DNA of 64,000 nucleotides from a virus: the IMG/VR virus record IMGVR_UViG_3300027896_000014, positions 1 through 64,000 of that record; one strand, 5' to 3'. A model generated the notes under the pieces. That model was not told the origin of the DNA. It did not search any database and saw only the letters and a list, made by a program, of their open reading frames with translations. The translations under genes were made by a program, and so were the position numbers. Of this stretch, positions 1 to 64,000 are shown in pieces (the stretch's first letter is position 1; the number at the start of each line of letters is the position of its first letter).

Positions 1-45
1 TTTTGTTTCGTCTGAGTAAATTATACCAATCTTGACCATATTAAA

Positions 46-75
46 CTACCACCACCACCACCACCAATCATCCAT
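46..75 (-). CDS. Micro-ORF MDDWWWWWW (six tandem Trp codons), possible leader peptide
   Basis: AAGGAG 6 nt upstream of ATG; (TGG)6 then TAG; next ATG at 39. Confidence 0.4.
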   Translation of the reverse strand: MDDWWWWWW

Positions 76-99
76 AGATTACTCCTTTTTATTAATTTG

Positions 100-846
100 T
101 CAAGATTTTTTAAACTGACCCACTACCCGTTCCTGCGCAGCGTAGACCGGAATCCCTGTGGCTGCTTGTACCTCCTGTATCATGCATCGTTCGTCGGAAT
201 TGCCGTCTGATAGATGAAGCAAAAAAATTGACCGGCATTTTGAAAGGTCGTTGACCTTTAAAAAGGAGATTACGTTCTCTAAACTAAGATGAGAACGCCT
301 AACTCGGTGCCCAGCGACCGGTGGTAAAGCCCCACTAAGGACATTGTTCGTTAGAATATCAGCCTGGAAGTTGCACTCGATTGCAACTATCGTAATCCCC
401 TCGAATCTATTTTCGACGTAGGCGGTATCGGGTACGAATAGGAGGCGGTCATCCTTTTGGGCGATAAAAAATCCCAGGGGCTCCTCAGCGTCGTGTTCGA
501 GAGGGAAGGTTCTAATTACCCACCCAGACAGATCATATTTATGTTCCCACCCATCAATAATGTGATTACGATGGTGGAGGAGCACATCCAGCCGGTTTGC
601 AGTGCCTTGGCTCATCCAACAATCCACTCCCGCCTTGAGCAGATCCTTAACGGCCTTCGAATGGTCCCCATGCTCGTGAGAGACAAGACAGCCCCCGAGA
701 TCCGACAGGCTTATTCCGTACTCTCTCAATTTATCCCTCAATCGATTGATCGGAAGGCCAGCTTCGAGAAGGAGAGGAGCGGCGCCTTCGGATTGAAGGA
801 GATAGGCATTACCCCTTGAGGATGAGGCAAATGAAGTGAAGTTCAT
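100..846 (-). CDS. MBL-fold metallo-hydrolase (copy A)
   Basis: SSSRGN, SHEHGDH, HDA, PDT, ECN, HLS motifs; typical partner of phage RecT. Confidence 0.9.
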   Translation of the reverse strand: MNFTSFASSSRGNAYLLQSEGAAPLLLEAGLPINRLRDKLREYGISLSDLGGCLVSHEHGDHSKAVKDLLKAGVDCWMSQGTANRLDVLLHHRNHIIDGWEHKYDLSGWVIRTFPLEHDAEEPLGFFIAQKDDRLLFVPDTAYVENRFEGITIVAIECNFQADILTNNVLSGALPPVAGHRVRRSHLSLENVISFLKVNDLSKCRSIFLLHLSDGNSDERCMIQEVQAATGIPVYAAQERVVGQFKKS

Positions 847-1523
847 AATAAATTCTCAAATAAAATTCCTTGCCTATGCCTTTGGATTCCGGTCTCATAC
901 ATATTTGGATCGATCTCACATGAATCCCATTTAAGATTTAGCTCTCGGGCCGCTCGGCCGGTGGTGTCCGAACCGGCGAAGGGGTCAATGACGTATTCAT
1001 TTTTGAAAAACCAGTTTGATAAAATACCTTTCACTACTTTGGCCGGCCTGGCGCATGGATGTTGAGTATCCGGGTGACTATTAGTGGGCTTTATCCAAAT
1101 CTGCCTTTTGTTGAAGCCGTCAACCTTTCGATCCGGCCATGGGCTGCCGAACGGAGCGAAATAAATAATTGGGTCAAGAGAAGATTCAACTGTTGCGAGA
1201 TATCGGGGTGGCACATATTTACAAAAGATTATCCATCGGTATTCAAGGGCTTCAATAACTTTAATTGCGGGGCCGACGTGGCGCATTCCTAACCAAATTA
1301 AACATCGGCCATTTTGTTTCAATACTCTGGCAGCTTCATCCGTCATTCCTTTTAGTAGCTCGAGCCAATTTGACTGACCCTGAATGTGGATATCGGGTCT
1401 TCGATGGCCGGTCGAAGATTTAGAAATGCGGAGACCCCAGGGCGGATCTGTAAAAATCCCATCAACCGATTTATCGGGAAGAGATTTCAAAAACTCAATT
1501 CCGTCCATAAGCCGATAAGTCAT
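843..1523 (-). CDS. N6-adenine/N4-cytosine DNA methyltransferase (beta class)
   Basis: TDPPW catalytic motif, HPC, DPFAGS SAM-binding motif. Confidence 0.85.
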   Translation of the reverse strand: MTYRLMDGIEFLKSLPDKSVDGIFTDPPWGLRISKSSTGHRRPDIHIQGQSNWLELLKGMTDEAARVLKQNGRCLIWLGMRHVGPAIKVIEALEYRWIIFCKYVPPRYLATVESSLDPIIYFAPFGSPWPDRKVDGFNKRQIWIKPTNSHPDTQHPCARPAKVVKGILSNWFFKNEYVIDPFAGSDTTGRAARELNLKWDSCEIDPNMYETGIQRHRQGILFENLL

Positions 1524-1533
1524 TAGATATTCC

Positions 1534-2523
1534 TCAGAATCCTGGCGCCCTTTTTTCTCCCAAAACCATCCCTTTTTTCAGGAGAGCCGCCTGCTCTTCC
1601 TCTGGAGAAGGTAAATCATTGTTTGGCACGACTTCCGGCTTCTTCGTCTCTTCTGGTTCTCCCTGTGCCACCTTCCCCGATTCCTCCGGTATCATGATCA
1701 CTGATCCCTTGTTTGCCTTATCCTCGATCTCCATCTGAACCGCAGCCTCATCGGCCAATTCTTCTGCTCGGTTGATTCTCTCCAAGAGCAGGGCATTGTC
1801 ACTGCTGGCATTGATGATGAACTTTGCTACCTTGTTGATAACCGTTCTCAAGGCCATGTCCCGGGCAAACTTCCCGTGAGTGCTGGATGCCTTAAGTTCC
1901 CCTTTATCATCAAATGGGGTCGCCGAAGACATCTTCCAGGCCTGATGAATTTCTTCAATGGTCATGATTTCGGTCTTGATCGGGTCTCCCTTCTCGTCGA
2001 GCGCCATAACGTAGGCTGCTATAATTTTTAGCTTGTCAATGTTCTCAAGGCTCTGAACGTGCTCGATCACGGATTTCTTGCCGTTATGAATCCCGAAGGA
2101 GAATTTATCCCCCTCGTAAACCACATCGTAACCCCAATCCTTAATTGCGGGATTCACCATTTCAGCCACGGCCATGGATCCGAAATAGGAGCGACGACAA
2201 GTGAGGATTTTTCCATACACGATAAAGTAGCATTGCTTCTTGCCGGGGTTGAGTCCCTGGACTACCATGTCAAGGACGGCATTGGCAATGCTGGCCTTCG
2301 TACAAACTCCCGTCAGCTTGCCATCGGTCATAACTGGATTCTTATCTTTATCCTGGACGGTATTCAGGGTAAGATATGCTGACTTCAAGGCATTATCCAA
2401 GCTGTAGTTCCTTGGTAGATCAAGTTGTCCAGATTTCAGGAATTCGTTAACCTTCTCGCTCACAATATCCACGACGGATTTTTCTGGCACTGCGGTAACC
2501 TTCTTTTCTGCTGCTGTTGTCAT
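1534..2523 (-). CDS. recT: RecT-family single-strand annealing recombinase (copy A)
   Basis: MVVQGLNPGKKQCYFIVYG, SYFG and MALRTVIN motifs. Confidence 0.9.
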   Translation of the reverse strand: MTTAAEKKVTAVPEKSVVDIVSEKVNEFLKSGQLDLPRNYSLDNALKSAYLTLNTVQDKDKNPVMTDGKLTGVCTKASIANAVLDMVVQGLNPGKKQCYFIVYGKILTCRRSYFGSMAVAEMVNPAIKDWGYDVVYEGDKFSFGIHNGKKSVIEHVQSLENIDKLKIIAAYVMALDEKGDPIKTEIMTIEEIHQAWKMSSATPFDDKGELKASSTHGKFARDMALRTVINKVAKFIINASSDNALLLERINRAEELADEAAVQMEIEDKANKGSVIMIPEESGKVAQGEPEETKKPEVVPNNDLPSPEEEQAALLKKGMVLGEKRAPGF

Positions 2524-2528
2524 AATTG

Positions 2529-3101
2529 TTATCTCCTTTCGTTAAATAGGTTTAATTGTTCCAATTCCTTAATTCTTGCCTGTAATTGTTGGATCTGTTT
2601 TAGTCTGCCGTCATGTAGTCCCTTTGTGTAGCCAGCCCTATAGCCTTTCCCATGTTCATGAATATGATAACCAATTTCGGTGAGTTCAAGATTTTCAATT
2701 CTGTTGTCATCCCTTATTCCGTTCTTATGATGAACAATCTCTTTTGGTTTTAAGCAGCGACCAATATATTTAGCCATAACCAAGCGATGTTCAAGGACGT
2801 AACCTCTGACAGCCATTGGATAATAGAAATCGCCTGAATAAACTTTCGTTTTTATGTAGCCATCCAGTTCTTTAAGACGACCGCCTTTCCAATTTGGGTG
2901 CGCTATCCCAACAGGATTTTTATATTTTTTGTTCTTCCCAGCGCAACTACAACATAAAGTTTTGTTTGGTTTCTGTCTTATTAAATTAACCCATCTTTCT
3001 TTTCCGCAATCTTCGCAGGCGTGCCAGATATAACCATTTCCGTAATTTCGCCCTATCTCTCGACCTCTTTTTATCTCACCGAGTATTGGCATGCTTACCA
3101 A
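2529..3101 (-). CDS. HNH endonuclease with N-terminal zinc ribbon (copy A)
   Basis: EHRLVMA, VHHKNGIRDDNRIENL; CxxC pairs. Confidence 0.9.
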   Translation of the reverse strand: MVSMPILGEIKRGREIGRNYGNGYIWHACEDCGKERWVNLIRQKPNKTLCCSCAGKNKKYKNPVGIAHPNWKGGRLKELDGYIKTKVYSGDFYYPMAVRGYVLEHRLVMAKYIGRCLKPKEIVHHKNGIRDDNRIENLELTEIGYHIHEHGKGYRAGYTKGLHDGRLKQIQQLQARIKELEQLNLFNERR

Positions 3102-5061
3102 CCTCCGTTTCGACTCTAAGGGTGGTGTCCTTTGGGGACACGTAGAGAGAAATCACCTGCCCTGGCATTTCGGGAATTTCAGTACAACTTTCCCGATTAT
3201 CAATGAAAATCGGAGCACGTAATCCATAAAATTGTTGTAGAGTCTTTATAATATCCATTCCAGATTGTGTTCTGGCCGCCGAATTTAAACCCGAGTTGTA
3301 GCCTACTCCTCCAACAGTAATTTCACAGCAGTCAGAAATTCCGCCATTTACTTGGACGTCAAATAATTTGAATTTTGTAAACTCGAACTTTCCGTTAATC
3401 CGATCAGTGAGCATGGAGACCTTTGCTTTTATGAATTGGTCCATAAGGTATAACTCGCTTTCCAGTTTTTCAAATTCGGCTGAGAGCTTTTTCTCTTCGG
3501 TCTTCAATTCCTCAATCCGCTTCTCTCCCTGTTCTCTTCCAAGAAACCTGTCAATTTTGGCCTTTTCAAATCCGTAGTGGGCCTGATGCTCCCTGATCTC
3601 TCCCTGAATCTTCTCAATATCCTGCGCCTTGCCTTCCCTTTCGGCCTTGATTTCATCATTAAGGGATTCTATCTCGTCCAAGAGATCGGCGTGGTGGAGA
3701 ATCCCAGAGAAGTCTTCGGATGATTGTTTGAGGGCGTTTCGTTCCTCGGTGACAGATTTCAGCTTGGTCTCGGCCTCGGAAATCGACGAGGAGATGATTT
3801 CACGCTCTTTTTTAAGGGCGTCTATTTCCTCTGCAAGGCGATCCCTCTGTTCTTTCAGGTCATGGCCCCTCCGGTTGATCTCACCTAACCCCTCGGCTTT
3901 GTCTTCATTGAAGGCAGATAGAGCCTTTTCCCTTGCACTCTGAACCCGGTCCGCTGGGAGTGCCTGACCGCAAGATGGGCAGGTGCCTGAAGTCGTGTCT
4001 TTGAATACCCTTGCGTCCATGGCCATCCACTGGTTGCGTATTCGGGTAAGCTCGGCATCCGTGCGTTGAATCTGTGCCTCTTTTTGTTTCAAATCTTCGT
4101 CTATGGCCTGCACTCTCCTATGCGAACCATTCGCCTTGGCCTCTACTTCAGAAATCTGTTGATTAAGACGATTCAGGGTGGAGAGCGATCCGGACCTGTG
4201 GGTATCTTCCATCTTTCGGAGGTCCGCATTGAGACCGGAAAGCTTGGTTGTCAGGGTCCCGACATTACCCCCCGTATTGACCCCCTGTAGCCTCAATTTC
4301 GCATCGTTCAGGGCAGTTTCAAGCCTCTGAGCCTCCGTTTCTGATGCCTTTCTGTCTATGCCAGTAACATCTGGAATTCCACGGCGTACCTCATCGATCC
4401 TTACCGGAATCCTCTCCATTTCCTTGTTAATCTCTGATCGGCGAGCCGTCACTATCTTTCGGTGATCATCGAGGGTGTGTTTTCCGAGAATGACAATGAG
4501 AGGAGATAGTTTCTCATCTGATGCAATTACATCGGCATCTGAGATATCACCACAGACTTCAAGTAAAAGGGCTCGCTGTTTCTGCCAATGGAGTGCCGGG
4601 AAGACTGAAGGTGAAGTAAGAAGGCGAAATCTTTCTTCTGCTCCAGTCATTTCATCAATGAAGGCTTTGTATTCTTTTTCGGTTTTTGGGATTGAATTGA
4701 TAAAGTGCTGTGTGGAATGACCGCTAAACTCTGCCTGTGCATGCCCCCTGGTCTTAATCCATTTTTCTCTAAATATCTTTTTTAGACCTATCTCTTCTCC
4801 CTCTATAAGCAGAATTGCTTCGACCGAATGATCAATACCTCTTTCAGCCACATTGCCATCAGCATCCAGATTTTTAATAGAAAAATCCGCACGGCCAAGA
4901 GCGTCTTTTCCAAAAAGTAACCAAGTGAATCCGCTTAACAATCTGGTCTTACCGGAAGTGTTCATACCATGGATGAATGTATCCTTACCCTCTGCGTTCA
5001 ATTCAAAAGTTCCTCCCTGAAAATCTTTGAGCTTCAATTTAAGGAGTTGTATGTTTTTCAA
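3076..5061 (-). CDS. SbcC/Rad50-like AAA ATPase
   Basis: Walker A GMNTSGKT, long coiled coil with CPSCGQ zinc hook, IFIDNRES Walker B-like motif. Confidence 0.9.
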   Translation of the reverse strand: MKNIQLLKLKLKDFQGGTFELNAEGKDTFIHGMNTSGKTRLLSGFTWLLFGKDALGRADFSIKNLDADGNVAERGIDHSVEAILLIEGEEIGLKKIFREKWIKTRGHAQAEFSGHSTQHFINSIPKTEKEYKAFIDEMTGAEERFRLLTSPSVFPALHWQKQRALLLEVCGDISDADVIASDEKLSPLIVILGKHTLDDHRKIVTARRSEINKEMERIPVRIDEVRRGIPDVTGIDRKASETEAQRLETALNDAKLRLQGVNTGGNVGTLTTKLSGLNADLRKMEDTHRSGSLSTLNRLNQQISEVEAKANGSHRRVQAIDEDLKQKEAQIQRTDAELTRIRNQWMAMDARVFKDTTSGTCPSCGQALPADRVQSAREKALSAFNEDKAEGLGEINRRGHDLKEQRDRLAEEIDALKKEREIISSSISEAETKLKSVTEERNALKQSSEDFSGILHHADLLDEIESLNDEIKAEREGKAQDIEKIQGEIREHQAHYGFEKAKIDRFLGREQGEKRIEELKTEEKKLSAEFEKLESELYLMDQFIKAKVSMLTDRINGKFEFTKFKLFDVQVNGGISDCCEITVGGVGYNSGLNSAARTQSGMDIIKTLQQFYGLRAPIFIDNRESCTEIPEMPGQVISLYVSPKDTTLRVETEVGKHANTR

Positions 5062-5707
5062 TTGATCCTCCTTTGTGAATATCGCTTGGTAAAAGAGTCA
5101 GCGAGTCCTTAATGGACCAACCGATTTTCAAGCGATATCGTATAAGACTGGTGTCAATTCCCATTATTTCGCTCCATTCTACGAGTGTTTTGGTTTCACC
5201 ATTAAAAGTTATCATATGATTTGTTCGTTTATTCCTGGCCTGAACTGCTAACGGAATCCAAGTACAATTATCAGGAAAGTATCCTTCATTGTTATCCTTA
5301 CGCTCAATGGTCATCTCATCTGTGTATCCTTTACCATGTGCCCAACTTCGAAACGTAAGATAATTTACTCTCCATTTTTCATAGACCCTGATTCCTCTTC
5401 CCCCATATCGATCATAGTGTGAAGAATTAGGATCTGTGCATCGTTGAATCATTCCACGCCACAATCCATAAAGACGCTCTTTTTTGGAATATCCATGCTT
5501 CCAGTTTTTCTTTGCGACTAACTCTTTTCGTAAACACCCACAGCTCATAGTATTGCCATTTTTTAGGCTTCCGATTACTACGGTGACATGGTTCCCACAA
5601 TCGCAGACACATAACCATGTTGACTGTCTGTGGAATGTTAAACCAGCAAAAGAAATCACCACTAACCTTCCGAATCTCTGACTTGTCAAATCTGTGAATT
5701 TACCCAC
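5039..5707 (-). CDS. Homing-endonuclease-like protein (HNH-related)
   Basis: QRFGRLVV, CVCDCG, SCGC, YGGRGI, TIERKDN..Y.PDNC.W..QARN. Confidence 0.8.
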   Translation of the reverse strand: MGKFTDLTSQRFGRLVVISFAGLTFHRQSTWLCVCDCGNHVTVVIGSLKNGNTMSCGCLRKELVAKKNWKHGYSKKERLYGLWRGMIQRCTDPNSSHYDRYGGRGIRVYEKWRVNYLTFRSWAHGKGYTDEMTIERKDNNEGYFPDNCTWIPLAVQARNKRTNHMITFNGETKTLVEWSEIMGIDTSLIRYRLKIGWSIKDSLTLLPSDIHKGGSIEKHTTP

Positions 5708-5878
5708 GAGTTCCCCCTTTCCCTCATTCCTTCCTATATCCCAGCATCCACATGCCGAGCTTCACGAATCCCCAGGTGATTAGAAAGGCACCCATAAAGG
5801 CGCTCACATAGATTGACATTATGAAAGCACCTTCCATACCTGACTCTTGTAAAGCTGGATCAAGATACATGGCCTCCC

Positions 5879-6243
5879 TCACTTTTTCCTTGGCTTCTTT
5901 TTCCTTCCTGCCATAAATGCCAGATATAATCTATCTTCCAAATATATGATTGCAGTTGGAAGTTCCTTTGAGCATGACCGTCCTTCTTTACTTTCAATCC
6001 ATTTTTTCCAAGCGATTACATCGGGGGGTTTTTTCATGGCATACCTCACTTTTTCCATTTGTGAAGATTCATATCCCAATGCTTTAATTCTCGTTTAAGA
6101 TCATCAAGAACAGATTCGCTTAGACATAAATTCTTTACATTGTTCCTTGCAAATTGCTCAATGGCACTTCCCGCTACTCGCCTTCCCTGGTAAATTATTT
6201 CTGCTCCTTGTTTCATCCCTTCAATTATTTCATCGTACGTCAT
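5879..6243 (-). CDS. Two small hypothetical early proteins
   Basis: ORFs 5879-6079 and 6046-6243 on the operon strand with GAGG-type RBS. Confidence 0.55.
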
Positions 6244-6665
6244 GGCCTACCTCCTCAAACTCCTCCCAGGCCTCCTTATGAATCTTCCAAGATTCCTCAG
6301 CCTCCTTCGCTGATTTCTCTAAGGCGACAATGCGAATCCACTCGCAGCAAGAACAGAACAGTAGTAATTCACCGTTGAACATCGTTGCTCGAAGTGCGTG
6401 CATTACCCCTCCTTGGGTTCTGCCTCTTCTTCTTTGACAGCTTCAAGATATTCTTTCCAAGTTAGATATCCTTTTTCTAATTGCCTTTTTTCCCAAAGTT
6501 TCATCTCATTCCTCCGTGGGTTCTGCCTTGGAGATGGCTTGACAAATATCTTCATAAATATTTCCCAATGGCAATAACTCTGGGCTTAAACTTAGACCTA
6601 AAATGTAAGCCCTTGCTTCTTTCCACGGCCCTGGTGTATGTTTCATTTTCATTCTCCCTCCTCCC

Positions 6666-6915
6666 ATAAAGGATGCCGAAGAATTCTGTCAGATTTGCGT
6701 CTAACTTGGGCTCACATCTTGTCTTGCGACACGTCGGAAAGTTTCCTCAAGAGCTATTCGCCAATGAGGGTCAAGTGCCGGGACTGCCCTATCCCGGAGT
6801 GCCCTTCCGATCAGATGCTCTTTTCAGCTTGAACCCGCTCGAGGCGGGGTGGCTGAAACCATCTCTCGTTCAAAATGTCGGCGCTTATCATATAAGATTC
6901 CTCGGCATCCTTTAT
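6666..6915 (-). ncRNA. Candidate structured RNA element of about 250 nt closed by a 19-bp helix
   Basis: ATAAAGGATGCCGAGGAAT pairs with ATTCTTCGGCATCCTTTAT (one G-U, minus strand only); internal stems and a GCAA tetraloop. Confidence 0.5.
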
Positions 6916-7006
6916 CATATCCCTCGTTTATAATATCGGCACTTATCATAAGAGCCAAACATAACGCCAGCAGGATAACGTAAGCGATTGCGATTAGACA
7001 GAGCAT
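6824..7006 (-). CDS. Small membrane protein
   Basis: N-terminal hydrophobic helix; start abuts the upstream stop codon. Confidence 0.5.
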   Translation of the reverse strand: MLCLIAIAYVILLALCLALMISADIINEGYDKGCRGILYDKRRHFEREMVSATPPRAGSS

Positions 7007-7471
7007 TTAGTCCACCCGATCCTTCCTTTCCTTCATGTAGCCCTTTGCGTCAGCATCGGGAAGGTCTTCTTCCTTCATGTAGCTTGTCGGATCTGGAAGA
7101 ACACTCGCCAGATCAATGGGAGCCTTCTTATCGAATAAGCTCTCCTGCCTCTCTTCTGAAGTCATCGCCCGCTCTCGAACCAATTCAAACGTATCTAAGC
7201 GAACCGTTCGAATGGTGTTGGTTTGGAAGTCTTTATCGATCCGGCACTCGATATTTCGCATCTCGAAACCGGACTGATATTTGGTCACCGCAGAAGTCAG
7301 TTCTGCATCAACCTTGGCAATATCTGATTCGAGTTGCTTCTTAATGGATTTGAGGTCTCCCTCCAATTCAGCCCTTTTAGATAAACAGTAGGCCATTTTC
7401 TCGGCCTCTTTTCTCATTTCCCCTTCTGTCAATGGATATTTCAGATATTCTTTAATGATTTCTTCTGGCAT
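7007..7471 (-). CDS. Hypothetical coiled-coil early protein
   Basis: Strong RBS GGGAGG, 154 aa. Confidence 0.7.
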   Translation of the reverse strand: MPEEIIKEYLKYPLTEGEMRKEAEKMAYCLSKRAELEGDLKSIKKQLESDIAKVDAELTSAVTKYQSGFEMRNIECRIDKDFQTNTIRTVRLDTFELVRERAMTSEERQESLFDKKAPIDLASVLPDPTSYMKEEDLPDADAKGYMKERKDRVD

Positions 7472-7524
7472 GAAATTTCCTCCCTTTCAGTAATATACTT
7501 CTGGTAATATACTTGAAGGTTGAT

Positions 7525-7719
7525 TTAGACTTCCGCTTCTCCTGTTGTCGGCGGCACTGGACTCTTGGCCTTCCTCGTCCTGATCGGCTTGGGCGCTGAT
7601 GGGAAAACTACGTCGCCTATGACTATGTGAGTTTTCAATAAATCAATGGCGTCCTTGATCTGTTTCATTCCCCCCTTCAATTTTTTGTTCACATCTTTGT
7701 AAGGAATCGTCTTTGTCAT
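7525..7719 (-). CDS. Hypothetical protein
   Basis: AGGAGG RBS, operon strand. Confidence 0.6.
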   Translation of the reverse strand: MTKTIPYKDVNKKLKGGMKQIKDAIDLLKTHIVIGDVVFPSAPKPIRTRKAKSPVPPTTGEAEV

Positions 7720-7735
7720 TATGGATTCACCTCCT

Positions 7736-8056
7736 TTACACTTTTATTTGTAATAGTTCCTTCATCCCAGCAATCATCTTCCTCGTCTTAAGCAGCTCCC
7801 TCACTGCGAGATCAAGCTCCTGTTTCTGCCGAGCATTGATTGTCCTCTCCCTTCTAAGATCCGCATCTCGAAAGAACTCTCTCTCATCCATGGACTTCTG
7901 GATATCGACCCTGAATCGATCAATGGCCTGTTCAATCGCATCCTCCCGTTTGAATGCCGTCTGTAATACTTCTTTTGCAGTTTCCATCATGGGCACCTCC
8001 TTTCTTTTGAGTTCAATAAATTCGATCATGGCGCTGTCAAGTCCTGGGAGATTCAT
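7736..8056 (-). CDS. Hypothetical coiled-coil protein
   Basis: Operon strand, helical composition. Confidence 0.6.
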   Translation of the reverse strand: MNLPGLDSAMIEFIELKRKEVPMMETAKEVLQTAFKREDAIEQAIDRFRVDIQKSMDEREFFRDADLRRERTINARQKQELDLAVRELLKTRKMIAGMKELLQIKV

Positions 8057-8167
8057 TTTATCCCCAATAGGGGCATAGACCCTTGTTTTTATGGTCCACG
8101 CTTGTCAGGTTGCCCTGTGGCGAGTTTTTATCTGCTGGTGCGGGAGAATGGGTTAGTGTTTTCATTA

Positions 8168-8557
8168 TTAAAATCCTATACTAAGTCTTTCTTGAACTTC
8201 TTCCATTTCAGTTTTGAAGAATCCCATAGCCTTTAATTCTTTTAGGGTGTGTCCGTATAATTTTTTGTATTTTGAGGTATGAGGCTTTGCGAATTTCAAA
8301 TTGCAACTGTGGCAGCAAGCAGTAAGATTTTCTCTTGAATGATTGTGTTTAGATAGGTCTTTATGGTGGATTTGTTTTGTGTACTTTCCGCAATAATGGC
8401 AAGTGTAATTTTCTTCTTTTAAAACTCGTTTACGCATTAGCTTCATTTCGTAATGATTTGGATATTCGGCAATCCCGCCCTTCCAATTTACGTTTCGTTC
8501 TCCGGCGCAACCACCACGGGGACCAAGAGGTCTTCTATCTGTGGTTTTGATTTCCAT
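8168..8557 (-). CDS. HNH endonuclease
   Basis: CHYCG, IHHKD, NLTACCHSCN. Confidence 0.85.
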   Translation of the reverse strand: MEIKTTDRRPLGPRGGCAGERNVNWKGGIAEYPNHYEMKLMRKRVLKEENYTCHYCGKYTKQIHHKDLSKHNHSRENLTACCHSCNLKFAKPHTSKYKKLYGHTLKELKAMGFFKTEMEEVQERLSIGF

Positions 8558-8563
8558 GATGCT

Positions 8564-8591
8564 ATTATACGAAAAATTAGTATTTTGTCAA
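8564..8591 (-). promoter_or_regulatory. Leftward sigma70 promoter (pL-like) overlapping operator ATAC-N9-GTAT at 8567-8583
   Basis: TTGACA-16 bp-TATAAT consensus. Confidence 0.85.
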
Positions 8592-8641
8592 TAGGGTAAT
8601 AAAAAATAAATAAAAATAATTGGAATAGAAATTGCAGTGGA

Positions 8642-8890
8642 TTAGGATTTTTTAGGTGGGTCTTGTCCTAAAAGAAGCCATTCGATACGGTAATCAAAAC
8701 GGTCACAAATTTCCTGAAGAAAATCTAAGTCGTGGGTTTTATTACGGTTCTTTTCGTAATCTCTCCATGTATTATAGGGTATTTGCAGAACCTTTTCTGC
8801 AAATCTTTTCTGCGATCCTCGGCTACTTCCAGAAACTTCTTTTCTAATTTTTATGAGTCTGATGGCAATTTTTTCTTTCGGAAATCCCAT
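8642..8890 (-). CDS. XRE-family HTH repressor (CI-like, about 82 aa, no peptidase domain)
   Basis: SQKRFAEKVLQIPYNTWRDYE...IEWLLLG; start re-called at ATG 8890 (RBS GAGGGG). Confidence 0.8.
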   Translation of the reverse strand: MGFPKEKIAIRLIKIRKEVSGSSRGSQKRFAEKVLQIPYNTWRDYEKNRNKTHDLDFLQEICDRFDYRIEWLLLGQDPPKKS

Positions 8891-8898
8891 TTCCCCTC

Positions 8899-8926
8899 TT
8901 GACAGGATACGAAAAATGTGTATAAT
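8899..8926 (+). promoter_or_regulatory. Rightward sigma70 promoter (pR-like) overlapping operator ATAC-N9-GTAT at 8907-8923
   Basis: TTGACA-16 bp-TATAAT consensus. Confidence 0.85.
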
Positions 8927-8936
8927 GAAACCTATT

Positions 8937-9197
8937 ATGATTTCAAAAATTCCATGTTCAAAAAGAAAAGCAGAGAAATTGAAAGCTGTGATAATCGAAA
9001 GAAAGATAATCCAATATCGGATGGCGGATGACATTGGCATGGCACCCCAAGCACTTTCAGACATTCTTTCCGGTCGTTTGAAGGGTTGGAAATATAGACA
9101 CCGGATCTCCCAATATCTCGGCGTCCCCGAAGAAACTTTGTTCCCTGACGATGTGGAGCAGTCATCGTGCCAAGCTCATAGCGAACAAAGCCAATAA
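8937..9197 (+). CDS. Cro-like HTH regulator
   Basis: QYRMADDIGMAPQALSDILSGR...ISQYLGVPEETLF; divergent from repressor; start re-called downstream of promoter. Confidence 0.8.
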   Translation: MISKIPCSKRKAEKLKAVIIERKIIQYRMADDIGMAPQALSDILSGRLKGWKYRHRISQYLGVPEETLFPDDVEQSSCQAHSEQSQ

Positions 9198-9259
9198 CGC
9201 TTTTGTAAGGTGAAGTAAAAAGGCAGTATGAAAATATATCAAAAATCCCACAATTTGTG

Positions 9260-9481
9260 TCACTTCCCAAACTCTTCAAATACTGAAACTCCTGAAACTC
9301 GTACTCGGTATTCTCGTCTGCCTTCGAGCCGAGTTATTTCACTGGTTAAATGGTCCAATTTGTAACAGTACCCGAATTCACTGTTTGTTGGAATTATTGA
9401 GTAGCGGAAAAAGAATAAAATTATTAGAAGGCTTAGAAAATAAATAATGGTTAAGTACGCTAAAAGTATAGGTTTTTTCAT
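9260..9481 (-). CDS. Small membrane protein (moron-like)
   Basis: N-terminal TM helix, AT-rich, antisense to surrounding operon. Confidence 0.55.
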   Translation of the reverse strand: MKKPILLAYLTIIYFLSLLIILFFFRYSIIPTNSEFGYCYKLDHLTSEITRLEGRREYRVRVSGVSVFEEFGK

Positions 9482-9639
9482 AGAAATTTCTCTTTTCTAA
9501 AAACAAGGGCGGGGTAAGACACCGCCTGCGGACGGGTCGGGGAGTTGCACCTTAGCGGGTTGTTCTCCCTGGCCCGTGCTTTTAGAAATGTTACCAAAAT
9601 CAATTTGATCTGTCTACATTTTTTTGAGGAGGGCTCAGA

Positions 9640-9837
9640 ATGGATAAGCGTGGTGATCCCCTTCACATCAGATTCCCTCACCGAGAAGAACATCTCCTTC
9701 GAGAATATGCCAAAAAACGTGGTCTCAGGTTGAATGATGCAGCCGTGCATCTTATCGCAAAAGGTCTTTCGATCGAAAAGTGGCAGGAAGATTTTCATAT
9801 TGAAGATTTTACAGAAAATTTTTTTAATAGTGAATGA
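9640..9837 (+). CDS. Ribbon-helix-helix (Arc-like) DNA-binding protein
   Basis: LHIRFP..E..LLREYAKKRG..LND...LI.KGL pattern; GGAGG RBS. Confidence 0.65.
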   Translation: MDKRGDPLHIRFPHREEHLLREYAKKRGLRLNDAAVHLIAKGLSIEKWQEDFHIEDFTENFFNSE

Positions 9838-9889
9838 GAGAATTGTTCTATTTGAGAACAAAACTCTACAACAAGTAAAAACGCACTAA

Positions 9890-10753
9890 ATGAACGTATT
9901 AGAAAAATTAAGCCAAGCTGAAAAGTGGCTTTCCGAAGCAAAGGACTTAGATGATCTAAGAAAAATCCATGACGTTGCTTTAGCAGCCGAAGCCTATGCA
10001 AAAGCTCACCGCCTCGGAATTGATGCTGAGAACCATGCCTGTGAAGTCAAATTCCTTGCAGCCCGTAGGATTGGGGAATTGAAGCCTGCGGAGGATTTAT
10101 CTCAAGCCGGAGCAAAGGGGGGAAGAGGCAAAAAGCCTTCCGAATCTCGGAACCCTTTTCCAATTCCTCCTCAGCGCCTTTCCGAGTTCCGAAAGTTAGC
10201 AGAGATCCCCATCAAAAAATTTAAGGAACGTATCGAAGTAGCTAAGGCCAAAGAAGAGAAAATTACCTATAACAAAATCCTTCGTGGTGATTGGTATCAA
10301 ATGAGTGAAACTCCCGAATGGGAAACTCCTCAATGGCTATTCGACGTTCTCAATAAAGAATTTCATTTCGATTTGGATGTCTGTGCATCAGAACAAAACC
10401 ATAAATGCAAAAGGTATTTTTCAAAGCAAGACGATGGACTAAAACAGAAATGGGAAGGAATCTGCTGGATGAACCCGCCCTATGGGAGAGAATTACCAAA
10501 ATGGATTTCGAAGGCCAAAACCGAATCCCAATCTGGGACACTAATCGTTTGTTTAGTCCCTGCCAGAACCGATACCGAATGGTGGTGGAATAATTGTATT
10601 CAGGGCGAAATTAGATTCATCAGGGGCCGGTTGCAATTTTCGGGTCGAGGCGGGGCTCCTATGCCAAGCGTGGTTGTGATACTTAAACAAAAAAATATAC
10701 CAAAAGTTATTTGGTGGGATGAATTTAACAAGCCGACAAGGCAAGAAAAATAA
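9890..10753 (+). CDS. Phage Dam-family N6-adenine methyltransferase with N-terminal helical domain
   Basis: WETPQ, FDLDVCA, WMNPPYG, LVPARTDT, IRGRL. Confidence 0.9.
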   Translation: MNVLEKLSQAEKWLSEAKDLDDLRKIHDVALAAEAYAKAHRLGIDAENHACEVKFLAARRIGELKPAEDLSQAGAKGGRGKKPSESRNPFPIPPQRLSEFRKLAEIPIKKFKERIEVAKAKEEKITYNKILRGDWYQMSETPEWETPQWLFDVLNKEFHFDLDVCASEQNHKCKRYFSKQDDGLKQKWEGICWMNPPYGRELPKWISKAKTESQSGTLIVCLVPARTDTEWWWNNCIQGEIRFIRGRLQFSGRGGAPMPSVVVILKQKNIPKVIWWDEFNKPTRQEK

Positions 10754-11236
10754 TAATCCTTTGGATAGAATTATTATCCAGATTTGCCCAAAATGCGGGA
10801 GAGAAGAAGCTTTACTTCTTAGGGATTGGTTGAACTGGGGCAGAATGAAGGGACAGATTGAAGATTTACATTATCCATTAGAAAAAGGGTTTAGAGGAAG
10901 ATATAAACTGAGTGATTTTTTGATTGATGGACTTAAAAAAATTAATGGCAATTATGCTTATACAGTTGAGGAAGTTTGTAGGATTCATAAAATCCCAGAA
11001 AGAGAATAAAACAATGACTCGAATCAACCTTCCAACCTGCCAAAAGATAGCGATTGAGTGTCTGGCTGTGAGTTCTAAGCCAACTCAATTCTATTGGATT
11101 GGCAGAGATAGAAAACTTAAATGTGAATGGATGGACCCCGAGAATGGAATTTTCAGGATACTTGGGGTCTCTGGATTCATCGATATGAGACATTTAACAT
11201 TTTTAAAAAATGAATTTACTCAGTGCGAAATTATAA

Positions 11237-12421
11237 ATGAATAGAACAACTTTAGACTATCTAAAGCATCCTTTCTCTGGTATCCTTCTCCATTTGGAGG
11301 AGGACGATACCATGAGAGGAGCATACAATGAATACAGAGAAGGAAAGTGGAGGATCAGGATTTATTGGAAAGGACAAAGGCTACAGATTTACCGGAACAA
11401 AAGGGGAGAGGTCTTAGAGGGACCTGGGCAGGCACAGAAGGCATGGATTCAGTTAAACCAGGAGATTGAGGATAAAATCTTTGACTTATCGGAATGGACC
11501 AAAGAAAAGCCTTTCCTTCTAAAAAATGCCTTCGAAGTATTCCAAAAGGCCAAACAGTGTGAACAAGAATGGAGATATGCGCGGGGCAGGGCGTACCGCA
11601 ATTACATAGGACCCCAGCTTGGGGACATGGATATACGGGAGATCACTACAACTCACGTCAATCAATTTCATGGCTATCTTTTAGGCCTAAAATTGAACCA
11701 AAAGACTATCAAAAACATCTTTGGCATCCTCCATAGCATCCTCGCTTTTAACCGCATGGGCGATAAAATTAAGTGGCCTACGATTGAAATTCAGGCTGAA
11801 CCCATCAAGTGGATCACCGCGGAGCAACAAGAAGGGGTGATCAACTATCTTGATCCAAAGGACCAACCTATTTTCAGATTTCTTCAAATCACCGGATGCA
11901 GGCCGTCAGAGGCCTGTGCATTACAAAGGGAGGATGTCGATTGGGAAAAAGGAGTGGTGATCATAAGAAGAAGCATGGGGCTAAGAAGAAGGGTCATCCC
12001 CTACACAAAAAACAGAAGGATCAAGATTATCCCGGTGTCTGTGTTTTCTGCCATGTCTCACATTCTCCATCCCCGGGAAGTAACATCCTTTATATTTACC
12101 CGAGACGGGCGGCGTTACCACAAACAAAGGCTACAGAGGGCTTGGAGAAGGGCTAATCTAACTGCGAACCGTGAGCTCGGGATTCCAATTATTCATGTCA
12201 AAAATGCCTTCCGTCATTCTATGGCCTCTCAACTTATTAACGCTGGAGTTCCGATCGAAGCCATAAGCAAAATGTTGGGTCATTCGAGCATCAAAATGAC
12301 AGAGAAAGTCTATGCCAATATTCTGCCCGAGACGGCTTGGGGATACAGGAAGGTTGTAACCATTGGTGTCGTAGACGGGTTGCAGAAAAAAGACCCGGCC
12401 GCGGAGGCCTTAAATGAGTAG
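11237..12421 (+). CDS. int: Tyrosine integrase (probable start 11312)
   Basis: TGCRPSE, K, FRHS, LGHSSIKMTEKVY catalytic boxes. Confidence 0.92.
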   Translation: MNRTTLDYLKHPFSGILLHLEEDDTMRGAYNEYREGKWRIRIYWKGQRLQIYRNKRGEVLEGPGQAQKAWIQLNQEIEDKIFDLSEWTKEKPFLLKNAFEVFQKAKQCEQEWRYARGRAYRNYIGPQLGDMDIREITTTHVNQFHGYLLGLKLNQKTIKNIFGILHSILAFNRMGDKIKWPTIEIQAEPIKWITAEQQEGVINYLDPKDQPIFRFLQITGCRPSEACALQREDVDWEKGVVIIRRSMGLRRRVIPYTKNRRIKIIPVSVFSAMSHILHPREVTSFIFTRDGRRYHKQRLQRAWRRANLTANRELGIPIIHVKNAFRHSMASQLINAGVPIEAISKMLGHSSIKMTEKVYANILPETAWGYRKVVTIGVVDGLQKKDPAAEALNE

Positions 12422-12590
12422 GGTTGCTGGGCGTGAAGCTATGTTCGACTCCTCGTCCCCCAGTTCACTTTCCTTTGTAATTTCCTGTATTAATCCTCAC
12501 TTTTTAACCACCAAACCAAATTCCTTAATCATCTTAAACAACTACAAACCTGACATCAATGTTTATGCAGGGTTGCAAATGGGTTGCAAA
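12377..12590 (+). other. attP-like site: tRNA-Gln-like 3' core 12443-12463 flanked by GGGTTGC(A/T) arm-type repeats
   Basis: GTTCGACTCCTCGTCCCCCAG (T-loop, 3' T-stem, 3' acceptor strand); repeats at 12377, 12421, 12570, 12581. Confidence 0.75.
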
Positions 12591-12795
12591 CTGGAGGTAA
12601 AACCGTGGAGCCGTTCGCACGTTTAGGAAAGAGACCACGACTTAGGCCGAGTCCGGGAAGTGGCGATTCTCACTCCCGCAAGAAGCGTGAGGCATCTCCA
12701 AAAGATCGGCTAATAATGTTTTCGATTCTCAAAACACTTGCCAATTTCGGCCAATCCTTGCAGAGGCTTCCCTTCTACCGCGGGCGAGGTCAGCG

Positions 12796-12975
12796 ATGAT
12801 AAAGGCGACTCTTTATTTGCCCAATGGGAAATATGTTTCGGTCTTCATCAAAAGAAGGCAATACAAATCCCTTGGCGGAGGACCCAAGGAAATGTCGCTT
12901 TGGTGGAAAATCCAATCTTTTTTTAAAAAGCCATGGAAGAAATTCCATCAACGAGGTCAACGAGGAAGAAAATAG
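12796..12975 (+). CDS. Small basic hypothetical protein (59 aa, not in ORF track)
   Basis: GAGGT RBS; MIKATLYLPNGKYVSVFIKRR... Confidence 0.45.
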   Translation: MIKATLYLPNGKYVSVFIKRRQYKSLGGGPKEMSLWWKIQSFFKKPWKKFHQRGQRGRK

Positions 12976-12985
12976 GAGGGGCAAC

Positions 12986-13600
12986 ATGAAAACTTTATTT
13001 ATTTTCATCTTTATCGTTTTACTCGTAATTCCTACCGTGTCGTTAGCAAAGGATATTGACATTTCGGTTACTGGAGCTATCGGCTATGGTCATGCCAAAT
13101 GGGGGAGTGGGGAGGCAGTTCAACCTGGGGGGACTCTCGAGAAGTCAGCCGTAATCTACAATCCGGCCATTCAAATAAAATATAACAAGTGGGCGTTTCA
13201 ACCAACTCTCGAGCTCAATTATCGCTGGACAAAATACGATTTCTCGACATGGCAAGCTCTGGTTCAAAAGATGGAACCGAGAGCATGGTCCTTTCTCTTA
13301 GGTTTAACAAAAGACTTTAATTTCCTCTACGCCTATGCCCTGGTAGGAATGACCTTCTATGATGCTAATCCGAGTTTATTAGAAAGGCATCCTCCACTCT
13401 ATCACGGAACCAATATAGGGATTGAATCAACTCTTTTTACCTATAAAGTCGGAGCGTATAAACTCTGGAAGGTAGGCCCACTCGAAGTTGGACCCGAGGT
13501 ATCCCTTCAAGGCTGGGGGATTAAACCTGGCTTTTCAAGGTGTAGGGAAGGTAAAGAAAATATTATCCAACCCAATATTGGGATAAGGGTTCAGTGGTAA
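12986..13600 (+). CDS. Outer-membrane beta-barrel protein (lysogenic-conversion type)
   Basis: Signal peptide ending VSLA, alternating amphipathic strands, C-terminal IGIRVQW; AGGAGG RBS. Confidence 0.7.
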   Translation: MKTLFIFIFIVLLVIPTVSLAKDIDISVTGAIGYGHAKWGSGEAVQPGGTLEKSAVIYNPAIQIKYNKWAFQPTLELNYRWTKYDFSTWQALVQKMEPRAWSFLLGLTKDFNFLYAYALVGMTFYDANPSLLERHPPLYHGTNIGIESTLFTYKVGAYKLWKVGPLEVGPEVSLQGWGIKPGFSRCREGKENIIQPNIGIRVQW

Positions 13601-13706
13601 GGGTGGTGGCGAAAGCACTGGTCTACTCATCATCTTCCAGTTAGGGACCCTCCCCTACCCACCCGTTTTTTGAGACTTAAATCTAACGAAAGGAAAGGAG
13701 GACACA

Positions 13707-13961
13707 ATGGCTAATGAAAAGATTTTAGATGTCGAAATGGTGGATGTTGGGTTCGAGAGTTCAAATGAGCCTTGGCTTCCCTATAACTTGGCCGATGGAA
13801 ATATCATCGAGCTTCGGATGATGCTTACCAGTGTGAAGAAACTCATCTCAAGAGACCCGACTAAAGACGACCCTAATAACCCTGTCTATCAATTCCAAAT
13901 GGGCGGGGTAATGAGAGTTAGGAAGGCTGGTAAACTCGGTCCGGAGAAGGTCATGCAATGA
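13707..13961 (+). CDS. Hypothetical protein
   Basis: Strong RBS; ATGA overlap with the next gene. Confidence 0.7.
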   Translation: MANEKILDVEMVDVGFESSNEPWLPYNLADGNIIELRMMLTSVKKLISRDPTKDDPNNPVYQFQMGGVMRVRKAGKLGPEKVMQ

Positions 13962-14863
13962 GCCAATTAGGAAGAGGGCATAAAAAAGCGACAGATGAAC
14001 AGCTAATACAGGCTTATCAAGACCTTGGTAACGTGTGGGAGGTCGGTAAATTTCTGGGGATGTGTGGTCAATCTGTCCATGAAAGACTGAAAAAACTGAA
14101 CGTTGAGTTAAAATATCCCCGTTATAAAGAGGAACACATACGTAGACTTTTGGACGATTATGAAAAGTATGCAAACGAAGGAAAACTCGATATTCTCGCC
14201 TCTGAGATGGGCAGAAAGAAAAGCGATCTATGCGCTAAAGCAAGAACTCTTGGGTTGACAAATCAGAAAAGAGAGAGACCTTATCATAGAAAATGGAGTG
14301 CCATTTCAATAGAAGAAGCGGTAAGGATTTGGGATAAATTCAAATCTTCAAGCCTGAATAAGAAGAGGTTTTGCCAAAAACATAATTATCCTCTTTCTGG
14401 GTTTGATTTGGCGATGAGAAAATATTTCTCAGATGAGTGGGATCACGTCATTGAGCTTAAAACCCCTAAAACAACCATGTATAAATTGGGAAGATACTTT
14501 GAATATCGAGTGAGAGATTTTCTAAAAGCACAAGGATTCTATGTTATTCGCTCACCTCAATCAAGGTCTCCTTTTGACCTAATAGCTATAAAACCAAATC
14601 TTATATTAGCGATTCAATGTAAGAAATTTGGTTATTTTGCACCCAAAGAATGGAATGAATTTTATGGTCTCTGTCTTTCTATCGGTGCATCTCCGATCGT
14701 AGCTTACATGGAAAACGTAAAATTGATGAAGTTTAAAAGAATTATGGGTTTAAAAACGGGTAATAGGAAGGATATTCAACCTTGGGAAGACTTTGTAATT
14801 AGTCTTGCTGAAGAGCCAAAAACGATTATTCGAGTCGAGAGGCTGGGAGGGACAGAGCGATGA
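13958..14863 (+). CDS. HTH-containing protein with C-terminal Hjc-like PD-(D/E)XK nuclease/resolvase
   Basis: GRYFEYRVRDFLKAQGFYVIRS..S.SPFDLIA...IQCK. Confidence 0.75.
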   Translation: MSQLGRGHKKATDEQLIQAYQDLGNVWEVGKFLGMCGQSVHERLKKLNVELKYPRYKEEHIRRLLDDYEKYANEGKLDILASEMGRKKSDLCAKARTLGLTNQKRERPYHRKWSAISIEEAVRIWDKFKSSSLNKKRFCQKHNYPLSGFDLAMRKYFSDEWDHVIELKTPKTTMYKLGRYFEYRVRDFLKAQGFYVIRSPQSRSPFDLIAIKPNLILAIQCKKFGYFAPKEWNEFYGLCLSIGASPIVAYMENVKLMKFKRIMGLKTGNRKDIQPWEDFVISLAEEPKTIIRVERLGGTER

Positions 14864-15118
14864 AGGATCTCGAACTTTTACAGAGTACCATCAATTATTA
14901 CCGGTCCAGAGTCATGGAGGAACTATCAAGGCATGGGTCTTTTTTCCGCTCAGATTACTTTAGAAAACCTTCCAAATTCCAAACTTTTAAGCGCAGAGTC
15001 GTAAACGCCTTTTCCAGAATCCATGACGCTTACTTAGTCTTAATCGGTCGTGCTGAAATTGAGGAGGATGACTAATGATACGAGAAGGATATCCAACGAG
15101 GTGAATAGGGGGTGACGA

Positions 15119-15901
15119 ATGGCTGAACGAAGATCACTTTGGGGGAGTATTTCGATGTCCGAAAAGGTCAATAAATTGTCTCTTCCAGCTGCTTTATTTT
15201 ACACATGGACAATTCCACATGAAGACGATTTCGGGTACATCGAAGGAGATTTGAAGCATTTGAAAGCAGTTATCGTGCCCTACCGTGAAGAAAAATGCTT
15301 CTCTACCCATGGAAATTCTAAGGAATTTGAAAAATTGGTAAACGAGATCGCAAACGTCCACCGAATTGTCGGAAGTTCTAAGCCGCTGTGGACACTCTAC
15401 ACTGTAAATGGCAAGCGCTATATAAAAGATGAGTATTTTGAAGAACGACAATCATTTAAGGCAGTTCACCGCAAACCTTCCAAGATAAAAGCTATCCTCG
15501 ATAGCACCCTTTCTGCACCCTCGTTGCACCCTTCCAGCACCCAAGAGGTGCAATCAAGTGCTAAAGAGGTGCCTAAGTTAAGTAGAAGTGAAGAGAAGAG
15601 AAGTAGAAGTACCCCTAATGTGGATAACTCTGTGGAAATCTCAACCCAGAAGTCTAAACCAAAAGGCGACGACGGGAACCCCTTTTTTCTCTCAACTGAC
15701 ACAAGAACCGAAGAGGAATTCAACCAGTCTCTCCGAGATACCTACCCATCAATTTACGAGAAGACCATGGGGGAAATTAATGAGTGGTTCGATAATAACC
15801 CCGACACTTTCAAGGACCCCAGTAAAAAAAGAAAGTTCATCCTAACCCGATTCATACAGGCCCATGCCCAGGCCAAACAACTCGGAGTCGAAAAGCCATG
15901 A
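15119..15901 (+). CDS. Probable phage replication initiator
   Basis: MAERRSLWGSISMSEKV..LS..A.LFYTW.IPHEDDFG N-terminus and low-complexity linker. Confidence 0.65.
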   Translation: MAERRSLWGSISMSEKVNKLSLPAALFYTWTIPHEDDFGYIEGDLKHLKAVIVPYREEKCFSTHGNSKEFEKLVNEIANVHRIVGSSKPLWTLYTVNGKRYIKDEYFEERQSFKAVHRKPSKIKAILDSTLSAPSLHPSSTQEVQSSAKEVPKLSRSEEKRSRSTPNVDNSVEISTQKSKPKGDDGNPFFLSTDTRTEEEFNQSLRDTYPSIYEKTMGEINEWFDNNPDTFKDPSKKRKFILTRFIQAHAQAKQLGVEKP

Positions 15902-16052
15902 CAAATAAAGAGGTCAAAGAACTGATCGCTATCCTCGAATTAATTGAGAACAAGGAAAATATGTTGCGTGAAATAGTCGTTTGGCTCAGATCTAAGGGAC
16001 TATGGGAAGAGTGCCAGAAGGATTTAATAACCAAAATTGCCAAGGAGCCTAA

Positions 16053-16562
16053 ATGACCAAGAAGAAAGAACCCGCCCTTAAACGAAAGGTGGGTAGACCA
16101 AGGAAATTTACCGACCTCGACCTCTTTCAAAAGAAGATTAATGAGTACTTCGAAGAATGTGATGAAAAAAAAGAACCCTACCTGATATATGGGTTGTCAA
16201 TCCACCTGGGACTATCCAGAGAACACCTGCTAAAGTATGAAGATGAGAGACCAGGATTTAGTGAGGCCATTAAAAGAGCAAGAGAGAGGGTACAAAGGCA
16301 AATCGAGCAGATGATGGTTGAACGTGGCACCGGAAACGTGGCTGGACTCATTTTCTGGCTCAAGAACAATGCTGGTTGGCGGGATCTTATGGAACTTGAA
16401 CACGCTGGTCCAGGGGGAATTCCTCTCGAAATGAGTAGTATCGAAGTGGCCGCTCGAATCGCTACGATCCTTGAACTGGCTCGGAAGAAGAAGGAAGAGA
16501 TAGCCATCGAGACCGAAGAAACAAAGGCGATACCAGAGAAGATTAATGTCAGCAAGAATTGA
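16053..16562 (+). CDS. terS: Terminase small subunit
   Basis: GRPRKF, I.EYF, GL.IHLG.SR..L.KYE, IFWLKN..GWRD. Confidence 0.85.
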   Translation: MTKKKEPALKRKVGRPRKFTDLDLFQKKINEYFEECDEKKEPYLIYGLSIHLGLSREHLLKYEDERPGFSEAIKRARERVQRQIEQMMVERGTGNVAGLIFWLKNNAGWRDLMELEHAGPGGIPLEMSSIEVAARIATILELARKKKEEIAIETEETKAIPEKINVSKN

Positions 16563-17705
16563 CACCACAAGATATTGGGGTAGGAAGAGAGGTAAAAATT
16601 ATCAGGTCATTTGTGAGCTTGTGAAAAGTTAATAATCTTCACAACTTGTGAGTTTTTTGTGGCAAAGGTTAACATAATACTACTTATAGGACAGAGCAAA
16701 AAAATGATTTCTGAAAGGTCATTTCACAAAGTCTGGAGGAGGGGGCCATGGAAAATTATCAGTCGTCCCAAACCGACAAACCCCAGAAGCCGAACCAACG
16801 CCGATCCTCAAGATGGAACTTCATCTTCAAGAGAATTTGCTTCCGTCGGTGGTTCAAGCCCAAGTCTGAGCGGTGGTGGTGGGCGGGCTGGAGGCTGAGG
16901 TAGGAGGTAAAGAATTCTTTTGGCCATGGCCCGAAAGGAGGTATACCCCCGGAACCAATTCCAGAATTTGATTTACTCTCAGTCTTTACGAAACTGGTAA
17001 AAGGGTTTTTTATGAAGAGTCCATGCTTGAAATGTGAAATCAAAAAAAGAGATAAATGTTTTGAATTTTGTAGGCTTCTTAAATCTTATCAGGATTTTCT
17101 TGACTCAAATAGAGTTGAGTGGCCGGAATATCCGTTGGGTGATGGTAACCCAGGCCGAAAAAAAAGAATACCGCCATTTATTTTAGACATGGATTATTGA
17201 GGAAGCGTCGGGAGAGCGAGCAGTAAAAAATAAAAAAAAACAAAAAGGAGGTAAGACATGAAAGCTGAATCAGGTTTACGGAAAATGGCTATTGAGTTTG
17301 CGGTTAGGACTTATTGTCTCGGCACTTCGACAAACGATGTAGTTGAGCGTGCGGAGGCCTTCCTGAAGTTTTTGAAGGGTGACATTGCAGGGGCAATTCG
17401 ATCAGGTGCAGGAGTGAGAACAAAAAAAATTCAGAAAAAATAAAAAAGGGTGAATTTCTTTAACGAAAGGAGGTAGGTATGTTGTGTTATGAGTGTATGA
17501 TTAAACGGAACCAGTTATATGATTTAGATGTGCCTGATTTATTGTGGCCCTGGATTCATTGTCACCACGAAGAAAAGAAACCGCAAGAAGAGAAGTGTCC
17601 GGTGTGCCACAATTTTTCAGATGCAACGGAAATACAACGTCAGGTTTTCACGGCATTCTTCCGGTTGCCTTGTAATTTCTGCTATAAGTGCGGCCGTGAA
17701 CTGAA

Positions 17706-19253
17706 ATGAGCCTTACCGAGATAACCGAGCTTACAGAGATGATTGATGTGCTTCCCCCCGAGGAGCAGGCGGAACTCCGCAAGTTAGTGACAAAGGGCTT
17801 CCCGCTGTGGCTTCCCGTCAAGGGGCCTCAGCTTCAGGCCTGGAATTCACAGGCGGATATTTTGTTATTTGGAGGTTCTGGTGGAGGAGGGAAGAGCGAT
17901 ATACTTTTAGGTCTTGCGCTTACGGTGCATAAAAAATCTCTCGTCTTCCGGCGTGAGGCGACACAGGCCGAAGGGCTCATTGATAGGGTCGCAGAGATTC
18001 TTCATACGAGGGATGGGTTCAACGCTCAGAAATTGATTTGGCACATTGGGGCACAACGGAAGTTAGAATTCGGTTCCTGCAAGGATCCGGGGGACGAAAT
18101 TAAATGGATGGGGAGGCCTCATGATTTTTTAGCCTTCGATCAACTGGAGCATTTCCTTGAAAAGCAGTTCCGGTTTCTTCTCGGGTGGAACAGGACGACG
18201 AAGAAAAATATCAGATGCCGTGTCGTTGCAACGGCTAACCCGCCGACAACCGAAGAGGGCAGATGGATTATTGGTTATTGGGGACCCTGGCTCGATAACA
18301 AACATCCTCATCCGGCCAAACCCGGAGAGTTGCGCTGGTACACCACGATCGAAGGCAAAGATACGGAGATGCCGGACGGCAAGCCCTTCAAGGACAAACT
18401 GGGTCACCCGATCACCCCGAGGTCTCGGACATTCATTCCTTCCTCGGTTTACGACAACCCCTTCTTGATGGCTACAGGTTACGATTCTATCTTGGCCTCT
18501 ATGCCCGAACCCCTGCGCTCGCAGATGCTCGAGGGGGATTTTACCGCTGGTATGGAGGATCCAAGATGGCAACTTATTCCCACAGCCCACGTTGAAGCAG
18601 CTCAGGCGAGATGGAAAGAGTACGGGATGCAGGGTGAGATGACCTCTATGGGAGTCGATGTAGCCAGAGGCGGAAGAGACAAGACAATTATCTCAACCCG
18701 TTACGGAAACTGGTATGCTCCCCTGGTTTCGCTTCCGGGTGTCCAAACTCCTGACGGCTGGTCGGTAGGCAGCGAGGTCTTTAAAGTTCGGAGAGATCAC
18801 GCTCCTATTCATGTTGATGTGATCGGAGTAGGAGGCTCCGTAGTAGACCACTTAAGAAAAAATCTTAATTGGAACGAGGTCGTCGCCATAAATGGCGCCG
18901 AGCAAGCAACCATCGGTGCAACCGACAAGATGTCGGGGAAACTAAATTTCCGAAACAAGAGAGCGGAGCTTTGGTGGAGATTCAGGGAAGCCCTTGACCC
19001 AAAGACTGGCGTGAGCCCGCCGATTGCACTGCCTCCCGATCCCGAGCTAAAGGCCGACCTCTGCGCTCCGATATGGAAGCTCACGACTTCCATAGAGATC
19101 CAGATTGAATCGAAAGAAGAAATCGAGAAGCGCATAGGCAGGTCCCCAGATAAGGGTGATGCCGTCGTTTACTGTTCGGTGCAGACTACGAAAAGTGGTG
19201 GCTTTGGTGGAAAATCGGAAATAAGGAGGAGAGGAACTTGGCGATCAATGTAA
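17706..19253 (+). CDS. terL: Terminase large subunit
   Basis: GGSGGGGKS Walker A, FDQLEHF, TANPP, GVDVARGG.D, SPDKGDA. Confidence 0.92.
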   Translation: MSLTEITELTEMIDVLPPEEQAELRKLVTKGFPLWLPVKGPQLQAWNSQADILLFGGSGGGGKSDILLGLALTVHKKSLVFRREATQAEGLIDRVAEILHTRDGFNAQKLIWHIGAQRKLEFGSCKDPGDEIKWMGRPHDFLAFDQLEHFLEKQFRFLLGWNRTTKKNIRCRVVATANPPTTEEGRWIIGYWGPWLDNKHPHPAKPGELRWYTTIEGKDTEMPDGKPFKDKLGHPITPRSRTFIPSSVYDNPFLMATGYDSILASMPEPLRSQMLEGDFTAGMEDPRWQLIPTAHVEAAQARWKEYGMQGEMTSMGVDVARGGRDKTIISTRYGNWYAPLVSLPGVQTPDGWSVGSEVFKVRRDHAPIHVDVIGVGGSVVDHLRKNLNWNEVVAINGAEQATIGATDKMSGKLNFRNKRAELWWRFREALDPKTGVSPPIALPPDPELKADLCAPIWKLTTSIEIQIESKEEIEKRIGRSPDKGDAVVYCSVQTTKSGGFGGKSEIRRRGTWRSM

Positions 19254-19698
19254 AGCGTTTCAAACTTAAAATCGGAAAAATAGTAAAAGAATTTCCACCT
19301 GGAAGAGTTGAAAAAATTACAATGAATTTTCCGCTGAAGTTTCCCCAGGAAGGCTTTGGCGAGATTACTTTCAGGGTGATTGAGAGGCCAAAACCATGAG
19401 TGAAGCCCTCTTTCTTTTGGCCAATATTTTCTTTATTCAGGCGTTGCCAACGAGACTTATCGTTCTGCTTATAATTTCGGATTGTGTCGTTCTGGGCGTG
19501 AAATTAATAATGGACTACATACCATGAATAAGGCTTATCATCTACAGCAGATCAAGGCAGAATTAAAAAAAATGGAGGAAGAAGTTCAATCCAAACGCAA
19601 AGTGTCAAGCAGTATCGTCTTGAGACTCATCGCTATCCTGTATGATCTTTGCTCTATGATAGAGGTTTGAAATGTTGGATTTGGAGTTATGAAATTTT

Positions 19699-21155
19699 AT
19701 GTTTAGAGGCCAAATTATAACACGATCCGATATTCAGAGAGTAACAAAGAAGCACACAGCTCCAACACCTTCATCAAGAATAGCGGGGCGTGGCGGAATT
19801 CTTGTTTCTTCAACCGATCACCCAAAAAAGTTACGCCGTCATCATGGTAAAAATAAGAAAGCCAAGAAGGCTTTGAAGATTATCTCTACCTGTGCAATTC
19901 ACTTATATCCGAAACATATGCTTCCAACTGAGGTATTGACACCATATGTAAATTCCACACCAAAGAGGGTAAAGTCAATGCCAAGAGTAGTGGCGAAGCC
20001 TACGTTCCCAGTTTCGATAGCAAAACCAATAAATCACCATTTTCATATTCCAATGAAATCAGTAATGGAGAAAATCAATGCTAAACTATCTGGGCGGCCT
20101 TAAAAAGCGTTTCGACCATATTAAGACATCTTCTGATGAGAGCGATTCCTATGAACCTGCTATCGTCATTGTTCACCATGGGAAACCAGGAAAGTCGTTT
20201 ATTATTCTACAATCGGCCTATTGGAAATATATCGACCCGAAGGATAACCTCGATGCCGAACCATCGGATGCGAAGGAATTTCAGGAACTCGTTAATAAAA
20301 ATCTTCGTATCATCCAGCTTACAAAACATTTCTATGATTCCCCGAGCAGAAAAGAAGCCCTCCTCAATATCGCCCACACCAGGATAGCGGGGGCACTCAG
20401 ATTGAGCACCGGCATTATGCTCTGTGTTTGCTATAATTTGATTAAGTGCCTCACTATGTTCGACATAGAGGTAAGCCCCCAAAGTGCTGCACAACTTCTC
20501 ATGTTCATCCAAGATGGTTTAGACGACTTGAAGAATATGCCGGAAATTGCCAAAGAAGAAAAGCTCGTGGCCGGCGAAGTGACTTTATTTGAGGGATCGA
20601 GAAAAATCGCAACTAAGGACCTAACCGTTAGCGAGACCGATTTAATCATCGAAGGCGGAGGGGAGGGAGAGGCATGAGCTTCGGACTTAGAATTTCTTTT
20701 GGTAGATTATGCCGACTTGAAAAGTTAAGAGAGCAATGGCGTATAGCTCAAGAAGAAGATGCTAAACTTTCTTGCGGCTGGAAACCTCATCAATACCGTC
20801 GTCGTTGTTGGCCTCTAAGAACCGAGGATGTTTTTGAATCCAAGAATGAGTACGACATATTTATGAAGTTTATGGCTGAAGAGTTTGACAGAATTATTTT
20901 TGAACACCTATCGAAGGATACTGAAGACAACTCATGACACCCATCTTCAAGAAGAAAAAACTCATCGAACTCTCTCCCGATTTTGAGTCAACGCCTGAAT
21001 TTCCGGTAGAGAATTTAACCATAGAGATTTATACAAAAAAGAAAAAAATATCTTATGTGGAGTCGGAAAATTTTACCGGCACACTCCACCTAAATTTTAA
21101 TAAGGGAGGACTCAGTGGGGTACTTGAGGAAGCTGTAGAAAAAAAATCCCCTTGA
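19699..21155 (+). CDS. Four overlapping hypothetical genes (19699-20103, 20078-20677, 20674-20937, 20934-21155)
   Basis: Overlapping starts and stops on the operon strand. Confidence 0.6.
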
Positions 21156-21180
21156 CAACCCCTGTGCAATGTGATAAAGA
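21152..21180 (+). promoter_or_regulatory. Putative late promoter
   Basis: TTGACA-17 bp-TAAAGA with TGn extension. Confidence 0.5.
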
Positions 21181-21241
21181 AATTTAACAATTAATTTTAG
21201 ACCAGGTTGGTCCGTAAGTTTTAACCTCGGTTAACAACTGC

Positions 21242-21294
21242 AACCCCTGGATAAACGCAACAAAAGCGTTGCGAGTTATTCGGGGGTTTTTTTT
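21242..21294 (+). terminator. Intrinsic terminator/attenuator upstream of portal
   Basis: AACCCCTGGATAA-ACGCAAC / GTTGCG-AGTTATTCGGGGGTT stem plus T run. Confidence 0.75.
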
Positions 21295-23560
21295 GGACTC
21301 ACAAACTAAAGGACAAATCCTCCAGACATCCCGCCCGCAAGTCTACAAAAAAGAAACCAGAGACGGCCAAGAAATCCCCAGAACACGCCTCGGCGTAAGT
21401 GATAGCAAGCATCCACTGGACGGCCCTGAGTGGACAGAGCGATTGCGAAAGCTTATGCAGTGGAGGCGGCAAGCCCGCGTGTATCAAGCGGATAATCGAA
21501 TGGAGCAAGCCATTGATGAGGATTTCTACGATTCCATCCAGTACGAACCTGAAGATCTCCATGTCCTCGAAGAACGCCGCCAGCCTCCCCTCGTCTACAA
21601 CGTCAGCAAAAACGTCTTGAACTGGATTTTCGGTGTAGAGCTTAAAACGAGGATGGATCACCGTATCCTTCCACGAAAGAAGAACGATTCGGCCAATGCC
21701 AAGACCAAAACGAAACTCTTCAAGTATGTGGCCGATGTTTCTAAAGCGGCCTTTCACAGATCGCAGGCGTTTCAGGAGTGCATCAAGTCGGGACTCGGCT
21801 GGATCGAAACCGGAGTAAGAAAAAATGGCGATGAGCCCATCTTCATCCGCTCAGAGAGATGGCGCAATATGTGGTTTGACCATCTGGGTTTGGAGCTTGA
21901 TTGCTCGGACTGGCGCTATATCGTCCGTGAAAAATGGGTAGACCTCGACATCATCCAGGCCATGTTCCCGGAGAGAAAAGATGCCTTGAAGGTTATTTCT
22001 GAAGGCGTAAACTCCCTCTATCCCTATTTGCCCGACGATACGGTAATCACCGATTACGCTTCCGAATTCGACCTTGAATCCGACCTTGATTCTCTTTTTG
22101 GCGGACCCTTTGATGGAGCCAGAGAACGGGTAAAGGCCGTTGAGATGTGGTATCGGATGCCAGACCATGTAAAACTTTTGCATGTCCGGGATGAGGACAC
22201 GCCCTTTGGGGCGCTCGATGGTTCAATCTACAGGCCGCAAAACGCCGATCATAAATACCTTGTCGACGGCGGCTATTTTTCCACGATAGACGCCTACATG
22301 CTTACTGTCCGCTGTGCGATGTGGGCAGGCGCTACCTATCTTCAGGATATTCTAAGCCCTTACCACCATAACCGCTTCCCCTTCATACCTCTTTGGTGCT
22401 ACCGCAGAAAACGTGACAACCTACCCTATGGAGTCATGCGGGACATTCGGGACCCACAGAGCGACTTAAACAAACGTCGTTCCCGCTCCCTCTTCCTCCT
22501 ATCGGCAAACCAGGTAATTCACGAAAAGGGCGCCTTTGATGACCCAAATAAATTCAGAGACGAAATGAACAGAGCCGATGGAGACATGGAGGTAAACGAG
22601 GGTGTCCTTGTGGGCAAAAAACTTGAAATCGTCAAGCACAATGTCGATGCCGAAGCTCACGTCAAAATGGCTCAGGACGACGAGAGATTCATCCAGAGAA
22701 TTGCAGGCGTTGAGGATCCGAACCTTGGAAAAACCGAAAAGGAATTAAGCGGTAAGGCGCTTGCCCAACTCTCCATTCAGGGACAAACGACCTCCGGTAT
22801 TTTCTTCGACAACACTTATTATGCTTTTCAACACGAAGGCGAAATTGTTCTATCTCTCATTGAGCAGTTCTGCGACCAAAAGAAAGAATTTTTAATCAGC
22901 GGGGATCAGAGCAGAGACGAATTTATAACCATCAATGAGCTTACCGATCAGGGAATTCAAAATAATATCACGCTATCGAAAGCGAGATTTATTGTCTCGA
23001 AACAGGATTACCGGGAGAGCCAAAGACTCTCCATGCTCGATATGTTAAGCCAGCTCGTTCAGAGTCTTGCGAAGTCCATGCCTCAAGTCGCCCTTGCCCT
23101 GCTTGATGAAGTTATCGATTTCATGGATGACCTTCCGAATAAAGATGAGATGGTCTCAAGAATTCGTAAGATTAACAAACAACATGCACCCGAAGATGAG
23201 ATGACTCCAGAGGAGAAGGAACAGTTTAAACAGGCGCAGGCCCAAGTGCAGCAAGAACAAAATGCCATTAAACAGATTCAACTCGCCATGTCGAAGGCCG
23301 AACTTGCAATCAAACAGGGAGAGGCTGCGGATAAAGAGAATAAGGCAATGAGAAACCATGTCGATGCGCAGATGAAGAAGCTCGAAGGATTTATTAAAGC
23401 TTTGGAAGCGGCTCAAATAATCAGAGCGGCACCCCAGTTGGTTGGGGCTGCCGATAGGCTGATTATAGAGGCGGAGCAGGCCGGGGAGAAAAAGCCTGGA
23501 AATGGCGGAGCGCAGAGGCGCTTACTGCAACCAAGTGGAGGAACGGGATTGCCGAGTTAA
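21293..23560 (+). CDS. Portal protein (P22-like long podoviral portal)
   Basis: DEDFYDSIQY, RQPPLVYN, FPFIPLW, LPYGVMRDIRDPQ.DLNKRRS, SGKAL, C-terminal coiled coil; start re-called at TTG 21293. Confidence 0.9.
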   Translation: MDSQTKGQILQTSRPQVYKKETRDGQEIPRTRLGVSDSKHPLDGPEWTERLRKLMQWRRQARVYQADNRMEQAIDEDFYDSIQYEPEDLHVLEERRQPPLVYNVSKNVLNWIFGVELKTRMDHRILPRKKNDSANAKTKTKLFKYVADVSKAAFHRSQAFQECIKSGLGWIETGVRKNGDEPIFIRSERWRNMWFDHLGLELDCSDWRYIVREKWVDLDIIQAMFPERKDALKVISEGVNSLYPYLPDDTVITDYASEFDLESDLDSLFGGPFDGARERVKAVEMWYRMPDHVKLLHVRDEDTPFGALDGSIYRPQNADHKYLVDGGYFSTIDAYMLTVRCAMWAGATYLQDILSPYHHNRFPFIPLWCYRRKRDNLPYGVMRDIRDPQSDLNKRRSRSLFLLSANQVIHEKGAFDDPNKFRDEMNRADGDMEVNEGVLVGKKLEIVKHNVDAEAHVKMAQDDERFIQRIAGVEDPNLGKTEKELSGKALAQLSIQGQTTSGIFFDNTYYAFQHEGEIVLSLIEQFCDQKKEFLISGDQSRDEFITINELTDQGIQNNITLSKARFIVSKQDYRESQRLSMLDMLSQLVQSLAKSMPQVALALLDEVIDFMDDLPNKDEMVSRIRKINKQHAPEDEMTPEEKEQFKQAQAQVQQEQNAIKQIQLAMSKAELAIKQGEAADKENKAMRNHVDAQMKKLEGFIKALEAAQIIRAAPQLVGAADRLIIEAEQAGEKKPGNGGAQRRLLQPSGGTGLPS

Positions 23561-23633
23561 ACAAAACCCAAATAAGTAGGGAGAGCTAAAAATTAGGCCA
23601 AAAATTAACCCAGAAAATAAGGAGGATAAAAAA

Positions 23634-24062
23634 ATGTTTAAAAAAACAAAACTTTTAGTATTGGTATTGGCCATATGCTTACTGTTACCCCTTGCCTCAC
23701 TTGCGGCCCCTACAGAAACAACTAATTGGGTGGTGGACCCTTATGGGATCAGCGAGCAATATGGATTAGCCATGATGCTCAATAGAATGGGCACCAGAGT
23801 TTTATTCCAGATTGGGAGTTGGGTTATTCCTTATAATGGCCCGACTTATGATTATTGTGCTACATTTCAAGATCAAGTCGTTGGAGGGGGGATTCGTGCC
23901 CAACTTTTCACTGGCAACTTTGATATTTGGGTAACACCAGCCAGTGTGACTGTAGGGCCATTTGGGAGTTTATTGCTTGCGGATATAATTATCACCCCAG
24001 GCACAAATTACAGACTATGGTATTCAGTGAGGACCACTCCTTGGCCTCCAAGGAATCAGTAA
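23634..24062 (+). CDS. Secreted hypothetical protein (moron-like)
   Basis: Signal peptide ending ASLA; strong RBS; flanked by a 12-bp inverted repeat. Confidence 0.7.
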   Translation: MFKKTKLLVLVLAICLLLPLASLAAPTETTNWVVDPYGISEQYGLAMMLNRMGTRVLFQIGSWVIPYNGPTYDYCATFQDQVVGGGIRAQLFTGNFDIWVTPASVTVGPFGSLLLADIIITPGTNYRLWYSVRTTPWPPRNQ

Positions 24063-24106
24063 AATATTTAGATTGGCTCTCCCTTAATTTTTAGAAGGAG
24101 AAATAG

Positions 24107-24961
24107 ATGGCAAAGAAAATTATTATTTTACAGAAGCAGGATTTCACGAATTATTTTGAAGTGTCATTTGTTTTTTGGCTTGCTGTTCCTGTATCTCAGC
24201 AACCCTTTAGGGTTAATTCTTTAGCTACAAGTGTTTATAGCGGAGCCACAACTGCTGAAATTCAAGCTATTCAGGCAGGACAAATATATGAATACGTAGG
24301 AAGAGCATCATATCCCGTCGGTACTGTGAATACTACAATAGCTGCCGATTTAGTGGGAAAGTATAATAATGCTCAAACAGACTTAAGTAATCAAACCCTG
24401 TTCCAATTTTACGGAACATATTGGGATGGGACAGCCTGGACAATACAGGGAGGATAATAGATGGCAACCGCATCAAGGAATATTGGTAGTCATGTCGCAA
24501 TGACAATAACCAATTTAAACAGTTTAGCAAATTCCCAAACTGCGGGTTGGCAATCTGCAAAAGTAGACGATACCTCAACCAAGGCACTCGATTATGAAAT
24601 CGCTGTTAAATTGACGATGGCCAATACCGCACCCGCAAATGATAAGGCCGTTTACGTTTATGCTGTACCTTGGTATTACGATGGTTCAAGTTGGTATCCT
24701 GCGGATTGCGGTACGGGTACATTACCCACTGGGACAGAAGGAACCATTACCATTGCAAGTCCGAATGACATGAGGTTGCTTGGGGTACTAAATTATACAA
24801 CTCAGCAAATGGTTCTGGAAGGGGTATTTTCCTTGCTTAATGCCTTCGGTCAATACCTTCCCGATGGATGGAGTTTGGTCATAATTGATTATTCAGGTGC
24901 TGCCATTGCTGCATCTGCCAATATGGTGGCATACAAACCAATCAAGGTGGACATAGCATAA
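24107..24961 (+). CDS. Two beta-rich putative virion accessory proteins (24107-24457, 24461-24961)
   Basis: Thr/Ala/Asn-rich, good RBS, tightly packed. Confidence 0.65.
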
Positions 24962-24962
24962 A

Positions 24963-25742
24963 ATGGGCTGGAATCCGAGACCTTTTCTTGGAAGTCAAAT
25001 AAATAGGGCACATCCTCTTTTGAGGGGTTTGAAGTTATGTAGTCCCCTCAATGAAAGTGGAGGACTTTATCTTCAAGACGTGGCCTCGAATCTTAGACAG
25101 GGAACTATTACTGGGGGGATCTGGAAACCTATGGCAGATGATGGGGTTTACCTGAATGGGAGTGGGCAGTATATCGGTTATCCCCAGATTAGCTCTGATT
25201 TAACAAATACTCAGGAAATGACGGTTTCTATGTGCTGCAATATCCTTAATCCTGTTGCTAATGACAGGTATTTTGAAACTAAAGCGGTTTACAGTGATCT
25301 CAATGGTTGGACAATACAAGACTCTGGAGTAGTCAACTTCCAATTCTTTTGTAATGTGGCACAGGTAATTGCTTTACAAGGTTATACCACAGGTGTCTGG
25401 GCTGAGCAGACTATTAGCTATAAGAATCCAGGCAACTGTAATGGATATATTAATGGAGTTTTAAAGGCCCAAGTTGCTACCACTTATGGTATGTCATCTA
25501 ATTCCAATCCTTTCTATATCGCACGTTATGGGTCAGGAGGCAATAATGCCACGATAATGGTTAAGCATATTTTCTTCTGGAACAGGCAATTATCAGATCA
25601 AGAAGTCATGGATTTTTACAACAGGCCCTATGCCATGTTTGAGCAACCCCAGAGGGCGAAGTGGTTTATGTTACCGGTGGCAGGGGTGGCACAGCAGGCA
25701 TATCAACCCTGGGCGCAGATGGGGCCAATTTTGGCGCAATAA
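24963..25742 (+). CDS. LamG/concanavalin-like lectin-fold protein
   Basis: PLNESGG, GVYLNG, YINGV, FYIARY, FWNRQLSDQEV. Confidence 0.8.
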   Translation: MGWNPRPFLGSQINRAHPLLRGLKLCSPLNESGGLYLQDVASNLRQGTITGGIWKPMADDGVYLNGSGQYIGYPQISSDLTNTQEMTVSMCCNILNPVANDRYFETKAVYSDLNGWTIQDSGVVNFQFFCNVAQVIALQGYTTGVWAEQTISYKNPGNCNGYINGVLKAQVATTYGMSSNSNPFYIARYGSGGNNATIMVKHIFFWNRQLSDQEVMDFYNRPYAMFEQPQRAKWFMLPVAGVAQQAYQPWAQMGPILAQ

Positions 25743-26045
25743 CGACTAAAGAAAGGAAAACGATGATGTTGGAAAGAACGAAGACTCAAGGAGAGCTTTT
25801 GGCAGAAGCCCAAATCGCAGACGACAAACGGTGTGATGACTGTATGAAAGAGGTTCAGACCGTACTCAGAAAATACAATTGTCTTATGTCCCCCGTTTTT
25901 CACATAACGACCAAGGGCATCCAGGGTAATGTGACGATAGAAGCACTTCCAATAATTCCAGGCAGAGATAATGGAGGGAAATTGAGGTAACTAATTTTAT
26001 TTTAACATAGGGAAAACAAAATTCCCGTTTGGCCACGGGAATCCC

Positions 26046-26096
26046 AAGCATAAGAAAGCCCAACTGTACGTACAGGCAGTTGGGCTTTTTTTTTGG
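26046..26096 (+). terminator. Intrinsic terminator
   Basis: AAGCCCAACTG / CAGTTGGGCTT stem plus T run. Confidence 0.75.
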
Positions 26097-26123
26097 GACA
26101 CAGGCTAAAAGGAGGAAAGAACC

Positions 26124-26606
26124 ATGAGAGAGTACACAGTTACCGGACAAAACATCACAGTATCAGGCGGTCCAACCCTTGTCCTTATCAACCCGGTGGC
26201 AGGAACGGCAATCGAAATTTTGCGTTGCTGGTGTTCTCAGATGGCCAACGCCACGAGCGCCCAACAGGGAATACAAATGGGCACTAAAGCATCGGCCTTC
26301 GGGACTTACGTTTCCGCTACACCTGGCAAGACGAAATCAGGCGACCCTGTATCTGGAATTGCTGGTGGCACGACTGGCGCCGCAGGCACATGCGGAATCA
26401 ATGCCTCCGCCGAGGGAGCGGGAACTGCACTCGCAATCTATCCTGATGCGTTCAACGTGCTTAACGGTTGGCTCTGGGTGCCGACACCACGAGAGACGTT
26501 CATCATCCGGGCAGCCGATTCATTGGCCTTTCAACTAAAGTTCAGTACAACCCCAGGGACTTTGACGGGGTGGAACTTTGGCGTAACCTATTCCGAACTT
26601 GGATGA
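26124..26606 (+). CDS. Putative virion decoration protein
   Basis: AGGAGG RBS, Ala/Gly/Thr-rich beta protein. Confidence 0.6.
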   Translation: MREYTVTGQNITVSGGPTLVLINPVAGTAIEILRCWCSQMANATSAQQGIQMGTKASAFGTYVSATPGKTKSGDPVSGIAGGTTGAAGTCGINASAEGAGTALAIYPDAFNVLNGWLWVPTPRETFIIRAADSLAFQLKFSTTPGTLTGWNFGVTYSELG

Positions 26607-26618
26607 CAAATCCAATGA

Positions 26619-27179
26619 TTACGGTGAGTTACAGATTATACGGCTGATATGTGTTTGGCTAAATCCATACATCAAAGCCAACATGGATTGGGAAATTCCA
26701 CCCGCTGCATAGCGGGTACGAATTTCTTGAATTTCTTCCGCCGTAATCCGTTTAATTGGAAAACGATTCTTTTTAAGCATGTCTTGTGTGTTGTCTTTCA
26801 AAGTACCGAGGAACAGATGATTTGGATTAACGCAGGGAGGATTATCACATTTATGACAAACAGCCATTCCCTCTGGAATTGGACCATGATGAAGTTCCCA
26901 GGATACACGATGGGCTTGCAATCCAGATTTGTCGTTGCCATTGCCAAGTCTTCCATATCCGAATTCAGATTTAGCCCCGATCCAAATCCAACAGGTATCG
27001 ATTTTTTTAACCTTTTCCCAAAACTTTTCGGAGATGGGACGCACTTTAGAAAGGTGATAGCAACGTGGGCTACAGCAATGACCAGCATCCCGTTTTATCT
27101 CACTCGGCCAAACAAAATGTATGCGTTGACAAATAGGACAGATTCGTTCGACTTGTCCAGGATAGGTACGGTTTAACAT
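26619..27179 (-). CDS. HNH homing endonuclease, antisense to late operon
   Basis: CWIWIG, AHRVSW, VCHKCDNPPCVNPNHL; C-terminal HTH; AAGGAGG RBS. Confidence 0.9.
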   Translation of the reverse strand: MLNRTYPGQVERICPICQRIHFVWPSEIKRDAGHCCSPRCYHLSKVRPISEKFWEKVKKIDTCWIWIGAKSEFGYGRLGNGNDKSGLQAHRVSWELHHGPIPEGMAVCHKCDNPPCVNPNHLFLGTLKDNTQDMLKKNRFPIKRITAEEIQEIRTRYAAGGISQSMLALMYGFSQTHISRIICNSP

Positions 27180-27212
27180 GGTTAACCTCCTTTATTTGGT
27201 GTTGTGTATGAC

Positions 27213-27241
27213 AGTATATCACTTGGTTAGACAAAATACAA
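27213..27241 (-). promoter_or_regulatory. Promoter of the antisense HNH gene
   Basis: TTGTAT-17 bp-TATACT with TGn extension. Confidence 0.55.
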
Positions 27242-27253
27242 GGAGAATTTAAT

Positions 27254-28381
27254 TTGGGACTCTATTATAACCCTCCCCAGCCCCCAGCGATGGCACCGAG
27301 TATTGTACCGGAGGTATACCCGGTAGCGACGGACAATCCTCCGTTCGTTCATCCTGGGAGACCTGGGCCTGAGTTCTTTCGTCTACTGGCGGCATGGGTA
27401 AATCCTGACACTCCAGACCCACTTCCTTATCGGAGACAGATTACTTCTGCGCTCGCAGGATGGAGTGTGGACAATCCGCCAACAAGACGTGACCCATCTC
27501 TACCCCTAATCACAATGCAGTGGCAGCCACCGGACCCACTTCCTTACCGACGGCAGATTACCTCTGCGGTTCCTGGCTGGAGTGTCGATACGCCACCATT
27601 AGGAATTTCAAATCTTCCAACTATCCTAATTACATGGCGGCCTCCGGACCCGCAGCCATATCAAGCGGTTCGTTCAATGGTGCCGACGGTTTACCCGGTA
27701 ATTTTTAACGATCCGCCATTCGGCCAAGCAAGAAACAGTCAATCTCTTTCAACCGTTATTTCGTGGTGGCTTCCAGATCCGCTGCCACAGGGAAGCAGGA
27801 TTTCGTGGATACCGATATATCAACCAATCGTTGTTGCGAACCCTCCATTTATTCTGCCGTTGGTTCTTTACAACATTCTGGACTCTTGGATACCCCCAGA
27901 CCCGCAACCGAGGCAGATACCTCCGAGTATATTACCAACGGTATATCCAGTTCAGGTAAGCAATCCACCGTTTGGGATACCGAGTCCAAACCTTCCGACT
28001 ATTCTGGCGACGTGGAGACCCCCAGACCCGCAACCACAGCGGATTATTCCGACCTCATCTTTTCCTGGGTATAGCGTGGACAACCCACCAGTAGGGATCC
28101 CGAATCCGAACCTTCCTTCCATTTTGGTTACATGGCGCCCTCCCGATCCTCAACCGCAGCGATGGATACCAAGCATTATTCCTTCTCAATATCCAGTCGT
28201 TGTTTATAATCCGCCCTTTGACAAGGCAAGAAGTAGTCAAACTTTCTATGAGATTTTAAATTCCTGGGTGCCTCCTGAGCCAATCAGGATGGCGAGTCGT
28301 GCAGTGATTCAACCAGGGATCACCGTCACAGTGAAATTCAGGGCATTTGCTGATGATGATGTCATCACGTTTTCGTTTTAG
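27254..28381 (+). CDS. Proline-rich tandem-repeat protein
   Basis: About 8 repeats of NPP...W(R/Q/I/V)PPDP(L/Q)P..R. Confidence 0.75.
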   Translation: MGLYYNPPQPPAMAPSIVPEVYPVATDNPPFVHPGRPGPEFFRLLAAWVNPDTPDPLPYRRQITSALAGWSVDNPPTRRDPSLPLITMQWQPPDPLPYRRQITSAVPGWSVDTPPLGISNLPTILITWRPPDPQPYQAVRSMVPTVYPVIFNDPPFGQARNSQSLSTVISWWLPDPLPQGSRISWIPIYQPIVVANPPFILPLVLYNILDSWIPPDPQPRQIPPSILPTVYPVQVSNPPFGIPSPNLPTILATWRPPDPQPQRIIPTSSFPGYSVDNPPVGIPNPNLPSILVTWRPPDPQPQRWIPSIIPSQYPVVVYNPPFDKARSSQTFYEILNSWVPPEPIRMASRAVIQPGITVTVKFRAFADDDVITFSF

Positions 28382-28392
28382 AGGTTTTTGGT

Positions 28393-29060
28393 ATGGTACG
28401 TCCATTTGAAATTCATTCAAAGAGCGTTTTGCTTTTTTCCTATGACCCGTCGACCGGAGAATTTATCCCGGTTGTGGCGAACCCTTCGGGAGAGCTCAAG
28501 ATGGCGGGCAATCTAAACCTCGCTGCCGATATCGAGATAGACGGTACGCCAGTTTTGAATAGACGCTTTTTGGTAAATGCTTCGGGAGACAATACGCTGG
28601 TTACGATCGCATCCGGCCAGTACATGAAACTCTACAAGGCCATTCTATCAGTGAGTGCCGATATTTCGGGAGAGGTAACGTTAAAGCTCGGTGGGAACTT
28701 CTTAGCAGGGGTACAAAATCCGAAATCAGGTGGTCAGTACATGCTGGTTTCTTCATTCCCGGACTTTGAACAGGGGATTTCCACCGGAGATGCACTCATT
28801 TTGAATCTTCCAAGTGGCACTACGGTAACTTTGAATTGTTCCTATGAAATCAGGAGTGCAGGGGTTCTATGAAAGCAAGGGTCAAAATACTTTCAACGAC
28901 GATAGACCCAGAAAACATCTGGATGGCAGATATTGGGAAATTACTGTCAGTTATTTCTGAGATCAAGGAACAAAACGAAAGGATATTGGCCATTCTCAAC
29001 CGACCATCATTGTTAAACAGGCTGAAACTGTGGGTAAAAAAATTATTTAGGAGGAATTAG
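28393..29060 (+). CDS. Two hypothetical late proteins (28393-28872, 28869-29060)
   Basis: ATGA overlap, operon strand. Confidence 0.6.
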
Positions 29061-29062
29061 CT

Positions 29063-29675
29063 ATGGCAGCTTTCTTTGAAAAAAGGACCAAAAGACAGAA
29101 CAGACATCCCAAAACAGGCTATATGCCTGACCGATACGAAACCGAAGAGGATCTCAAGGCCTTGGCAAGAAAGAAAAAGATCGAGAAAGACCTTGAGCGA
29201 CACAACAGAGTTAAGCAATTCGCCAGGGAAAAGCTCAAGGAAAGGCAGGCCAGGGGCAGAGAACAATCTGAGGCTCAGGTCAAGGGAGTAGACATGACAG
29301 TTTTCGATAAACCGGAAACCACCGAACATCATCAGGACGACAGGTATCTTCAGCCGAAGCCAAAGGATAAAAAACATTTTCAGAAACCGAGAACTATAAC
29401 TCACGGTTAAAGGGAGGAGGTAAGCCATGGCAAAGAAGAAGAAATCAACCGGCATCGTGGATCAACCATATTCACCCGAAAAGTATGAGATTGAGGAGGA
29501 TTTGAGAGCGCTCGGTCGTGCTCATGCAGTAAGAAAAGATCCAGAGAGAATGAAAAAGGCCAAGACCTTGGCAAAAGAAAAGCTTGATGAGAACCAGAAG
29601 AAGAAGGAAGAGGCCGAACATCTCATCGATTTGGGGCAAGGGGAAAAAGAAGAAGGCGAAAAAGAAAAAGAATAA
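29063..29675 (+). CDS. Tandem paralogous small basic proteins (29063-29410, 29427-29675)
   Basis: Shared YE.EEDL.AL.R....KD.ER....K..A.EKL motif. Confidence 0.7.
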
Positions 29676-29970
29676 AAATCAAACAAAAAAGGAGGGATGA
29701 AACATGCCTGCTGGAACAATAACACTTTTAAAGAGTTTGGCTCAAAAGGTGAACGCTATCGTAACTGATAATACTAACCTGTTTTTTGGGTGCAACGAAG
29801 GGACGATTTATAAGTATGTCATCTCCGGTGGTGCAACAACCATTGTGGCGAAGCTAAACGGAGAGATTGTCGACATGACGTATTACAGCAACGTCCTCTA
29901 TGTGGGACTTGCAGATGGAACCCAGTACTCTGTGACAACCGCATAAGATCGAACGAAAGGAGAAATCGAG

Positions 29971-31026
29971 ATGGCAAAAGAAAAGGAAAAAGTTGACGAG
30001 GTGAAGTTACCCGTAGAGGAAGAAGGCGAGAAGCCCCCCGAGGGATATACCGCAGAGGAATGGAACGACCTCTCGGACACAGAAAAAGAAGGTGTCCTTA
30101 TTGGCATTAAGGAACCCGACGAAGAAGAACCAGAAGAAATAGACGATGACACCCTGAAGGCGATCGCTGGCGAAGAAGAAAAGCCACCGGAGGAGAAACC
30201 ACCGAAGGAGAAGCTGGCAGAAGAAAAGAAACCCGTAGAGGGAAAACCCCCAGAGGAGAAGCCGCCTGAAGAGAAACCACCGGAGGAAAAGCCACCGGAG
30301 GAGAAACCTCCGGAAGAGAAGGTGGAGGCTCCCGTACGGACATCCGATGAAGAGCTATTGGGTTTCAGGGCATTTGTTGCGGATAGCGAAGTTACCGTGA
30401 ACGAATCGGTTTCCGACGAGGTTCAAAAGAAACTCGATGACCTCACAACTAAATTTGATGCTGGCGACATTGAACGTGCTCAATATGAGAGGGAAAGAGA
30501 CGCACTCAATCGACAGATTATGTACGACACCGAAAGAGATCGGGAACGGGCCAAGGGTGACAAGGTTTGGGAAAAGGAGACCAGGCACTTTTTGGATAAC
30601 CGACCCGAATACCTTGGAGACCTTGGGGAAGATGGCAAGTTTCATACCAATGCGAGGAGTAGAAGTCTTTATGGTGCTCTGGCAGAAACGATAAAAGCAA
30701 TTGGAGCCGATCCCAAGTATGCCAGCGGCACGGGGATGCAACTCCTTATCGCTGCGGATAAGGAGGTTAGACAAGCCTTCGGTATTGTCGAAAAACCCAA
30801 AGAAAAGGGAAAGGAAGTTGTCAAGGAAAAGGTGAAGGAAGAGGGAAAACCGCCTGCACCGCTCCCAGACCATCAGACGCTTAGTGATGTTCCAAATGCT
30901 GCACCCAATACTACGGAAGGTGCATGGGGTCAGTTGGACAAACTTCGTGGCGAAGACTATGAGGAAGCCCTTGAGAGACTGACTCCAAAACAACGAGAAG
31001 CCTATCTTGATAATCTGAGGCGATGA
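29971..31026 (+). CDS. Capsid scaffolding protein
   Basis: Acidic, EEKPP repeats, TLSDVP.A motif, position upstream of capsid gene. Confidence 0.75.
   Translation: MAKEKEKVDEVKLPVEEEGEKPPEGYTAEEWNDLSDTEKEGVLIGIKEPDEEEPEEIDDDTLKAIAGEEEKPPEEKPPKEKLAEEKKPVEGKPPEEKPPEEKPPEEKPPEEKPPEEKVEAPVRTSDEELLGFRAFVADSEVTVNESVSDEVQKKLDDLTTKFDAGDIERAQYERERDALNRQIMYDTERDRERAKGDKVWEKETRHFLDNRPEYLGDLGEDGKFHTNARSRSLYGALAETIKAIGADPKYASGTGMQLLIAADKEVRQAFGIVEKPKEKGKEVVKEKVKEEGKPPAPLPDHQTLSDVPNAAPNTTEGAWGQLDKLRGEDYEEALERLTPKQREAYLDNLRR
30175..30320 (+). repeat. Imperfect 15-bp tandem repeat encoding EEKPP
   Basis: GAGGAGAAACCACCG-like units. Confidence 0.85.
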
Positions 31027-31027
31027 T

Positions 31028-31258
31028 ATGTCACAGGGACTGATAAAACTTTGTAACCAAAACGATGAGATTGTCTTCGACCTTCGAGGTAAGGCACCAA
31101 ATGCTAACGAAATCTCTGTGACCCCTATTGAGAAGGCGGGAAGACAGTGGGTCTTAAAAATCTGGTGTGATCCCTCTATTAAAATCAGACAGTTCAGGAA
31201 TGTGTCTCTTGGAGGGACAGAAAGGAGAGAGTTAACACCTAAAAGTAAAATTCCATAA
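31028..31258 (+). CDS. CsrA-like small protein
   Basis: EISVTPIEKAGRQWVLKIWCDPSIKI resembles the CsrA strand pattern; directly before the capsid gene. Confidence 0.45.
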   Translation: MSQGLIKLCNQNDEIVFDLRGKAPNANEISVTPIEKAGRQWVLKIWCDPSIKIRQFRNVSLGGTERRELTPKSKIP

Positions 31259-31318
31259 ACGATCTTAACAACGATCGGCTTACGACGGCCAAAAAAATTC
31301 TAAAGAAGGAGGTACATC

Positions 31319-32446
31319 ATGGGACAGACAATCATTGGTCTGAATGATGCCAAGGCCGTCAAAAGGTACAGCGGGAACCTGGCGGTCGACGTTGGCAGAA
31401 AGGGTTACTGGACCCGCAAATTCATGGGCAAGGGAGAAGTTCCCACACGTCCGCTCTGGCAGTTGACAGATTTAGAGGCAGATGCAGGTGAGCAGATCAC
31501 CTACGATCTTTCCATGCAACTTAACATGCAGCCCGTGGAAGGCGACACAGAACTCCACGGCAAAGAGGAAGCTCTCCAGTTTTACACCGACAATGTTTAT
31601 ATCGACCAGATGCGCGGTGGTGTGGATGCTGGGGGCAGGATGACCCGCAAACGTACTCTTCATGACCTTCGGAAGATTGCGAAGGCCAGGGAGACCGATT
31701 GGTGGGCCAGGGTATTTGACGAGATTATTTTTATGTACCTCTCGGGTGTTCGTGGGACAAACACCGAGTTTGTCTTTCCGACGAGTTACAGTGGCTTCGC
31801 CAATAACTCACTTACGACACCCGACATCAACCACATCGTAGGCGGCGGGCTTTGCACGGCATCACAGGCGATGGCAGCAACCGATACGATGACCACATTA
31901 CCCATTGATAGAGCGGTGGCCTATGCGGAGATGATGGGTGGTGGTGGACCGGCCTATTCGGAAGTGCCGCAGATTCAGAAATGCGAGGTTGATGGGGAGG
32001 AAATGTTCCTGCTGGTGATGGACCCCAACCAGGCCTTTAACCTTCGCCGCAACACGACATCGATGGATTGGGCGGATATTCAGAAGGCAATCGCCACAGC
32101 AGTAGGCAGAGATACCCCATTTCTCAAGGGTGGCCTTGGGATGTGGAATGGTGTGGTCCTTCACAAGCACCAGAACTGCATCCGATTTACCGCTTATAAC
32201 ACCCTCGGTAGCCCAACGGGAGGCGCTATCGCCGCAACAAGGGCAATCTTTTGCGGACTTCAGGCAGGAGCCATGGCCTTCGGGTCGCCAGGACAGGATC
32301 TTCGGTTCGGATGGAACGAAGAAGGAAGGGACAACAATAACCGGGTAGTCATTTCATCGCATACCATTTGGGGGTTCAAGAAAGTGACCTTCAATGGAAA
32401 CGACTTCGGTGTGATAGCTATCGACACTGCGGCAGTTAAGCCATAA
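31319..32446 (+). CDS. Major capsid protein, N4-gp56/DUF4043 family
   Basis: DLEADAGEQITYDL, VEGD..L.GKEE.L, IDQMR..V, GxLGMWNGVVLH. Confidence 0.9.
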   Translation: MGQTIIGLNDAKAVKRYSGNLAVDVGRKGYWTRKFMGKGEVPTRPLWQLTDLEADAGEQITYDLSMQLNMQPVEGDTELHGKEEALQFYTDNVYIDQMRGGVDAGGRMTRKRTLHDLRKIAKARETDWWARVFDEIIFMYLSGVRGTNTEFVFPTSYSGFANNSLTTPDINHIVGGGLCTASQAMAATDTMTTLPIDRAVAYAEMMGGGGPAYSEVPQIQKCEVDGEEMFLLVMDPNQAFNLRRNTTSMDWADIQKAIATAVGRDTPFLKGGLGMWNGVVLHKHQNCIRFTAYNTLGSPTGGAIAATRAIFCGLQAGAMAFGSPGQDLRFGWNEEGRDNNNRVVISSHTIWGFKKVTFNGNDFGVIAIDTAAVKP

Positions 32447-32475
32447 GAAACTAAAAAGAAAGGAGGTAAAGCAAA

Positions 32476-33611
32476 ATGGCAAAAACACTTCAAATAGCAC
32501 CTGACCTTTATTCCAGACCACCTAAGACTGCGATTCCGGGGGCTCGGTGGGATTTTCGATCAATTGCCGTGACAGCGGCGCAGGTTGTAGTGACTGTTGC
32601 CAACAACGCTATCATTGCTTTAGGGATCCTCCCTATCGGACATAGACTGTCAAGTTTTTTCGTAGAAACGGACGCTCTCGATAGTGGGACCCCAACCATC
32701 GTTTTTGATATTGGGATTGTCAACAGTTATTACGGCCAGCCTGCGGCAAGTGCAACAACTCCTGGATTTGATACTGGAACGGCTCCGGCGTTGGTTTCCA
32801 GTAGTGTTGTATTACCCGACAGAACCATCGTATACGGGAATATCCTCACTGGGGCGGTTATTGCCAAAACGGGGGGAAGGGTAGACACCCTTGCATTGGC
32901 GGCTTCCATGAATAAAGTAAACGTGGATAACTACCACGACAGGATTATCGCCATCAATATTACAACCGTAGCTTCAGCGGGCGCCCAAGCCGGAAATATG
33001 GGGATCGGGTACGGCATCGACATCGATTGATGCTTTTAGAAAACGACTGAATGGGACTACCACAGAAAGGTAGTCCCATAACTTCACGATAAAGGAGAAA
33101 TACGATGATTATCGAATGCCTCACGAAAAGAGTAGGTATTACTATGGTTGAAATAGGCAAGGTAAAGTATCTCTTTCAGCCCCCCCAAGGAGCCAAAAAG
33201 GGAGAGTTTACCACGTCCATCGCCGAGGTAACGGCAGAGGAGCACGTGAACTACCTTCTCAACCACACGAGAGGAAACTTTAGGGAATACGACCCAGAGC
33301 GGACACTGAATGAAATGACAGAGGCGAGGAAACAAATGAATATTTTCCTTGGTTTCAGCATACCCAAGTACAAGCATGGTGGAACGGAAGGTTATGTTGT
33401 GATGGATTTTAGAAAGCCGAATAAACCTCGCTATGCTGGCATGGACGGAAACTGGGTTGAAAAATGGGAAGGGATGACCCCGTTTCTCCATGAAATAGAG
33501 GCTTGGGAATGGTTGAAGGAAGAGGCACCGCTACTGGCTATGGAGGAGCGGGAAAGTCCTCCAAAACCACCCGATATCCCTGTTCAGCGGGTTCTGAAAG
33601 AACCGAAATAG
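32476..33611 (+). CDS. Capsid cement/decoration-like protein (32476-33030) and hypothetical protein (33105-33611)
   Basis: Position after capsid gene; LGILPIG...DALDSG motif. Confidence 0.65.
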
Positions 33612-33624
33612 GAAGAGTTCGTAA

Positions 33625-34602
33625 ATGACCGATTCTCCATACACCATGATGGGTCTGGTTAATGATGTGATCCCAAGGGTTGGAAACTTACCAAAAAGCC
33701 AAGGGATCACCATCTTTGGTGCGGCCAATTCCATCCAGTCGCTTCTTTTTAAGAAACTTCTTGATCGAAAATCAGACCTTGTTGCATCGGGAAACCTTGC
33801 CCTTAATATCGCAGCGATGGGTTATACGGCCACACTTCCCTTGGATTTCTATTCTCTCGCAGAAAAGCCACGCTCGCAGGATCTTCTAACCGATTGGATG
33901 GCCGGGACAGTCGTTTCCTATAACAATGTGACGGGAGCCCTTGTGGTCAACGTAACTCAGGCCAGCGGTTCAGATACCCTTAGTTCATGGAATATCGCAT
34001 TGGCAGCGACACCCGGGAACCCCTCTCAAGTCGTCGGCAGTTCTTCTCAGTCCTTAACTGTGGCTATAGGTCAGATATCTTTCGTTGCTTCGCCAAACAT
34101 GGGGCTTACGGTCGGCCAGTATATCTACATTCTCCCGACAAGTTTGCCCGCCATAAATGTCGATCTGTCACCGCTTACTCACCTCCTGGAGCCTTCTTAT
34201 CTTGATGATGACAACGAACCCTATCACGACGCAACTTGGTGGGAATGGTACGGCATTTATGGAAACACTGTGGAGCCACCCTGTATCCGGCCAAGAAGAT
34301 ATAAAATCATTGGAACCACAATGTACGTCCGTCCCATAGTCATCGTAAATGTTCTTATTACGGGAAAGTATTTTCAGAAGGTCTCAACCCTTGCCCAGCC
34401 TACGGACGTTATTCCATGGAACGGTTTCTTTGATGAGATTTTCCGGGAAGGCGTGGTCAGAATCATACAGAAGGGGATAGCGATCCCCTCGGCAGATACG
34501 GACTTTATGATTTTTTTGTACAGGGAATTTGATAGCGTCCAAAACAGTAGGGTTCATCTTATTCCAAGGGAAGGTCGCATGAAGCGGTCCACGTGGATGT
34601 AG
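33625..34602 (+). CDS. Head-tail adaptor-like protein with inserted beta domain
   Basis: YTATLP.DF, P.RY.IIG..MYVRP adaptor-like motifs. Confidence 0.55.
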   Translation: MTDSPYTMMGLVNDVIPRVGNLPKSQGITIFGAANSIQSLLFKKLLDRKSDLVASGNLALNIAAMGYTATLPLDFYSLAEKPRSQDLLTDWMAGTVVSYNNVTGALVVNVTQASGSDTLSSWNIALAATPGNPSQVVGSSSQSLTVAIGQISFVASPNMGLTVGQYIYILPTSLPAINVDLSPLTHLLEPSYLDDDNEPYHDATWWEWYGIYGNTVEPPCIRPRRYKIIGTTMYVRPIVIVNVLITGKYFQKVSTLAQPTDVIPWNGFFDEIFREGVVRIIQKGIAIPSADTDFMIFLYREFDSVQNSRVHLIPREGRMKRSTWM

Positions 34603-34635
34603 GTTTGGATAAGATGACAGCTAAAGAGGAACATT

Positions 34636-35475
34636 ATGTCTTGGCAACAGACTCGTTCAGGGGCAGTTTACAATTCTATAATACAGATTTCATGGTTGCC
34701 TGCTCCCGCACCACAACAGAAGGGGCAGTTACCTCCTTCTTTGGTCGTATCGCCGGTTAGCCCTCCGGCATGGGTAATAATCGACGGAGGAACCGCCGCT
34801 GGCTTGCCACCGCAACCGGCTGTCTCTACAGTCACGTCAGACATAGTCACCTTGGCTTGGTATCAGCTACAGGATATCACAGGCATTAGATGGGACTATA
34901 TAAAACTCCTGCGTTACCTCAATCTTGGAATTCTTGAAATACTAAATCTAAAGCCAGAGGCTTACCCATCAACGGTGAATATCGTCTTGGTTCCTGGACC
35001 AGCTCAATTTTTACCCTCTGGGGCTATTGCGCTAATTGATGCGGGTTACAATCTTCTTTCAGGCGGAATCATAGGGAATGCGATTACAACCATAAAAAAA
35101 GAGATACTTGACGATCTTCTGCCTGGATGGACAACGTTTCCAGTAAACATCACCGTGATGTATGTTGTTTACGATCTCAGAAATCCTAAAGTATTTTATG
35201 TCTTTCCACCGCAACCACCGTCTCCTCCGGGGCCTGCCTCAATAAGTGCAATTCTTACAATGCCACCAGCCAAGTTACAAAGCATGGGCGATGTTTTCCC
35301 GCTCGATGATTCATATAAACCGGCTTGCTTGGACTACCTGATATTCAGAGCTCTCGCCGAGGAAACGACAATACCTAATAGTCTCACCAAAGCAAATGCG
35401 TTTTTTCAGAAGTTCTTACAGGATTTAGGATTAAAGTCAAATGTGGAGAAGTCGACGGAGGCCGAAGGAAGATAA
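34636..35475 (+). CDS. DUF6682-like adaptor/tail tubular protein A
   Basis: LQD..GIRW...LLRYLN, KPEA, FYVFPP, Y.PA.LDYLIFRAL. Confidence 0.7.
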   Translation: MSWQQTRSGAVYNSIIQISWLPAPAPQQKGQLPPSLVVSPVSPPAWVIIDGGTAAGLPPQPAVSTVTSDIVTLAWYQLQDITGIRWDYIKLLRYLNLGILEILNLKPEAYPSTVNIVLVPGPAQFLPSGAIALIDAGYNLLSGGIIGNAITTIKKEILDDLLPGWTTFPVNITVMYVVYDLRNPKVFYVFPPQPPSPPGPASISAILTMPPAKLQSMGDVFPLDDSYKPACLDYLIFRALAEETTIPNSLTKANAFFQKFLQDLGLKSNVEKSTEAEGR

Positions 35476-37026
35476 ATGCTTTTAGAGATTTCAAAGTTTG
35501 GGGGTGTTGCTCCGAAGGTGCTTGATCCAGTCGCCTTGGCAGTGGGCAAATCACAGGCAGCCCAAAATTGTAGGTTCGACGAGGGCGGGATAGTGCCCTA
35601 CCAAACCGACTCATTCATCGAAACGCCTCCTGGTCGAAGTCCATCAATTTTATCCCTTTATACCTACTGGATTGGAAATAGAATGTACTTTCTGACTTGG
35701 GCAAGTGATGTGGATGCCGTGGAAGCTCCACTACCAAACGATATGTATAATAGGGTTTTTTATACGGAAAGCGGAATACTAAAAGTTACCGATCAAAACA
35801 TTTTCATGCAGGGTGGAACGAATTACCCTATGGCCTGGGTAAACCCATCTCCTCCCGCTCCAGTCAACACACCGATAATTTCCGCAGTGATAGCGGGAAC
35901 CAACCCAGCCCTGATGCAGACAAGAGGTTATGTCTATACCTTAGTCAATGCCTACGGAGAGGAAGGTCCACCCTCTCCCGTTTCGAACCTTTTTAATATT
36001 TATGACGGGAATCCTGCCACTTTAAGCGGCATGGATACCTCGGTTGATAGTTCCTACAACATCCAAACAAAAAGGATTTATCGTATCAACCAGACGGCGG
36101 GCAGCGGTGCTCAATACCAATTTCTGACAGAGATCCCGCTTTCTCGGTCTACGTTTTTCGATGTCATCTTAAACTCTGCATTAGGGGAGGTGCTCCCAAG
36201 CGCTGAATGGGATGGGGCACCGTCTGGAATAAAAGGACTTATTGTGCTCCCCAATGGAATGTTGGCCGGTTTTGTCAATACTCCAGCCAATCTTGTTTGT
36301 CTTTCCGTCCCCTATTATCCTCACGCGTGGCCAGCCCGTTACCAGAAGGCGATAGACAGCCCAATTATTGGCCTGGGGTCTTTTGGAACGACAATCGCCG
36401 TTCTTACCGAGGGTCAACCCTACGTCATCGTCGGCAATGATCCAGAGAACTTAGTCATGGAAAAAATGGATACGGGCCTTTCCTGTTTATCAAAAAGAGG
36501 GGTGGCCCATCTTCCCGACGTTATTTACCCCTCCCCCGAAGGGCTTGTGCAGATAGGTCCGCAGGGATGGAATAATTTAACGGAAGACCTAATGAATAAG
36601 GATCAATGGCAATCCAGATATAACCCCGCATCCATAACAGCTTTTGACTATGACGGGAAATATGTAGCATTCTATCAAACCGCTACGAAGCAAGCTGGTT
36701 TTATCTTTGACCCCAAGACCAAAGACCTTGTTGACCTTGATTTTTACGCCACGGCAGGTTTTCGAGACCCCGTTGATGGGACATTGTATCTTGTCGTGGG
36801 TGGCAATATCGTCGCTTTTGCTCGAGGGGGTGGTTTTAATGTAGGAGGTTTTGTTGCAGGTGGAGAAGTTGAAGCAGTAGGCTATTTAAGTATGACAAAC
36901 CTCGGAGTGTTGTCCGCCGATCCCGATACAACTGGTTGGGGATCGGCCCAAGAAGGATGGTGCTGGTATAACGCTACTGATCATCATTACAAATACTGGG
37001 ACGGAACTAAACCCGTTTTGATGTGA
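35476..37026 (+). CDS. Tail tubular B/stabilisation-like protein, N-terminal part
   Basis: F.GVAP, YVYT.VN.YGEEGPPS, KRIYR, LPNG.LAGF, PHAWP, IYPSPEGLV. Confidence 0.75.
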   Translation: MLLEISKFGGVAPKVLDPVALAVGKSQAAQNCRFDEGGIVPYQTDSFIETPPGRSPSILSLYTYWIGNRMYFLTWASDVDAVEAPLPNDMYNRVFYTESGILKVTDQNIFMQGGTNYPMAWVNPSPPAPVNTPIISAVIAGTNPALMQTRGYVYTLVNAYGEEGPPSPVSNLFNIYDGNPATLSGMDTSVDSSYNIQTKRIYRINQTAGSGAQYQFLTEIPLSRSTFFDVILNSALGEVLPSAEWDGAPSGIKGLIVLPNGMLAGFVNTPANLVCLSVPYYPHAWPARYQKAIDSPIIGLGSFGTTIAVLTEGQPYVIVGNDPENLVMEKMDTGLSCLSKRGVAHLPDVIYPSPEGLVQIGPQGWNNLTEDLMNKDQWQSRYNPASITAFDYDGKYVAFYQTATKQAGFIFDPKTKDLVDLDFYATAGFRDPVDGTLYLVVGGNIVAFARGGGFNVGGFVAGGEVEAVGYLSMTNLGVLSADPDTTGWGSAQEGWCWYNATDHHYKYWDGTKPVLM

Positions 37027-40000
37027 GATTTATGAAATTAAAAAATTTAATCATCATTGGATTGATTCTTTTATTCCCCGTATTTTGCCACGCTGCGGCA
37101 ACTGATTATTGGGTCGATAACAATGGTGTTGTTCATTCTTATAGCCTGATTACCAAAGGTTTTCAATTGGGCACCTCAGCCACCGCTGGCTATGTCTTAA
37201 CCACTAATACTTCCGGTGTGGGAACCTGGCAGGCAGGAGGAGGAAGCATTGCTTGGGGTTCAATTACAGGAACTTTATCTAATCAGACTGATCTTCAAAA
37301 TGCTCTTAATGCCAAGGAATCGGCCTTGACTTTTCAATATTCTGTATATCGAAGTGGGAACACAATTAACCTTCTTAACGATTCGGCATCCCCACCTGCC
37401 TCTTACTACTATGGAACGGATTCAGGAGGAACGAGGGGATTCTTTATCCTGCCCTCCACCTCTGGCATGATCTATCCTGGTCCAGGCATAGCTGTGAGCA
37501 CAGGATCAATGTGGGGAACTTCCATTACTGACAACTCAGACCATTGGAACACTGCTTATGGTTGGGGTTATTGGGCACACACTACCCTTGCGGGATATGG
37601 GATCACCGATGCAGCTCCGCTTGCTCACAAGACGACAGAGGACGCCATAAATGGCTTAGTCTTTGTCAATGGAGCGGGAACCTACTCTGCTAAGGTCATA
37701 GGCACCGATGTTCAAGCATATAATTCCTCCTTAGCCGCCATTGCCGGAGGGACTTGGATTGGTGCAAATTCGATTACCACATTGGGGACAATTGGCACAG
37801 GGGTTTGGCAAGGGACGGCAATAGGAGATACCTACATCTCTTCGGCAAACAACTGGACTACAGCCTATACAGGGAGGGTAACCACATGGAATTCTCCTTT
37901 ACAATTCTCCTCGAATACCGCCTCGATTTTACAGGCCAGCACTACGGTATCTGGCTACCTTTTATCAACTGATTGGAATACCTTCAATACTAAGGAACCT
38001 GCCATATCTGCCGGAGCAACTTCCCAATATTGGAGAGGGGACAAATCTTGGCAGACTCTAAATCAAGCTGCTGTGGCTGGGCTAACTACTTCAGACAGTC
38101 CTACATTCACAGGATTAACTCTTTCTGGAGTAACTTCAACCGGAGCCTCAATTAAACTACAGGAAGGCCCAACTTCTGGAAACACATTCATAGCTCACAA
38201 GGCTCCCAATACCATTACAACCAGTGTGACATACACATGGCCTGAACTGGGAACGACGGGTTACTTTCTAAAACTTAATGATTCAGGTGGGACTCTGGTT
38301 TGGGCTGCTGCTTCTGGTGGTGGTATGACCGATCCCATGACTACTATTGGGGATATGATTTACCGGAATTCTTCCAATATCACTGATCGACGAGCTATTG
38401 GCACTACGGGTCAAATATTAACGGTTTCTGGCGGATTACCCGTTTGGGCTACCCCCGCTACTGGTTTAACCGTTGGAGGTTCTGATAAGGATGTCCAGGT
38501 TAATGCAAGCGGCACCTTTGGAGCAGATACAGGAGTTTTTACTTATGATTATACAAATCATATGCTAAGTGTCTTGGGTTCCTATGCAGGAAGCAAGTTA
38601 TCATTAACTCTACGGAATACATCCACTGGGACAACTTCATATAATCAAATGAGTTTAGGTAATGACATAGCATCAGATAGGTTTTATATAAGACTGCTCT
38701 CCTCATATTTCTCTGGTTTAAGTGAATATTCCTATATTATTAGTAAGGCCAGTGCTCCGATGATTCTTGGAGTGAATGGTTCTGAGGTGATGAGACTTAC
38801 AGGGACTTACGTAAATATAGCTGGTTTAACTGCATCTCAAGTGGTAATGACCGATGCCTCAAAAGATTTAGTATCACAAGCTCCAGCCGCTTTAACTAAA
38901 ACGGATGACACGAATATGACCTTAACGTTGGGGGGAACTCCTGCCACCGCATTACTTCAGGCCGTTTCATTAACTTTGGCTTGGACTGGAACTTTGGCAG
39001 ACGGGAAAATAGCCTCAGCAACCAATTGGAACGCCGCCTATAGCCATAAAACGACTGAGGACGCCCTAAGTGGCCTTGTATTCGTCAGTGGAGGTTCTTA
39101 TTCATCTAAAGTAATCGGGTCAGACGTGCAAGCGTTTAATGCTAACCTTGCCACGATTGCAGGATTGACGCCGGTTCAGAATAAAATTATGGTTGGGAGC
39201 GGCACCCCTGCTTGGTCAGTCTCTTCATTTACGGTTCCAGCTACACCAACGGCAAATAAAGCTCTTATTGGGGATGGCACAAACTTTATTTTAAGTACCC
39301 CTACCGTCCCATTTGCTTCATCTCCCGCAGCGGGAAAAGTAATGATCGGGGATGGAACGAATTGGGTTGCCTCCACCCCGACCTATCCCAACACTTCACC
39401 TGCATCGGGCAAGATTCTGATCGGAGACGGCACAAATTTTATTGCTTCTACTCCTACTTATCCAAACGCATCTTCACCAACGGTAAGGAAAATACTGGTT
39501 TCTGATGGGACGAATTGGGTAGCTTCGACTGAGACCTATGCGGTCCCTGGAACATCTGGGAATGTTATGACATCCAATGGCACAAATTGGATCTCATCAA
39601 CTCCCAGTAGTATGGTCTATCCTGGAGCAGGCATAGCGTTAAGCACGGGGTCTGCATGGGGAACTTCTATCACCGACAACTCAGCCAATTGGAACACAGC
39701 GTATACCAATCGGGTGAGTTCCTGGACTTCTCCCCTCCAATTCTCTTCTAACACTGCTTCAATCCTACAGGCCAGCACCTCGGCAAGTGGATATCTTTCA
39801 TCGACGGACTGGAATACATTTAACAATAAGGAATTTGCCTTAACCTTTCAGTATTCTCTCTACCGAGCAGGGAACACGATAAACCTTTATAACGATTCGG
39901 CATCCCCAGGCAACTCTCAGTATTATGGGACGGATTCGGGAGGAGCGAGAGGGTTTCATACTTTGCCCTCTGGTACTGTCCCAACGGGTACACAAGGAGA

Positions 40001-42188
40001 TATGGTCTACAAGGGGGCGTCTGCCTGGCTTTCTGGAAAGATGTTTACTAACGTAACTGCCTATGCGACTATTGCAGCGGCCGTGGCTTCGGGCAATAAA
40101 TTACTTTTCATTCCTGAAGGAACTTACACGGAAGCTATATCTCTTTCAAGCTTATCTGACATCTTCATAATGGGGGCTGGAAATGGCACCAAAATTAGGC
40201 CCTCAAGCGGAAGTGCTCTTACTGTGTCAAACTGTTCCCACTGTACAGTTTCAAATTTAATGTTAGATGGGTCTGGCGGAGCTTCTTCAGGTATAACCAT
40301 AAATGTAGCTCCTTATGATCGTTTTCAAAACCTATATATCTCAGGCTTTTCAAGCTATGGCATAAATATAAATGGTGATGGTTCAACGGAAACCTATTTT
40401 AGAGACATTTATATTGACGCCATTAATGACACCTGTTTTAATTACACGAGGGGAACAACCACAGATACGGGTGGGATTTATCTTGATAGAGTCAATCTTA
40501 TGCACGAAGGTGGAAGTGGTACAAAAGCACTAAATATCAGTTGTGCTTCCTATACTAACGTCTTCTGGGAAATAAATAATCTTGTTGTTGATGCTTATGC
40601 TTCCTCCTGCCCAATAACTATTACCAATGCTGGCGATGTTAGGGCCATGAATGTCTGGGTGTCTAATAATGTAGCCAACGATGGTTCTATAAAAATTAGT
40701 GGGGGTGGTCAACAAAGCTATGTTCAAATGAGACTCAATAATGGAAATGCCAATGCTTATGGAATAAATTTTATTAATGGAGCAAATCATATATCTTTTG
40801 AGGCGGTTGAGTTTCCCGAAGCAAGTACTAATGGTTACTGTATTTACTTTGATGGTAGTTCCTATACTGACATCAACTTAGGTAGATACCGCACCGAAGG
40901 GCTAACGCCAGTTTTATCAAATCATCCCTCATACATAACTGTTACGAGTACGGGAGGTGCAGGAGGCGGTATAACCTCTTTAAATGGATTAACCGTATCA
41001 TCTCAAACTTTTGTCAATGACACGAATGTAACAATCACCTCTACGGGTTCAACGCACACTTTGGGATGGCAAAGCACGTTGGCGGATGGAAGAATTTACT
41101 CAGCCTCAAATTGGAACACAGCGTATACCAATCGGGTGAGTTCCTGGACTTCTCCCCTCCAATTCTCTTCTAACACTGCTTCAATCCTACAGGCCAGCAC
41201 CTCGGCAAGTGGATATTTATCTTCGACAGACTGGAATACATTCAACAATAAGCAGAATACCTTGACTAACCCCGTAACGGGGACGGGGACTATGTACTAT
41301 CTTGCTGCTTGGTCCTCTACAAACAGTATTCAGCCCCTTGCATCCCTTGGCACTTCCGGCTACGTGCTCACATCTACCGGTGGTTCGTCTCTTCCCACAT
41401 GGCAGGCTGCGACAGGGGGAGGCAACGTATCCACTAATGGTACGCCTGCCCTTCATCAGTGGGGCGTATGGTATGATTCAAGTCATATTAAAGGTGTAGC
41501 GGTCACAGCTTCGAAGGTAGCGTGTACTGACTCCAACGGCGAGCCGATAGCCTGCACAAACCTTACGGATACCACTGTATCAGCTTTTGATCCCACGGTA
41601 AACTCAGTATTTTATGAAGATTTTAATGCCCTATATGAAAATTCGTGGGAGTTGTTCGGTACTGTCGCTGCCTCTGCCCAGGACAGGAATGGAGTCATAG
41701 TAATTTCTGGCGATGATGCTTCTATTATTCCATTAGGGAGACCTGCTCAAAGCAACATTTCTACCCCATATGTCCAGTCAAAGAATCCTACGGTGATAGT
41801 TAGAGAAGCTCAATTTGGAGCTACTCAAACAACCACACGGTATTTTGGTTTAGCAAGCGGTGATTTAACCGCAGTCCCATATAACGGGATTTATTTTAGA
41901 CATGCTAAAAACAGTAATTATTTTGGAGTATGCCGCAAAGCGGGTTCAGAATCAACAATCGATACAGGTGTCACAGCAGCCAACGGGACTTTTCATACTT
42001 TGAAATTCGTGGTAACTGGAACAACTTCGGTTCAATTTTTTGTGGACGGGAGTTCAAAGGGTTCAATTACCAATGCTACCTATATTCCAACAGTAAATAT
42101 GTATTTTAGTCTGGGAGATGATGATGCTACTTTTAAAAGTACAGAAGGTTTATATATAGATTATGTTTATATAAGCCAGAATCGTTGA
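37023..42188 (+). CDS. Long tail-fibre/spike-like protein with beta-helix domain and N-terminal signal peptide
   Basis: WGSITGTLSNQTDLQNAL, TTLAGYGITDA, GYLSSTDWNTFN repeats, pectate-lyase-like LFIPEGTY segment. Confidence 0.85.
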   Translation: MRFMKLKNLIIIGLILLFPVFCHAAATDYWVDNNGVVHSYSLITKGFQLGTSATAGYVLTTNTSGVGTWQAGGGSIAWGSITGTLSNQTDLQNALNAKESALTFQYSVYRSGNTINLLNDSASPPASYYYGTDSGGTRGFFILPSTSGMIYPGPGIAVSTGSMWGTSITDNSDHWNTAYGWGYWAHTTLAGYGITDAAPLAHKTTEDAINGLVFVNGAGTYSAKVIGTDVQAYNSSLAAIAGGTWIGANSITTLGTIGTGVWQGTAIGDTYISSANNWTTAYTGRVTTWNSPLQFSSNTASILQASTTVSGYLLSTDWNTFNTKEPAISAGATSQYWRGDKSWQTLNQAAVAGLTTSDSPTFTGLTLSGVTSTGASIKLQEGPTSGNTFIAHKAPNTITTSVTYTWPELGTTGYFLKLNDSGGTLVWAAASGGGMTDPMTTIGDMIYRNSSNITDRRAIGTTGQILTVSGGLPVWATPATGLTVGGSDKDVQVNASGTFGADTGVFTYDYTNHMLSVLGSYAGSKLSLTLRNTSTGTTSYNQMSLGNDIASDRFYIRLLSSYFSGLSEYSYIISKASAPMILGVNGSEVMRLTGTYVNIAGLTASQVVMTDASKDLVSQAPAALTKTDDTNMTLTLGGTPATALLQAVSLTLAWTGTLADGKIASATNWNAAYSHKTTEDALSGLVFVSGGSYSSKVIGSDVQAFNANLATIAGLTPVQNKIMVGSGTPAWSVSSFTVPATPTANKALIGDGTNFILSTPTVPFASSPAAGKVMIGDGTNWVASTPTYPNTSPASGKILIGDGTNFIASTPTYPNASSPTVRKILVSDGTNWVASTETYAVPGTSGNVMTSNGTNWISSTPSSMVYPGAGIALSTGSAWGTSITDNSANWNTAYTNRVSSWTSPLQFSSNTASILQASTSASGYLSSTDWNTFNNKEFALTFQYSLYRAGNTINLYNDSASPGNSQYYGTDSGGARGFHTLPSGTVPTGTQGDMVYKGASAWLSGKMFTNVTAYATIAAAVASGNKLLFIPEGTYTEAISLSSLSDIFIMGAGNGTKIRPSSGSALTVSNCSHCTVSNLMLDGSGGASSGITINVAPYDRFQNLYISGFSSYGININGDGSTETYFRDIYIDAINDTCFNYTRGTTTDTGGIYLDRVNLMHEGGSGTKALNISCASYTNVFWEINNLVVDAYASSCPITITNAGDVRAMNVWVSNNVANDGSIKISGGGQQSYVQMRLNNGNANAYGINFINGANHISFEAVEFPEASTNGYCIYFDGSSYTDINLGRYRTEGLTPVLSNHPSYITVTSTGGAGGGITSLNGLTVSSQTFVNDTNVTITSTGSTHTLGWQSTLADGRIYSASNWNTAYTNRVSSWTSPLQFSSNTASILQASTSASGYLSSTDWNTFNNKQNTLTNPVTGTGTMYYLAAWSSTNSIQPLASLGTSGYVLTSTGGSSLPTWQAATGGGNVSTNGTPALHQWGVWYDSSHIKGVAVTASKVACTDSNGEPIACTNLTDTTVSAFDPTVNSVFYEDFNALYENSWELFGTVAASAQDRNGVIVISGDDASIIPLGRPAQSNISTPYVQSKNPTVIVREAQFGATQTTTRYFGLASGDLTAVPYNGIYFRHAKNSNYFGVCRKAGSESTIDTGVTAANGTFHTLKFVVTGTTSVQFFVDGSSKGSITNATYIPTVNMYFSLGDDDATFKSTEGLYIDYVYISQNR
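39687..41216 (+). repeat. 108-bp identical direct repeat inside the fibre gene (39687-39794 and 41109-41216)
   Basis: Direct comparison; degenerate third copy near 37850-37990. Confidence 0.85.
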
Positions 42189-42200
42189 AAAGGAGGGTCT

Positions 42201-42458
42201 ATGAAAAAGTTCTATTGTTTAGGAATTGTTTTGGTAATCCTGATGGTGATTGGGATTGCAATGGCAGGTGAGAAGGAAGAACTTCAACTCCAAAGAGCCG
42301 TGTTACAGGAGAAATTAGGCCGTCTTATGGCTGAATTTGAACTCGCTAAACGTGATATGCAGGCCATAGAAATCCGGTTAAACGACATAATGAAGGTCGA
42401 GCAAGAGAAGCAGGAAGAGGGGAAGAAAAATACACCAAAACAAGGGGAAAAGAAATGA
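42201..42458 (+). CDS. Small coiled-coil protein with signal peptide (fibre-chaperone-like)
   Basis: Signal ending AMA, heptad repeat, position after fibre. Confidence 0.6.
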   Translation: MKKFYCLGIVLVILMVIGIAMAGEKEELQLQRAVLQEKLGRLMAEFELAKRDMQAIEIRLNDIMKVEQEKQEEGKKNTPKQGEKK

Positions 42459-42727
42459 CGACGGTTTATAGAACCATCGACTATCGTACAAAAAGATATA
42501 GATTCCCCTTAACTTCTTTTGGGGTTTTGAAGGTAATCGCTCCCGTTTACCCTGTAAACATCGATGTGGTCTATCCAAAACTACCATATACGCTTGTTTG
42601 CACGGTCAATTCAGACGAACCGGTAAGACTCCCATCGCTTCTTGTCGATGCCTGTGAAGTGAGGATTTACGGCCCAGCGGTAACAGCCGTCTATTTAGCG
42701 AGTACCATGCAGGAGTTACCAGCATGA
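42455..42727 (+). CDS. Probable detached C-terminal domain of the 35476-37026 tail protein
   Basis: YRTK.Y.FP..SF...KV.A..YPV...V.S.EP.RLPS......EV.I.G..V..V.LAS.M.EL. Confidence 0.6.
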   Translation: MTTVYRTIDYRTKRYRFPLTSFGVLKVIAPVYPVNIDVVYPKLPYTLVCTVNSDEPVRLPSLLVDACEVRIYGPAVTAVYLASTMQELPA

Positions 42728-42981
42728 AACCAGTCATACCACAGATACGAACCTTCGCCCACGTGCAAAGTGCTCTGAATAATCTCAGGCAATACTATAA
42801 GGGGATTCCCGAAGGACCCGTAATTCCGACCATCAAGACCTTTGGGGATGCGAAGACCGGATTGAATAACATTAGAAGTTATTACTCAAAAATCAAAGGC
42901 TCCCCTGTCATTCCGACCGTAAAAACATTCAGGGATGCACAGAGTGCCTTAAATAACGTAAGGAGTGGGACGAATGTATGA
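42724..42981 (+). CDS. Protein made of three tandem 29-aa repeats
   Basis: PVIP.I.TF......LNN.R x3. Confidence 0.75.
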   Translation: MKPVIPQIRTFAHVQSALNNLRQYYKGIPEGPVIPTIKTFGDAKTGLNNIRSYYSKIKGSPVIPTVKTFRDAQSALNNVRSGTNV

Positions 42982-43190
42982 ATAGAGAAAGCGTTGATTC
43001 ATCGAATGTTAAGTCCGTGGGTTATGACCTTCAAACCCAAACTCTTGAGGCGGAGTTTAGTTCAGGAGCGGTCTATCAATATGAGGGGGTATCTCCAGAA
43101 CTTCATCAATCCTTGATGGATGCCGATTCGATCGGGGGCTTTCTCCGAACCAACATCATAAAGGGTGCTTTCAAGACCAAGAAATTATGA
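42978..43190 (+). CDS. KTSC-domain protein
   Basis: V.SSN..SVGYD....LE.EF..G.VYQY.GV....L..A.S.G.F. Confidence 0.92.
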   Translation: MNRESVDSSNVKSVGYDLQTQTLEAEFSSGAVYQYEGVSPELHQSLMDADSIGGFLRTNIIKGAFKTKKL

Positions 43191-43615
43191 AAGTGCTTCC
43201 TATGACAAAAGAGAATGTGGAGTACGTAATCGATAATCTTGATGAGTTGTGTCAAAAGGAAATCGATGTGTTTGGAGAGAACGTTCAACAAACTAAAGAA
43301 AGGTTTATCTCTATGATCGGGAAGCCCTTTACTGGGGCCTTCTATAACCACGATGGTAATTGCTGTGCCGTGGGGTATTTGGAATCAATCGGGTTTAACA
43401 GATGGAGAAGCCACTTCGTAGCGAGACAAGGAGGACTTAAACGGATCGCAAGGGGTTTAACAGACTTCTTTTCAAGATTTTCAGACGGGATCGTTAAGGC
43501 GAAAGGATATGTCGAAATATTATCCGGTTCCGATGATGCCTGGAAGTGGTTTTTTCTTATGGGGTTCACCTGTGAAGGAACCGACGGAGTAATCCAAAAG
43601 TATGTAAAGAGGTAG
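43187..43615 (+). CDS. Possible GNAT-like/T7 gp13-like virion assembly protein
   Basis: Size, A.KWF..MGF motif, position before ejection-type genes. Confidence 0.45.
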   Translation: MKVLPMTKENVEYVIDNLDELCQKEIDVFGENVQQTKERFISMIGKPFTGAFYNHDGNCCAVGYLESIGFNRWRSHFVARQGGLKRIARGLTDFFSRFSDGIVKAKGYVEILSGSDDAWKWFFLMGFTCEGTDGVIQKYVKR

Positions 43616-43640
43616 AAAATACCAAAAAGTGAGGTAGCTT

Positions 43641-46469
43641 ATGTGTGGTCCTGGTGCTGAAATAAAGGAAACTCCCCAAGAAAGAATATCTGCTCAAAAA
43701 GACGTAGAGCTTTGGAATTATTATCAGCAATACTATAAACCTCTTATGGATAAGTATATTGCCCAGACGACAGATCCAACGGCACAGGCAGAAGAGAAGG
43801 CGCAGGTTGCAGGTCAAATCAACGCAGAGGTTATGAAAAATGTCGATCCTTCAAAGGTCTCAGCAAATCCCGTTGAGAACACAAGAAGGCTTGCTGGTTT
43901 GGCAACGCAGGGTGCTGGAGCCCAGGTCGGAGGGCAGTCCGCAGTTAAATTCCGTCAACTCGGAGCACTTGAAGATATTATTAACGTTGGCAAGGGTGAA
44001 GAAGCATCGGCTCAAAAAGGTCTGGAGGTATCGGCAGAGCAATCGGTACAGAGGGCGATAGCCAAGAAACAATTACAGGCCCAAAAGATGCAGGGGATTT
44101 CGAGCGGTATCGGCTCTATCATTTAAGGAGATAAAGTCATGGCAGATCAAAGTATTGATCCTGGTTATGCGGCAGCATACCCGAGGCAGACGGGCTTCCT
44201 TCTAAGTCTGGCCCAGTTTCAGGACTGGCAATCTACATTTCAGCCGATAGAGCTTCAGGCGATGCAACAAATATCGCTTAACGATCCTGCTGTATTGGAT
44301 AAGGCAGTAAATGAGGCCGAATCAGCTACGAGAGAAAGTTTCGGAACTTTGGAGGGTGTAGGAGAAAGACAGAATCGAGCACTCGGAGTGAATCCCACTC
44401 CGGAACAGCAAACAGTAAGCCGTAGACTCATGGATTTAAGCGAAGCGTCAAGCATGGCTGGAGCGGCAAATACCGCAAGAGCCAATGTTCGTAAGCAGGA
44501 TCGCTATTTACTCTTCGGAGGTGCAGGAAATCCGAACGTTGCCTCTCCGACGGGATAGGAGGATAAAATCATGGCAGGTTTAATACAAACGGGAGCGACA
44601 TATAGAGATCGAGCGCTATCTGGCATCGTTGCGGAATCTGGACTTGCACAAAAAAGGGAATTGGCGAGTAAAGAATTTGAGGCAAAGAAAATTGAGGGGG
44701 TCGGAAGCTCAATCGAAACGGGGATTAAGGACATTGCAAAAATCGTGTCCGCTGCTTTCGGCGGCATGGGGATGATACCGGGCGGAGACAAAAAACCCAC
44801 CTTTGAGGGTGGGGTTGCTGGAGATATCACAGCGGCAGAAATGGGAGAAGCTGCCACGGCAGGTGCACCAATGGCGGAAGGACGATTCGGACCAATGCAA
44901 TAGGAGGATAAAATCATGGCAGGAGAAATTACTGGTTTAATTACGAGTATCATGGAGCGTCCTGTCCGTCAGAGGTTGTTACAGGAGCAATTGGAAACGA
45001 GCCAAGAGCGAAGACGGTACATGCGGGGCCAAGAAGAGCAAAGAACTGTTCAAACTGAAAGAGAAAAGCAGGCCCTTGAAAAATCAAAATACGAATTTGA
45101 TATGACCAAAGACACCGATTTAGATACAACCCTTCAACACAAAATAGTTGGCGCTGCGTATAAAATGAGCAATAACCTTCCCCTTGATTCCGACGAACAA
45201 ACCGCCTTCGTGACGGGCATGTATAGAGAAAATCGTTATTTTAAGGGAAAGAATTTTGCTCAACTGGATGAACTAAAAAAGAACCTGGAGACAATTAACA
45301 GCGAGTTTAATCGTCTTACTCCTGTCATTACTGAGCAGGCCAAACAAGGACGGGAGCGTATGGTTATAGACAAAGACCAGGCCCCAGAACTCTTCTCCGC
45401 ACTCCAAGGTACGCATGGAGATATTTTTAACTTGGGCACCGATCGAACAGGCAAGAAGGCGCAATCGAAGATATTGAGTAAACTCTATATTGACACAAAG
45501 AATGGAACGATCACGCCACACTTCGATATCGTCGATTCAGAGGGGAAACCCTACAGTTCGCCAGCCACAGAAGGAAGAACGGCAGATCCTAACGGTCAAG
45601 TATTGAGGATACCCATCGGTGTGTTCATTGACCAATTCAAGGGTTTGAGCCGTATGTCGGACCATATCACGGCACTCCGGTTGAAATTGGGCGATAAGGG
45701 GATGCTTGAAGAGTTTAAGAAATCGGAAGCCGTCCATAAAGAATCTCTTGCATTTAATAAAGCGGACGATGCTGTAGAGGAATTAAAAAGAAAGAACCCC
45801 AATGCAACTGTAGAGGAAAAGAGGAAAGTTTATGCCCGAGCCGCAGGAGAAGCGGGAATGGATGATGATAAGATTAAAAAGAACTTAGATTATCTTTTCC
45901 CGAAGCCGACGGCAGAGACTCAATATCAGAAAGAAACCATCGAAGAAAAACGCAAGTCCAGAGAACTTAAAGGAAGAGAGGTAGACATCAAAGAAAAAGA
46001 ATTGGGTGAAAAGCGTACCGAGAGGAAAGAAAAAGAAGAGGAGAAAAAAAAGAAGGAGGCTGAGAAACCTCTATCCGTGAGCGAGCAAAAAGAGCTTAAC
46101 GATGAGATATTTTCAAGATATTCCCGTCTGATTGATGAAGATGTGGAAGACAGAGAAGGAATTATAAAAAGGAAAAAACCAGATGAACTAATAGGAAATC
46201 TTCCTGATGAACACCAAAATCTTGTAAGAAATATAAGGGATCGAGCGACGGAGTTGAAACAAGAGGACCGCAAAATGACATGGAATCAGGCTATTAATAA
46301 GGCCGAACAAGAAATGGGGAAGCCAGAGAAGATTTTAAAACCTATCCCTAAAAAAGTGATTGAATCAATAACAAAGAAGTTCAAGGATATGCCCAAGGGA
46401 CCCAATAAACAAAAAAAGATGGAAGAAGAGGCCAAGAAGCAAGGGTATGATCCTCAGAAACAGGAATAA
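43641..46469 (+). CDS. Four putative internal virion/DNA ejection proteins (43641-44126, 44139-44558, 44571-44903, 44916-46469)
   Basis: Ala/Gln/Gly-rich helical proteins in podoviral core-gene position. Confidence 0.65.
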
Positions 46470-46472
46470 ACC

Positions 46473-49400
46473 ATGGGTGTGTTTGACGAGTTTGGGACAG
46501 CAACCGAAAAAGAAGTAAAGCACGAAGAGAAAGTTCCCGGAAGTGTGTTCGCCGAATACGGGAAACCCGAAGGTCCTTCTCTTTTCCAAAGAGGCAAGGA
46601 AGCCGTCCGACAGCTTACCCAACCAATTCCACCGGAAGCATGGGGAGGAGAGGAAAAACCCGCTCATCCAGAATGGGGTACGAGGGCAGATGGGACTCCG
46701 AAGGGACCTGGATTCTTAGGAACATTAAAGAGGCCAGATGGAAAGATTTCAACTGAATTGTCTATCGGGGTAGAAATGGATGGGAAAGAAACCGAGATTC
46801 CCTCCCTTGTTCCTACGTTGACCAAAGATGAAATAGATCACCTTCTGAGTGGGGAAAAACCTACAAAACAAATTATTGATAAAGCCACTGAACATGCGAG
46901 AAAAAGAATCTCAGAGGGTAAGAGTCCATTTGCTCAAGAAGGTGAGCAACCTAAAAAAGAACCCCCTCTTCAACAACCCGAATTTGCCACTGGTCCAGCC
47001 GTACCCGCTCCAAGGGCTTTAGCTCCACTGCCAGAACCAGAGCCCAAGGGTCCCCTTGGAAGGGCTGCCAGAGAACTTAGACCAGCGATCCAGACCGTTG
47101 AAGACATTGCCTCTGTTTACGCACCCCTTGAGGCCGCTGCGAACCTTTTCTCCCAGACCTATGGTCTTGCTGCCACTGGAATAGCTCAACTCGTGGGGCT
47201 TCCTTTTGGTAAATCAAGAGAACTCGGAGAAGCCGTTTCTAAGGCAACCATTTATGAACCGAAAACTGAAGCCGGTAAAAGACTCACTAAGACAGCAGAA
47301 TACCCCTTTGAACTTCTTGATGTCGCCGGAGAAAAGGCGGCTGATATTACCAGAGAAATTACAGGAAGCCCCGCACTTGCTACCGGAGTTGGTACAGCAA
47401 TAAAGGCTGCCCCCCTTGCTCTTGGAGTGAGAAAAACTGCACTATCCGCTCTCAAATCGGTGACCGACTCAACCTGGTATAGAAGCCTTGCCATACCAGA
47501 GAGGAGCCTCGTTGTTCAATCTTTGGATGACATGATTTCTAAGGGGTTGAGCGAGGGCGAGATTCTGCGACGTTGGAATAACCCTTCTTGGAGAGAAGAG
47601 GCTTTAGCGAGGAGGATGAAGGGAGAAGCTCCTCCAGAAGCTCCCGCCGAGGCCGCACCGAAGCCAGAAGTCGCCGTCAAGCCCAAACCATCCCCTAAAG
47701 TAGAAGAGCCAGCTAAAATTAAGCCTTCAGAGACCATCAAAGAACGTGTCCCAATAGAGGAGCCAACCAAAGAAGAAGTTGCAAGAGAGCCTATGGCTGT
47801 GAAGCCAGGAGAGGCAGAAAAACCTGCACCCGAGGCCGAACATCTTCGACCAGCCATTATTCACAACGGTAAAGTTAGTGAAGGCGAAGTCGGTGGTACT
47901 CATCCAGACATTCTCGAAGCCCAAGACATAAGCCCAGAGGAACCGCATGAAAGGGGATTCATTTCTCCTGAAGGAAAGTTTCTTAGCCGGACCGAGGCAA
48001 AGGATTGGGTGAGAGAGAATCAGCCCAAGGTAGCCGAAGAATTGCAGAGACAGACCGGAACGGGTGAAGAACTCTACAGTGAACATTACAGGGAAGCCGC
48101 AGGGATTGAACCGGCAAAGGAAGAAGCAAAACCACTCGAACCCCCTAAAGGATGGACAACTGTAGTTCAGCCTACATGGAGAAAAACTCCAGGTTGGCAA
48201 GCCGAATTAGATTGGAAAGATAAGAGAATAGTTTTTGAGACTGAGGCCGATGCAAAGAATCCCGACATAATTAACCACGAAATTGGGCATATCCAACTTG
48301 AGGATAAATTAGGAGACGTTCAAAAACTTTCCGACAGTTCGCTTCTTGAAGAATATGCGAAGGTGAGAAATGAACCGAAAGATATGCACGTTAATTTTAT
48401 CAGAGAACACCTTGCCATGGATTATGGACAGTATTTAACAAACCCTGATGAGGTTAAGCCAGAATTAAAAACCTTATTTGATAAATATTTTCCAAAGGAG
48501 GTGCCAGATGCCGTTAAAGAAAGGGTCGAGCCAACGCACGATATCGGAGAATATCAGCGAGTTAGTAAGGGCGGGATACCCGGACGGCCACGGGCAGGCA
48601 GGGGCGATCGCATTCTCGAAGGCGGGGAAGTCCCGAAAGAAGAAGAAAAAAAAGTAAAAGAACCTTGGGAGATAACTCAAAGTGAGTATCTTGATGATCT
48701 ATTTGAAGGAATACAAAAGCCAAAAGAACTTGGAGTCGAGAAAAGAAGGCATAAGATAGCAGTAAATAAAGCCCTCTCCGAAGGTAAGCCCGTTCCACCC
48801 GAAGTTTTAGCCGATTATCCAGACCTTCATAAGCCTGCCCTTTCCCCCACCGCCAAAGATCAATATGCTCTCACAAAAGAATCCACCCGAGAAAGTCCTG
48901 CCGAGGTAAAACCTGGCGATTGGTCTAAAGGCGAATCCCGTCCCTTTGCCTTCGATCCGAACTCTACCGAGAATGAAGGTCGATTCAGACTCTACCCGCC
49001 TGAAGATATTAAACCAAACACTTACATAAGCCAAAAGGCAGTTAGGTCCAGAGGGATTGAACCCACTGAAGGTGTTCGATTTCTCTTGGCGGATGCTAAG
49101 GCAGGTGGTCGAGTTATTCAGGCCATTCGCTTTGATAAGTCCATTATGCCAGAAGAGAAGGCGAAAGATTGGTGGGAAGAAAATAAAGGGAAGTTTGAGT
49201 TTGGGGGAATTAAAAAAGAACAGGAAGTTAAACAACCAAGTTTTTTGAGTATTAAAAAAGAAGAAATAACAGGCAAGGAGGCCAAAGATGTTACTACATC
49301 GAACAGCAAAGAATGGAGTGACCTTTTTCTTCGAAAGCTCAGCACTGGAAGATCCGAAGTTCAGGGAATCCTTAAAGATCGCCTTGGAAAAGGATTCAAC

Positions 49401-52400
49401 CCCGAAGATGTCAGGGTCCCAACAGAACTTACAGGACAGCAAAGAGAAACAATAGATAAGGGAGAGCGTTTTGGATACAATGTCGTTTTTTTTGATGGAA
49501 TCAATACGGCATCGAAGTATCACGGCATTTTTAATCCTGACCGTCTCGGAAGAATTTACATCAATACGAATGCTCCAAATGCCGACGTGGCGTTTCGCCA
49601 TGAAGTTATCCACAGCCAGTCTTTATTATACCCTGATGAGTATGCCGACCTTCGTGCTAAACTCAAAAACGAATTCAAGAACTTTGACCAATTTAGAAAA
49701 TCACTAAATGACCTGTATAGAGAGTCTGGTCTTTCGTTACCTAACCAGATTGAAATCGAAAATGAACTTATATCCCATTTAGCGATGGGAGAGAATTATG
49801 AGTATGTCAAAGATGCCGAAAAAATAAAAACCATAATAGATGAATTTCTTAACAAAACGAACATTTCAAGGGCAATCCTTGATTCAGAAAAGGGTGCAAT
49901 TGACCTTTCAGAACTTCGGCAAGCTATCGACAAGGCAATAACTTTCAAAAAAAATATCCATGAGGCCATGCCTCACATCGAAGAGTTGGGTCGCCATATC
50001 TACAATTCAGGTATGACAAAGTTTGAGCCCTGGCAAATCGCTATGAAACAGAAATTGGGAGACTTATGGGATTCAATAAAAGGATACGCAAAGGACATTT
50101 GGGAAAATATCGCAAGCCCTATAAAAGATGAGCGTGGTTCTTTCTCGTTCAAAAAACTTAAACCAGAGGAGGAAGTCGCAGAAGGGAAAAAGACCGGGAA
50201 TGAATTAGAAAAGGCTTACGAAAAATACAAGGATGTCTGGATCGGAAACAAAGATGTTCGTATTTTAAAGGCGAGAGTAGAATCCTCAAACCTTCAAAAA
50301 GACATCATGGAGGTGCTTGGAAAGAAAAAGTATGACCGAGAAGCCCAAGATATTGACAAGGCAATTCAGATTCACATTGATACAAAGAGAAACCCTGAAG
50401 ATGTCAAAAAATATTGGGACAAGTTAACGCCAGAGCAGAAAAGAATCATCACTCTCTCACAGAATCTTCCAAAAGAAGTTATGCCTATTGTCGAAGCAAT
50501 TGAGGGAGACTACAAAAAAATTGGATTGGAGGCTTTGGAAGAAGAAGTAATCAGAAATGTTCTTGATAACTACGCTGCCCGGACATGGGATTTTGGAGAA
50601 GGAAAGAAGGGAGCGGAAAATCTAAGAAAGTTCGGAACCAGAACCAGTCACGCACTACAAAGGAAATTTGCTACCATAATCGAAGGATGGGGGGAAGGGT
50701 TCAACCTTAAATATGAAGGAGCTACAACGAATCTTCGGATATTAAAAGAAGAGGTAGGAAAGACAATCGTTGATAAGAATTTTCTCGATGCCTCCAGCAA
50801 AATAAAGGATGCTGACGGCAGACCGCTTCTCTCTACTATTCATTTTGACGGATATGATCGTGTTGAACATCCTAATTTTAAGAAGTGGAAATGGGCAGGA
50901 AACATCGAAGAAGAGACTACCGAAAGAACAACTGAATCCAGAAAGATATTAAGAGAAACGATCAAGGAAGTAACAAAAAAAGAAGGGGAACCAACAACGG
51001 CTATCTCAAAAGTAGAAGAGAAGGCAAGAGAGGCATTGAGAGCAAGGGGATGGTCTGAAGGCGAGGCCGAACAGATATTAAATCGCATCAAACAGGCTCC
51101 ACCCGGGGATGTCAAAGAAAAGATTATTGAGAGGGAAATCGAAAAGACGATTCAGAAGGAAATTCTCTCAGAACTTAAAATAAGACAACAAGGTAAAAAT
51201 TTCTTCATAGATAAGAACGGTAATATTTTTGAGAGACGGGAAATTTATGCACCGCATGAGCAGGCTAAAAACCTGAACAATATACTTGGAGTTTCAAAAT
51301 TATACGGTATCCCAGGATTGGCAACCATTACTAAATACAATGCAATTTTTAAATCCTGGATATTGTTATCCAGCTTTTTTCATAATTTAGCCTTTAGTAG
51401 AAACTACTTTCTGGGAACGCCAGGGACATGGAAACATCCAAATATCAGAAATGCTTACCAAGATGGGAATAAGGCAATTCAGGCATTGGACCCCGATATT
51501 GTAAGAGGTGTAAAAAACGGATTAACCCTCGGTATCAAGCAGGATTGGGAAGAAGATTTGGTGCGACAAAGAACATTTATTGATAACGTCCTTGACAAAA
51601 CAAAACCCACGGCTACAGTCAGAAATTTCATAAAAGACTTGAGAGAACGACAAACAGATTTTCTTTTTGAAGTCATGGGGGCTGGTTTAAAGACAAAATC
51701 TTATCTTGATTCATATAGGAATATTTTGAGAAGAAATCCGAACATGGACCCGAATGAAGCGGCTAAGATAGCTGCCAAATTACAAAACGACAATTATGGC
51801 GGTTTACACTTACAAAGAAAGGGAAGAAATCCAACGCTTCAACATCTTTTTCGTTTATTTGCTCTGGCACCAGATTGGACCGAATCAAATATTGATCTTG
51901 TTGCCGGTGCGTTCAAAAAAGGTGGGGAAGGAACCCAAGGTCGAAAGGCTTATCAAAGGCTTGTTGGTGGATGGTATCTGAAAGCGTTAGGAGTTACGGC
52001 TCTTGCGAATTATCTTTTGGCCGGTGGTGACATTGACGAAATGATGAAAAATTACAAAATCGCTTGGTATCAAAATAATCTCAGATGGTTAAACATTGAT
52101 GTCACCCCGATTTATAAAGCTTTGGGAGGAAAAGGAGAACAACATAAGTATTTTCCGTTAATAGGCCACATGCTTGACCCCATCAGATTATTAGCTCATC
52201 CCGTTAAATTTGCTCAGAATAAAGGTAGTGTCATTTATCGAATTGCTCACGAAGCCTTAACGGGAACGGACTGGACCCATAGAGAGTTTACGAACTATGA
52301 AGAATTATTAACAACTGGAAAAACTGTTAAATTCGGCAAGGGACATCCTATTGAATGGAATCAATTTCCATCATTTGTTCTATCTCAGACGATAGGAACT

Positions 52401-52892
52401 GAACCAGTCCAAGTTCAAGAATTTATAAGATGGATGAATGGCGAAATAGAAGCCTTTGATGCCATAGGTCAATCCGTAGGAGCAGGCATTATTTCAACTT
52501 ATAGGATTCCTCAAAGTCGTTTTGAGAGATATGCCGCTGATATTCCTCATTTTGGAAAGGAACCAACTGAGAGAACAGAACTTAAAAGAAAACTCGGAGA
52601 ACAATTAAGACTTGAAGAACCGGAAGCCAAAGAAAGGATAAAAGAAGCCTATAGAGAGGAAAAGATTAGTGAACGGGACAAGGAAGATATGGAACGCCAT
52701 GCAAAGATGAGTTCTACGGCCAGGGCCGCCGAGCATATGACTGTCGATGAACTCGCAAAAGGGATTTCTAAAGGGCTAACAGAGGAAGAAAAACGAATCC
52801 TTAAACCCGTATTTAAAAAGCGTATAGACAATGCTAAAAACCTTGACAAAGAAACGAAACGAAGATATCGGGCAATGCAAAAAGAAATGTGA
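46473..52892 (+). CDS. Large multidomain internal virion (polyvalent-type) protein, 2139 aa
   Basis: Size and position; two HExxH motifs (HEIGH, HEVIH). Confidence 0.7.
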
Positions 52893-53161
52893 AGGAGGAG
52901 ACTATGAGCCGAGAGGAAGATTTGCACGAGGGTTATAAAATCTTTTTAGCAATCACCCAAGAGGATAGGGGGTTTGAAACGGCAGCCAAAGAATTACAGC
53001 GGAAAATTAATGAGGCTGAGAAAGAGTACGACATTGAATTTTTGAGTGGTCCCCATTTTCGGGACGATCCCGGAAGAAGTGGAGGCGGAGTTTCTTTCGC
53101 TGGTCAGGCTGGTGTACTGAAAAAGAAGGCTTTCTTTGGCACTAAACGCCCAGGTAAATAA
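52889..53161 (+). CDS. Hypothetical protein
   Basis: AGGAGG RBS before ATG 52904. Confidence 0.6.
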   Translation: MKEETMSREEDLHEGYKIFLAITQEDRGFETAAKELQRKINEAEKEYDIEFLSGPHFRDDPGRSGGGVSFAGQAGVLKKKAFFGTKRPGK

Positions 53162-53162
53162 T

Positions 53163-54422
53163 ATGGTAGACCTCTCAAAACTTAACGCTCTTGTGATCGG
53201 ATACGGAGTGTTCGAAGTCTTCATGGCTCAAAAACTGGCCGAAGAGTTCAAGACGGTCAGGCTTTATACGCCTTGCGAAGAGTCTTTCCCTCTTCTGGAA
53301 AAGCAAACTATTGGGGAAGGTGTGCCGGGTGTTACCAGGGTCGATAACTACGAAGACTACAAGGAAGATACCGACCTTTTTTGCTTTTTCGATTACGGTT
53401 TTGCCAGCAAGCAGGAAGAGCTTAGAAAGGCGGGGAAGCGTGTCTTCGGTGCAGGGAACAGCGAAATACTTGAGATGGATCGGATACTGTTTGCCAAGAC
53501 ATTAGCCAACGTTGGACTTCCCGTCTTCAAATATCGCGTCGTAAAAGGTGTGGATGCCCTGACGGATGTGCTGAAAAAGGAAAAAGATTTGTGGGTGAAA
53601 CTGCCAAACAAGGCAAGGGGAATCCGGGAAACCTTTCATCATTCGGAATGGAAAAACTCGATAACAAAGGTTGACGAACTTGCCCATAAGCTCGGTGGGT
53701 ATCGGGACAGCCTTCAGTTCATGGTAGTAGACCCGATACCGGGGATCGAAGCGGGATGTGAGAAGTTTCTCTCAAATGGAGATTACCCTGAGATAGCACT
53801 CTGGGGACCAGAACTCAAGGGAGCCGGATACATTGGAAAAGTAATGGCCATGGCTGACATGCCGAAGGCTCTCAAAAAAGTAGATGACGAAATGGCGAAA
53901 ATTTGGAAGAAGTATAAGGTCTGCGGCCACATTTCTTCTGAAGTCAGGGTAGGCAAAGACAGGAAACCTTATTTTACGGACCCCTGCCAGCGCTTCCCTT
54001 CGCCTCCTGGAGAAGCCGTCTGCGAGGCGTACAAGAACATCTCTCAACTCATCTGGCAAGTGGCAGGGGGAGAGCCTATAAAACCCGAACCCGCTGCTAA
54101 GTATGTAGCTGAGGTCTGTATCTACAGCCCGATAGGAAAAACAGAGTGGGTGCCTGTGAACTTCCCAGAGAAGGAATTTAAAAGGCTGAAATTCCGCCGA
54201 TTGTGTCGCATCGAAGGACAGTATTATTGCCTACCAGACAAGGATGCAGGCGATCGCATCGCTGCCTCCGTAGGTCTTGGCGAAACGAAAGAGGAAGCGG
54301 AGTTCGAGGCAATGGAAGGTTGTGAACAACTAAGGTCAGAGTCCAAAGATTACGACAAGGCAGTTTTTAAAGAGATCGATGAGGTAATGGAGGAGGCGGA
54401 ATCTTACGGGGTGACGTTCTGA
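53163..54422 (+). CDS. PurD-like ATP-grasp ligase
   Basis: VFGAG....LEMDR..F...L..VGLP, WVK, GIE, D...RF..P. Confidence 0.7.
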   Translation: MVDLSKLNALVIGYGVFEVFMAQKLAEEFKTVRLYTPCEESFPLLEKQTIGEGVPGVTRVDNYEDYKEDTDLFCFFDYGFASKQEELRKAGKRVFGAGNSEILEMDRILFAKTLANVGLPVFKYRVVKGVDALTDVLKKEKDLWVKLPNKARGIRETFHHSEWKNSITKVDELAHKLGGYRDSLQFMVVDPIPGIEAGCEKFLSNGDYPEIALWGPELKGAGYIGKVMAMADMPKALKKVDDEMAKIWKKYKVCGHISSEVRVGKDRKPYFTDPCQRFPSPPGEAVCEAYKNISQLIWQVAGGEPIKPEPAAKYVAEVCIYSPIGKTEWVPVNFPEKEFKRLKFRRLCRIEGQYYCLPDKDAGDRIAASVGLGETKEEAEFEAMEGCEQLRSESKDYDKAVFKEIDEVMEEAESYGVTF

Positions 54423-54565
54423 TGGCACAAACAACCATTCCGAGAAATGATCCAAAAGCGGTGAAGAAGTGGGCCGGCGATAGGGAACTTTCCTACGATG
54501 TGCTACGGCAAGCTCAAGAACATCCGCCCAAGAGAAAGAAATTTAAAAGGAGAAGAAAACCATGA
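54422..54565 (+). CDS. 47-aa peptide resembling the capsid protein N-terminus with a basic tail (not in ORF track)
   Basis: MAQTTIPRNDPKAVKKWAGDRELSYDVLRQAQEHPPKRKKFKRRRKP; TGATG and ATGA overlaps on both sides. Confidence 0.7.
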   Translation: MAQTTIPRNDPKAVKKWAGDRELSYDVLRQAQEHPPKRKKFKRRRKP

Positions 54566-55812
54566 AAAAGTTTTTGATTGCTCTATTGCTTATCTTGATT
54601 CTCGGTGCTGTTCAATATTCTCAAAGTCAAACTACGTATTATCAATCGATTCAGTTTAGGCGGGACACTGCTCAAAATTGGACGAACACAAATCCCGTAC
54701 CTCTTCAAGGGGAGCCTTGTTTTGAATGGGATTCAGGTCGCCTCAAGATTGGCGACGGTCTTTCTCACTGGACGGCACTCCCTTATCAGCCGCCCCCCGC
54801 CGCCTATCCGCCTATTTCATGGGGGCAAATCACGGGGTCAGTATCCAATCAAACAGATCTCTACAATAACTATCTTTCCACCTATGTTCCGATGAACAAT
54901 CCAACATTTACGGGGAAAGTTACGACGCAACCTTCTTCAACGTATAGTGCAGGTATAAGTATTCCCCAGGGGACCGCTCCTACTACTCCTTCAAATGGCG
55001 ATGTATGGACCACAGCGAATGGTCTATACGTTCAAATTAATGGAGTTACAATGGGTCCTTTTGCCATTGGACAACCGGTTAGCAATCCGTCCTGGTTTAA
55101 AAATTTGGTTATTAAAACACCAGCGACCACTCAGTTAACAGTCACCGCCGATGCCGTTGGTTTGCTCAATCCATCTAACAATGCCGCTACCACGATATTG
55201 GGCATCGCTGTAAGTATAACCATTACAAATGTTGGGCCGAACGGACTTGACACAGGAACTCTTTCGGCTTCATCGTGGTATAGTGTGTGGGTAATTTATA
55301 ATCCAACAACCCAAACCGCCGCAGGCTTGATCTCTATTAACACCGGATCTCCAAACCTACCGATTGGGTATACTTATTGTGCAAGGCTTGGTTGGGTTAG
55401 AACCAGTGCAAGTAGCACTTTGGTTCCGACCACCCAATATGGCCGCAGAGTTCAATACGTCAATGGCGGGTCAGGTCTTCCCCTGATGGATAGCGGGCTT
55501 AAAGGAAGTATAACCACTCCTACGTGGGTAGCCGTAGCCACAGGAACTTTTGTCCCTCCCACCGCTTATCGGATTACTGTTTTACCTTACGAGTATGCTG
55601 GTTGGGGCATTGCCGTGTGTCCGAATAGTAGTTATGGTGCATATACCAGTACGACAAATCCACCTTTTGCCGTTATAGACTGGCCAAGCATTAGTGCTGT
55701 TAATGCCGCCGGAACGCCCATAGAAATGACTCTTGAAAGCTCGAATATTTATTGGGCAAGCGGAACGGCTACAAGTTACCTTTATTGTATCGGTTTTGAG
55801 GACAATCTTTAA
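54562..55812 (+). CDS. Fibre-like protein with Mtd/hyaluronidase-type N-terminal domain and signal peptide
   Basis: IQFRRDTA.NW...NP....GE..FE.D..RLKIGDG...W..LPY. Confidence 0.8.
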   Translation: MKKFLIALLLILILGAVQYSQSQTTYYQSIQFRRDTAQNWTNTNPVPLQGEPCFEWDSGRLKIGDGLSHWTALPYQPPPAAYPPISWGQITGSVSNQTDLYNNYLSTYVPMNNPTFTGKVTTQPSSTYSAGISIPQGTAPTTPSNGDVWTTANGLYVQINGVTMGPFAIGQPVSNPSWFKNLVIKTPATTQLTVTADAVGLLNPSNNAATTILGIAVSITITNVGPNGLDTGTLSASSWYSVWVIYNPTTQTAAGLISINTGSPNLPIGYTYCARLGWVRTSASSTLVPTTQYGRRVQYVNGGSGLPLMDSGLKGSITTPTWVAVATGTFVPPTAYRITVLPYEYAGWGIAVCPNSSYGAYTSTTNPPFAVIDWPSISAVNAAGTPIEMTLESSNIYWASGTATSYLYCIGFEDNL

Positions 55813-55824
55813 AAGGAGGAAATC

Positions 55825-56151
55825 ATGAAAAAATTCTTACTGGTCTTAATTTTGGTTTTGGGCTTTTCTCTTTCGGCTTTTGCGGCCAAGGAAAGTGTCA
55901 CCTGAGACAACACATCCGGCGGAGTTCCGCTGACAGTCACCACTTATGGAGCTGCGCAAACTGCCTTTATAAGCGTAGAACAGGCTGAGATAAGGTTCAC
56001 CCTCGATGGGAGTGATCCCTCTGTGAATGGGCATCTTCTTGAGCCTGGTATGTGGCTTTCTCTTACCAAGGCCGAACAGATTTGGGGTTTTAGGTGCAAC
56101 CGTACCGGAGGGGCGAGTGGCATCATTAAGTCAGAATATTTTAAAAACTAA
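55825..56151 (+). CDS. Secreted 108-aa beta protein with in-frame UGA at codon 27 (candidate selenoprotein, or pseudogene)
   Basis: AAGGAGG RBS, signal peptide, TGA 55903-55905, 81 further sense codons, hairpin 55917-55932. Confidence 0.6.
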
Positions 56152-56175
56152 AACTTTTTAAAGGAGGGAATAGTT

Positions 56176-56931
56176 ATGAAAAAGAAATTGATTGCTGTTT
56201 TACTTGGAGCGCTTTTCCTTGGGGTCCTTGCTTCCCCATGCTTCTCTCAAAGCATCGGCGGATTTGGAATGGTGCCCGTCACGGGTAGATTGCTCAAAGT
56301 AACGGTTCTGACTTCTGGCACCAGCTTTGTCGCCCAGACCTGGACTACCCAACTCGTCGTTGAAGTTGTGGCTGCTGGCGGTGGTGGCGGTGGTGTTAGC
56401 GGGACTGCTTCAAACGCAGCATGCGGAGGCGGCGGCGGTTCCGGTGGGTATGCCCTTAAATATTTTACAGGAGTAAGCGGGGGCGCAACCTATACCTATG
56501 CAATTGGAGCTGGAGGTACGGCTGGGGCGAACACGGGAGGCACAGGGGGGACAGGAGGCAATACGACCTTCACGGGACCTGGTGCAGTTCTTATCACAGC
56601 CAATGGAGGGCTTGGCGGAGTTGGCATAGTCTACAATACTACGGCTGCGGTCGTCGCTGGTGGAGCAGGCGGAGCGGTAAGCACAAACGGAGACCTCAAT
56701 GCTGGTGGCACGGGCGGAGAATTCGCCAAGCGTGATTCTGGAACTTTGGCCGTCAGTGGCGGCGGAGCGGCAAGCATCTTCGGAGGCGGTGGAGTTGGGT
56801 TGACCGCACAGGGGAACGGAACTAATGCGACCGGATATGGAGCCGGTGCTGGTGGGGCTTTGTCCACTGCTGCTGCCTATACTGGTGGAGTCGGAGCTGG
56901 TGGCGTAATAATCGTCTGGGAATTTTCATAA
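56176..56931 (+). CDS. Glycine-rich fibre-tip-like protein with signal peptide
   Basis: VEVVAAGGGGGG, GGGGGSGGY, IGAGG, GVIIVWEF. Confidence 0.8.
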   Translation: MKKKLIAVLLGALFLGVLASPCFSQSIGGFGMVPVTGRLLKVTVLTSGTSFVAQTWTTQLVVEVVAAGGGGGGVSGTASNAACGGGGGSGGYALKYFTGVSGGATYTYAIGAGGTAGANTGGTGGTGGNTTFTGPGAVLITANGGLGGVGIVYNTTAAVVAGGAGGAVSTNGDLNAGGTGGEFAKRDSGTLAVSGGGAASIFGGGGVGLTAQGNGTNATGYGAGAGGALSTAAAYTGGVGAGGVIIVWEFS

Positions 56932-56943
56932 TAGAGGAGAACT

Positions 56944-57207
56944 GTGATGCCCTCAATGATTGATCAAAGAGATTTTGAGAAAATAAGTGACCCGAACACA
57001 AAGTTAAATATTCTTTTTGATTACACAGCTAATGTCTATACTCTTCTTTGTAAAAAAGATATTGACTGCGAGAATAGATTAATGAGTTGCAATGGAAGGT
57101 TTAAAACTCTGGAAAATAGAAAGAAGCTCGATATGACTGTGAGCGGGGTATTTGGATTAATCGGAGGTTTCATTTCGGGATTGGCAAAAACGGTATTTCG
57201 CTTTTAA
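56944..57207 (+). CDS. Holin-like membrane protein
   Basis: Coiled coil plus C-terminal TM helix, before endolysin candidate. Confidence 0.5.
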   Translation: MMPSMIDQRDFEKISDPNTKLNILFDYTANVYTLLCKKDIDCENRLMSCNGRFKTLENRKKLDMTVSGVFGLIGGFISGLAKTVFRF

Positions 57208-57223
57208 AGATGGACAAGAAATA

Positions 57224-57616
57224 ATGGACCTTCAACTTGTAAGAAAACAAAAGACCGCTCAATCAACGATGGGTGATCTTGCCGTTAACACCCTTCATGA
57301 ATGCTTTACCTTTGAGCCTCCTAAACCCATCCCTGCTGGTATTTATTTGATAGAATTTTATATGTCCCCTGAACATGACTATTTAGTCCCTCTATTGAAG
57401 GACGTTCCAGGTCACACCTACATAGAGATTCATGTCGGGAATTTCCCGAAGGATACCAAAGACTGTATTCTTGTAGGTCAGAATCGCTCTCCCGATGAGG
57501 TAGGGAATTCCTTACAGGCTTTTATCCATCTTATGCTCAAGCACTTAATTCCCGCAGTTTGGTTTAGGAAAGAACTTTTGAGGATTATTATCACGGAGGA
57601 CTTTCAGGAGAATTAA
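57224..57616 (+). CDS. DUF5675-family protein (candidate endolysin)
   Basis: T.G.L, IPAG.Y, L.DVPG...I.IH.GN...DT..CILVG. Confidence 0.8.
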   Translation: MDLQLVRKQKTAQSTMGDLAVNTLHECFTFEPPKPIPAGIYLIEFYMSPEHDYLVPLLKDVPGHTYIEIHVGNFPKDTKDCILVGQNRSPDEVGNSLQAFIHLMLKHLIPAVWFRKELLRIIITEDFQEN

Positions 57617-57975
57617 GATGATAATTTTTTTCTGGAGAAAACTATTTCAAATCTTAGAGGACATCCAAAGAAAGGAGGTGATTATAATGGGTGCATTAGA
57701 AGATCTACAGGCAAAGGTACAGGCTCTCAAGGACTTGGTTGCGACTATTAACACTTCTGTTACAGGAGAGATCGCAAGGGTTGAGGCGATTATTCTTAAT
57801 CTCCAGACAGGAAGTGTTTCTGCCGCAGATGTAGAAAAGGCCGCCACCGATCTTCAGGGTGTGGTCGATAACCTGAAGACGGTTGGAACGACACTGGATG
57901 CGGAAAGACCCTAATAACCTTTTCCCCGATTCCCCAGCGGGTAGTCTGGGGAAAAACTTATAGGAGGTGAGTTAA

Positions 57976-58158
57976 ATGTTAGGAAAAAACTGGAAGACTT
58001 CTTTGTTTGGTTTGTTAGGCGCCGTTTGCATCGCCATCTATCCAATCCTTCAGTCGGGCAAGGTTGACCCTCACGCATTGATCATGGCGATAGCGGTTGC
58101 GGTAATAGGTTTTCTTGCAAAGGACTTCAATGTGACTGGAGGGACAATAAGGCAGTAA
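57976..58158 (+). CDS. Two-TM holin-like protein
   Basis: KNWKTSLFG, two hydrophobic helices, AKD..VTGG. Confidence 0.65.
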   Translation: MLGKNWKTSLFGLLGAVCIAIYPILQSGKVDPHALIMAIAVAVIGFLAKDFNVTGGTIRQ

Positions 58159-58171
58159 AGAGAGGAGTAAA

Positions 58172-58342
58172 ATGTATTGTCCATGCGGAAAGGAACTTAC
58201 CTTAACATCATTGAATCCATGGGTGACTTTTACAACAGATAATTGGGGTAAAATCATATCTGGTACTTGAATCCACGGAAAATATTTCCCTCCAGTTAAG
58301 GAGGATAAACCATTTCAGGATTATTTTAAGGAGGTAAGATAA
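58172..58342 (+). CDS. 56-aa zinc-ribbon-like peptide with in-frame UGA at codon 33 (candidate selenoprotein, or pseudogene)
   Basis: GAGGAG RBS; MYCPCG...SGT*IHGKY...; TAA ends 1 nt before the next ATG. Confidence 0.55.
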
Positions 58343-58343
58343 A

Positions 58344-58787
58344 ATGAAAAAGCTTATCATATTATCATTTCTTTTTCTGTTTCTAATGGGTTGCGCAACA
58401 TATCAGACCGCTATTACCAAGATCACGGTAATGGATCAGCAAAATGCTGCCACGACCCGAATTGCGGCCAAAGAGATTGCTTCGACATGGCCTCTCAATT
58501 CAAGCGCCCTCACTGTCGTGCTTAAAAAGTTCACTACATTGCTGCCCTGTGCTTGCAGTGATGATATCAAGACTTTGGACAGCATCGCAGCCAAATGCGT
58601 CAAAAAGGATGCGAATGGGCTTCCCACCTGTGAGGAGCTTACGGACCAGGACATGGGCCAAGTAGTTGTCCTGTGGGGATGGGTATGGGGTAGCATCGTA
58701 AAAAGCGGAGCCGATCAGATTATGCAGACCTTCTTCCCAGCGGTGTTAGCTAAGATCCTCCCTTACGTAACTGCGTTGGGTTTATAG
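58344..58787 (+). CDS. Lipoprotein
   Basis: Lipobox LMGC after a hydrophobic signal. Confidence 0.75.
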   Translation: MKKLIILSFLFLFLMGCATYQTAITKITVMDQQNAATTRIAAKEIASTWPLNSSALTVVLKKFTTLLPCACSDDIKTLDSIAAKCVKKDANGLPTCEELTDQDMGQVVVLWGWVWGSIVKSGADQIMQTFFPAVLAKILPYVTALGL

Positions 58788-58876
58788 GCAGAACTACGTA
58801 ACTCATTGATTCATGGTGCATGGTTTGATATTGGCGGGAGTGAGAAGTCTTGTTGTAGAGCATCCTGAAGAGGTAT

Positions 58877-59578
58877 TTGACTTTGGAAATAGACGACAGA
58901 CTATTTGCTATCGAGGAGGAAATAATATGGGGCCTCCTCGATGGATTTTTGAAGAACGCCAAAAGAATCCCGTGGGGTCCAACGAGCAAGGCAGTGGTTT
59001 TCTCCGATCAGCACAGGGGGGATAAGAGTGTTGCGGACCAGTTCCTCAAGAATGAGGACTTACACAATCAGGTGCGTCAATCCTTCCGTCAGGATGGATA
59101 CCTTCTTATAGACAATGGCGACCTCGATGATTTATGGGAATTTGGAGACGCCCCGTACAAATACTACGGGAACTTGCACTCTGACATCAGGACACGTGGG
59201 AATCATGATAATAAACGGAGAGACCTTCCAGAGGTCGTGGTATTAGACTCTGACCCTCCTATCCTCATAACACATGGGCACAAGGGTGATCCGGTCGATG
59301 ACCAGCTTTCCTTTATAGGGGAGGCAGCGGTTCATATTTGGAGGTTAGTTGATAATCTGGGTATTCCGAATCCTTTTGGCGCGGGGTCCACAAGGCATGA
59401 GGACATAAAGGAAATAATGAAGAGATGGTCAAATGCGAGATCAGTTCCTTTGGTTACAGGCCATATCCACTATGCAGAGATTGACGGGATGTATAAGAAT
59501 TCGGGATTTTGGAAAGGAGTAGGCGGTCAGGCCATTATAATTGAAGGAAATGAATTTAAATTGGGGAGTTGGCAATGA
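58877..59578 (+). CDS. Calcineurin-like metallophosphoesterase
   Basis: SDQH, NGDLDD, GNHD, THGH, GHIH, NSG. Confidence 0.88.
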   Translation: MTLEIDDRLFAIEEEIIWGLLDGFLKNAKRIPWGPTSKAVVFSDQHRGDKSVADQFLKNEDLHNQVRQSFRQDGYLLIDNGDLDDLWEFGDAPYKYYGNLHSDIRTRGNHDNKRRDLPEVVVLDSDPPILITHGHKGDPVDDQLSFIGEAAVHIWRLVDNLGIPNPFGAGSTRHEDIKEIMKRWSNARSVPLVTGHIHYAEIDGMYKNSGFWKGVGGQAIIIEGNEFKLGSWQ

Positions 59579-60360
59579 AAAGAAAATACTTATTAAGAAG
59601 GGACAGACCGGATGAAAGGGATTTTCATTCTATGCTATTTCCGCACGAGGAGGTAACAATTCCAACATTCGTGAACCTTCGGAAGTACACCCCTAAAGCA
59701 TTTGACCAGGGCCAGTGGGGAAGTTGCACAGCAAATGCAGGTGTCAGGGCAAGGATCGTTCTGTCCTTATCTGGAGGGAAGCTTGGCATCAGGATCATGC
59801 TCTCCAGAATGGGTCTCTACAAAGAAGAGAAGATCATCGAGGGGGCGCCATTGAGCGAGGACTCCGGTGCCGAGATGAGGGATATTGGAAAGGCCCTTAC
59901 TACGGTCGGAGTGGCCCCCGAATCAGATGACCCCTATACTGATGCCAACTTTGCTACACCGCTTACTTTCCAAGAGAAGACGGACGCTGCAAAATACAGG
60001 GCTAAGTTTTATCAGAGAGTGATCGGGATCACCCAGATCAAACAGTATATCGCTCTCCACCAACAGGGGGTATTGATCGGGATGGATGTCTATGAGAGCA
60101 TGGAAGGGGACCAAGTGGCCAAGGACGGGATACTCCCCATGCCAGGGAAAGGGGAATCTTTATTAGGTGGCCATGCGCTCTACGTAGAGGGTTATGACGA
60201 CAATATGATATATCCTCTATGGCAGAAACAGGGATTAAAGCCTGGGGGCCTGATTATTGCAAATTCCTGGGGAATTTCTTGGGCTGACAAGGGGTATTTC
60301 TTTATGAATTACAAATATGTAAATGATGGTTTGGCTTACGATTCTTGGATTATCCAATAA
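59569..60360 (+). CDS. Papain-like C1 cysteine peptidase
   Basis: DQGQWGSCTA, GGHA, NSWG.SW..KGY. Confidence 0.9.
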   Translation: MAMKRKYLLRRDRPDERDFHSMLFPHEEVTIPTFVNLRKYTPKAFDQGQWGSCTANAGVRARIVLSLSGGKLGIRIMLSRMGLYKEEKIIEGAPLSEDSGAEMRDIGKALTTVGVAPESDDPYTDANFATPLTFQEKTDAAKYRAKFYQRVIGITQIKQYIALHQQGVLIGMDVYESMEGDQVAKDGILPMPGKGESLLGGHALYVEGYDDNMIYPLWQKQGLKPGGLIIANSWGISWADKGYFFMNYKYVNDGLAYDSWIIQ

Positions 60361-60374
60361 AAACGGGTTGACCT

Positions 60375-61244
60375 CATTCCTTCTCCCTCAAAAACTTTCT
60401 AATGAATTTTACATAACCATTTCTATAATCACATTTTGCACAGTGAACAAGGTTGTTATCTGGATAATATTTCAATTTTCCTATTTTGCATTTAGGGCAT
60501 CTCATCTTTCCCCTCTTTCTCCTTCATCCCAAATTCTTTCGGTGTTGCGGGAAGATAGTCTGCTTTAAATCCTAATGATTCTTGGGTGTTTGGAATAGTT
60601 TCAACATTCACCAGAAAATCCAATTTGCAATAGTTTGATTTAATCCTACAAACCTTCCTTTCTGGAAGTTCTTTCTTAAACTCTTGGAGTCCAAGATATA
60701 ATTCTTTTACTGTCTGTTCGGTTAATTCTAAAGTTCCATAAATAATATCAAATTTCATCTTTCCCTCCCTACTTATTAAATTCTACATACCCACATTTTA
60801 CACATAAGAAATAATAAGCCATAATCTCAAAATTGATTTCTTGGATAAGAACACTAAACCCACATTTAGGACAGGATTTGATAACCGACACTTTCCCCTC
60901 CTTAGACGGCCAATGAGCAGGGAATTTCACCCTAACCGTTTCCTGGTTATTTAAAACCAGTTCCCCCCCATTGGCCGCCTCACTTCAATTTCCTAATAAA
61001 CACCAGCTCCCCATTCATATCTAAAAATTTATCTTTTAGATAATCCATGAGCAAGACTATCGGCATAATCCGGTCCCATAAAAACCTTAAAGTGACATTC
61101 CCGATGAGGCCCGATATAGTGAGAACAGGTTACAATTTGAGACCATCTTTTCCAGTCCATACATCGCAATAACCCACTTGCCTTATAAAGTTTTCTTTGA
61201 CAGGTTTGGCAGGCTATTTTTTGAGGCAAGGTTCTGAGGATCAT
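60375..61244 (-). CDS. Cluster of small early ORFs, three with CxxC zinc-ribbon motifs
   Basis: MRCPKC..CAKC, SCPKC..CVKC, CQTC; includes 60492-60758 and 61029-61244. Confidence 0.55.
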
Positions 61245-61963
61245 TTCTCCTCACAGATATAGACGGGAATACCTACAGCCTGTTGAATTTCTAATTTCAT
61301 CCTGACTTCATCACTATTGCCATCGCTCAAATGGGTCAAAAAGATTGCCCTACAACGACTAAGATTATTGGCTTTTAGCATAGAAATTAGATTTTCAAGA
61401 GACATGTGAGACCTGCGAACTCGCTTTCCGACTATCGCGGGAATGTGGCCCTCAAGGATATTCTTGCTAAGAAGCTCGGAGATGTTGTTGCACTCTACGG
61501 CGATCATTGTGATTCCTTGGAAGCGATTTTCAACGTAGGCTGTGTCTGGAATGAACAAGAGGCGATCATTGTCACGGGCTATGAAGAAACCTATTGGATC
61601 TGGAGCATCATGCTCAAGGGGGAATGCTGTAACGAATCCTCCAGGGATGGGCAGCGGTTCTAAATAATTGTCCCACATGTGACTTCGATGGTGTCTAACT
61701 ACCCCCAATGTCATAGCTGTTCCGTAACTCATCCAGCAGTCAACTCCCGTTTTCAATAAATCTTTCACCGCCTTTGAGTGGTCGCCATGACTATGACTAC
61801 AAAGACAGCCCCCGAGATCCGACAGGCTTATTCCGTGCTCTCTCAATTTATCCCTCAATCGATTGATCGGAAGACCGGCTTCGAGAAGAAGGGGGGCAGC
61901 TCCTTCGGATTGAAGGAGATATGCATTACCCCTTGAGGATGAGGCAAATGAAGTGAAGTTCAT
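61241..61963 (-). CDS. MBL-fold metallo-hydrolase (copy B)
   Basis: SHSHGDH and other motifs; homologous to 100-846. Confidence 0.9.
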   Translation of the reverse strand: MNFTSFASSSRGNAYLLQSEGAAPLLLEAGLPINRLRDKLREHGISLSDLGGCLCSHSHGDHSKAVKDLLKTGVDCWMSYGTAMTLGVVRHHRSHMWDNYLEPLPIPGGFVTAFPLEHDAPDPIGFFIARDNDRLLFIPDTAYVENRFQGITMIAVECNNISELLSKNILEGHIPAIVGKRVRRSHMSLENLISMLKANNLSRCRAIFLTHLSDGNSDEVRMKLEIQQAVGIPVYICEEK

Positions 61964-62253
61964 AGGGATATCTCCGTGAGTGGCTTCGGTTCAAAACTTA
62001 CGTCTCTCTCAAAATCCCCTTTTGGCCATCTTGCAACCTCATCCCACTTGAATGTTTGATAGCAGTCTAAAGCTCTTTCTTTTGGATAGATCGTCAGCAT
62101 GATCGCCAGGGCAAGTTGAGCGGGCCCAGATCCGCCATATCCCCAATTAAAACCATCGGGAGAATGATTTCTCACTTTCTGACTCGCTTCTGGACGTAGG
62201 AGAACCCCATCAATCCAAATCTCTCCTGTACTCCACTTCCCCTTAACTTTCAT
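61960..62253 (-). CDS. DUF6166-like protein
   Basis: NHSPDGFNWGYGGSGPAQLALA. Confidence 0.75.
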   Translation of the reverse strand: MKVKGKWSTGEIWIDGVLLRPEASQKVRNHSPDGFNWGYGGSGPAQLALAIMLTIYPKERALDCYQTFKWDEVARWPKGDFERDVSFEPKPLTEISL

Positions 62254-62265
62254 AATTGTCTCCCT

Positions 62266-63252
62266 TCAAAACCCGGGTGCCCTTTTTTCTCCCAAAACCA
62301 TCCCTTTTTTCAGGAGAGCCGTCTGCTCTTCCTCTGGAGAAGGCAAATCATTGTCTGGTGGGGCTTCCGGCTTCTTCGTCTCTTCTGGTTCTCCCTGTGC
62401 CACCTTCCCCGATTCCTCCGGTATCATGATTACTGATCCCTTGTTTGCCTTATCCTCGATCTCCATCTGAACCGCAGCCTCATCTGCCAATTCCTCCATC
62501 CGGTTGATTCTCTCCAAGAGCAGGGCATTATCACTACTTGCGTTGATAATGAATTTGGCGACCTTGTTGATGATGGTCCTCAGAGCCATGTCCCGGGCAA
62601 ACCTTCCATGCGTGCTTTCTGGCTTGAGCTCGCCCTTGTCGTCAAAAGGTTTCATCTTCGACATCTTCCAGGCCTGGTGAATCTCTTCAATGGTCATGAT
62701 CTCGGTCTTGATCGGGTCTCCATCCTTGTCTAATGCCATGGCGTAGGCTGCTATAATTTTCAGTTTATCCATGTTCTCAAGGCTCTGAACATGTTCGATG
62801 ACGGCTTTCTTGCCGTTGTGGATTCCAAACGAGAATTTATCTCCCTCGTAAACCACATCATAGCCCCAATCCTTAATGGTGGGGTTGACCATCTCTGCCA
62901 CGGCCATTGATCCAAAATAGGAGCGCTGGCAGGAAAGGGTCTTACCATATACGATAAAGTAACATTGTTTCTTGCCGGGGTTCAGCCCTTGGACGACCAT
63001 GTCAAGGACGGCGTTGGCAATGCTGGCCTTCGTACAAACCCCTGTGAGTTTCCCGTCCTCCATAACCTTCTTTTTCTCCTTATCCTCGACGGTGTTCAGG
63101 GTCAGGTAGGCAGATTTCAAGGCATTATCCACTGAATAATTCTTGGGAAGGTCGAGTTGCCCGGATTTCAGGAACTCGGAAACCTTCTCGCTCACAATGT
63201 CCACTACGGACTTCTCTACTGCTGGGGTATTCTTCTTTTCTACTGTTGCCAT
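62266..63252 (-). CDS. recT: RecT-family recombinase (copy B)
   Basis: Homologous to 1534-2523. Confidence 0.9.
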   Translation of the reverse strand: MATVEKKNTPAVEKSVVDIVSEKVSEFLKSGQLDLPKNYSVDNALKSAYLTLNTVEDKEKKKVMEDGKLTGVCTKASIANAVLDMVVQGLNPGKKQCYFIVYGKTLSCQRSYFGSMAVAEMVNPTIKDWGYDVVYEGDKFSFGIHNGKKAVIEHVQSLENMDKLKIIAAYAMALDKDGDPIKTEIMTIEEIHQAWKMSKMKPFDDKGELKPESTHGRFARDMALRTIINKVAKFIINASSDNALLLERINRMEELADEAAVQMEIEDKANKGSVIMIPEESGKVAQGEPEETKKPEAPPDNDLPSPEEEQTALLKKGMVLGEKRAPGF

Positions 63253-63268
63253 GATTGTTATCTCCTTT

Positions 63269-63832
63269 CTATTTGAATAGTTTTGATTGCTCTAATTCTT
63301 TAATTCTCTTTTGTAATTGCTGTATTTGTTTCAATCTACCATCGTGCAACCCCTTTGCATAACCAGCCCTATAGCCTTTCCCATGTTCAAGGCTATGAGA
63401 ACCAGCTTTGGTAAGTTCAAGGTTTTCAATTCTATTGTCGTCCTTAATGCCATTTTTGTGATGAACAATCTCTTTTGGTTTTAAGCAGCGACCAATATGT
63501 TTAGCCATAACCAAGCGATGTTCAAGGACGTAACCTCTGACAGCCATTGGATAATAGAAATCGCCTGAATAAACTTTCGTTTTTATGTAGCCATCCAGTT
63601 CTTTAAGACGACCGCCTTTCCAATTTGGGTGCGCTATCCCAACAGGATTTTTATATTTTTTGTTCTTCCCAGCGCAACTACAACATAAAGTTTTGTTTGG
63701 TTTCTGTCTTATTAAATTAACCCATCTTTCTTTTCCGCAATCTTCGCAGGCGTGCCAGATATAACCATTTCCGTAATTTCGCCCTATCTCTCGACCTCTT
63801 TTTATCTCACCGAGTATTGGCATGCTTACCAA
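63269..63832 (-). CDS. HNH endonuclease (copy B)
   Basis: Homologous to 2529-3101. Confidence 0.9.
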   Translation of the reverse strand: MVSMPILGEIKRGREIGRNYGNGYIWHACEDCGKERWVNLIRQKPNKTLCCSCAGKNKKYKNPVGIAHPNWKGGRLKELDGYIKTKVYSGDFYYPMAVRGYVLEHRLVMAKHIGRCLKPKEIVHHKNGIKDDNRIENLELTKAGSHSLEHGKGYRAGYAKGLHDGRLKQIQQLQKRIKELEQSKLFK

Positions 63833-64000
63833 CCTCCGTTTCGACTCTAAGGGTGGTGTCCTTTGGGGACACGTAGAGAGAAATCACCTGCCCTGGCATT
63901 TCGGGAATTTCAGTACAACTTTCCCGATTATCAATGAAAATCGGAGCACGTAATCCATAAAATTGTTGTAGAGTCTTTATAATATCCATTCCAGATTGCG
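63807..64000 (-). CDS. 3' end of SbcC-like ATPase (copy B), truncated by the window edge
   Basis: Same C-terminus as 3076-5061. Confidence 0.9.
   Translation of the reverse strand, partial: QSGMDIIKTLQQFYGLRAPIFIDNRESCTEIPEMPGQVISLYVSPKDTTLRVETEVGKHANTR

Follow-up and report, generated by a model that had tools for sequence, protein, structure and literature searches.

Here, we describe a family of rare peptides of 42–49 aa that, as judged by sequence comparison, belong to GP4/Bcep22-type podophages and descend from a single capture of approximately the first 20–27 codons of a PF13252 major capsid protein gene, to which a polybasic tail was added. One member is encoded by a mini-gene in the window, that is, the whole 64-kb stretch of DNA analyzed here, corresponding to positions 1–64,000 of an IMG/VR virus record that is 145 kb long and derives from a freshwater metagenome. 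The peptides constitute a new family of small proteins, clear in its evolutionary origin and with a putative function that is probably head-related. More specifically, we propose, with a probability of roughly 0.4, that the peptide is a putative surrogate of the capsid N-arm in head assembly, the tail of which would bind either DNA or an acidic scaffold.

The mini-gene and its homologues

The following features of the window are relevant to the analysis:

29971..31026, + strand: candidate scaffolding protein, 351 aa, very acidic, with PEEKP repeats and a basic C-terminal end
31319..32446, + strand: resident major capsid protein, 375 aa, PF13252 (E 2e-53) and phrog_334 (E 3e-95)
31319-31399, + strand: N-arm of the resident capsid gene, the counterpart of the start of the mini-gene
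46473..52892, + strand: giant virion protein, 2139 aa
53136..54422, + strand: PurD-like ATP-grasp protein, 428 aa, with the probable true start at ATG 53163
54422..54565, + strand: mini-gene, 47 codons, coordinates including the stop; net charge of the product, +10
54422..54502, + strand: mini-gene codons 1-27, homologous to the PF13252 capsid N-arm
54530..54562, + strand: mini-gene codons 37-47, Lys/Arg tail with 0 acidic residues
54547..54552, + strand: AAGGAG ribosome-binding site of the fiber gene, inside the tail-coding DNA, 9 nt before ATG 54562
54562..55812, + strand: Mtd_N-type tail-fiber-like gene, translationally coupled downstream of the mini-gene

The mini-gene is interlocked with its neighbors at both ends: its ATG and the TGA stop codon of the upstream 428-aa gene have one base in common (TGATG), and its own TGA overlaps the ATG of the downstream fiber gene (ATGA). 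Both overlaps, along with the Arg/Lys tail, had been reported in a first-pass annotation of this DNA and are present in the sequence as described. Translation, which the same annotation considered likely, appears very likely from the coupled overlaps at both ends combined with purifying selection. The tail is basic solely in the real frame, the other two frames of the same DNA being Glu-rich; two or three of its basic residues are dictated by the ribosome-binding site of the next gene. Searches of Pfam and PHROGs gave no match to the peptides even at an E value of 10, RNA structure is absent from the mini-gene region (fold z-score 0.47), and a scan for promoters and terminators remained at chance level. 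The stretch is present in one DNA sequencing run (a freshwater metagenome, which may be the source sample), and no RNA runs are listed for it.

Five further distinct homologues, 42–49 aa long, were identified in metagenomic phage contigs, for six members in all. The L003 (46 aa) and L004 (42 aa) peptides are encoded downstream of the two closest ATP-grasp homologues with readable contig DNA, and three more members (43, 49, and 49 aa) were added when 1.84 billion proteins were searched exhaustively with a profile, a search that recovered P0033, P0035, P0036, and P0037. A word-indexed protein search with a single peptide as the query returned the self-match alone, and a peptide-specific degenerate DNA pattern produced 0 matches in 2.9 million viral contigs and 596 Gb of prokaryotic genomes; the distribution of the family is rare and patchy. 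In the phage that carries P0036 (L216:1-1370 / L217:8346-10753), genes for a 552-aa methyltransferase and a 250-aa glycosyltransferase-like protein were observed between the head genes and an SU10-type adaptor gene.

Substitution rates, a check proposed in the first-pass annotation, indicate that the peptide is under purifying selection. In the comparison of the window with L003, the whole peptide shows pN of 0.16 against a saturated pS of 0.94, compared with pN of 0.17 for the neighboring enzyme; over the first 27 residues, the two agree at 24 (pS about 1.0, pN 0.047), and the differences in the first 34 codons are distributed over the three codon positions as 5/5/20 (P = 2e-4). All six diverged genomes, in which three different genes follow the mini-gene, keep the frame intact. 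On this pattern of conservation, the mini-gene is a genuine, conserved small protein-coding gene.

Relationship to the capsid N-arm

The resident capsid protein is of a type also found in Bcep22, GP4, and Stx podophages. A likeness between the mini-gene product and the start of this protein (approximately 14 identities in 27 columns) had been claimed from inspection and is borne out by BLASTP, with 15/31 identities between peptide residues 1–31 and capsid protein residues 1–29 (E 2e-6). The likeness also survives shuffled controls: the score against the capsid protein was matched by 0 of 5000 shuffles and, when every open frame of the window was searched, by 1 of 200. Profile-profile comparison (hhalign) of the peptides with the capsid family adds further support, with a probability of 96.3–96.6% and E values of 1.9e-9 using three peptides and 4.8e-10 using six; the homologous stretch aligns peptide residues 1–29 with residues 1–27 of the PF13252 capsid proteins.

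Scans of related loci with the peptide alignment yielded 67 matches (53 viral and 14 metagenome loci), all of which are capsid gene starts, and nothing else. Each match begins at the capsid gene start or no more than a few codons from it; the matched genes encode about 370 aa when complete, and the rest are cut by a contig end or split by an insert. Interruption of the PF13252 capsid gene after approximately residues 63–110 was observed in L020:4046-6044, L095:2-1924, L096-L098, L107, L108, L113, L116, and L117. In L020 and L095, the insert is about 0.9 kb long and contains an HNH-type endonuclease ORF of 238–254 aa, and the capsid frame resumes after it. The interruption is probably an intron or a homing-endonuclease insertion; it leaves an 80-aa “exon 1” ORF that begins with the N-arm.

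The peptides largely keep the positions at which capsid proteins show little or no variation (M1, T4, N9, D10, K12, A13, V14, K15, and L21). The NDPKAVKKW-type residues of the peptide correspond to the capsid family consensus, and some of them are altered in the resident capsid clade; these residues look like retained ancestral states, such that a recent foreign origin is not required. A PMAVK variant shared by two peptides and one unrelated capsid protein was treated as coincidence or shared tolerance. In the one extra pair recovered, no co-variation of the peptide with its own capsid arm was seen.

Compared with the PF13252 major capsid N-arm (for example, that of Ralstonia phage GP4 gp2, PDB 8h89), to which it is homologous over residues ~1–27, both starting from the initiator Met, the peptide carries a 2-residue insertion after Gly19 and an added polybasic tail, and the hydrophobic positions 7–8 of the arm are polar or basic. 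With 47 residues, it lacks the HK97-fold body (E-loop, P and A domains) of the ~370-aa capsid protein and, therefore, is not a capsid protein. The 2-residue insertion is common to six of the six peptides and absent in all capsid proteins, which argues that the capsid arm was captured once, long ago, and has been retained since; all six peptides also have polar or basic residues at positions 7–8 and a net charge of +9 to +12. The suggestion that the mini-gene is not a recent copy is accordingly upheld, both by this insertion and by the saturation of synonymous sites. The peptide evolves faster than the capsid arm: in two phages with arms that differ at only 2 of the first 25 residues, the peptides are only ~51% identical.

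Genomic position and the neighboring ATP-grasp enzyme

In L211, L212-214, and L215, the mini-gene directly follows the gene for a giant virion protein (5484, 2656, and 966 aa, respectively), overlapping or abutting its stop, and is followed by genes that differ among the three. The giants form two groups with related C-terminal regions, and the giant of the window belongs to one of these; in the window, the giant gene and the mini-gene are separated by two other genes. The conserved position is the border between the block of internal-protein genes and the next late genes (the Mtd_N fiber gene where visible), and the ATP-grasp gene is a separate insert. In G004, the ATP-grasp stop overlaps the fiber start with no mini-gene between them, and in two other contigs (L005:1657-2367, L006:1418-2128), a GIY-YIG/NUMOD3 homing endonuclease occupies the slot of the mini-gene at the ATP-grasp/fiber junction; this junction is an insertion hot spot. 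Across the members, the relation of the mini-gene to the upstream gene ranges from a 1-nt overlap through in-frame abutment to gaps of 11 nt and 83 nt. Fusion to the upstream gene by read-through or frameshift was considered and rejected because the frame relation varies among members.

The mini-gene is missing from G001, a complete relative of 62 kb with a capsid protein 77–79% identical, and is therefore dispensable for building this capsid type. With regard to absence or frameshift in close relatives, as envisaged in the first-pass annotation, the frame is intact in six genomes, and the gene is absent from this relative.

The 428-aa protein encoded upstream of the mini-gene gave no Pfam or PHROG match. 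Its AF2 model (pLDDT 93) yielded a full-length Foldseek match to PurD/GAR synthetases (E 5e-23, TM 0.74); the 15 best matches listed are all PurD/GAR synthetases, and the next ones are an L-amino-acid ligase, biotin carboxylases, and PurK/PurT. The enzyme is thus predicted to adopt a PurD-like fold, that is, one of the small-molecule ligase type rather than the peptide-ligase type. Relatives of this protein are present in at least 132 viral contigs, where they sit among late or structural genes in the contigs examined; the best 80 have no mini-gene within 3 kb.

Adjacency of the two genes in the window, L003, and L004, with start/stop overlap in the window and L003, could suggest that the peptide is a substrate, tag, or regulator of the adjacent ATP-grasp ligase, analogous to the precursor of a RiPP (ribosomally synthesized peptide), as had been raised in part from inspection. 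We consider this very improbable. The enzyme adjoins the mini-gene in 3 of the 6 members, and it is absent from the 4–48 kb recovered around each of the other three (L211, L212-214, and L215); the 83-nt gap in L004 breaks the coupling; and structural comparison ranks PurD/GAR synthetases first, ahead of small-molecule ligases and carboxylases. Looking downstream of ATP-grasp homologues for the same micro-ORF, a further check proposed earlier, recovered it at L003 and L004 but not at the best 80 viral loci, nor in five further contigs examined. A RiPP or graspetide system would combine a precursor with a ligase of the peptide-ligase type and consistent co-occurrence, neither of which is found here; by these tests of fold and co-occurrence, the mini-gene product is not a RiPP precursor.

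Several other observations concern the record and the genes around this locus. The same 145-kb record encodes a second ATP-grasp paralogue, 26% identical, at 109442-110548 on the − strand. Two copies of a RecT-containing early module, with 88% DNA identity, flank the structural block (window 1534-3267 and 62266-63998), and a further pair of duplicated RecT-module segments lies at window 611-847 and 61728-61964. The record contains one capsid gene only; possible explanations are chimeric assembly, related phages in tandem, and genuine duplication. A gene for a 1721-aa protein contains a direct repeat of 155 bp with 95% identity between the copies (window 39679-39830 and 41098-41252). Basic-hydrophobic leaders resembling signal peptides are present in the Mtd_N fiber-like protein (window 54562-54640) and in a Gly-rich fiber-tip-like protein (56176-56250); such leaders are unusual for virion proteins of tailed phages.

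Putative role in the phage head and competing explanations

No part of an HK97-fold capsid protein is more mobile or more interactive than the N-arm, which in P22 locks neighboring subunits after maturation. The closest solved capsid protein to that of the window phage is GP4 gp2 (PDB 8h89, E 2e-98), and the portal is of the P22 type. In the T=9 capsid of GP4, the cement trimer lies over arm residues 2–15 and the E-loop of another capsomer, and arm residues 14–19 add a strand to the neighboring subunit of the same capsomer (PMC9698820). In the P22 procapsid, the scaffold docks through its C-terminal helix-turn-helix onto the coat N-arm, which refolds on maturation (PMC9965877). A gene for a 184-aa protein after the capsid gene (window 32476-33030) shows a weak match to the GP4 cement protein 8h89_J (E 0.017), and its product is probably, by this resemblance, a trimeric cement or decoration protein of a T=9 head.

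Under the proposed mechanism, the peptide would serve as a surrogate N-arm, either during head assembly or once the head is complete, taking a site that normally receives a capsid arm. That it could fill such a site follows from the conservation, in its first ~20 residues, of most of the invariant or near-invariant positions of the capsid arm, combined with the roles of the arm in GP4 and P22. Candidate sites would be the arm-less sites next to the portal, free capsomers, and the coat-binding end of the procapsid scaffold, and the tail, in peptides that carry +9 to +12 net charge, would retain a polyanion, which may be the packaged DNA or a very acidic scaffold; the acidic scaffold candidate of the window is a possible partner by this reasoning. 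The peptide would be present in few copies per head, for example, at portal-adjacent arm-less sites or inside the head with the giant proteins: its place after the genes for giant internal proteins and its coupling behind low-copy genes point to a sub-stoichiometric, internal or portal-near role rather than one in the shell lattice. Several points count against a surrogate arm. In a complete lattice, the capsid protein itself already fills every arm site, and two or three of the basic tail residues are explained by the downstream ribosome-binding site. A core role in assembly is further weakened because the gene is dispensable in a close relative and the peptide outpaces the capsid arm in evolution. 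Complex prediction for the peptide with two arm-less copies of the capsid protein, run without controls, gave a score of 0.00, which speaks neither for nor against the proposal.

Other functions have to be weighed against the surrogate arm. The peptide might be a partner of the giant internal (polyvalent) virion protein that loads, anchors, or neutralizes the giant, with the arm-like part as a head-targeting signal. Such a partnership would fit the three members in which the mini-gene comes directly after the giant gene, overlapping or abutting its stop, and the relatedness of the C-terminal regions of the giants, in two groups. It seems rather unlikely, as the C-terminus of the L008 giant is 64% identical to that of L215, yet L008 has no mini-gene, and two genes separate the giant gene from the mini-gene in the window. 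At the opposite extreme, the mini-gene might be a relic, a capsid fragment with no peptide function that is kept open only to bridge translational coupling and to supply the downstream gene with a purine-rich leader. The overlaps of start and stop on both sides, the downstream ribosome-binding site inside the tail-coding DNA, and the lack of RNA structure in the region (z = 0.47) would all be compatible with a relic. We nevertheless find this improbable, given that the amino acids are conserved despite saturated synonymous sites, the frame has stayed intact in all six diverged genomes even though three different genes follow it, and acidic codons are avoided in the tail in the real frame only.

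Interference among phages is the remaining alternative: as a decoy, the peptide would compete with the N-arms of co-infecting related phages and poison their head assembly, the resident capsid being tolerant. The patchy, accessory distribution would agree with such a role, as would the better fit of the peptide arm to other capsid subclades (19/25 identities) than to the resident clade (14–15/25). Retention of ancestral residues, however, accounts for the better fit: P11 is also present in the consensus of the capsid alignment, which includes rows recovered with peptide-derived patterns; the top-ranked loci likewise came from peptide-derived patterns, an ascertainment bias. Location in a late structural operon with translational coupling is atypical of exclusion genes, and the resident arm differs only conservatively, so that self-poisoning would be hard to avoid. 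All told, a decoy appears unlikely.

The design of the putative surrogate arm has a counterpart in phage T4. The product of T4 gene 61.1 (54 aa, phrog_1823) is likewise a free copy of a capsid arm with a charged, Lys-rich tail: residues 2–38 of gp61.1 match residues 57–93 of gp23 with 17/37 identities (E 6e-9), and the Lys-rich tail follows. The two differ in several respects. The copy in gp61.1 comes from another capsid family and spans the protease cleavage site, its tail is mixed Lys/Glu where that of the mini-gene product is purely basic, and gene 61.1 adjoins the primase gene, unlike the mini-gene. There is no alignment between gp61.1 and the mini-gene peptide at E ≤ 100, and the peptide has no PHROG match. 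The shared design is an analogy: gp61.1 and the mini-gene peptide represent convergence from different capsid families. A literature search on partial duplications of capsid genes and on gp61.1 found nothing functional.

Among characterized proteins, the closest functional model for a putative dock joined to a DNA-binding tail is, by analogy, protein J of the microviruses (phiX174 group), a very basic protein of 26–38 aa that lines the inside of the coat, where it touches the genome (PMC12328618). The peptides described here (42–49 aa, +9 to +12) are likewise small and have a polybasic segment, but protein J comes from an ssDNA microvirus, and its docking part, unlike the arm-like part of the mini-gene peptide, is not derived from the coat protein. 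The capsid protein homologue Ccm of SaPIbov5 (PMC8569155) provides a precedent for a copied head-assembly protein that acts on capsid assembly; Ccm has the full capsid fold and is encoded by a parasite, whereas the mini-gene copies the arm alone and resides within the late operon of the phage itself.

On a broader and more speculative reading, which we consider doubtful, N-arm mini-genes would form a recurrent, convergent class of head peptides of tailed phages that enter the head by imitation of the arm and act via a charged tail, at the arm-less sites of the portal or as internal partners of DNA or scaffold, with the podophage family and T4 gp61.1 having arisen independently. Neither Pfam nor PHROGs contains a match to a free arm copy joined to a polybasic tail, and the literature search turned up no description of one. 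The T4 example suggests that the design is general and has been overlooked because ORFs of this kind are short and frequently left without annotation. A decoy function would make the peptide a new form of interference between phages. Should it instead be a head component, it would add a new type to the minor capsid or internal proteins of tailed phages and would offer a natural tool to probe the arm-dependent steps of head assembly.

Follow-up and report, generated by a model that had tools for sequence, protein, structure and literature searches.

An in-frame UGA at an invariant cysteine position of a phage mini-gene family is a candidate selenocysteine codon

What does the UGA at codon 33 of a very small phage gene specify: the end of a protein, an accident of mutation or assembly, or a residue? 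The window, by which we mean the whole stretch of DNA analysed, covers the initial 64 kb of an IMG/VR virus record (G000) that is 145,243 bp long and rated complete by CheckV. The phage carries a P22-like portal, less than 40% identical to the portals of Ralstonia and Serratia phages, and an N4-gp56-type capsid, which places it in the N4-gp56 family and nothing narrower. The mini-gene is 171–172 nt in size and comprises, from its ATG at 58172, 32 sense codons, the TGA, 23 further sense codons and a TAA, with the ATG of the next gene (58344) lying 1 nt beyond (Table 1). An initial annotation had noted that the frame stays open past the TGA and closes 1 nt short of the next gene, and that a hairpin follows with its loop beginning 23 nt after the UGA; both features are present in the sequence as described.

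Table 1 Features of the mini-gene, its neighbours and the other UGA-interrupted frame
Feature	Position	Strand	Basis
UGA-interrupted ORF: signal peptide, TGA at 55903–55905, 81 more codons	55825–56151	+	Sequence
Upstream neighbour: 60-aa protein with two hydrophobic stretches, putatively holin-like	57976–58158	+	ORF list
Shine-Dalgarno-like GAGGAG, 4 nt before the mini-gene ATG	58162–58167	+	Read from sequence
Mini-gene codons 1–32, with invariant Cys3, Cys5, Gly6 and Trp17	58172–58267	+	ORF list, alignments A1 and A2, AlphaFold2
UGA, codon 33, candidate selenocysteine codon	58268–58270	+	Cys in homologues
Mini-gene codons 34–56 and TAA stop (58340–58342)	58271–58342	+	Codon comparison, pN/pS
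Hairpin CCUCC/AGUUAA/GGAGG, candidate bacterial-type SECIS	58289–58304	+	Folds, bSECIS constraints
Downstream neighbour: 147-aa predicted lipoprotein, signal peptide ending LMGC	58344–58787	+	ORF list

A phage-only family with cysteine at codon 33

Exhaustive HMMER and profile searches place the mini-protein in a family of small proteins, 50–112 aa in length, that share an N-terminal domain of about 45 aa. The first relative found (L002), in another phage, has TGC where the window has TGA. Seven residues are invariant in the family alignment (A2): Cys3, Cys5, Gly6, Trp17, Cys33, His35 and Gly36. Each of the 68 domain-bearing database proteins has both Cys33 and His35. At the nucleotide level, IMG/VR and JGI metagenome contigs were scanned with IUPAC codon patterns that fixed Cys3, Cys5, Gly6, Trp17, Gly31, His35 and Gly36 and accepted TGA, TGC or TGT at codon 33. 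Across the 45 family loci recovered, window included, this codon is TGT in 29, TGC in 11 and TGA in 5; the chance matches from the same scan (n = 35) split evenly over the three codons, as expected. The supposition that the UGA occupies a Cys site is thus borne out by every homologue found (68 of 68 proteins; 40 loci with TGY), and the CxC plus (C/U)xH pattern read from the window matches the family invariants exactly, together with Gly6, Trp17 and Gly36. Two further UGA forms (L122 and L123) emerged from a second scan, which targeted the UGA together with the hairpin's 5′ arm, so that seven are now known: the window, L006, L008, L032, L061, L122 and L123.

The family is phage-only and known solely from uncultured phage DNA. 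The same codon pattern retrieved no member from 185,579 species genomes (GTDB), only 34 chance matches, and tblastn found none in cultured phages. The sole truncated database entry, P0033 (32 aa), comes from contig L006, where codon 33 is TGA and the frame continues for 95 further codons with the conserved His-Gly-...-Phe-Pro-Pro-Val. An exact look-up of the window's own 32-aa product returned no record.

Some family members have companions or distant resemblances. The Cys form of L002 (P0002, encoded at 4001–4291) is a fusion in which residues 1–47 are the family domain and residues 61–95 a second small module; the latter also occurs as a stand-alone protein of 39–65 aa (P0007, P0009, P0012, P0021, P0025 and P0026). 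Larger proteins of 310–958 aa (P0013, P0017 and P0031) each contain several matches to the second strand region of the family, in which Gly or Ser replaces the family Cys and His, with a motif like GGVISGTGVSGQYF. The mini-domain may be derived from a repeated β-hairpin unit of large surface proteins.

A predicted β-hairpin with a putative four-ligand site

An AlphaFold2 model built from 32 sequences predicts a small domain with confidence (pLDDT 87–96 for residues 1–40) and contains one β-hairpin, with strands at residues 17–22 and 28–33, the second ending at residue 33 itself. No match to the mini-protein was found in Pfam or PHROG, and structure comparison (Foldseek against the PDB; VIA-align) gave no meaningful match. 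The pattern of invariant residues suggests that Cys3, Cys5, residue 33 and His35 form a putative metal or redox site, which may bind metal through these four ligands. The mini-protein resembles small Cys-rich zinc-binding phage proteins (ribbons and knuckles) in its size, in its four invariant Cys/His positions and, in L002, in its location among similar small genes. However, those proteins have two CxxC knuckles, whereas the mini-protein has a CxC...CxH arrangement and matches nothing in Pfam, PHROG or the PDB. Zinc ribbons are built of two CxxC-type knuckles on β-hairpins, and CxC is no ribbon knuckle; given this motif and a single β-hairpin, the label 'zinc ribbon' is not established for the mini-protein.

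Conservation and translation beyond the UGA

Over codons 34–44, comparison of the window with L008, L032 and L061 gives pS values of 0.66–0.93, pN values of 0.06–0.10 and pN/pS ratios of 0.07–0.10; upstream of the UGA, constraint in the same comparison is looser (pN/pS 0.34–0.48). The synonymous sites that vary include those of Ile34, His35, Gly36 and Phe39, all of which lie outside the hairpin. Among the UGA forms, codons 34–45 are conserved (His35, Gly36, Phe39 and Pro-Pro-Val-Lys-Glu), whereas codons 46–56 of the window are a variable tail. Homologues thus continue past the UGA; of the 23 downstream codons, whose conservation the initial annotation had made a touchstone, the first 12 are conserved but the last 11 are not. 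In the L008 clade, the final stop falls at one position, 12 codons past the UGA; L008 and L032 use TGA there, L061 TAG. Because the genes that follow differ between contexts, the conservation past the UGA is not borrowed from a neighbouring gene. Codon comparison shows that the 11 codons after the UGA are under strong purifying selection and that the frame is translated beyond it.

These results bear directly on whether the UGA is a product of decay, that is, a TGY-to-TGA nonsense mutation in a dispensable cassette, or else the true end of a 32-residue N-terminal fragment that alone is made and used. Three points would suit decay: a single substitution turns either Cys codon into TGA, the gene can be dispensed with, as its absence from the closest relative cassette (L001) indicates, and the C-terminal tail of the window form is unconserved. 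Against this stand a pN/pS of about 0.1 over codons 34–44 at near-saturated synonymous divergence, the conserved position of the true stop in the L008 clade and the lack of frameshifts and additional premature stops in all seven UGA forms; the relaxed constraint and further disruptions of a pseudogene are not seen. As for use of the fragment, it would be without two of the four invariant ligands. We regard decay, in either version, as decidedly improbable.

UGA forms recur across sublineages

In the family tree, all UGA forms fall in one clade, alongside six Cys forms. Within it, L006 (UGA) pairs with L003 (Cys) with support of 97/93, a pairing that forces at least two switches between UGA and Cys. 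L122 (UGA) and P0078 (Cys) have a 1-aa deletion in common, which suggests a third switch. With seven UGA forms in at least three sublineages, conserved residues downstream and a pN/pS of about 0.1 there, the data argue for programmed recoding rather than decay, as had originally been proposed for this locus. The same recurrence disposes of an assembly or sequencing error at a single base: the TGA is found in six other diverged, independently assembled contigs, and we rejected this explanation, to which we give practically no weight.

At other sites, UGA is a standard stop in these phages

Phages are known to recode stop codons, and some of the family's relatives come from groundwater samples. 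We considered a changed code in which UGA means Trp or Gly (NCBI tables 4 and 25) and a phage-wide recoding of stops in late genes. Of the 71 large ORFs in the window, 27 end in TGA, as do 55 of the 146 in the 145-kb genome; the count is 27 of 68 ORFs in G001, a complete phage genome of 42.5 kb that contains the L122 UGA form. Its share is therefore 38–40% in G000 and G001, with ATGA overlaps included in these counts. There is no in-frame TGA in the 1721-aa and 2139-aa genes of the phage. The only tRNAs in its genome are a Met(CAU) and an odd Ser(GCU)-type, and no suppressor tRNA is present. Read-through candidates show no excess of TGA over TAA, and scans of G000 and G001 for further genes with UGA read-through yielded nothing convincing. 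Trp or Gly would, moreover, be unfit for an invariant Cys position. Genome-wide reassignment was thus rejected, and we consider the changed-code explanation extremely unlikely. With TGA in normal use as a stop at other sites of these phages, any recoding must be site-specific.

The Ser(GCU)-type tRNA, called by ARAGORN at 143356–143429 of G000 and so outside the window, is 74 nt long, which is too short for the long variable arm of a bacterial tRNA-Ser.

A candidate SECIS hairpin follows the UGA

The published bacterial SECIS (bSECIS) model specifies a loop of 3–9 nt and a stem of 4–16 bp (PMC13188914, Fig. 2A legend), with G in the first two loop positions, usually as G[G/U], a distance of 16–37 nt from the UGA and a minimum free energy of −7.5 kcal/mol or below (PMC13188914). 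We also applied a stricter version, in which the stem has at least 5 bp and the loop carries G[G/U]. All seven UGA forms satisfy the published model, as do 6 of 38 distinct Cys forms (16%) and 8.5% of random genome TGAs; the stricter version is satisfied by six of the seven UGA forms, one of the 38 Cys forms and 2.0% of random genome TGAs. Both in-frame UGAs of the window (58268 and 55903) pass the two versions.

In every UGA form, the loop begins 23 nt after the UGA. The loops themselves are AGUUAA, CGUGAA, CGUCAA and GGU, in which only GU is constant. The initial annotation had attached weight to the AGUU start common to the hairpins at the window's two UGAs; both hairpins do exist, but AGUU is not conserved in the relatives and GU alone is. 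The CCUCC/GGAGG stem is invariant, and covariation thus contributes nothing: no pair is changed on both sides, and hence no compensatory change is seen. The stem is spelled by Pro-Pro and Lys/Glu-Glu codons, which belong to the Pro-Pro-Val-Lys-Glu motif. Among Cys forms, the hairpin is complete in L002, shifted in L116 and only weak in L003; five other Cys forms of the same clade do not have it. Its stability is modest (z −1.4 to −3.0), and the 5-bp stem of the window taken by itself is a weak structure, not above chance (z = −1.7). No Rfam family was found at either UGA site.

The GGAGG of the 3′ arm could have been the ribosome-binding site of the next gene, which would make the hairpin a mere by-product of a Shine-Dalgarno-like sequence. 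This was rejected. The next gene has its own site, AAGGAGGT, at 58329–58336; in the L008 clade, no start codon lies at a usable distance from the GGAGG, and in L061 there is none at all.

Probable reading of the UGA as selenocysteine

We conclude that the UGA at codon 33 is probably read as selenocysteine (Sec), in the window phage and in the six other phage sequences that share it. The inserted residue would be Sec, and the host would possess SelA, SelB, SelC and SelD. The identity of the residue follows from two considerations: only Sec or Cys fits an invariant Cys position and, to our knowledge, no established route other than SelB-dependent Sec insertion places such a residue at a UGA. The mini-gene would accordingly encode a 56-residue member of the phage-only family with Sec as residue 33. 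Host SelB, carrying Sec-tRNA(Sec), would bind the hairpin 23 nt downstream, with its CCUCC/GGAGG stem and constant-GU loop, and deliver Sec to the UGA; ribosomes that fail to insert Sec would release a 32-residue fragment. The 145-kb phage encodes no selA, selB or selD and no SelB wing domain, and no tRNA-Sec was found in it or in five related phage records. As the phage lacks the Sec machinery, this must be the host's, and we assume the host to be competent for Sec. The features combined at this locus are the in-silico criteria by which new bacterial selenoproteins are nominated (PMC12013277).

The main competitor is read-through that does not involve SelB: the UGA would be leaky, a near-cognate tRNA (Cys or Trp) would decode it, full-length protein would be made at a low level, comparable to A1 of phage Qβ, and the hairpin would at most slow termination. 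The data do show translation past the UGA without identifying the residue inserted, the hairpin has no covariation and partly follows a peptide motif, and no Sec machinery is tied to these phages. A leaky stop is, however, expected at a tolerant site, whereas this UGA sits at a position that is Cys in 68 of 68 proteins and recurs there in at least three sublineages. UGA read-through in bacteria inserts mostly Trp, and Trp would destroy the site. Finally, a GU-loop hairpin at SECIS distance is present in all UGA forms, as against 16% of Cys forms. We therefore hold SelB-independent read-through to be unlikely.

A bolder form of the Sec reading is also conceivable, although we advance it only as a doubtful possibility. 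Phages would have turned the invariant Cys of a Cys3His-type site into Sec at least three times by exploiting a hairpin that the Pro-Pro-Val-Lys-Glu codons had already spelled out, a natural origin of a SECIS from coding sequence. Production of full-length protein would then depend on host selenium, as might the timing of lysis in two phages.

The mini-gene behaves as a mobile accessory cassette

The closest relative cassette, L001, is 85–96% identical to the window at the nucleotide level and is without the mini-gene. The 60-aa upstream protein has no significant family match and is conserved in L001, where its gene directly abuts that of the lipoprotein; the L001 lipoprotein is 92% identical to the 147-aa protein of the window. 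Because L001 joins these two genes directly, the mini-gene behaves as an inserted or deleted cassette. We consider it a mobile accessory cassette, and the comparison suggests gain or loss by short homology. Where the two sequences part (window 58158–58344 versus L001 3985–4003), the junctions consist of near-identical ribosome-site/start sequences (GGAG..TAAAATG).

The surroundings of the mini-gene vary. In G001, the preceding gene is endolysin-like (phrog_465) and the following ones encode small membrane proteins. Members of the L008 clade have head genes downstream of it; the L002 copy, fused to the second small module, has small Cys-rich early genes around it. Surroundings of lysis type are therefore found in two of four contexts (the window and G001), and placement in a lysis region is not constant. 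No canonical endolysin family was recognised in the supposed lysis cassette of the window. A role of the mini-gene in lysis is possible and, as a rule, unsupported; the selenium-dependent lysis module that had been envisaged for this region looks weak, with a lysis context in only half of the cases and an L001 cassette that does without the mini-gene.

The local gene order was also recorded. In the window, a DUF5675 protein (57224–57616, E = 2e-24) and a homologue of papain-family C1 peptidases (59569–60360) flank the region. In G001, the segment L126 (597–1935, minus strand) is a compact lysis-type block that encodes, in order, a 104-aa endolysin-like protein (phrog_465), the UGA-containing mini-protein, a single-helix protein of 39 aa and a membrane protein of 183 aa (phrog_1544).

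Relation to known recoding systems

The mini-gene shares several properties with bacterial selenoprotein genes such as E. coli fdhF (PMC13188914): an in-frame UGA that corresponds to Cys in homologues, a mosaic of Sec and Cys forms within one family, conservation on both flanks of the UGA and a downstream stem-loop with a loop of 3–9 nt, G[G/U] and a spacing of 16–37 nt. It differs from them in being phage-borne, in phages without Sec machinery, and in encoding a 45-aa domain that belongs to no known family. At the UGA, the residue looks like a ligand in a Cys3His-type site, not part of a CxxU redox motif, and the hairpin is without support from covariation.

Among viruses, the literature searched contains only two selenoproteins, both poxvirus glutathione peroxidases (GPx1-like in molluscum contagiosum virus and GPx4-like in fowlpox virus; PMC8310308), and none for bacterial viruses. 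There too the UGA is virus-borne and the host machinery decodes Sec, and the fowlpox SECIS lies inside the coding region (PMC8310308). However, the poxvirus genes derive from cellular glutathione peroxidases acquired by capture and have eukaryotic SECIS elements, whereas the mini-gene belongs to a phage-specific family and has a bacterial-type hairpin right after the UGA. Viral sequences were few or absent among the selenoprotein families of a marine trace-element survey (PMC9402790), and the words phage and virus are absent from the BSepDB paper and from a 2026 review of prokaryotic selenoproteomes.

Partial read-through of a phage UGA, with a short and a long product, has a counterpart in phage Qβ, whose A1 protein arises by programmed UGA read-through of the coat gene with insertion of Trp. 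The Qβ UGA lies behind a complete domain; that of the mini-gene takes the place of an invariant Cys inside one.

If the Sec reading is correct, phages tap the selenocysteine machinery of their hosts, and the mini-gene would be a candidate for the first Cys3His-type site known to contain Sec; we know of no natural precedent for Sec as a ligand in such a site. Gene callers would systematically split genes of this kind, of which the database holds only the 32-aa stub of a relative. With 56 codons and a 16-nt hairpin, the locus would also offer a very small system in which to study how a Sec codon and its SECIS originate from Cys codons.

The other in-frame UGA of the window

The other in-frame TGA that had been pointed out in this region, at 55903–55905, is present in the sequence together with its hairpin. 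The latter is a GC-rich element (CGGCGG/AGTT/CCGCTG) at 55917–55932, with its AGUU loop 17 nt after the UGA. No homologue covering residue 27, where this UGA falls, was found in viral contigs, by word search or in cultured phages. Of the two UGAs supposed to lie at Cys sites, homologues bear out the one at codon 33. The only hit is a weak one, in which residues 44–107 of the interrupted ORF match the C terminus of a 261-aa ORF (33% over 64 aa); that ORF adjoins the region of the family gene in L008.
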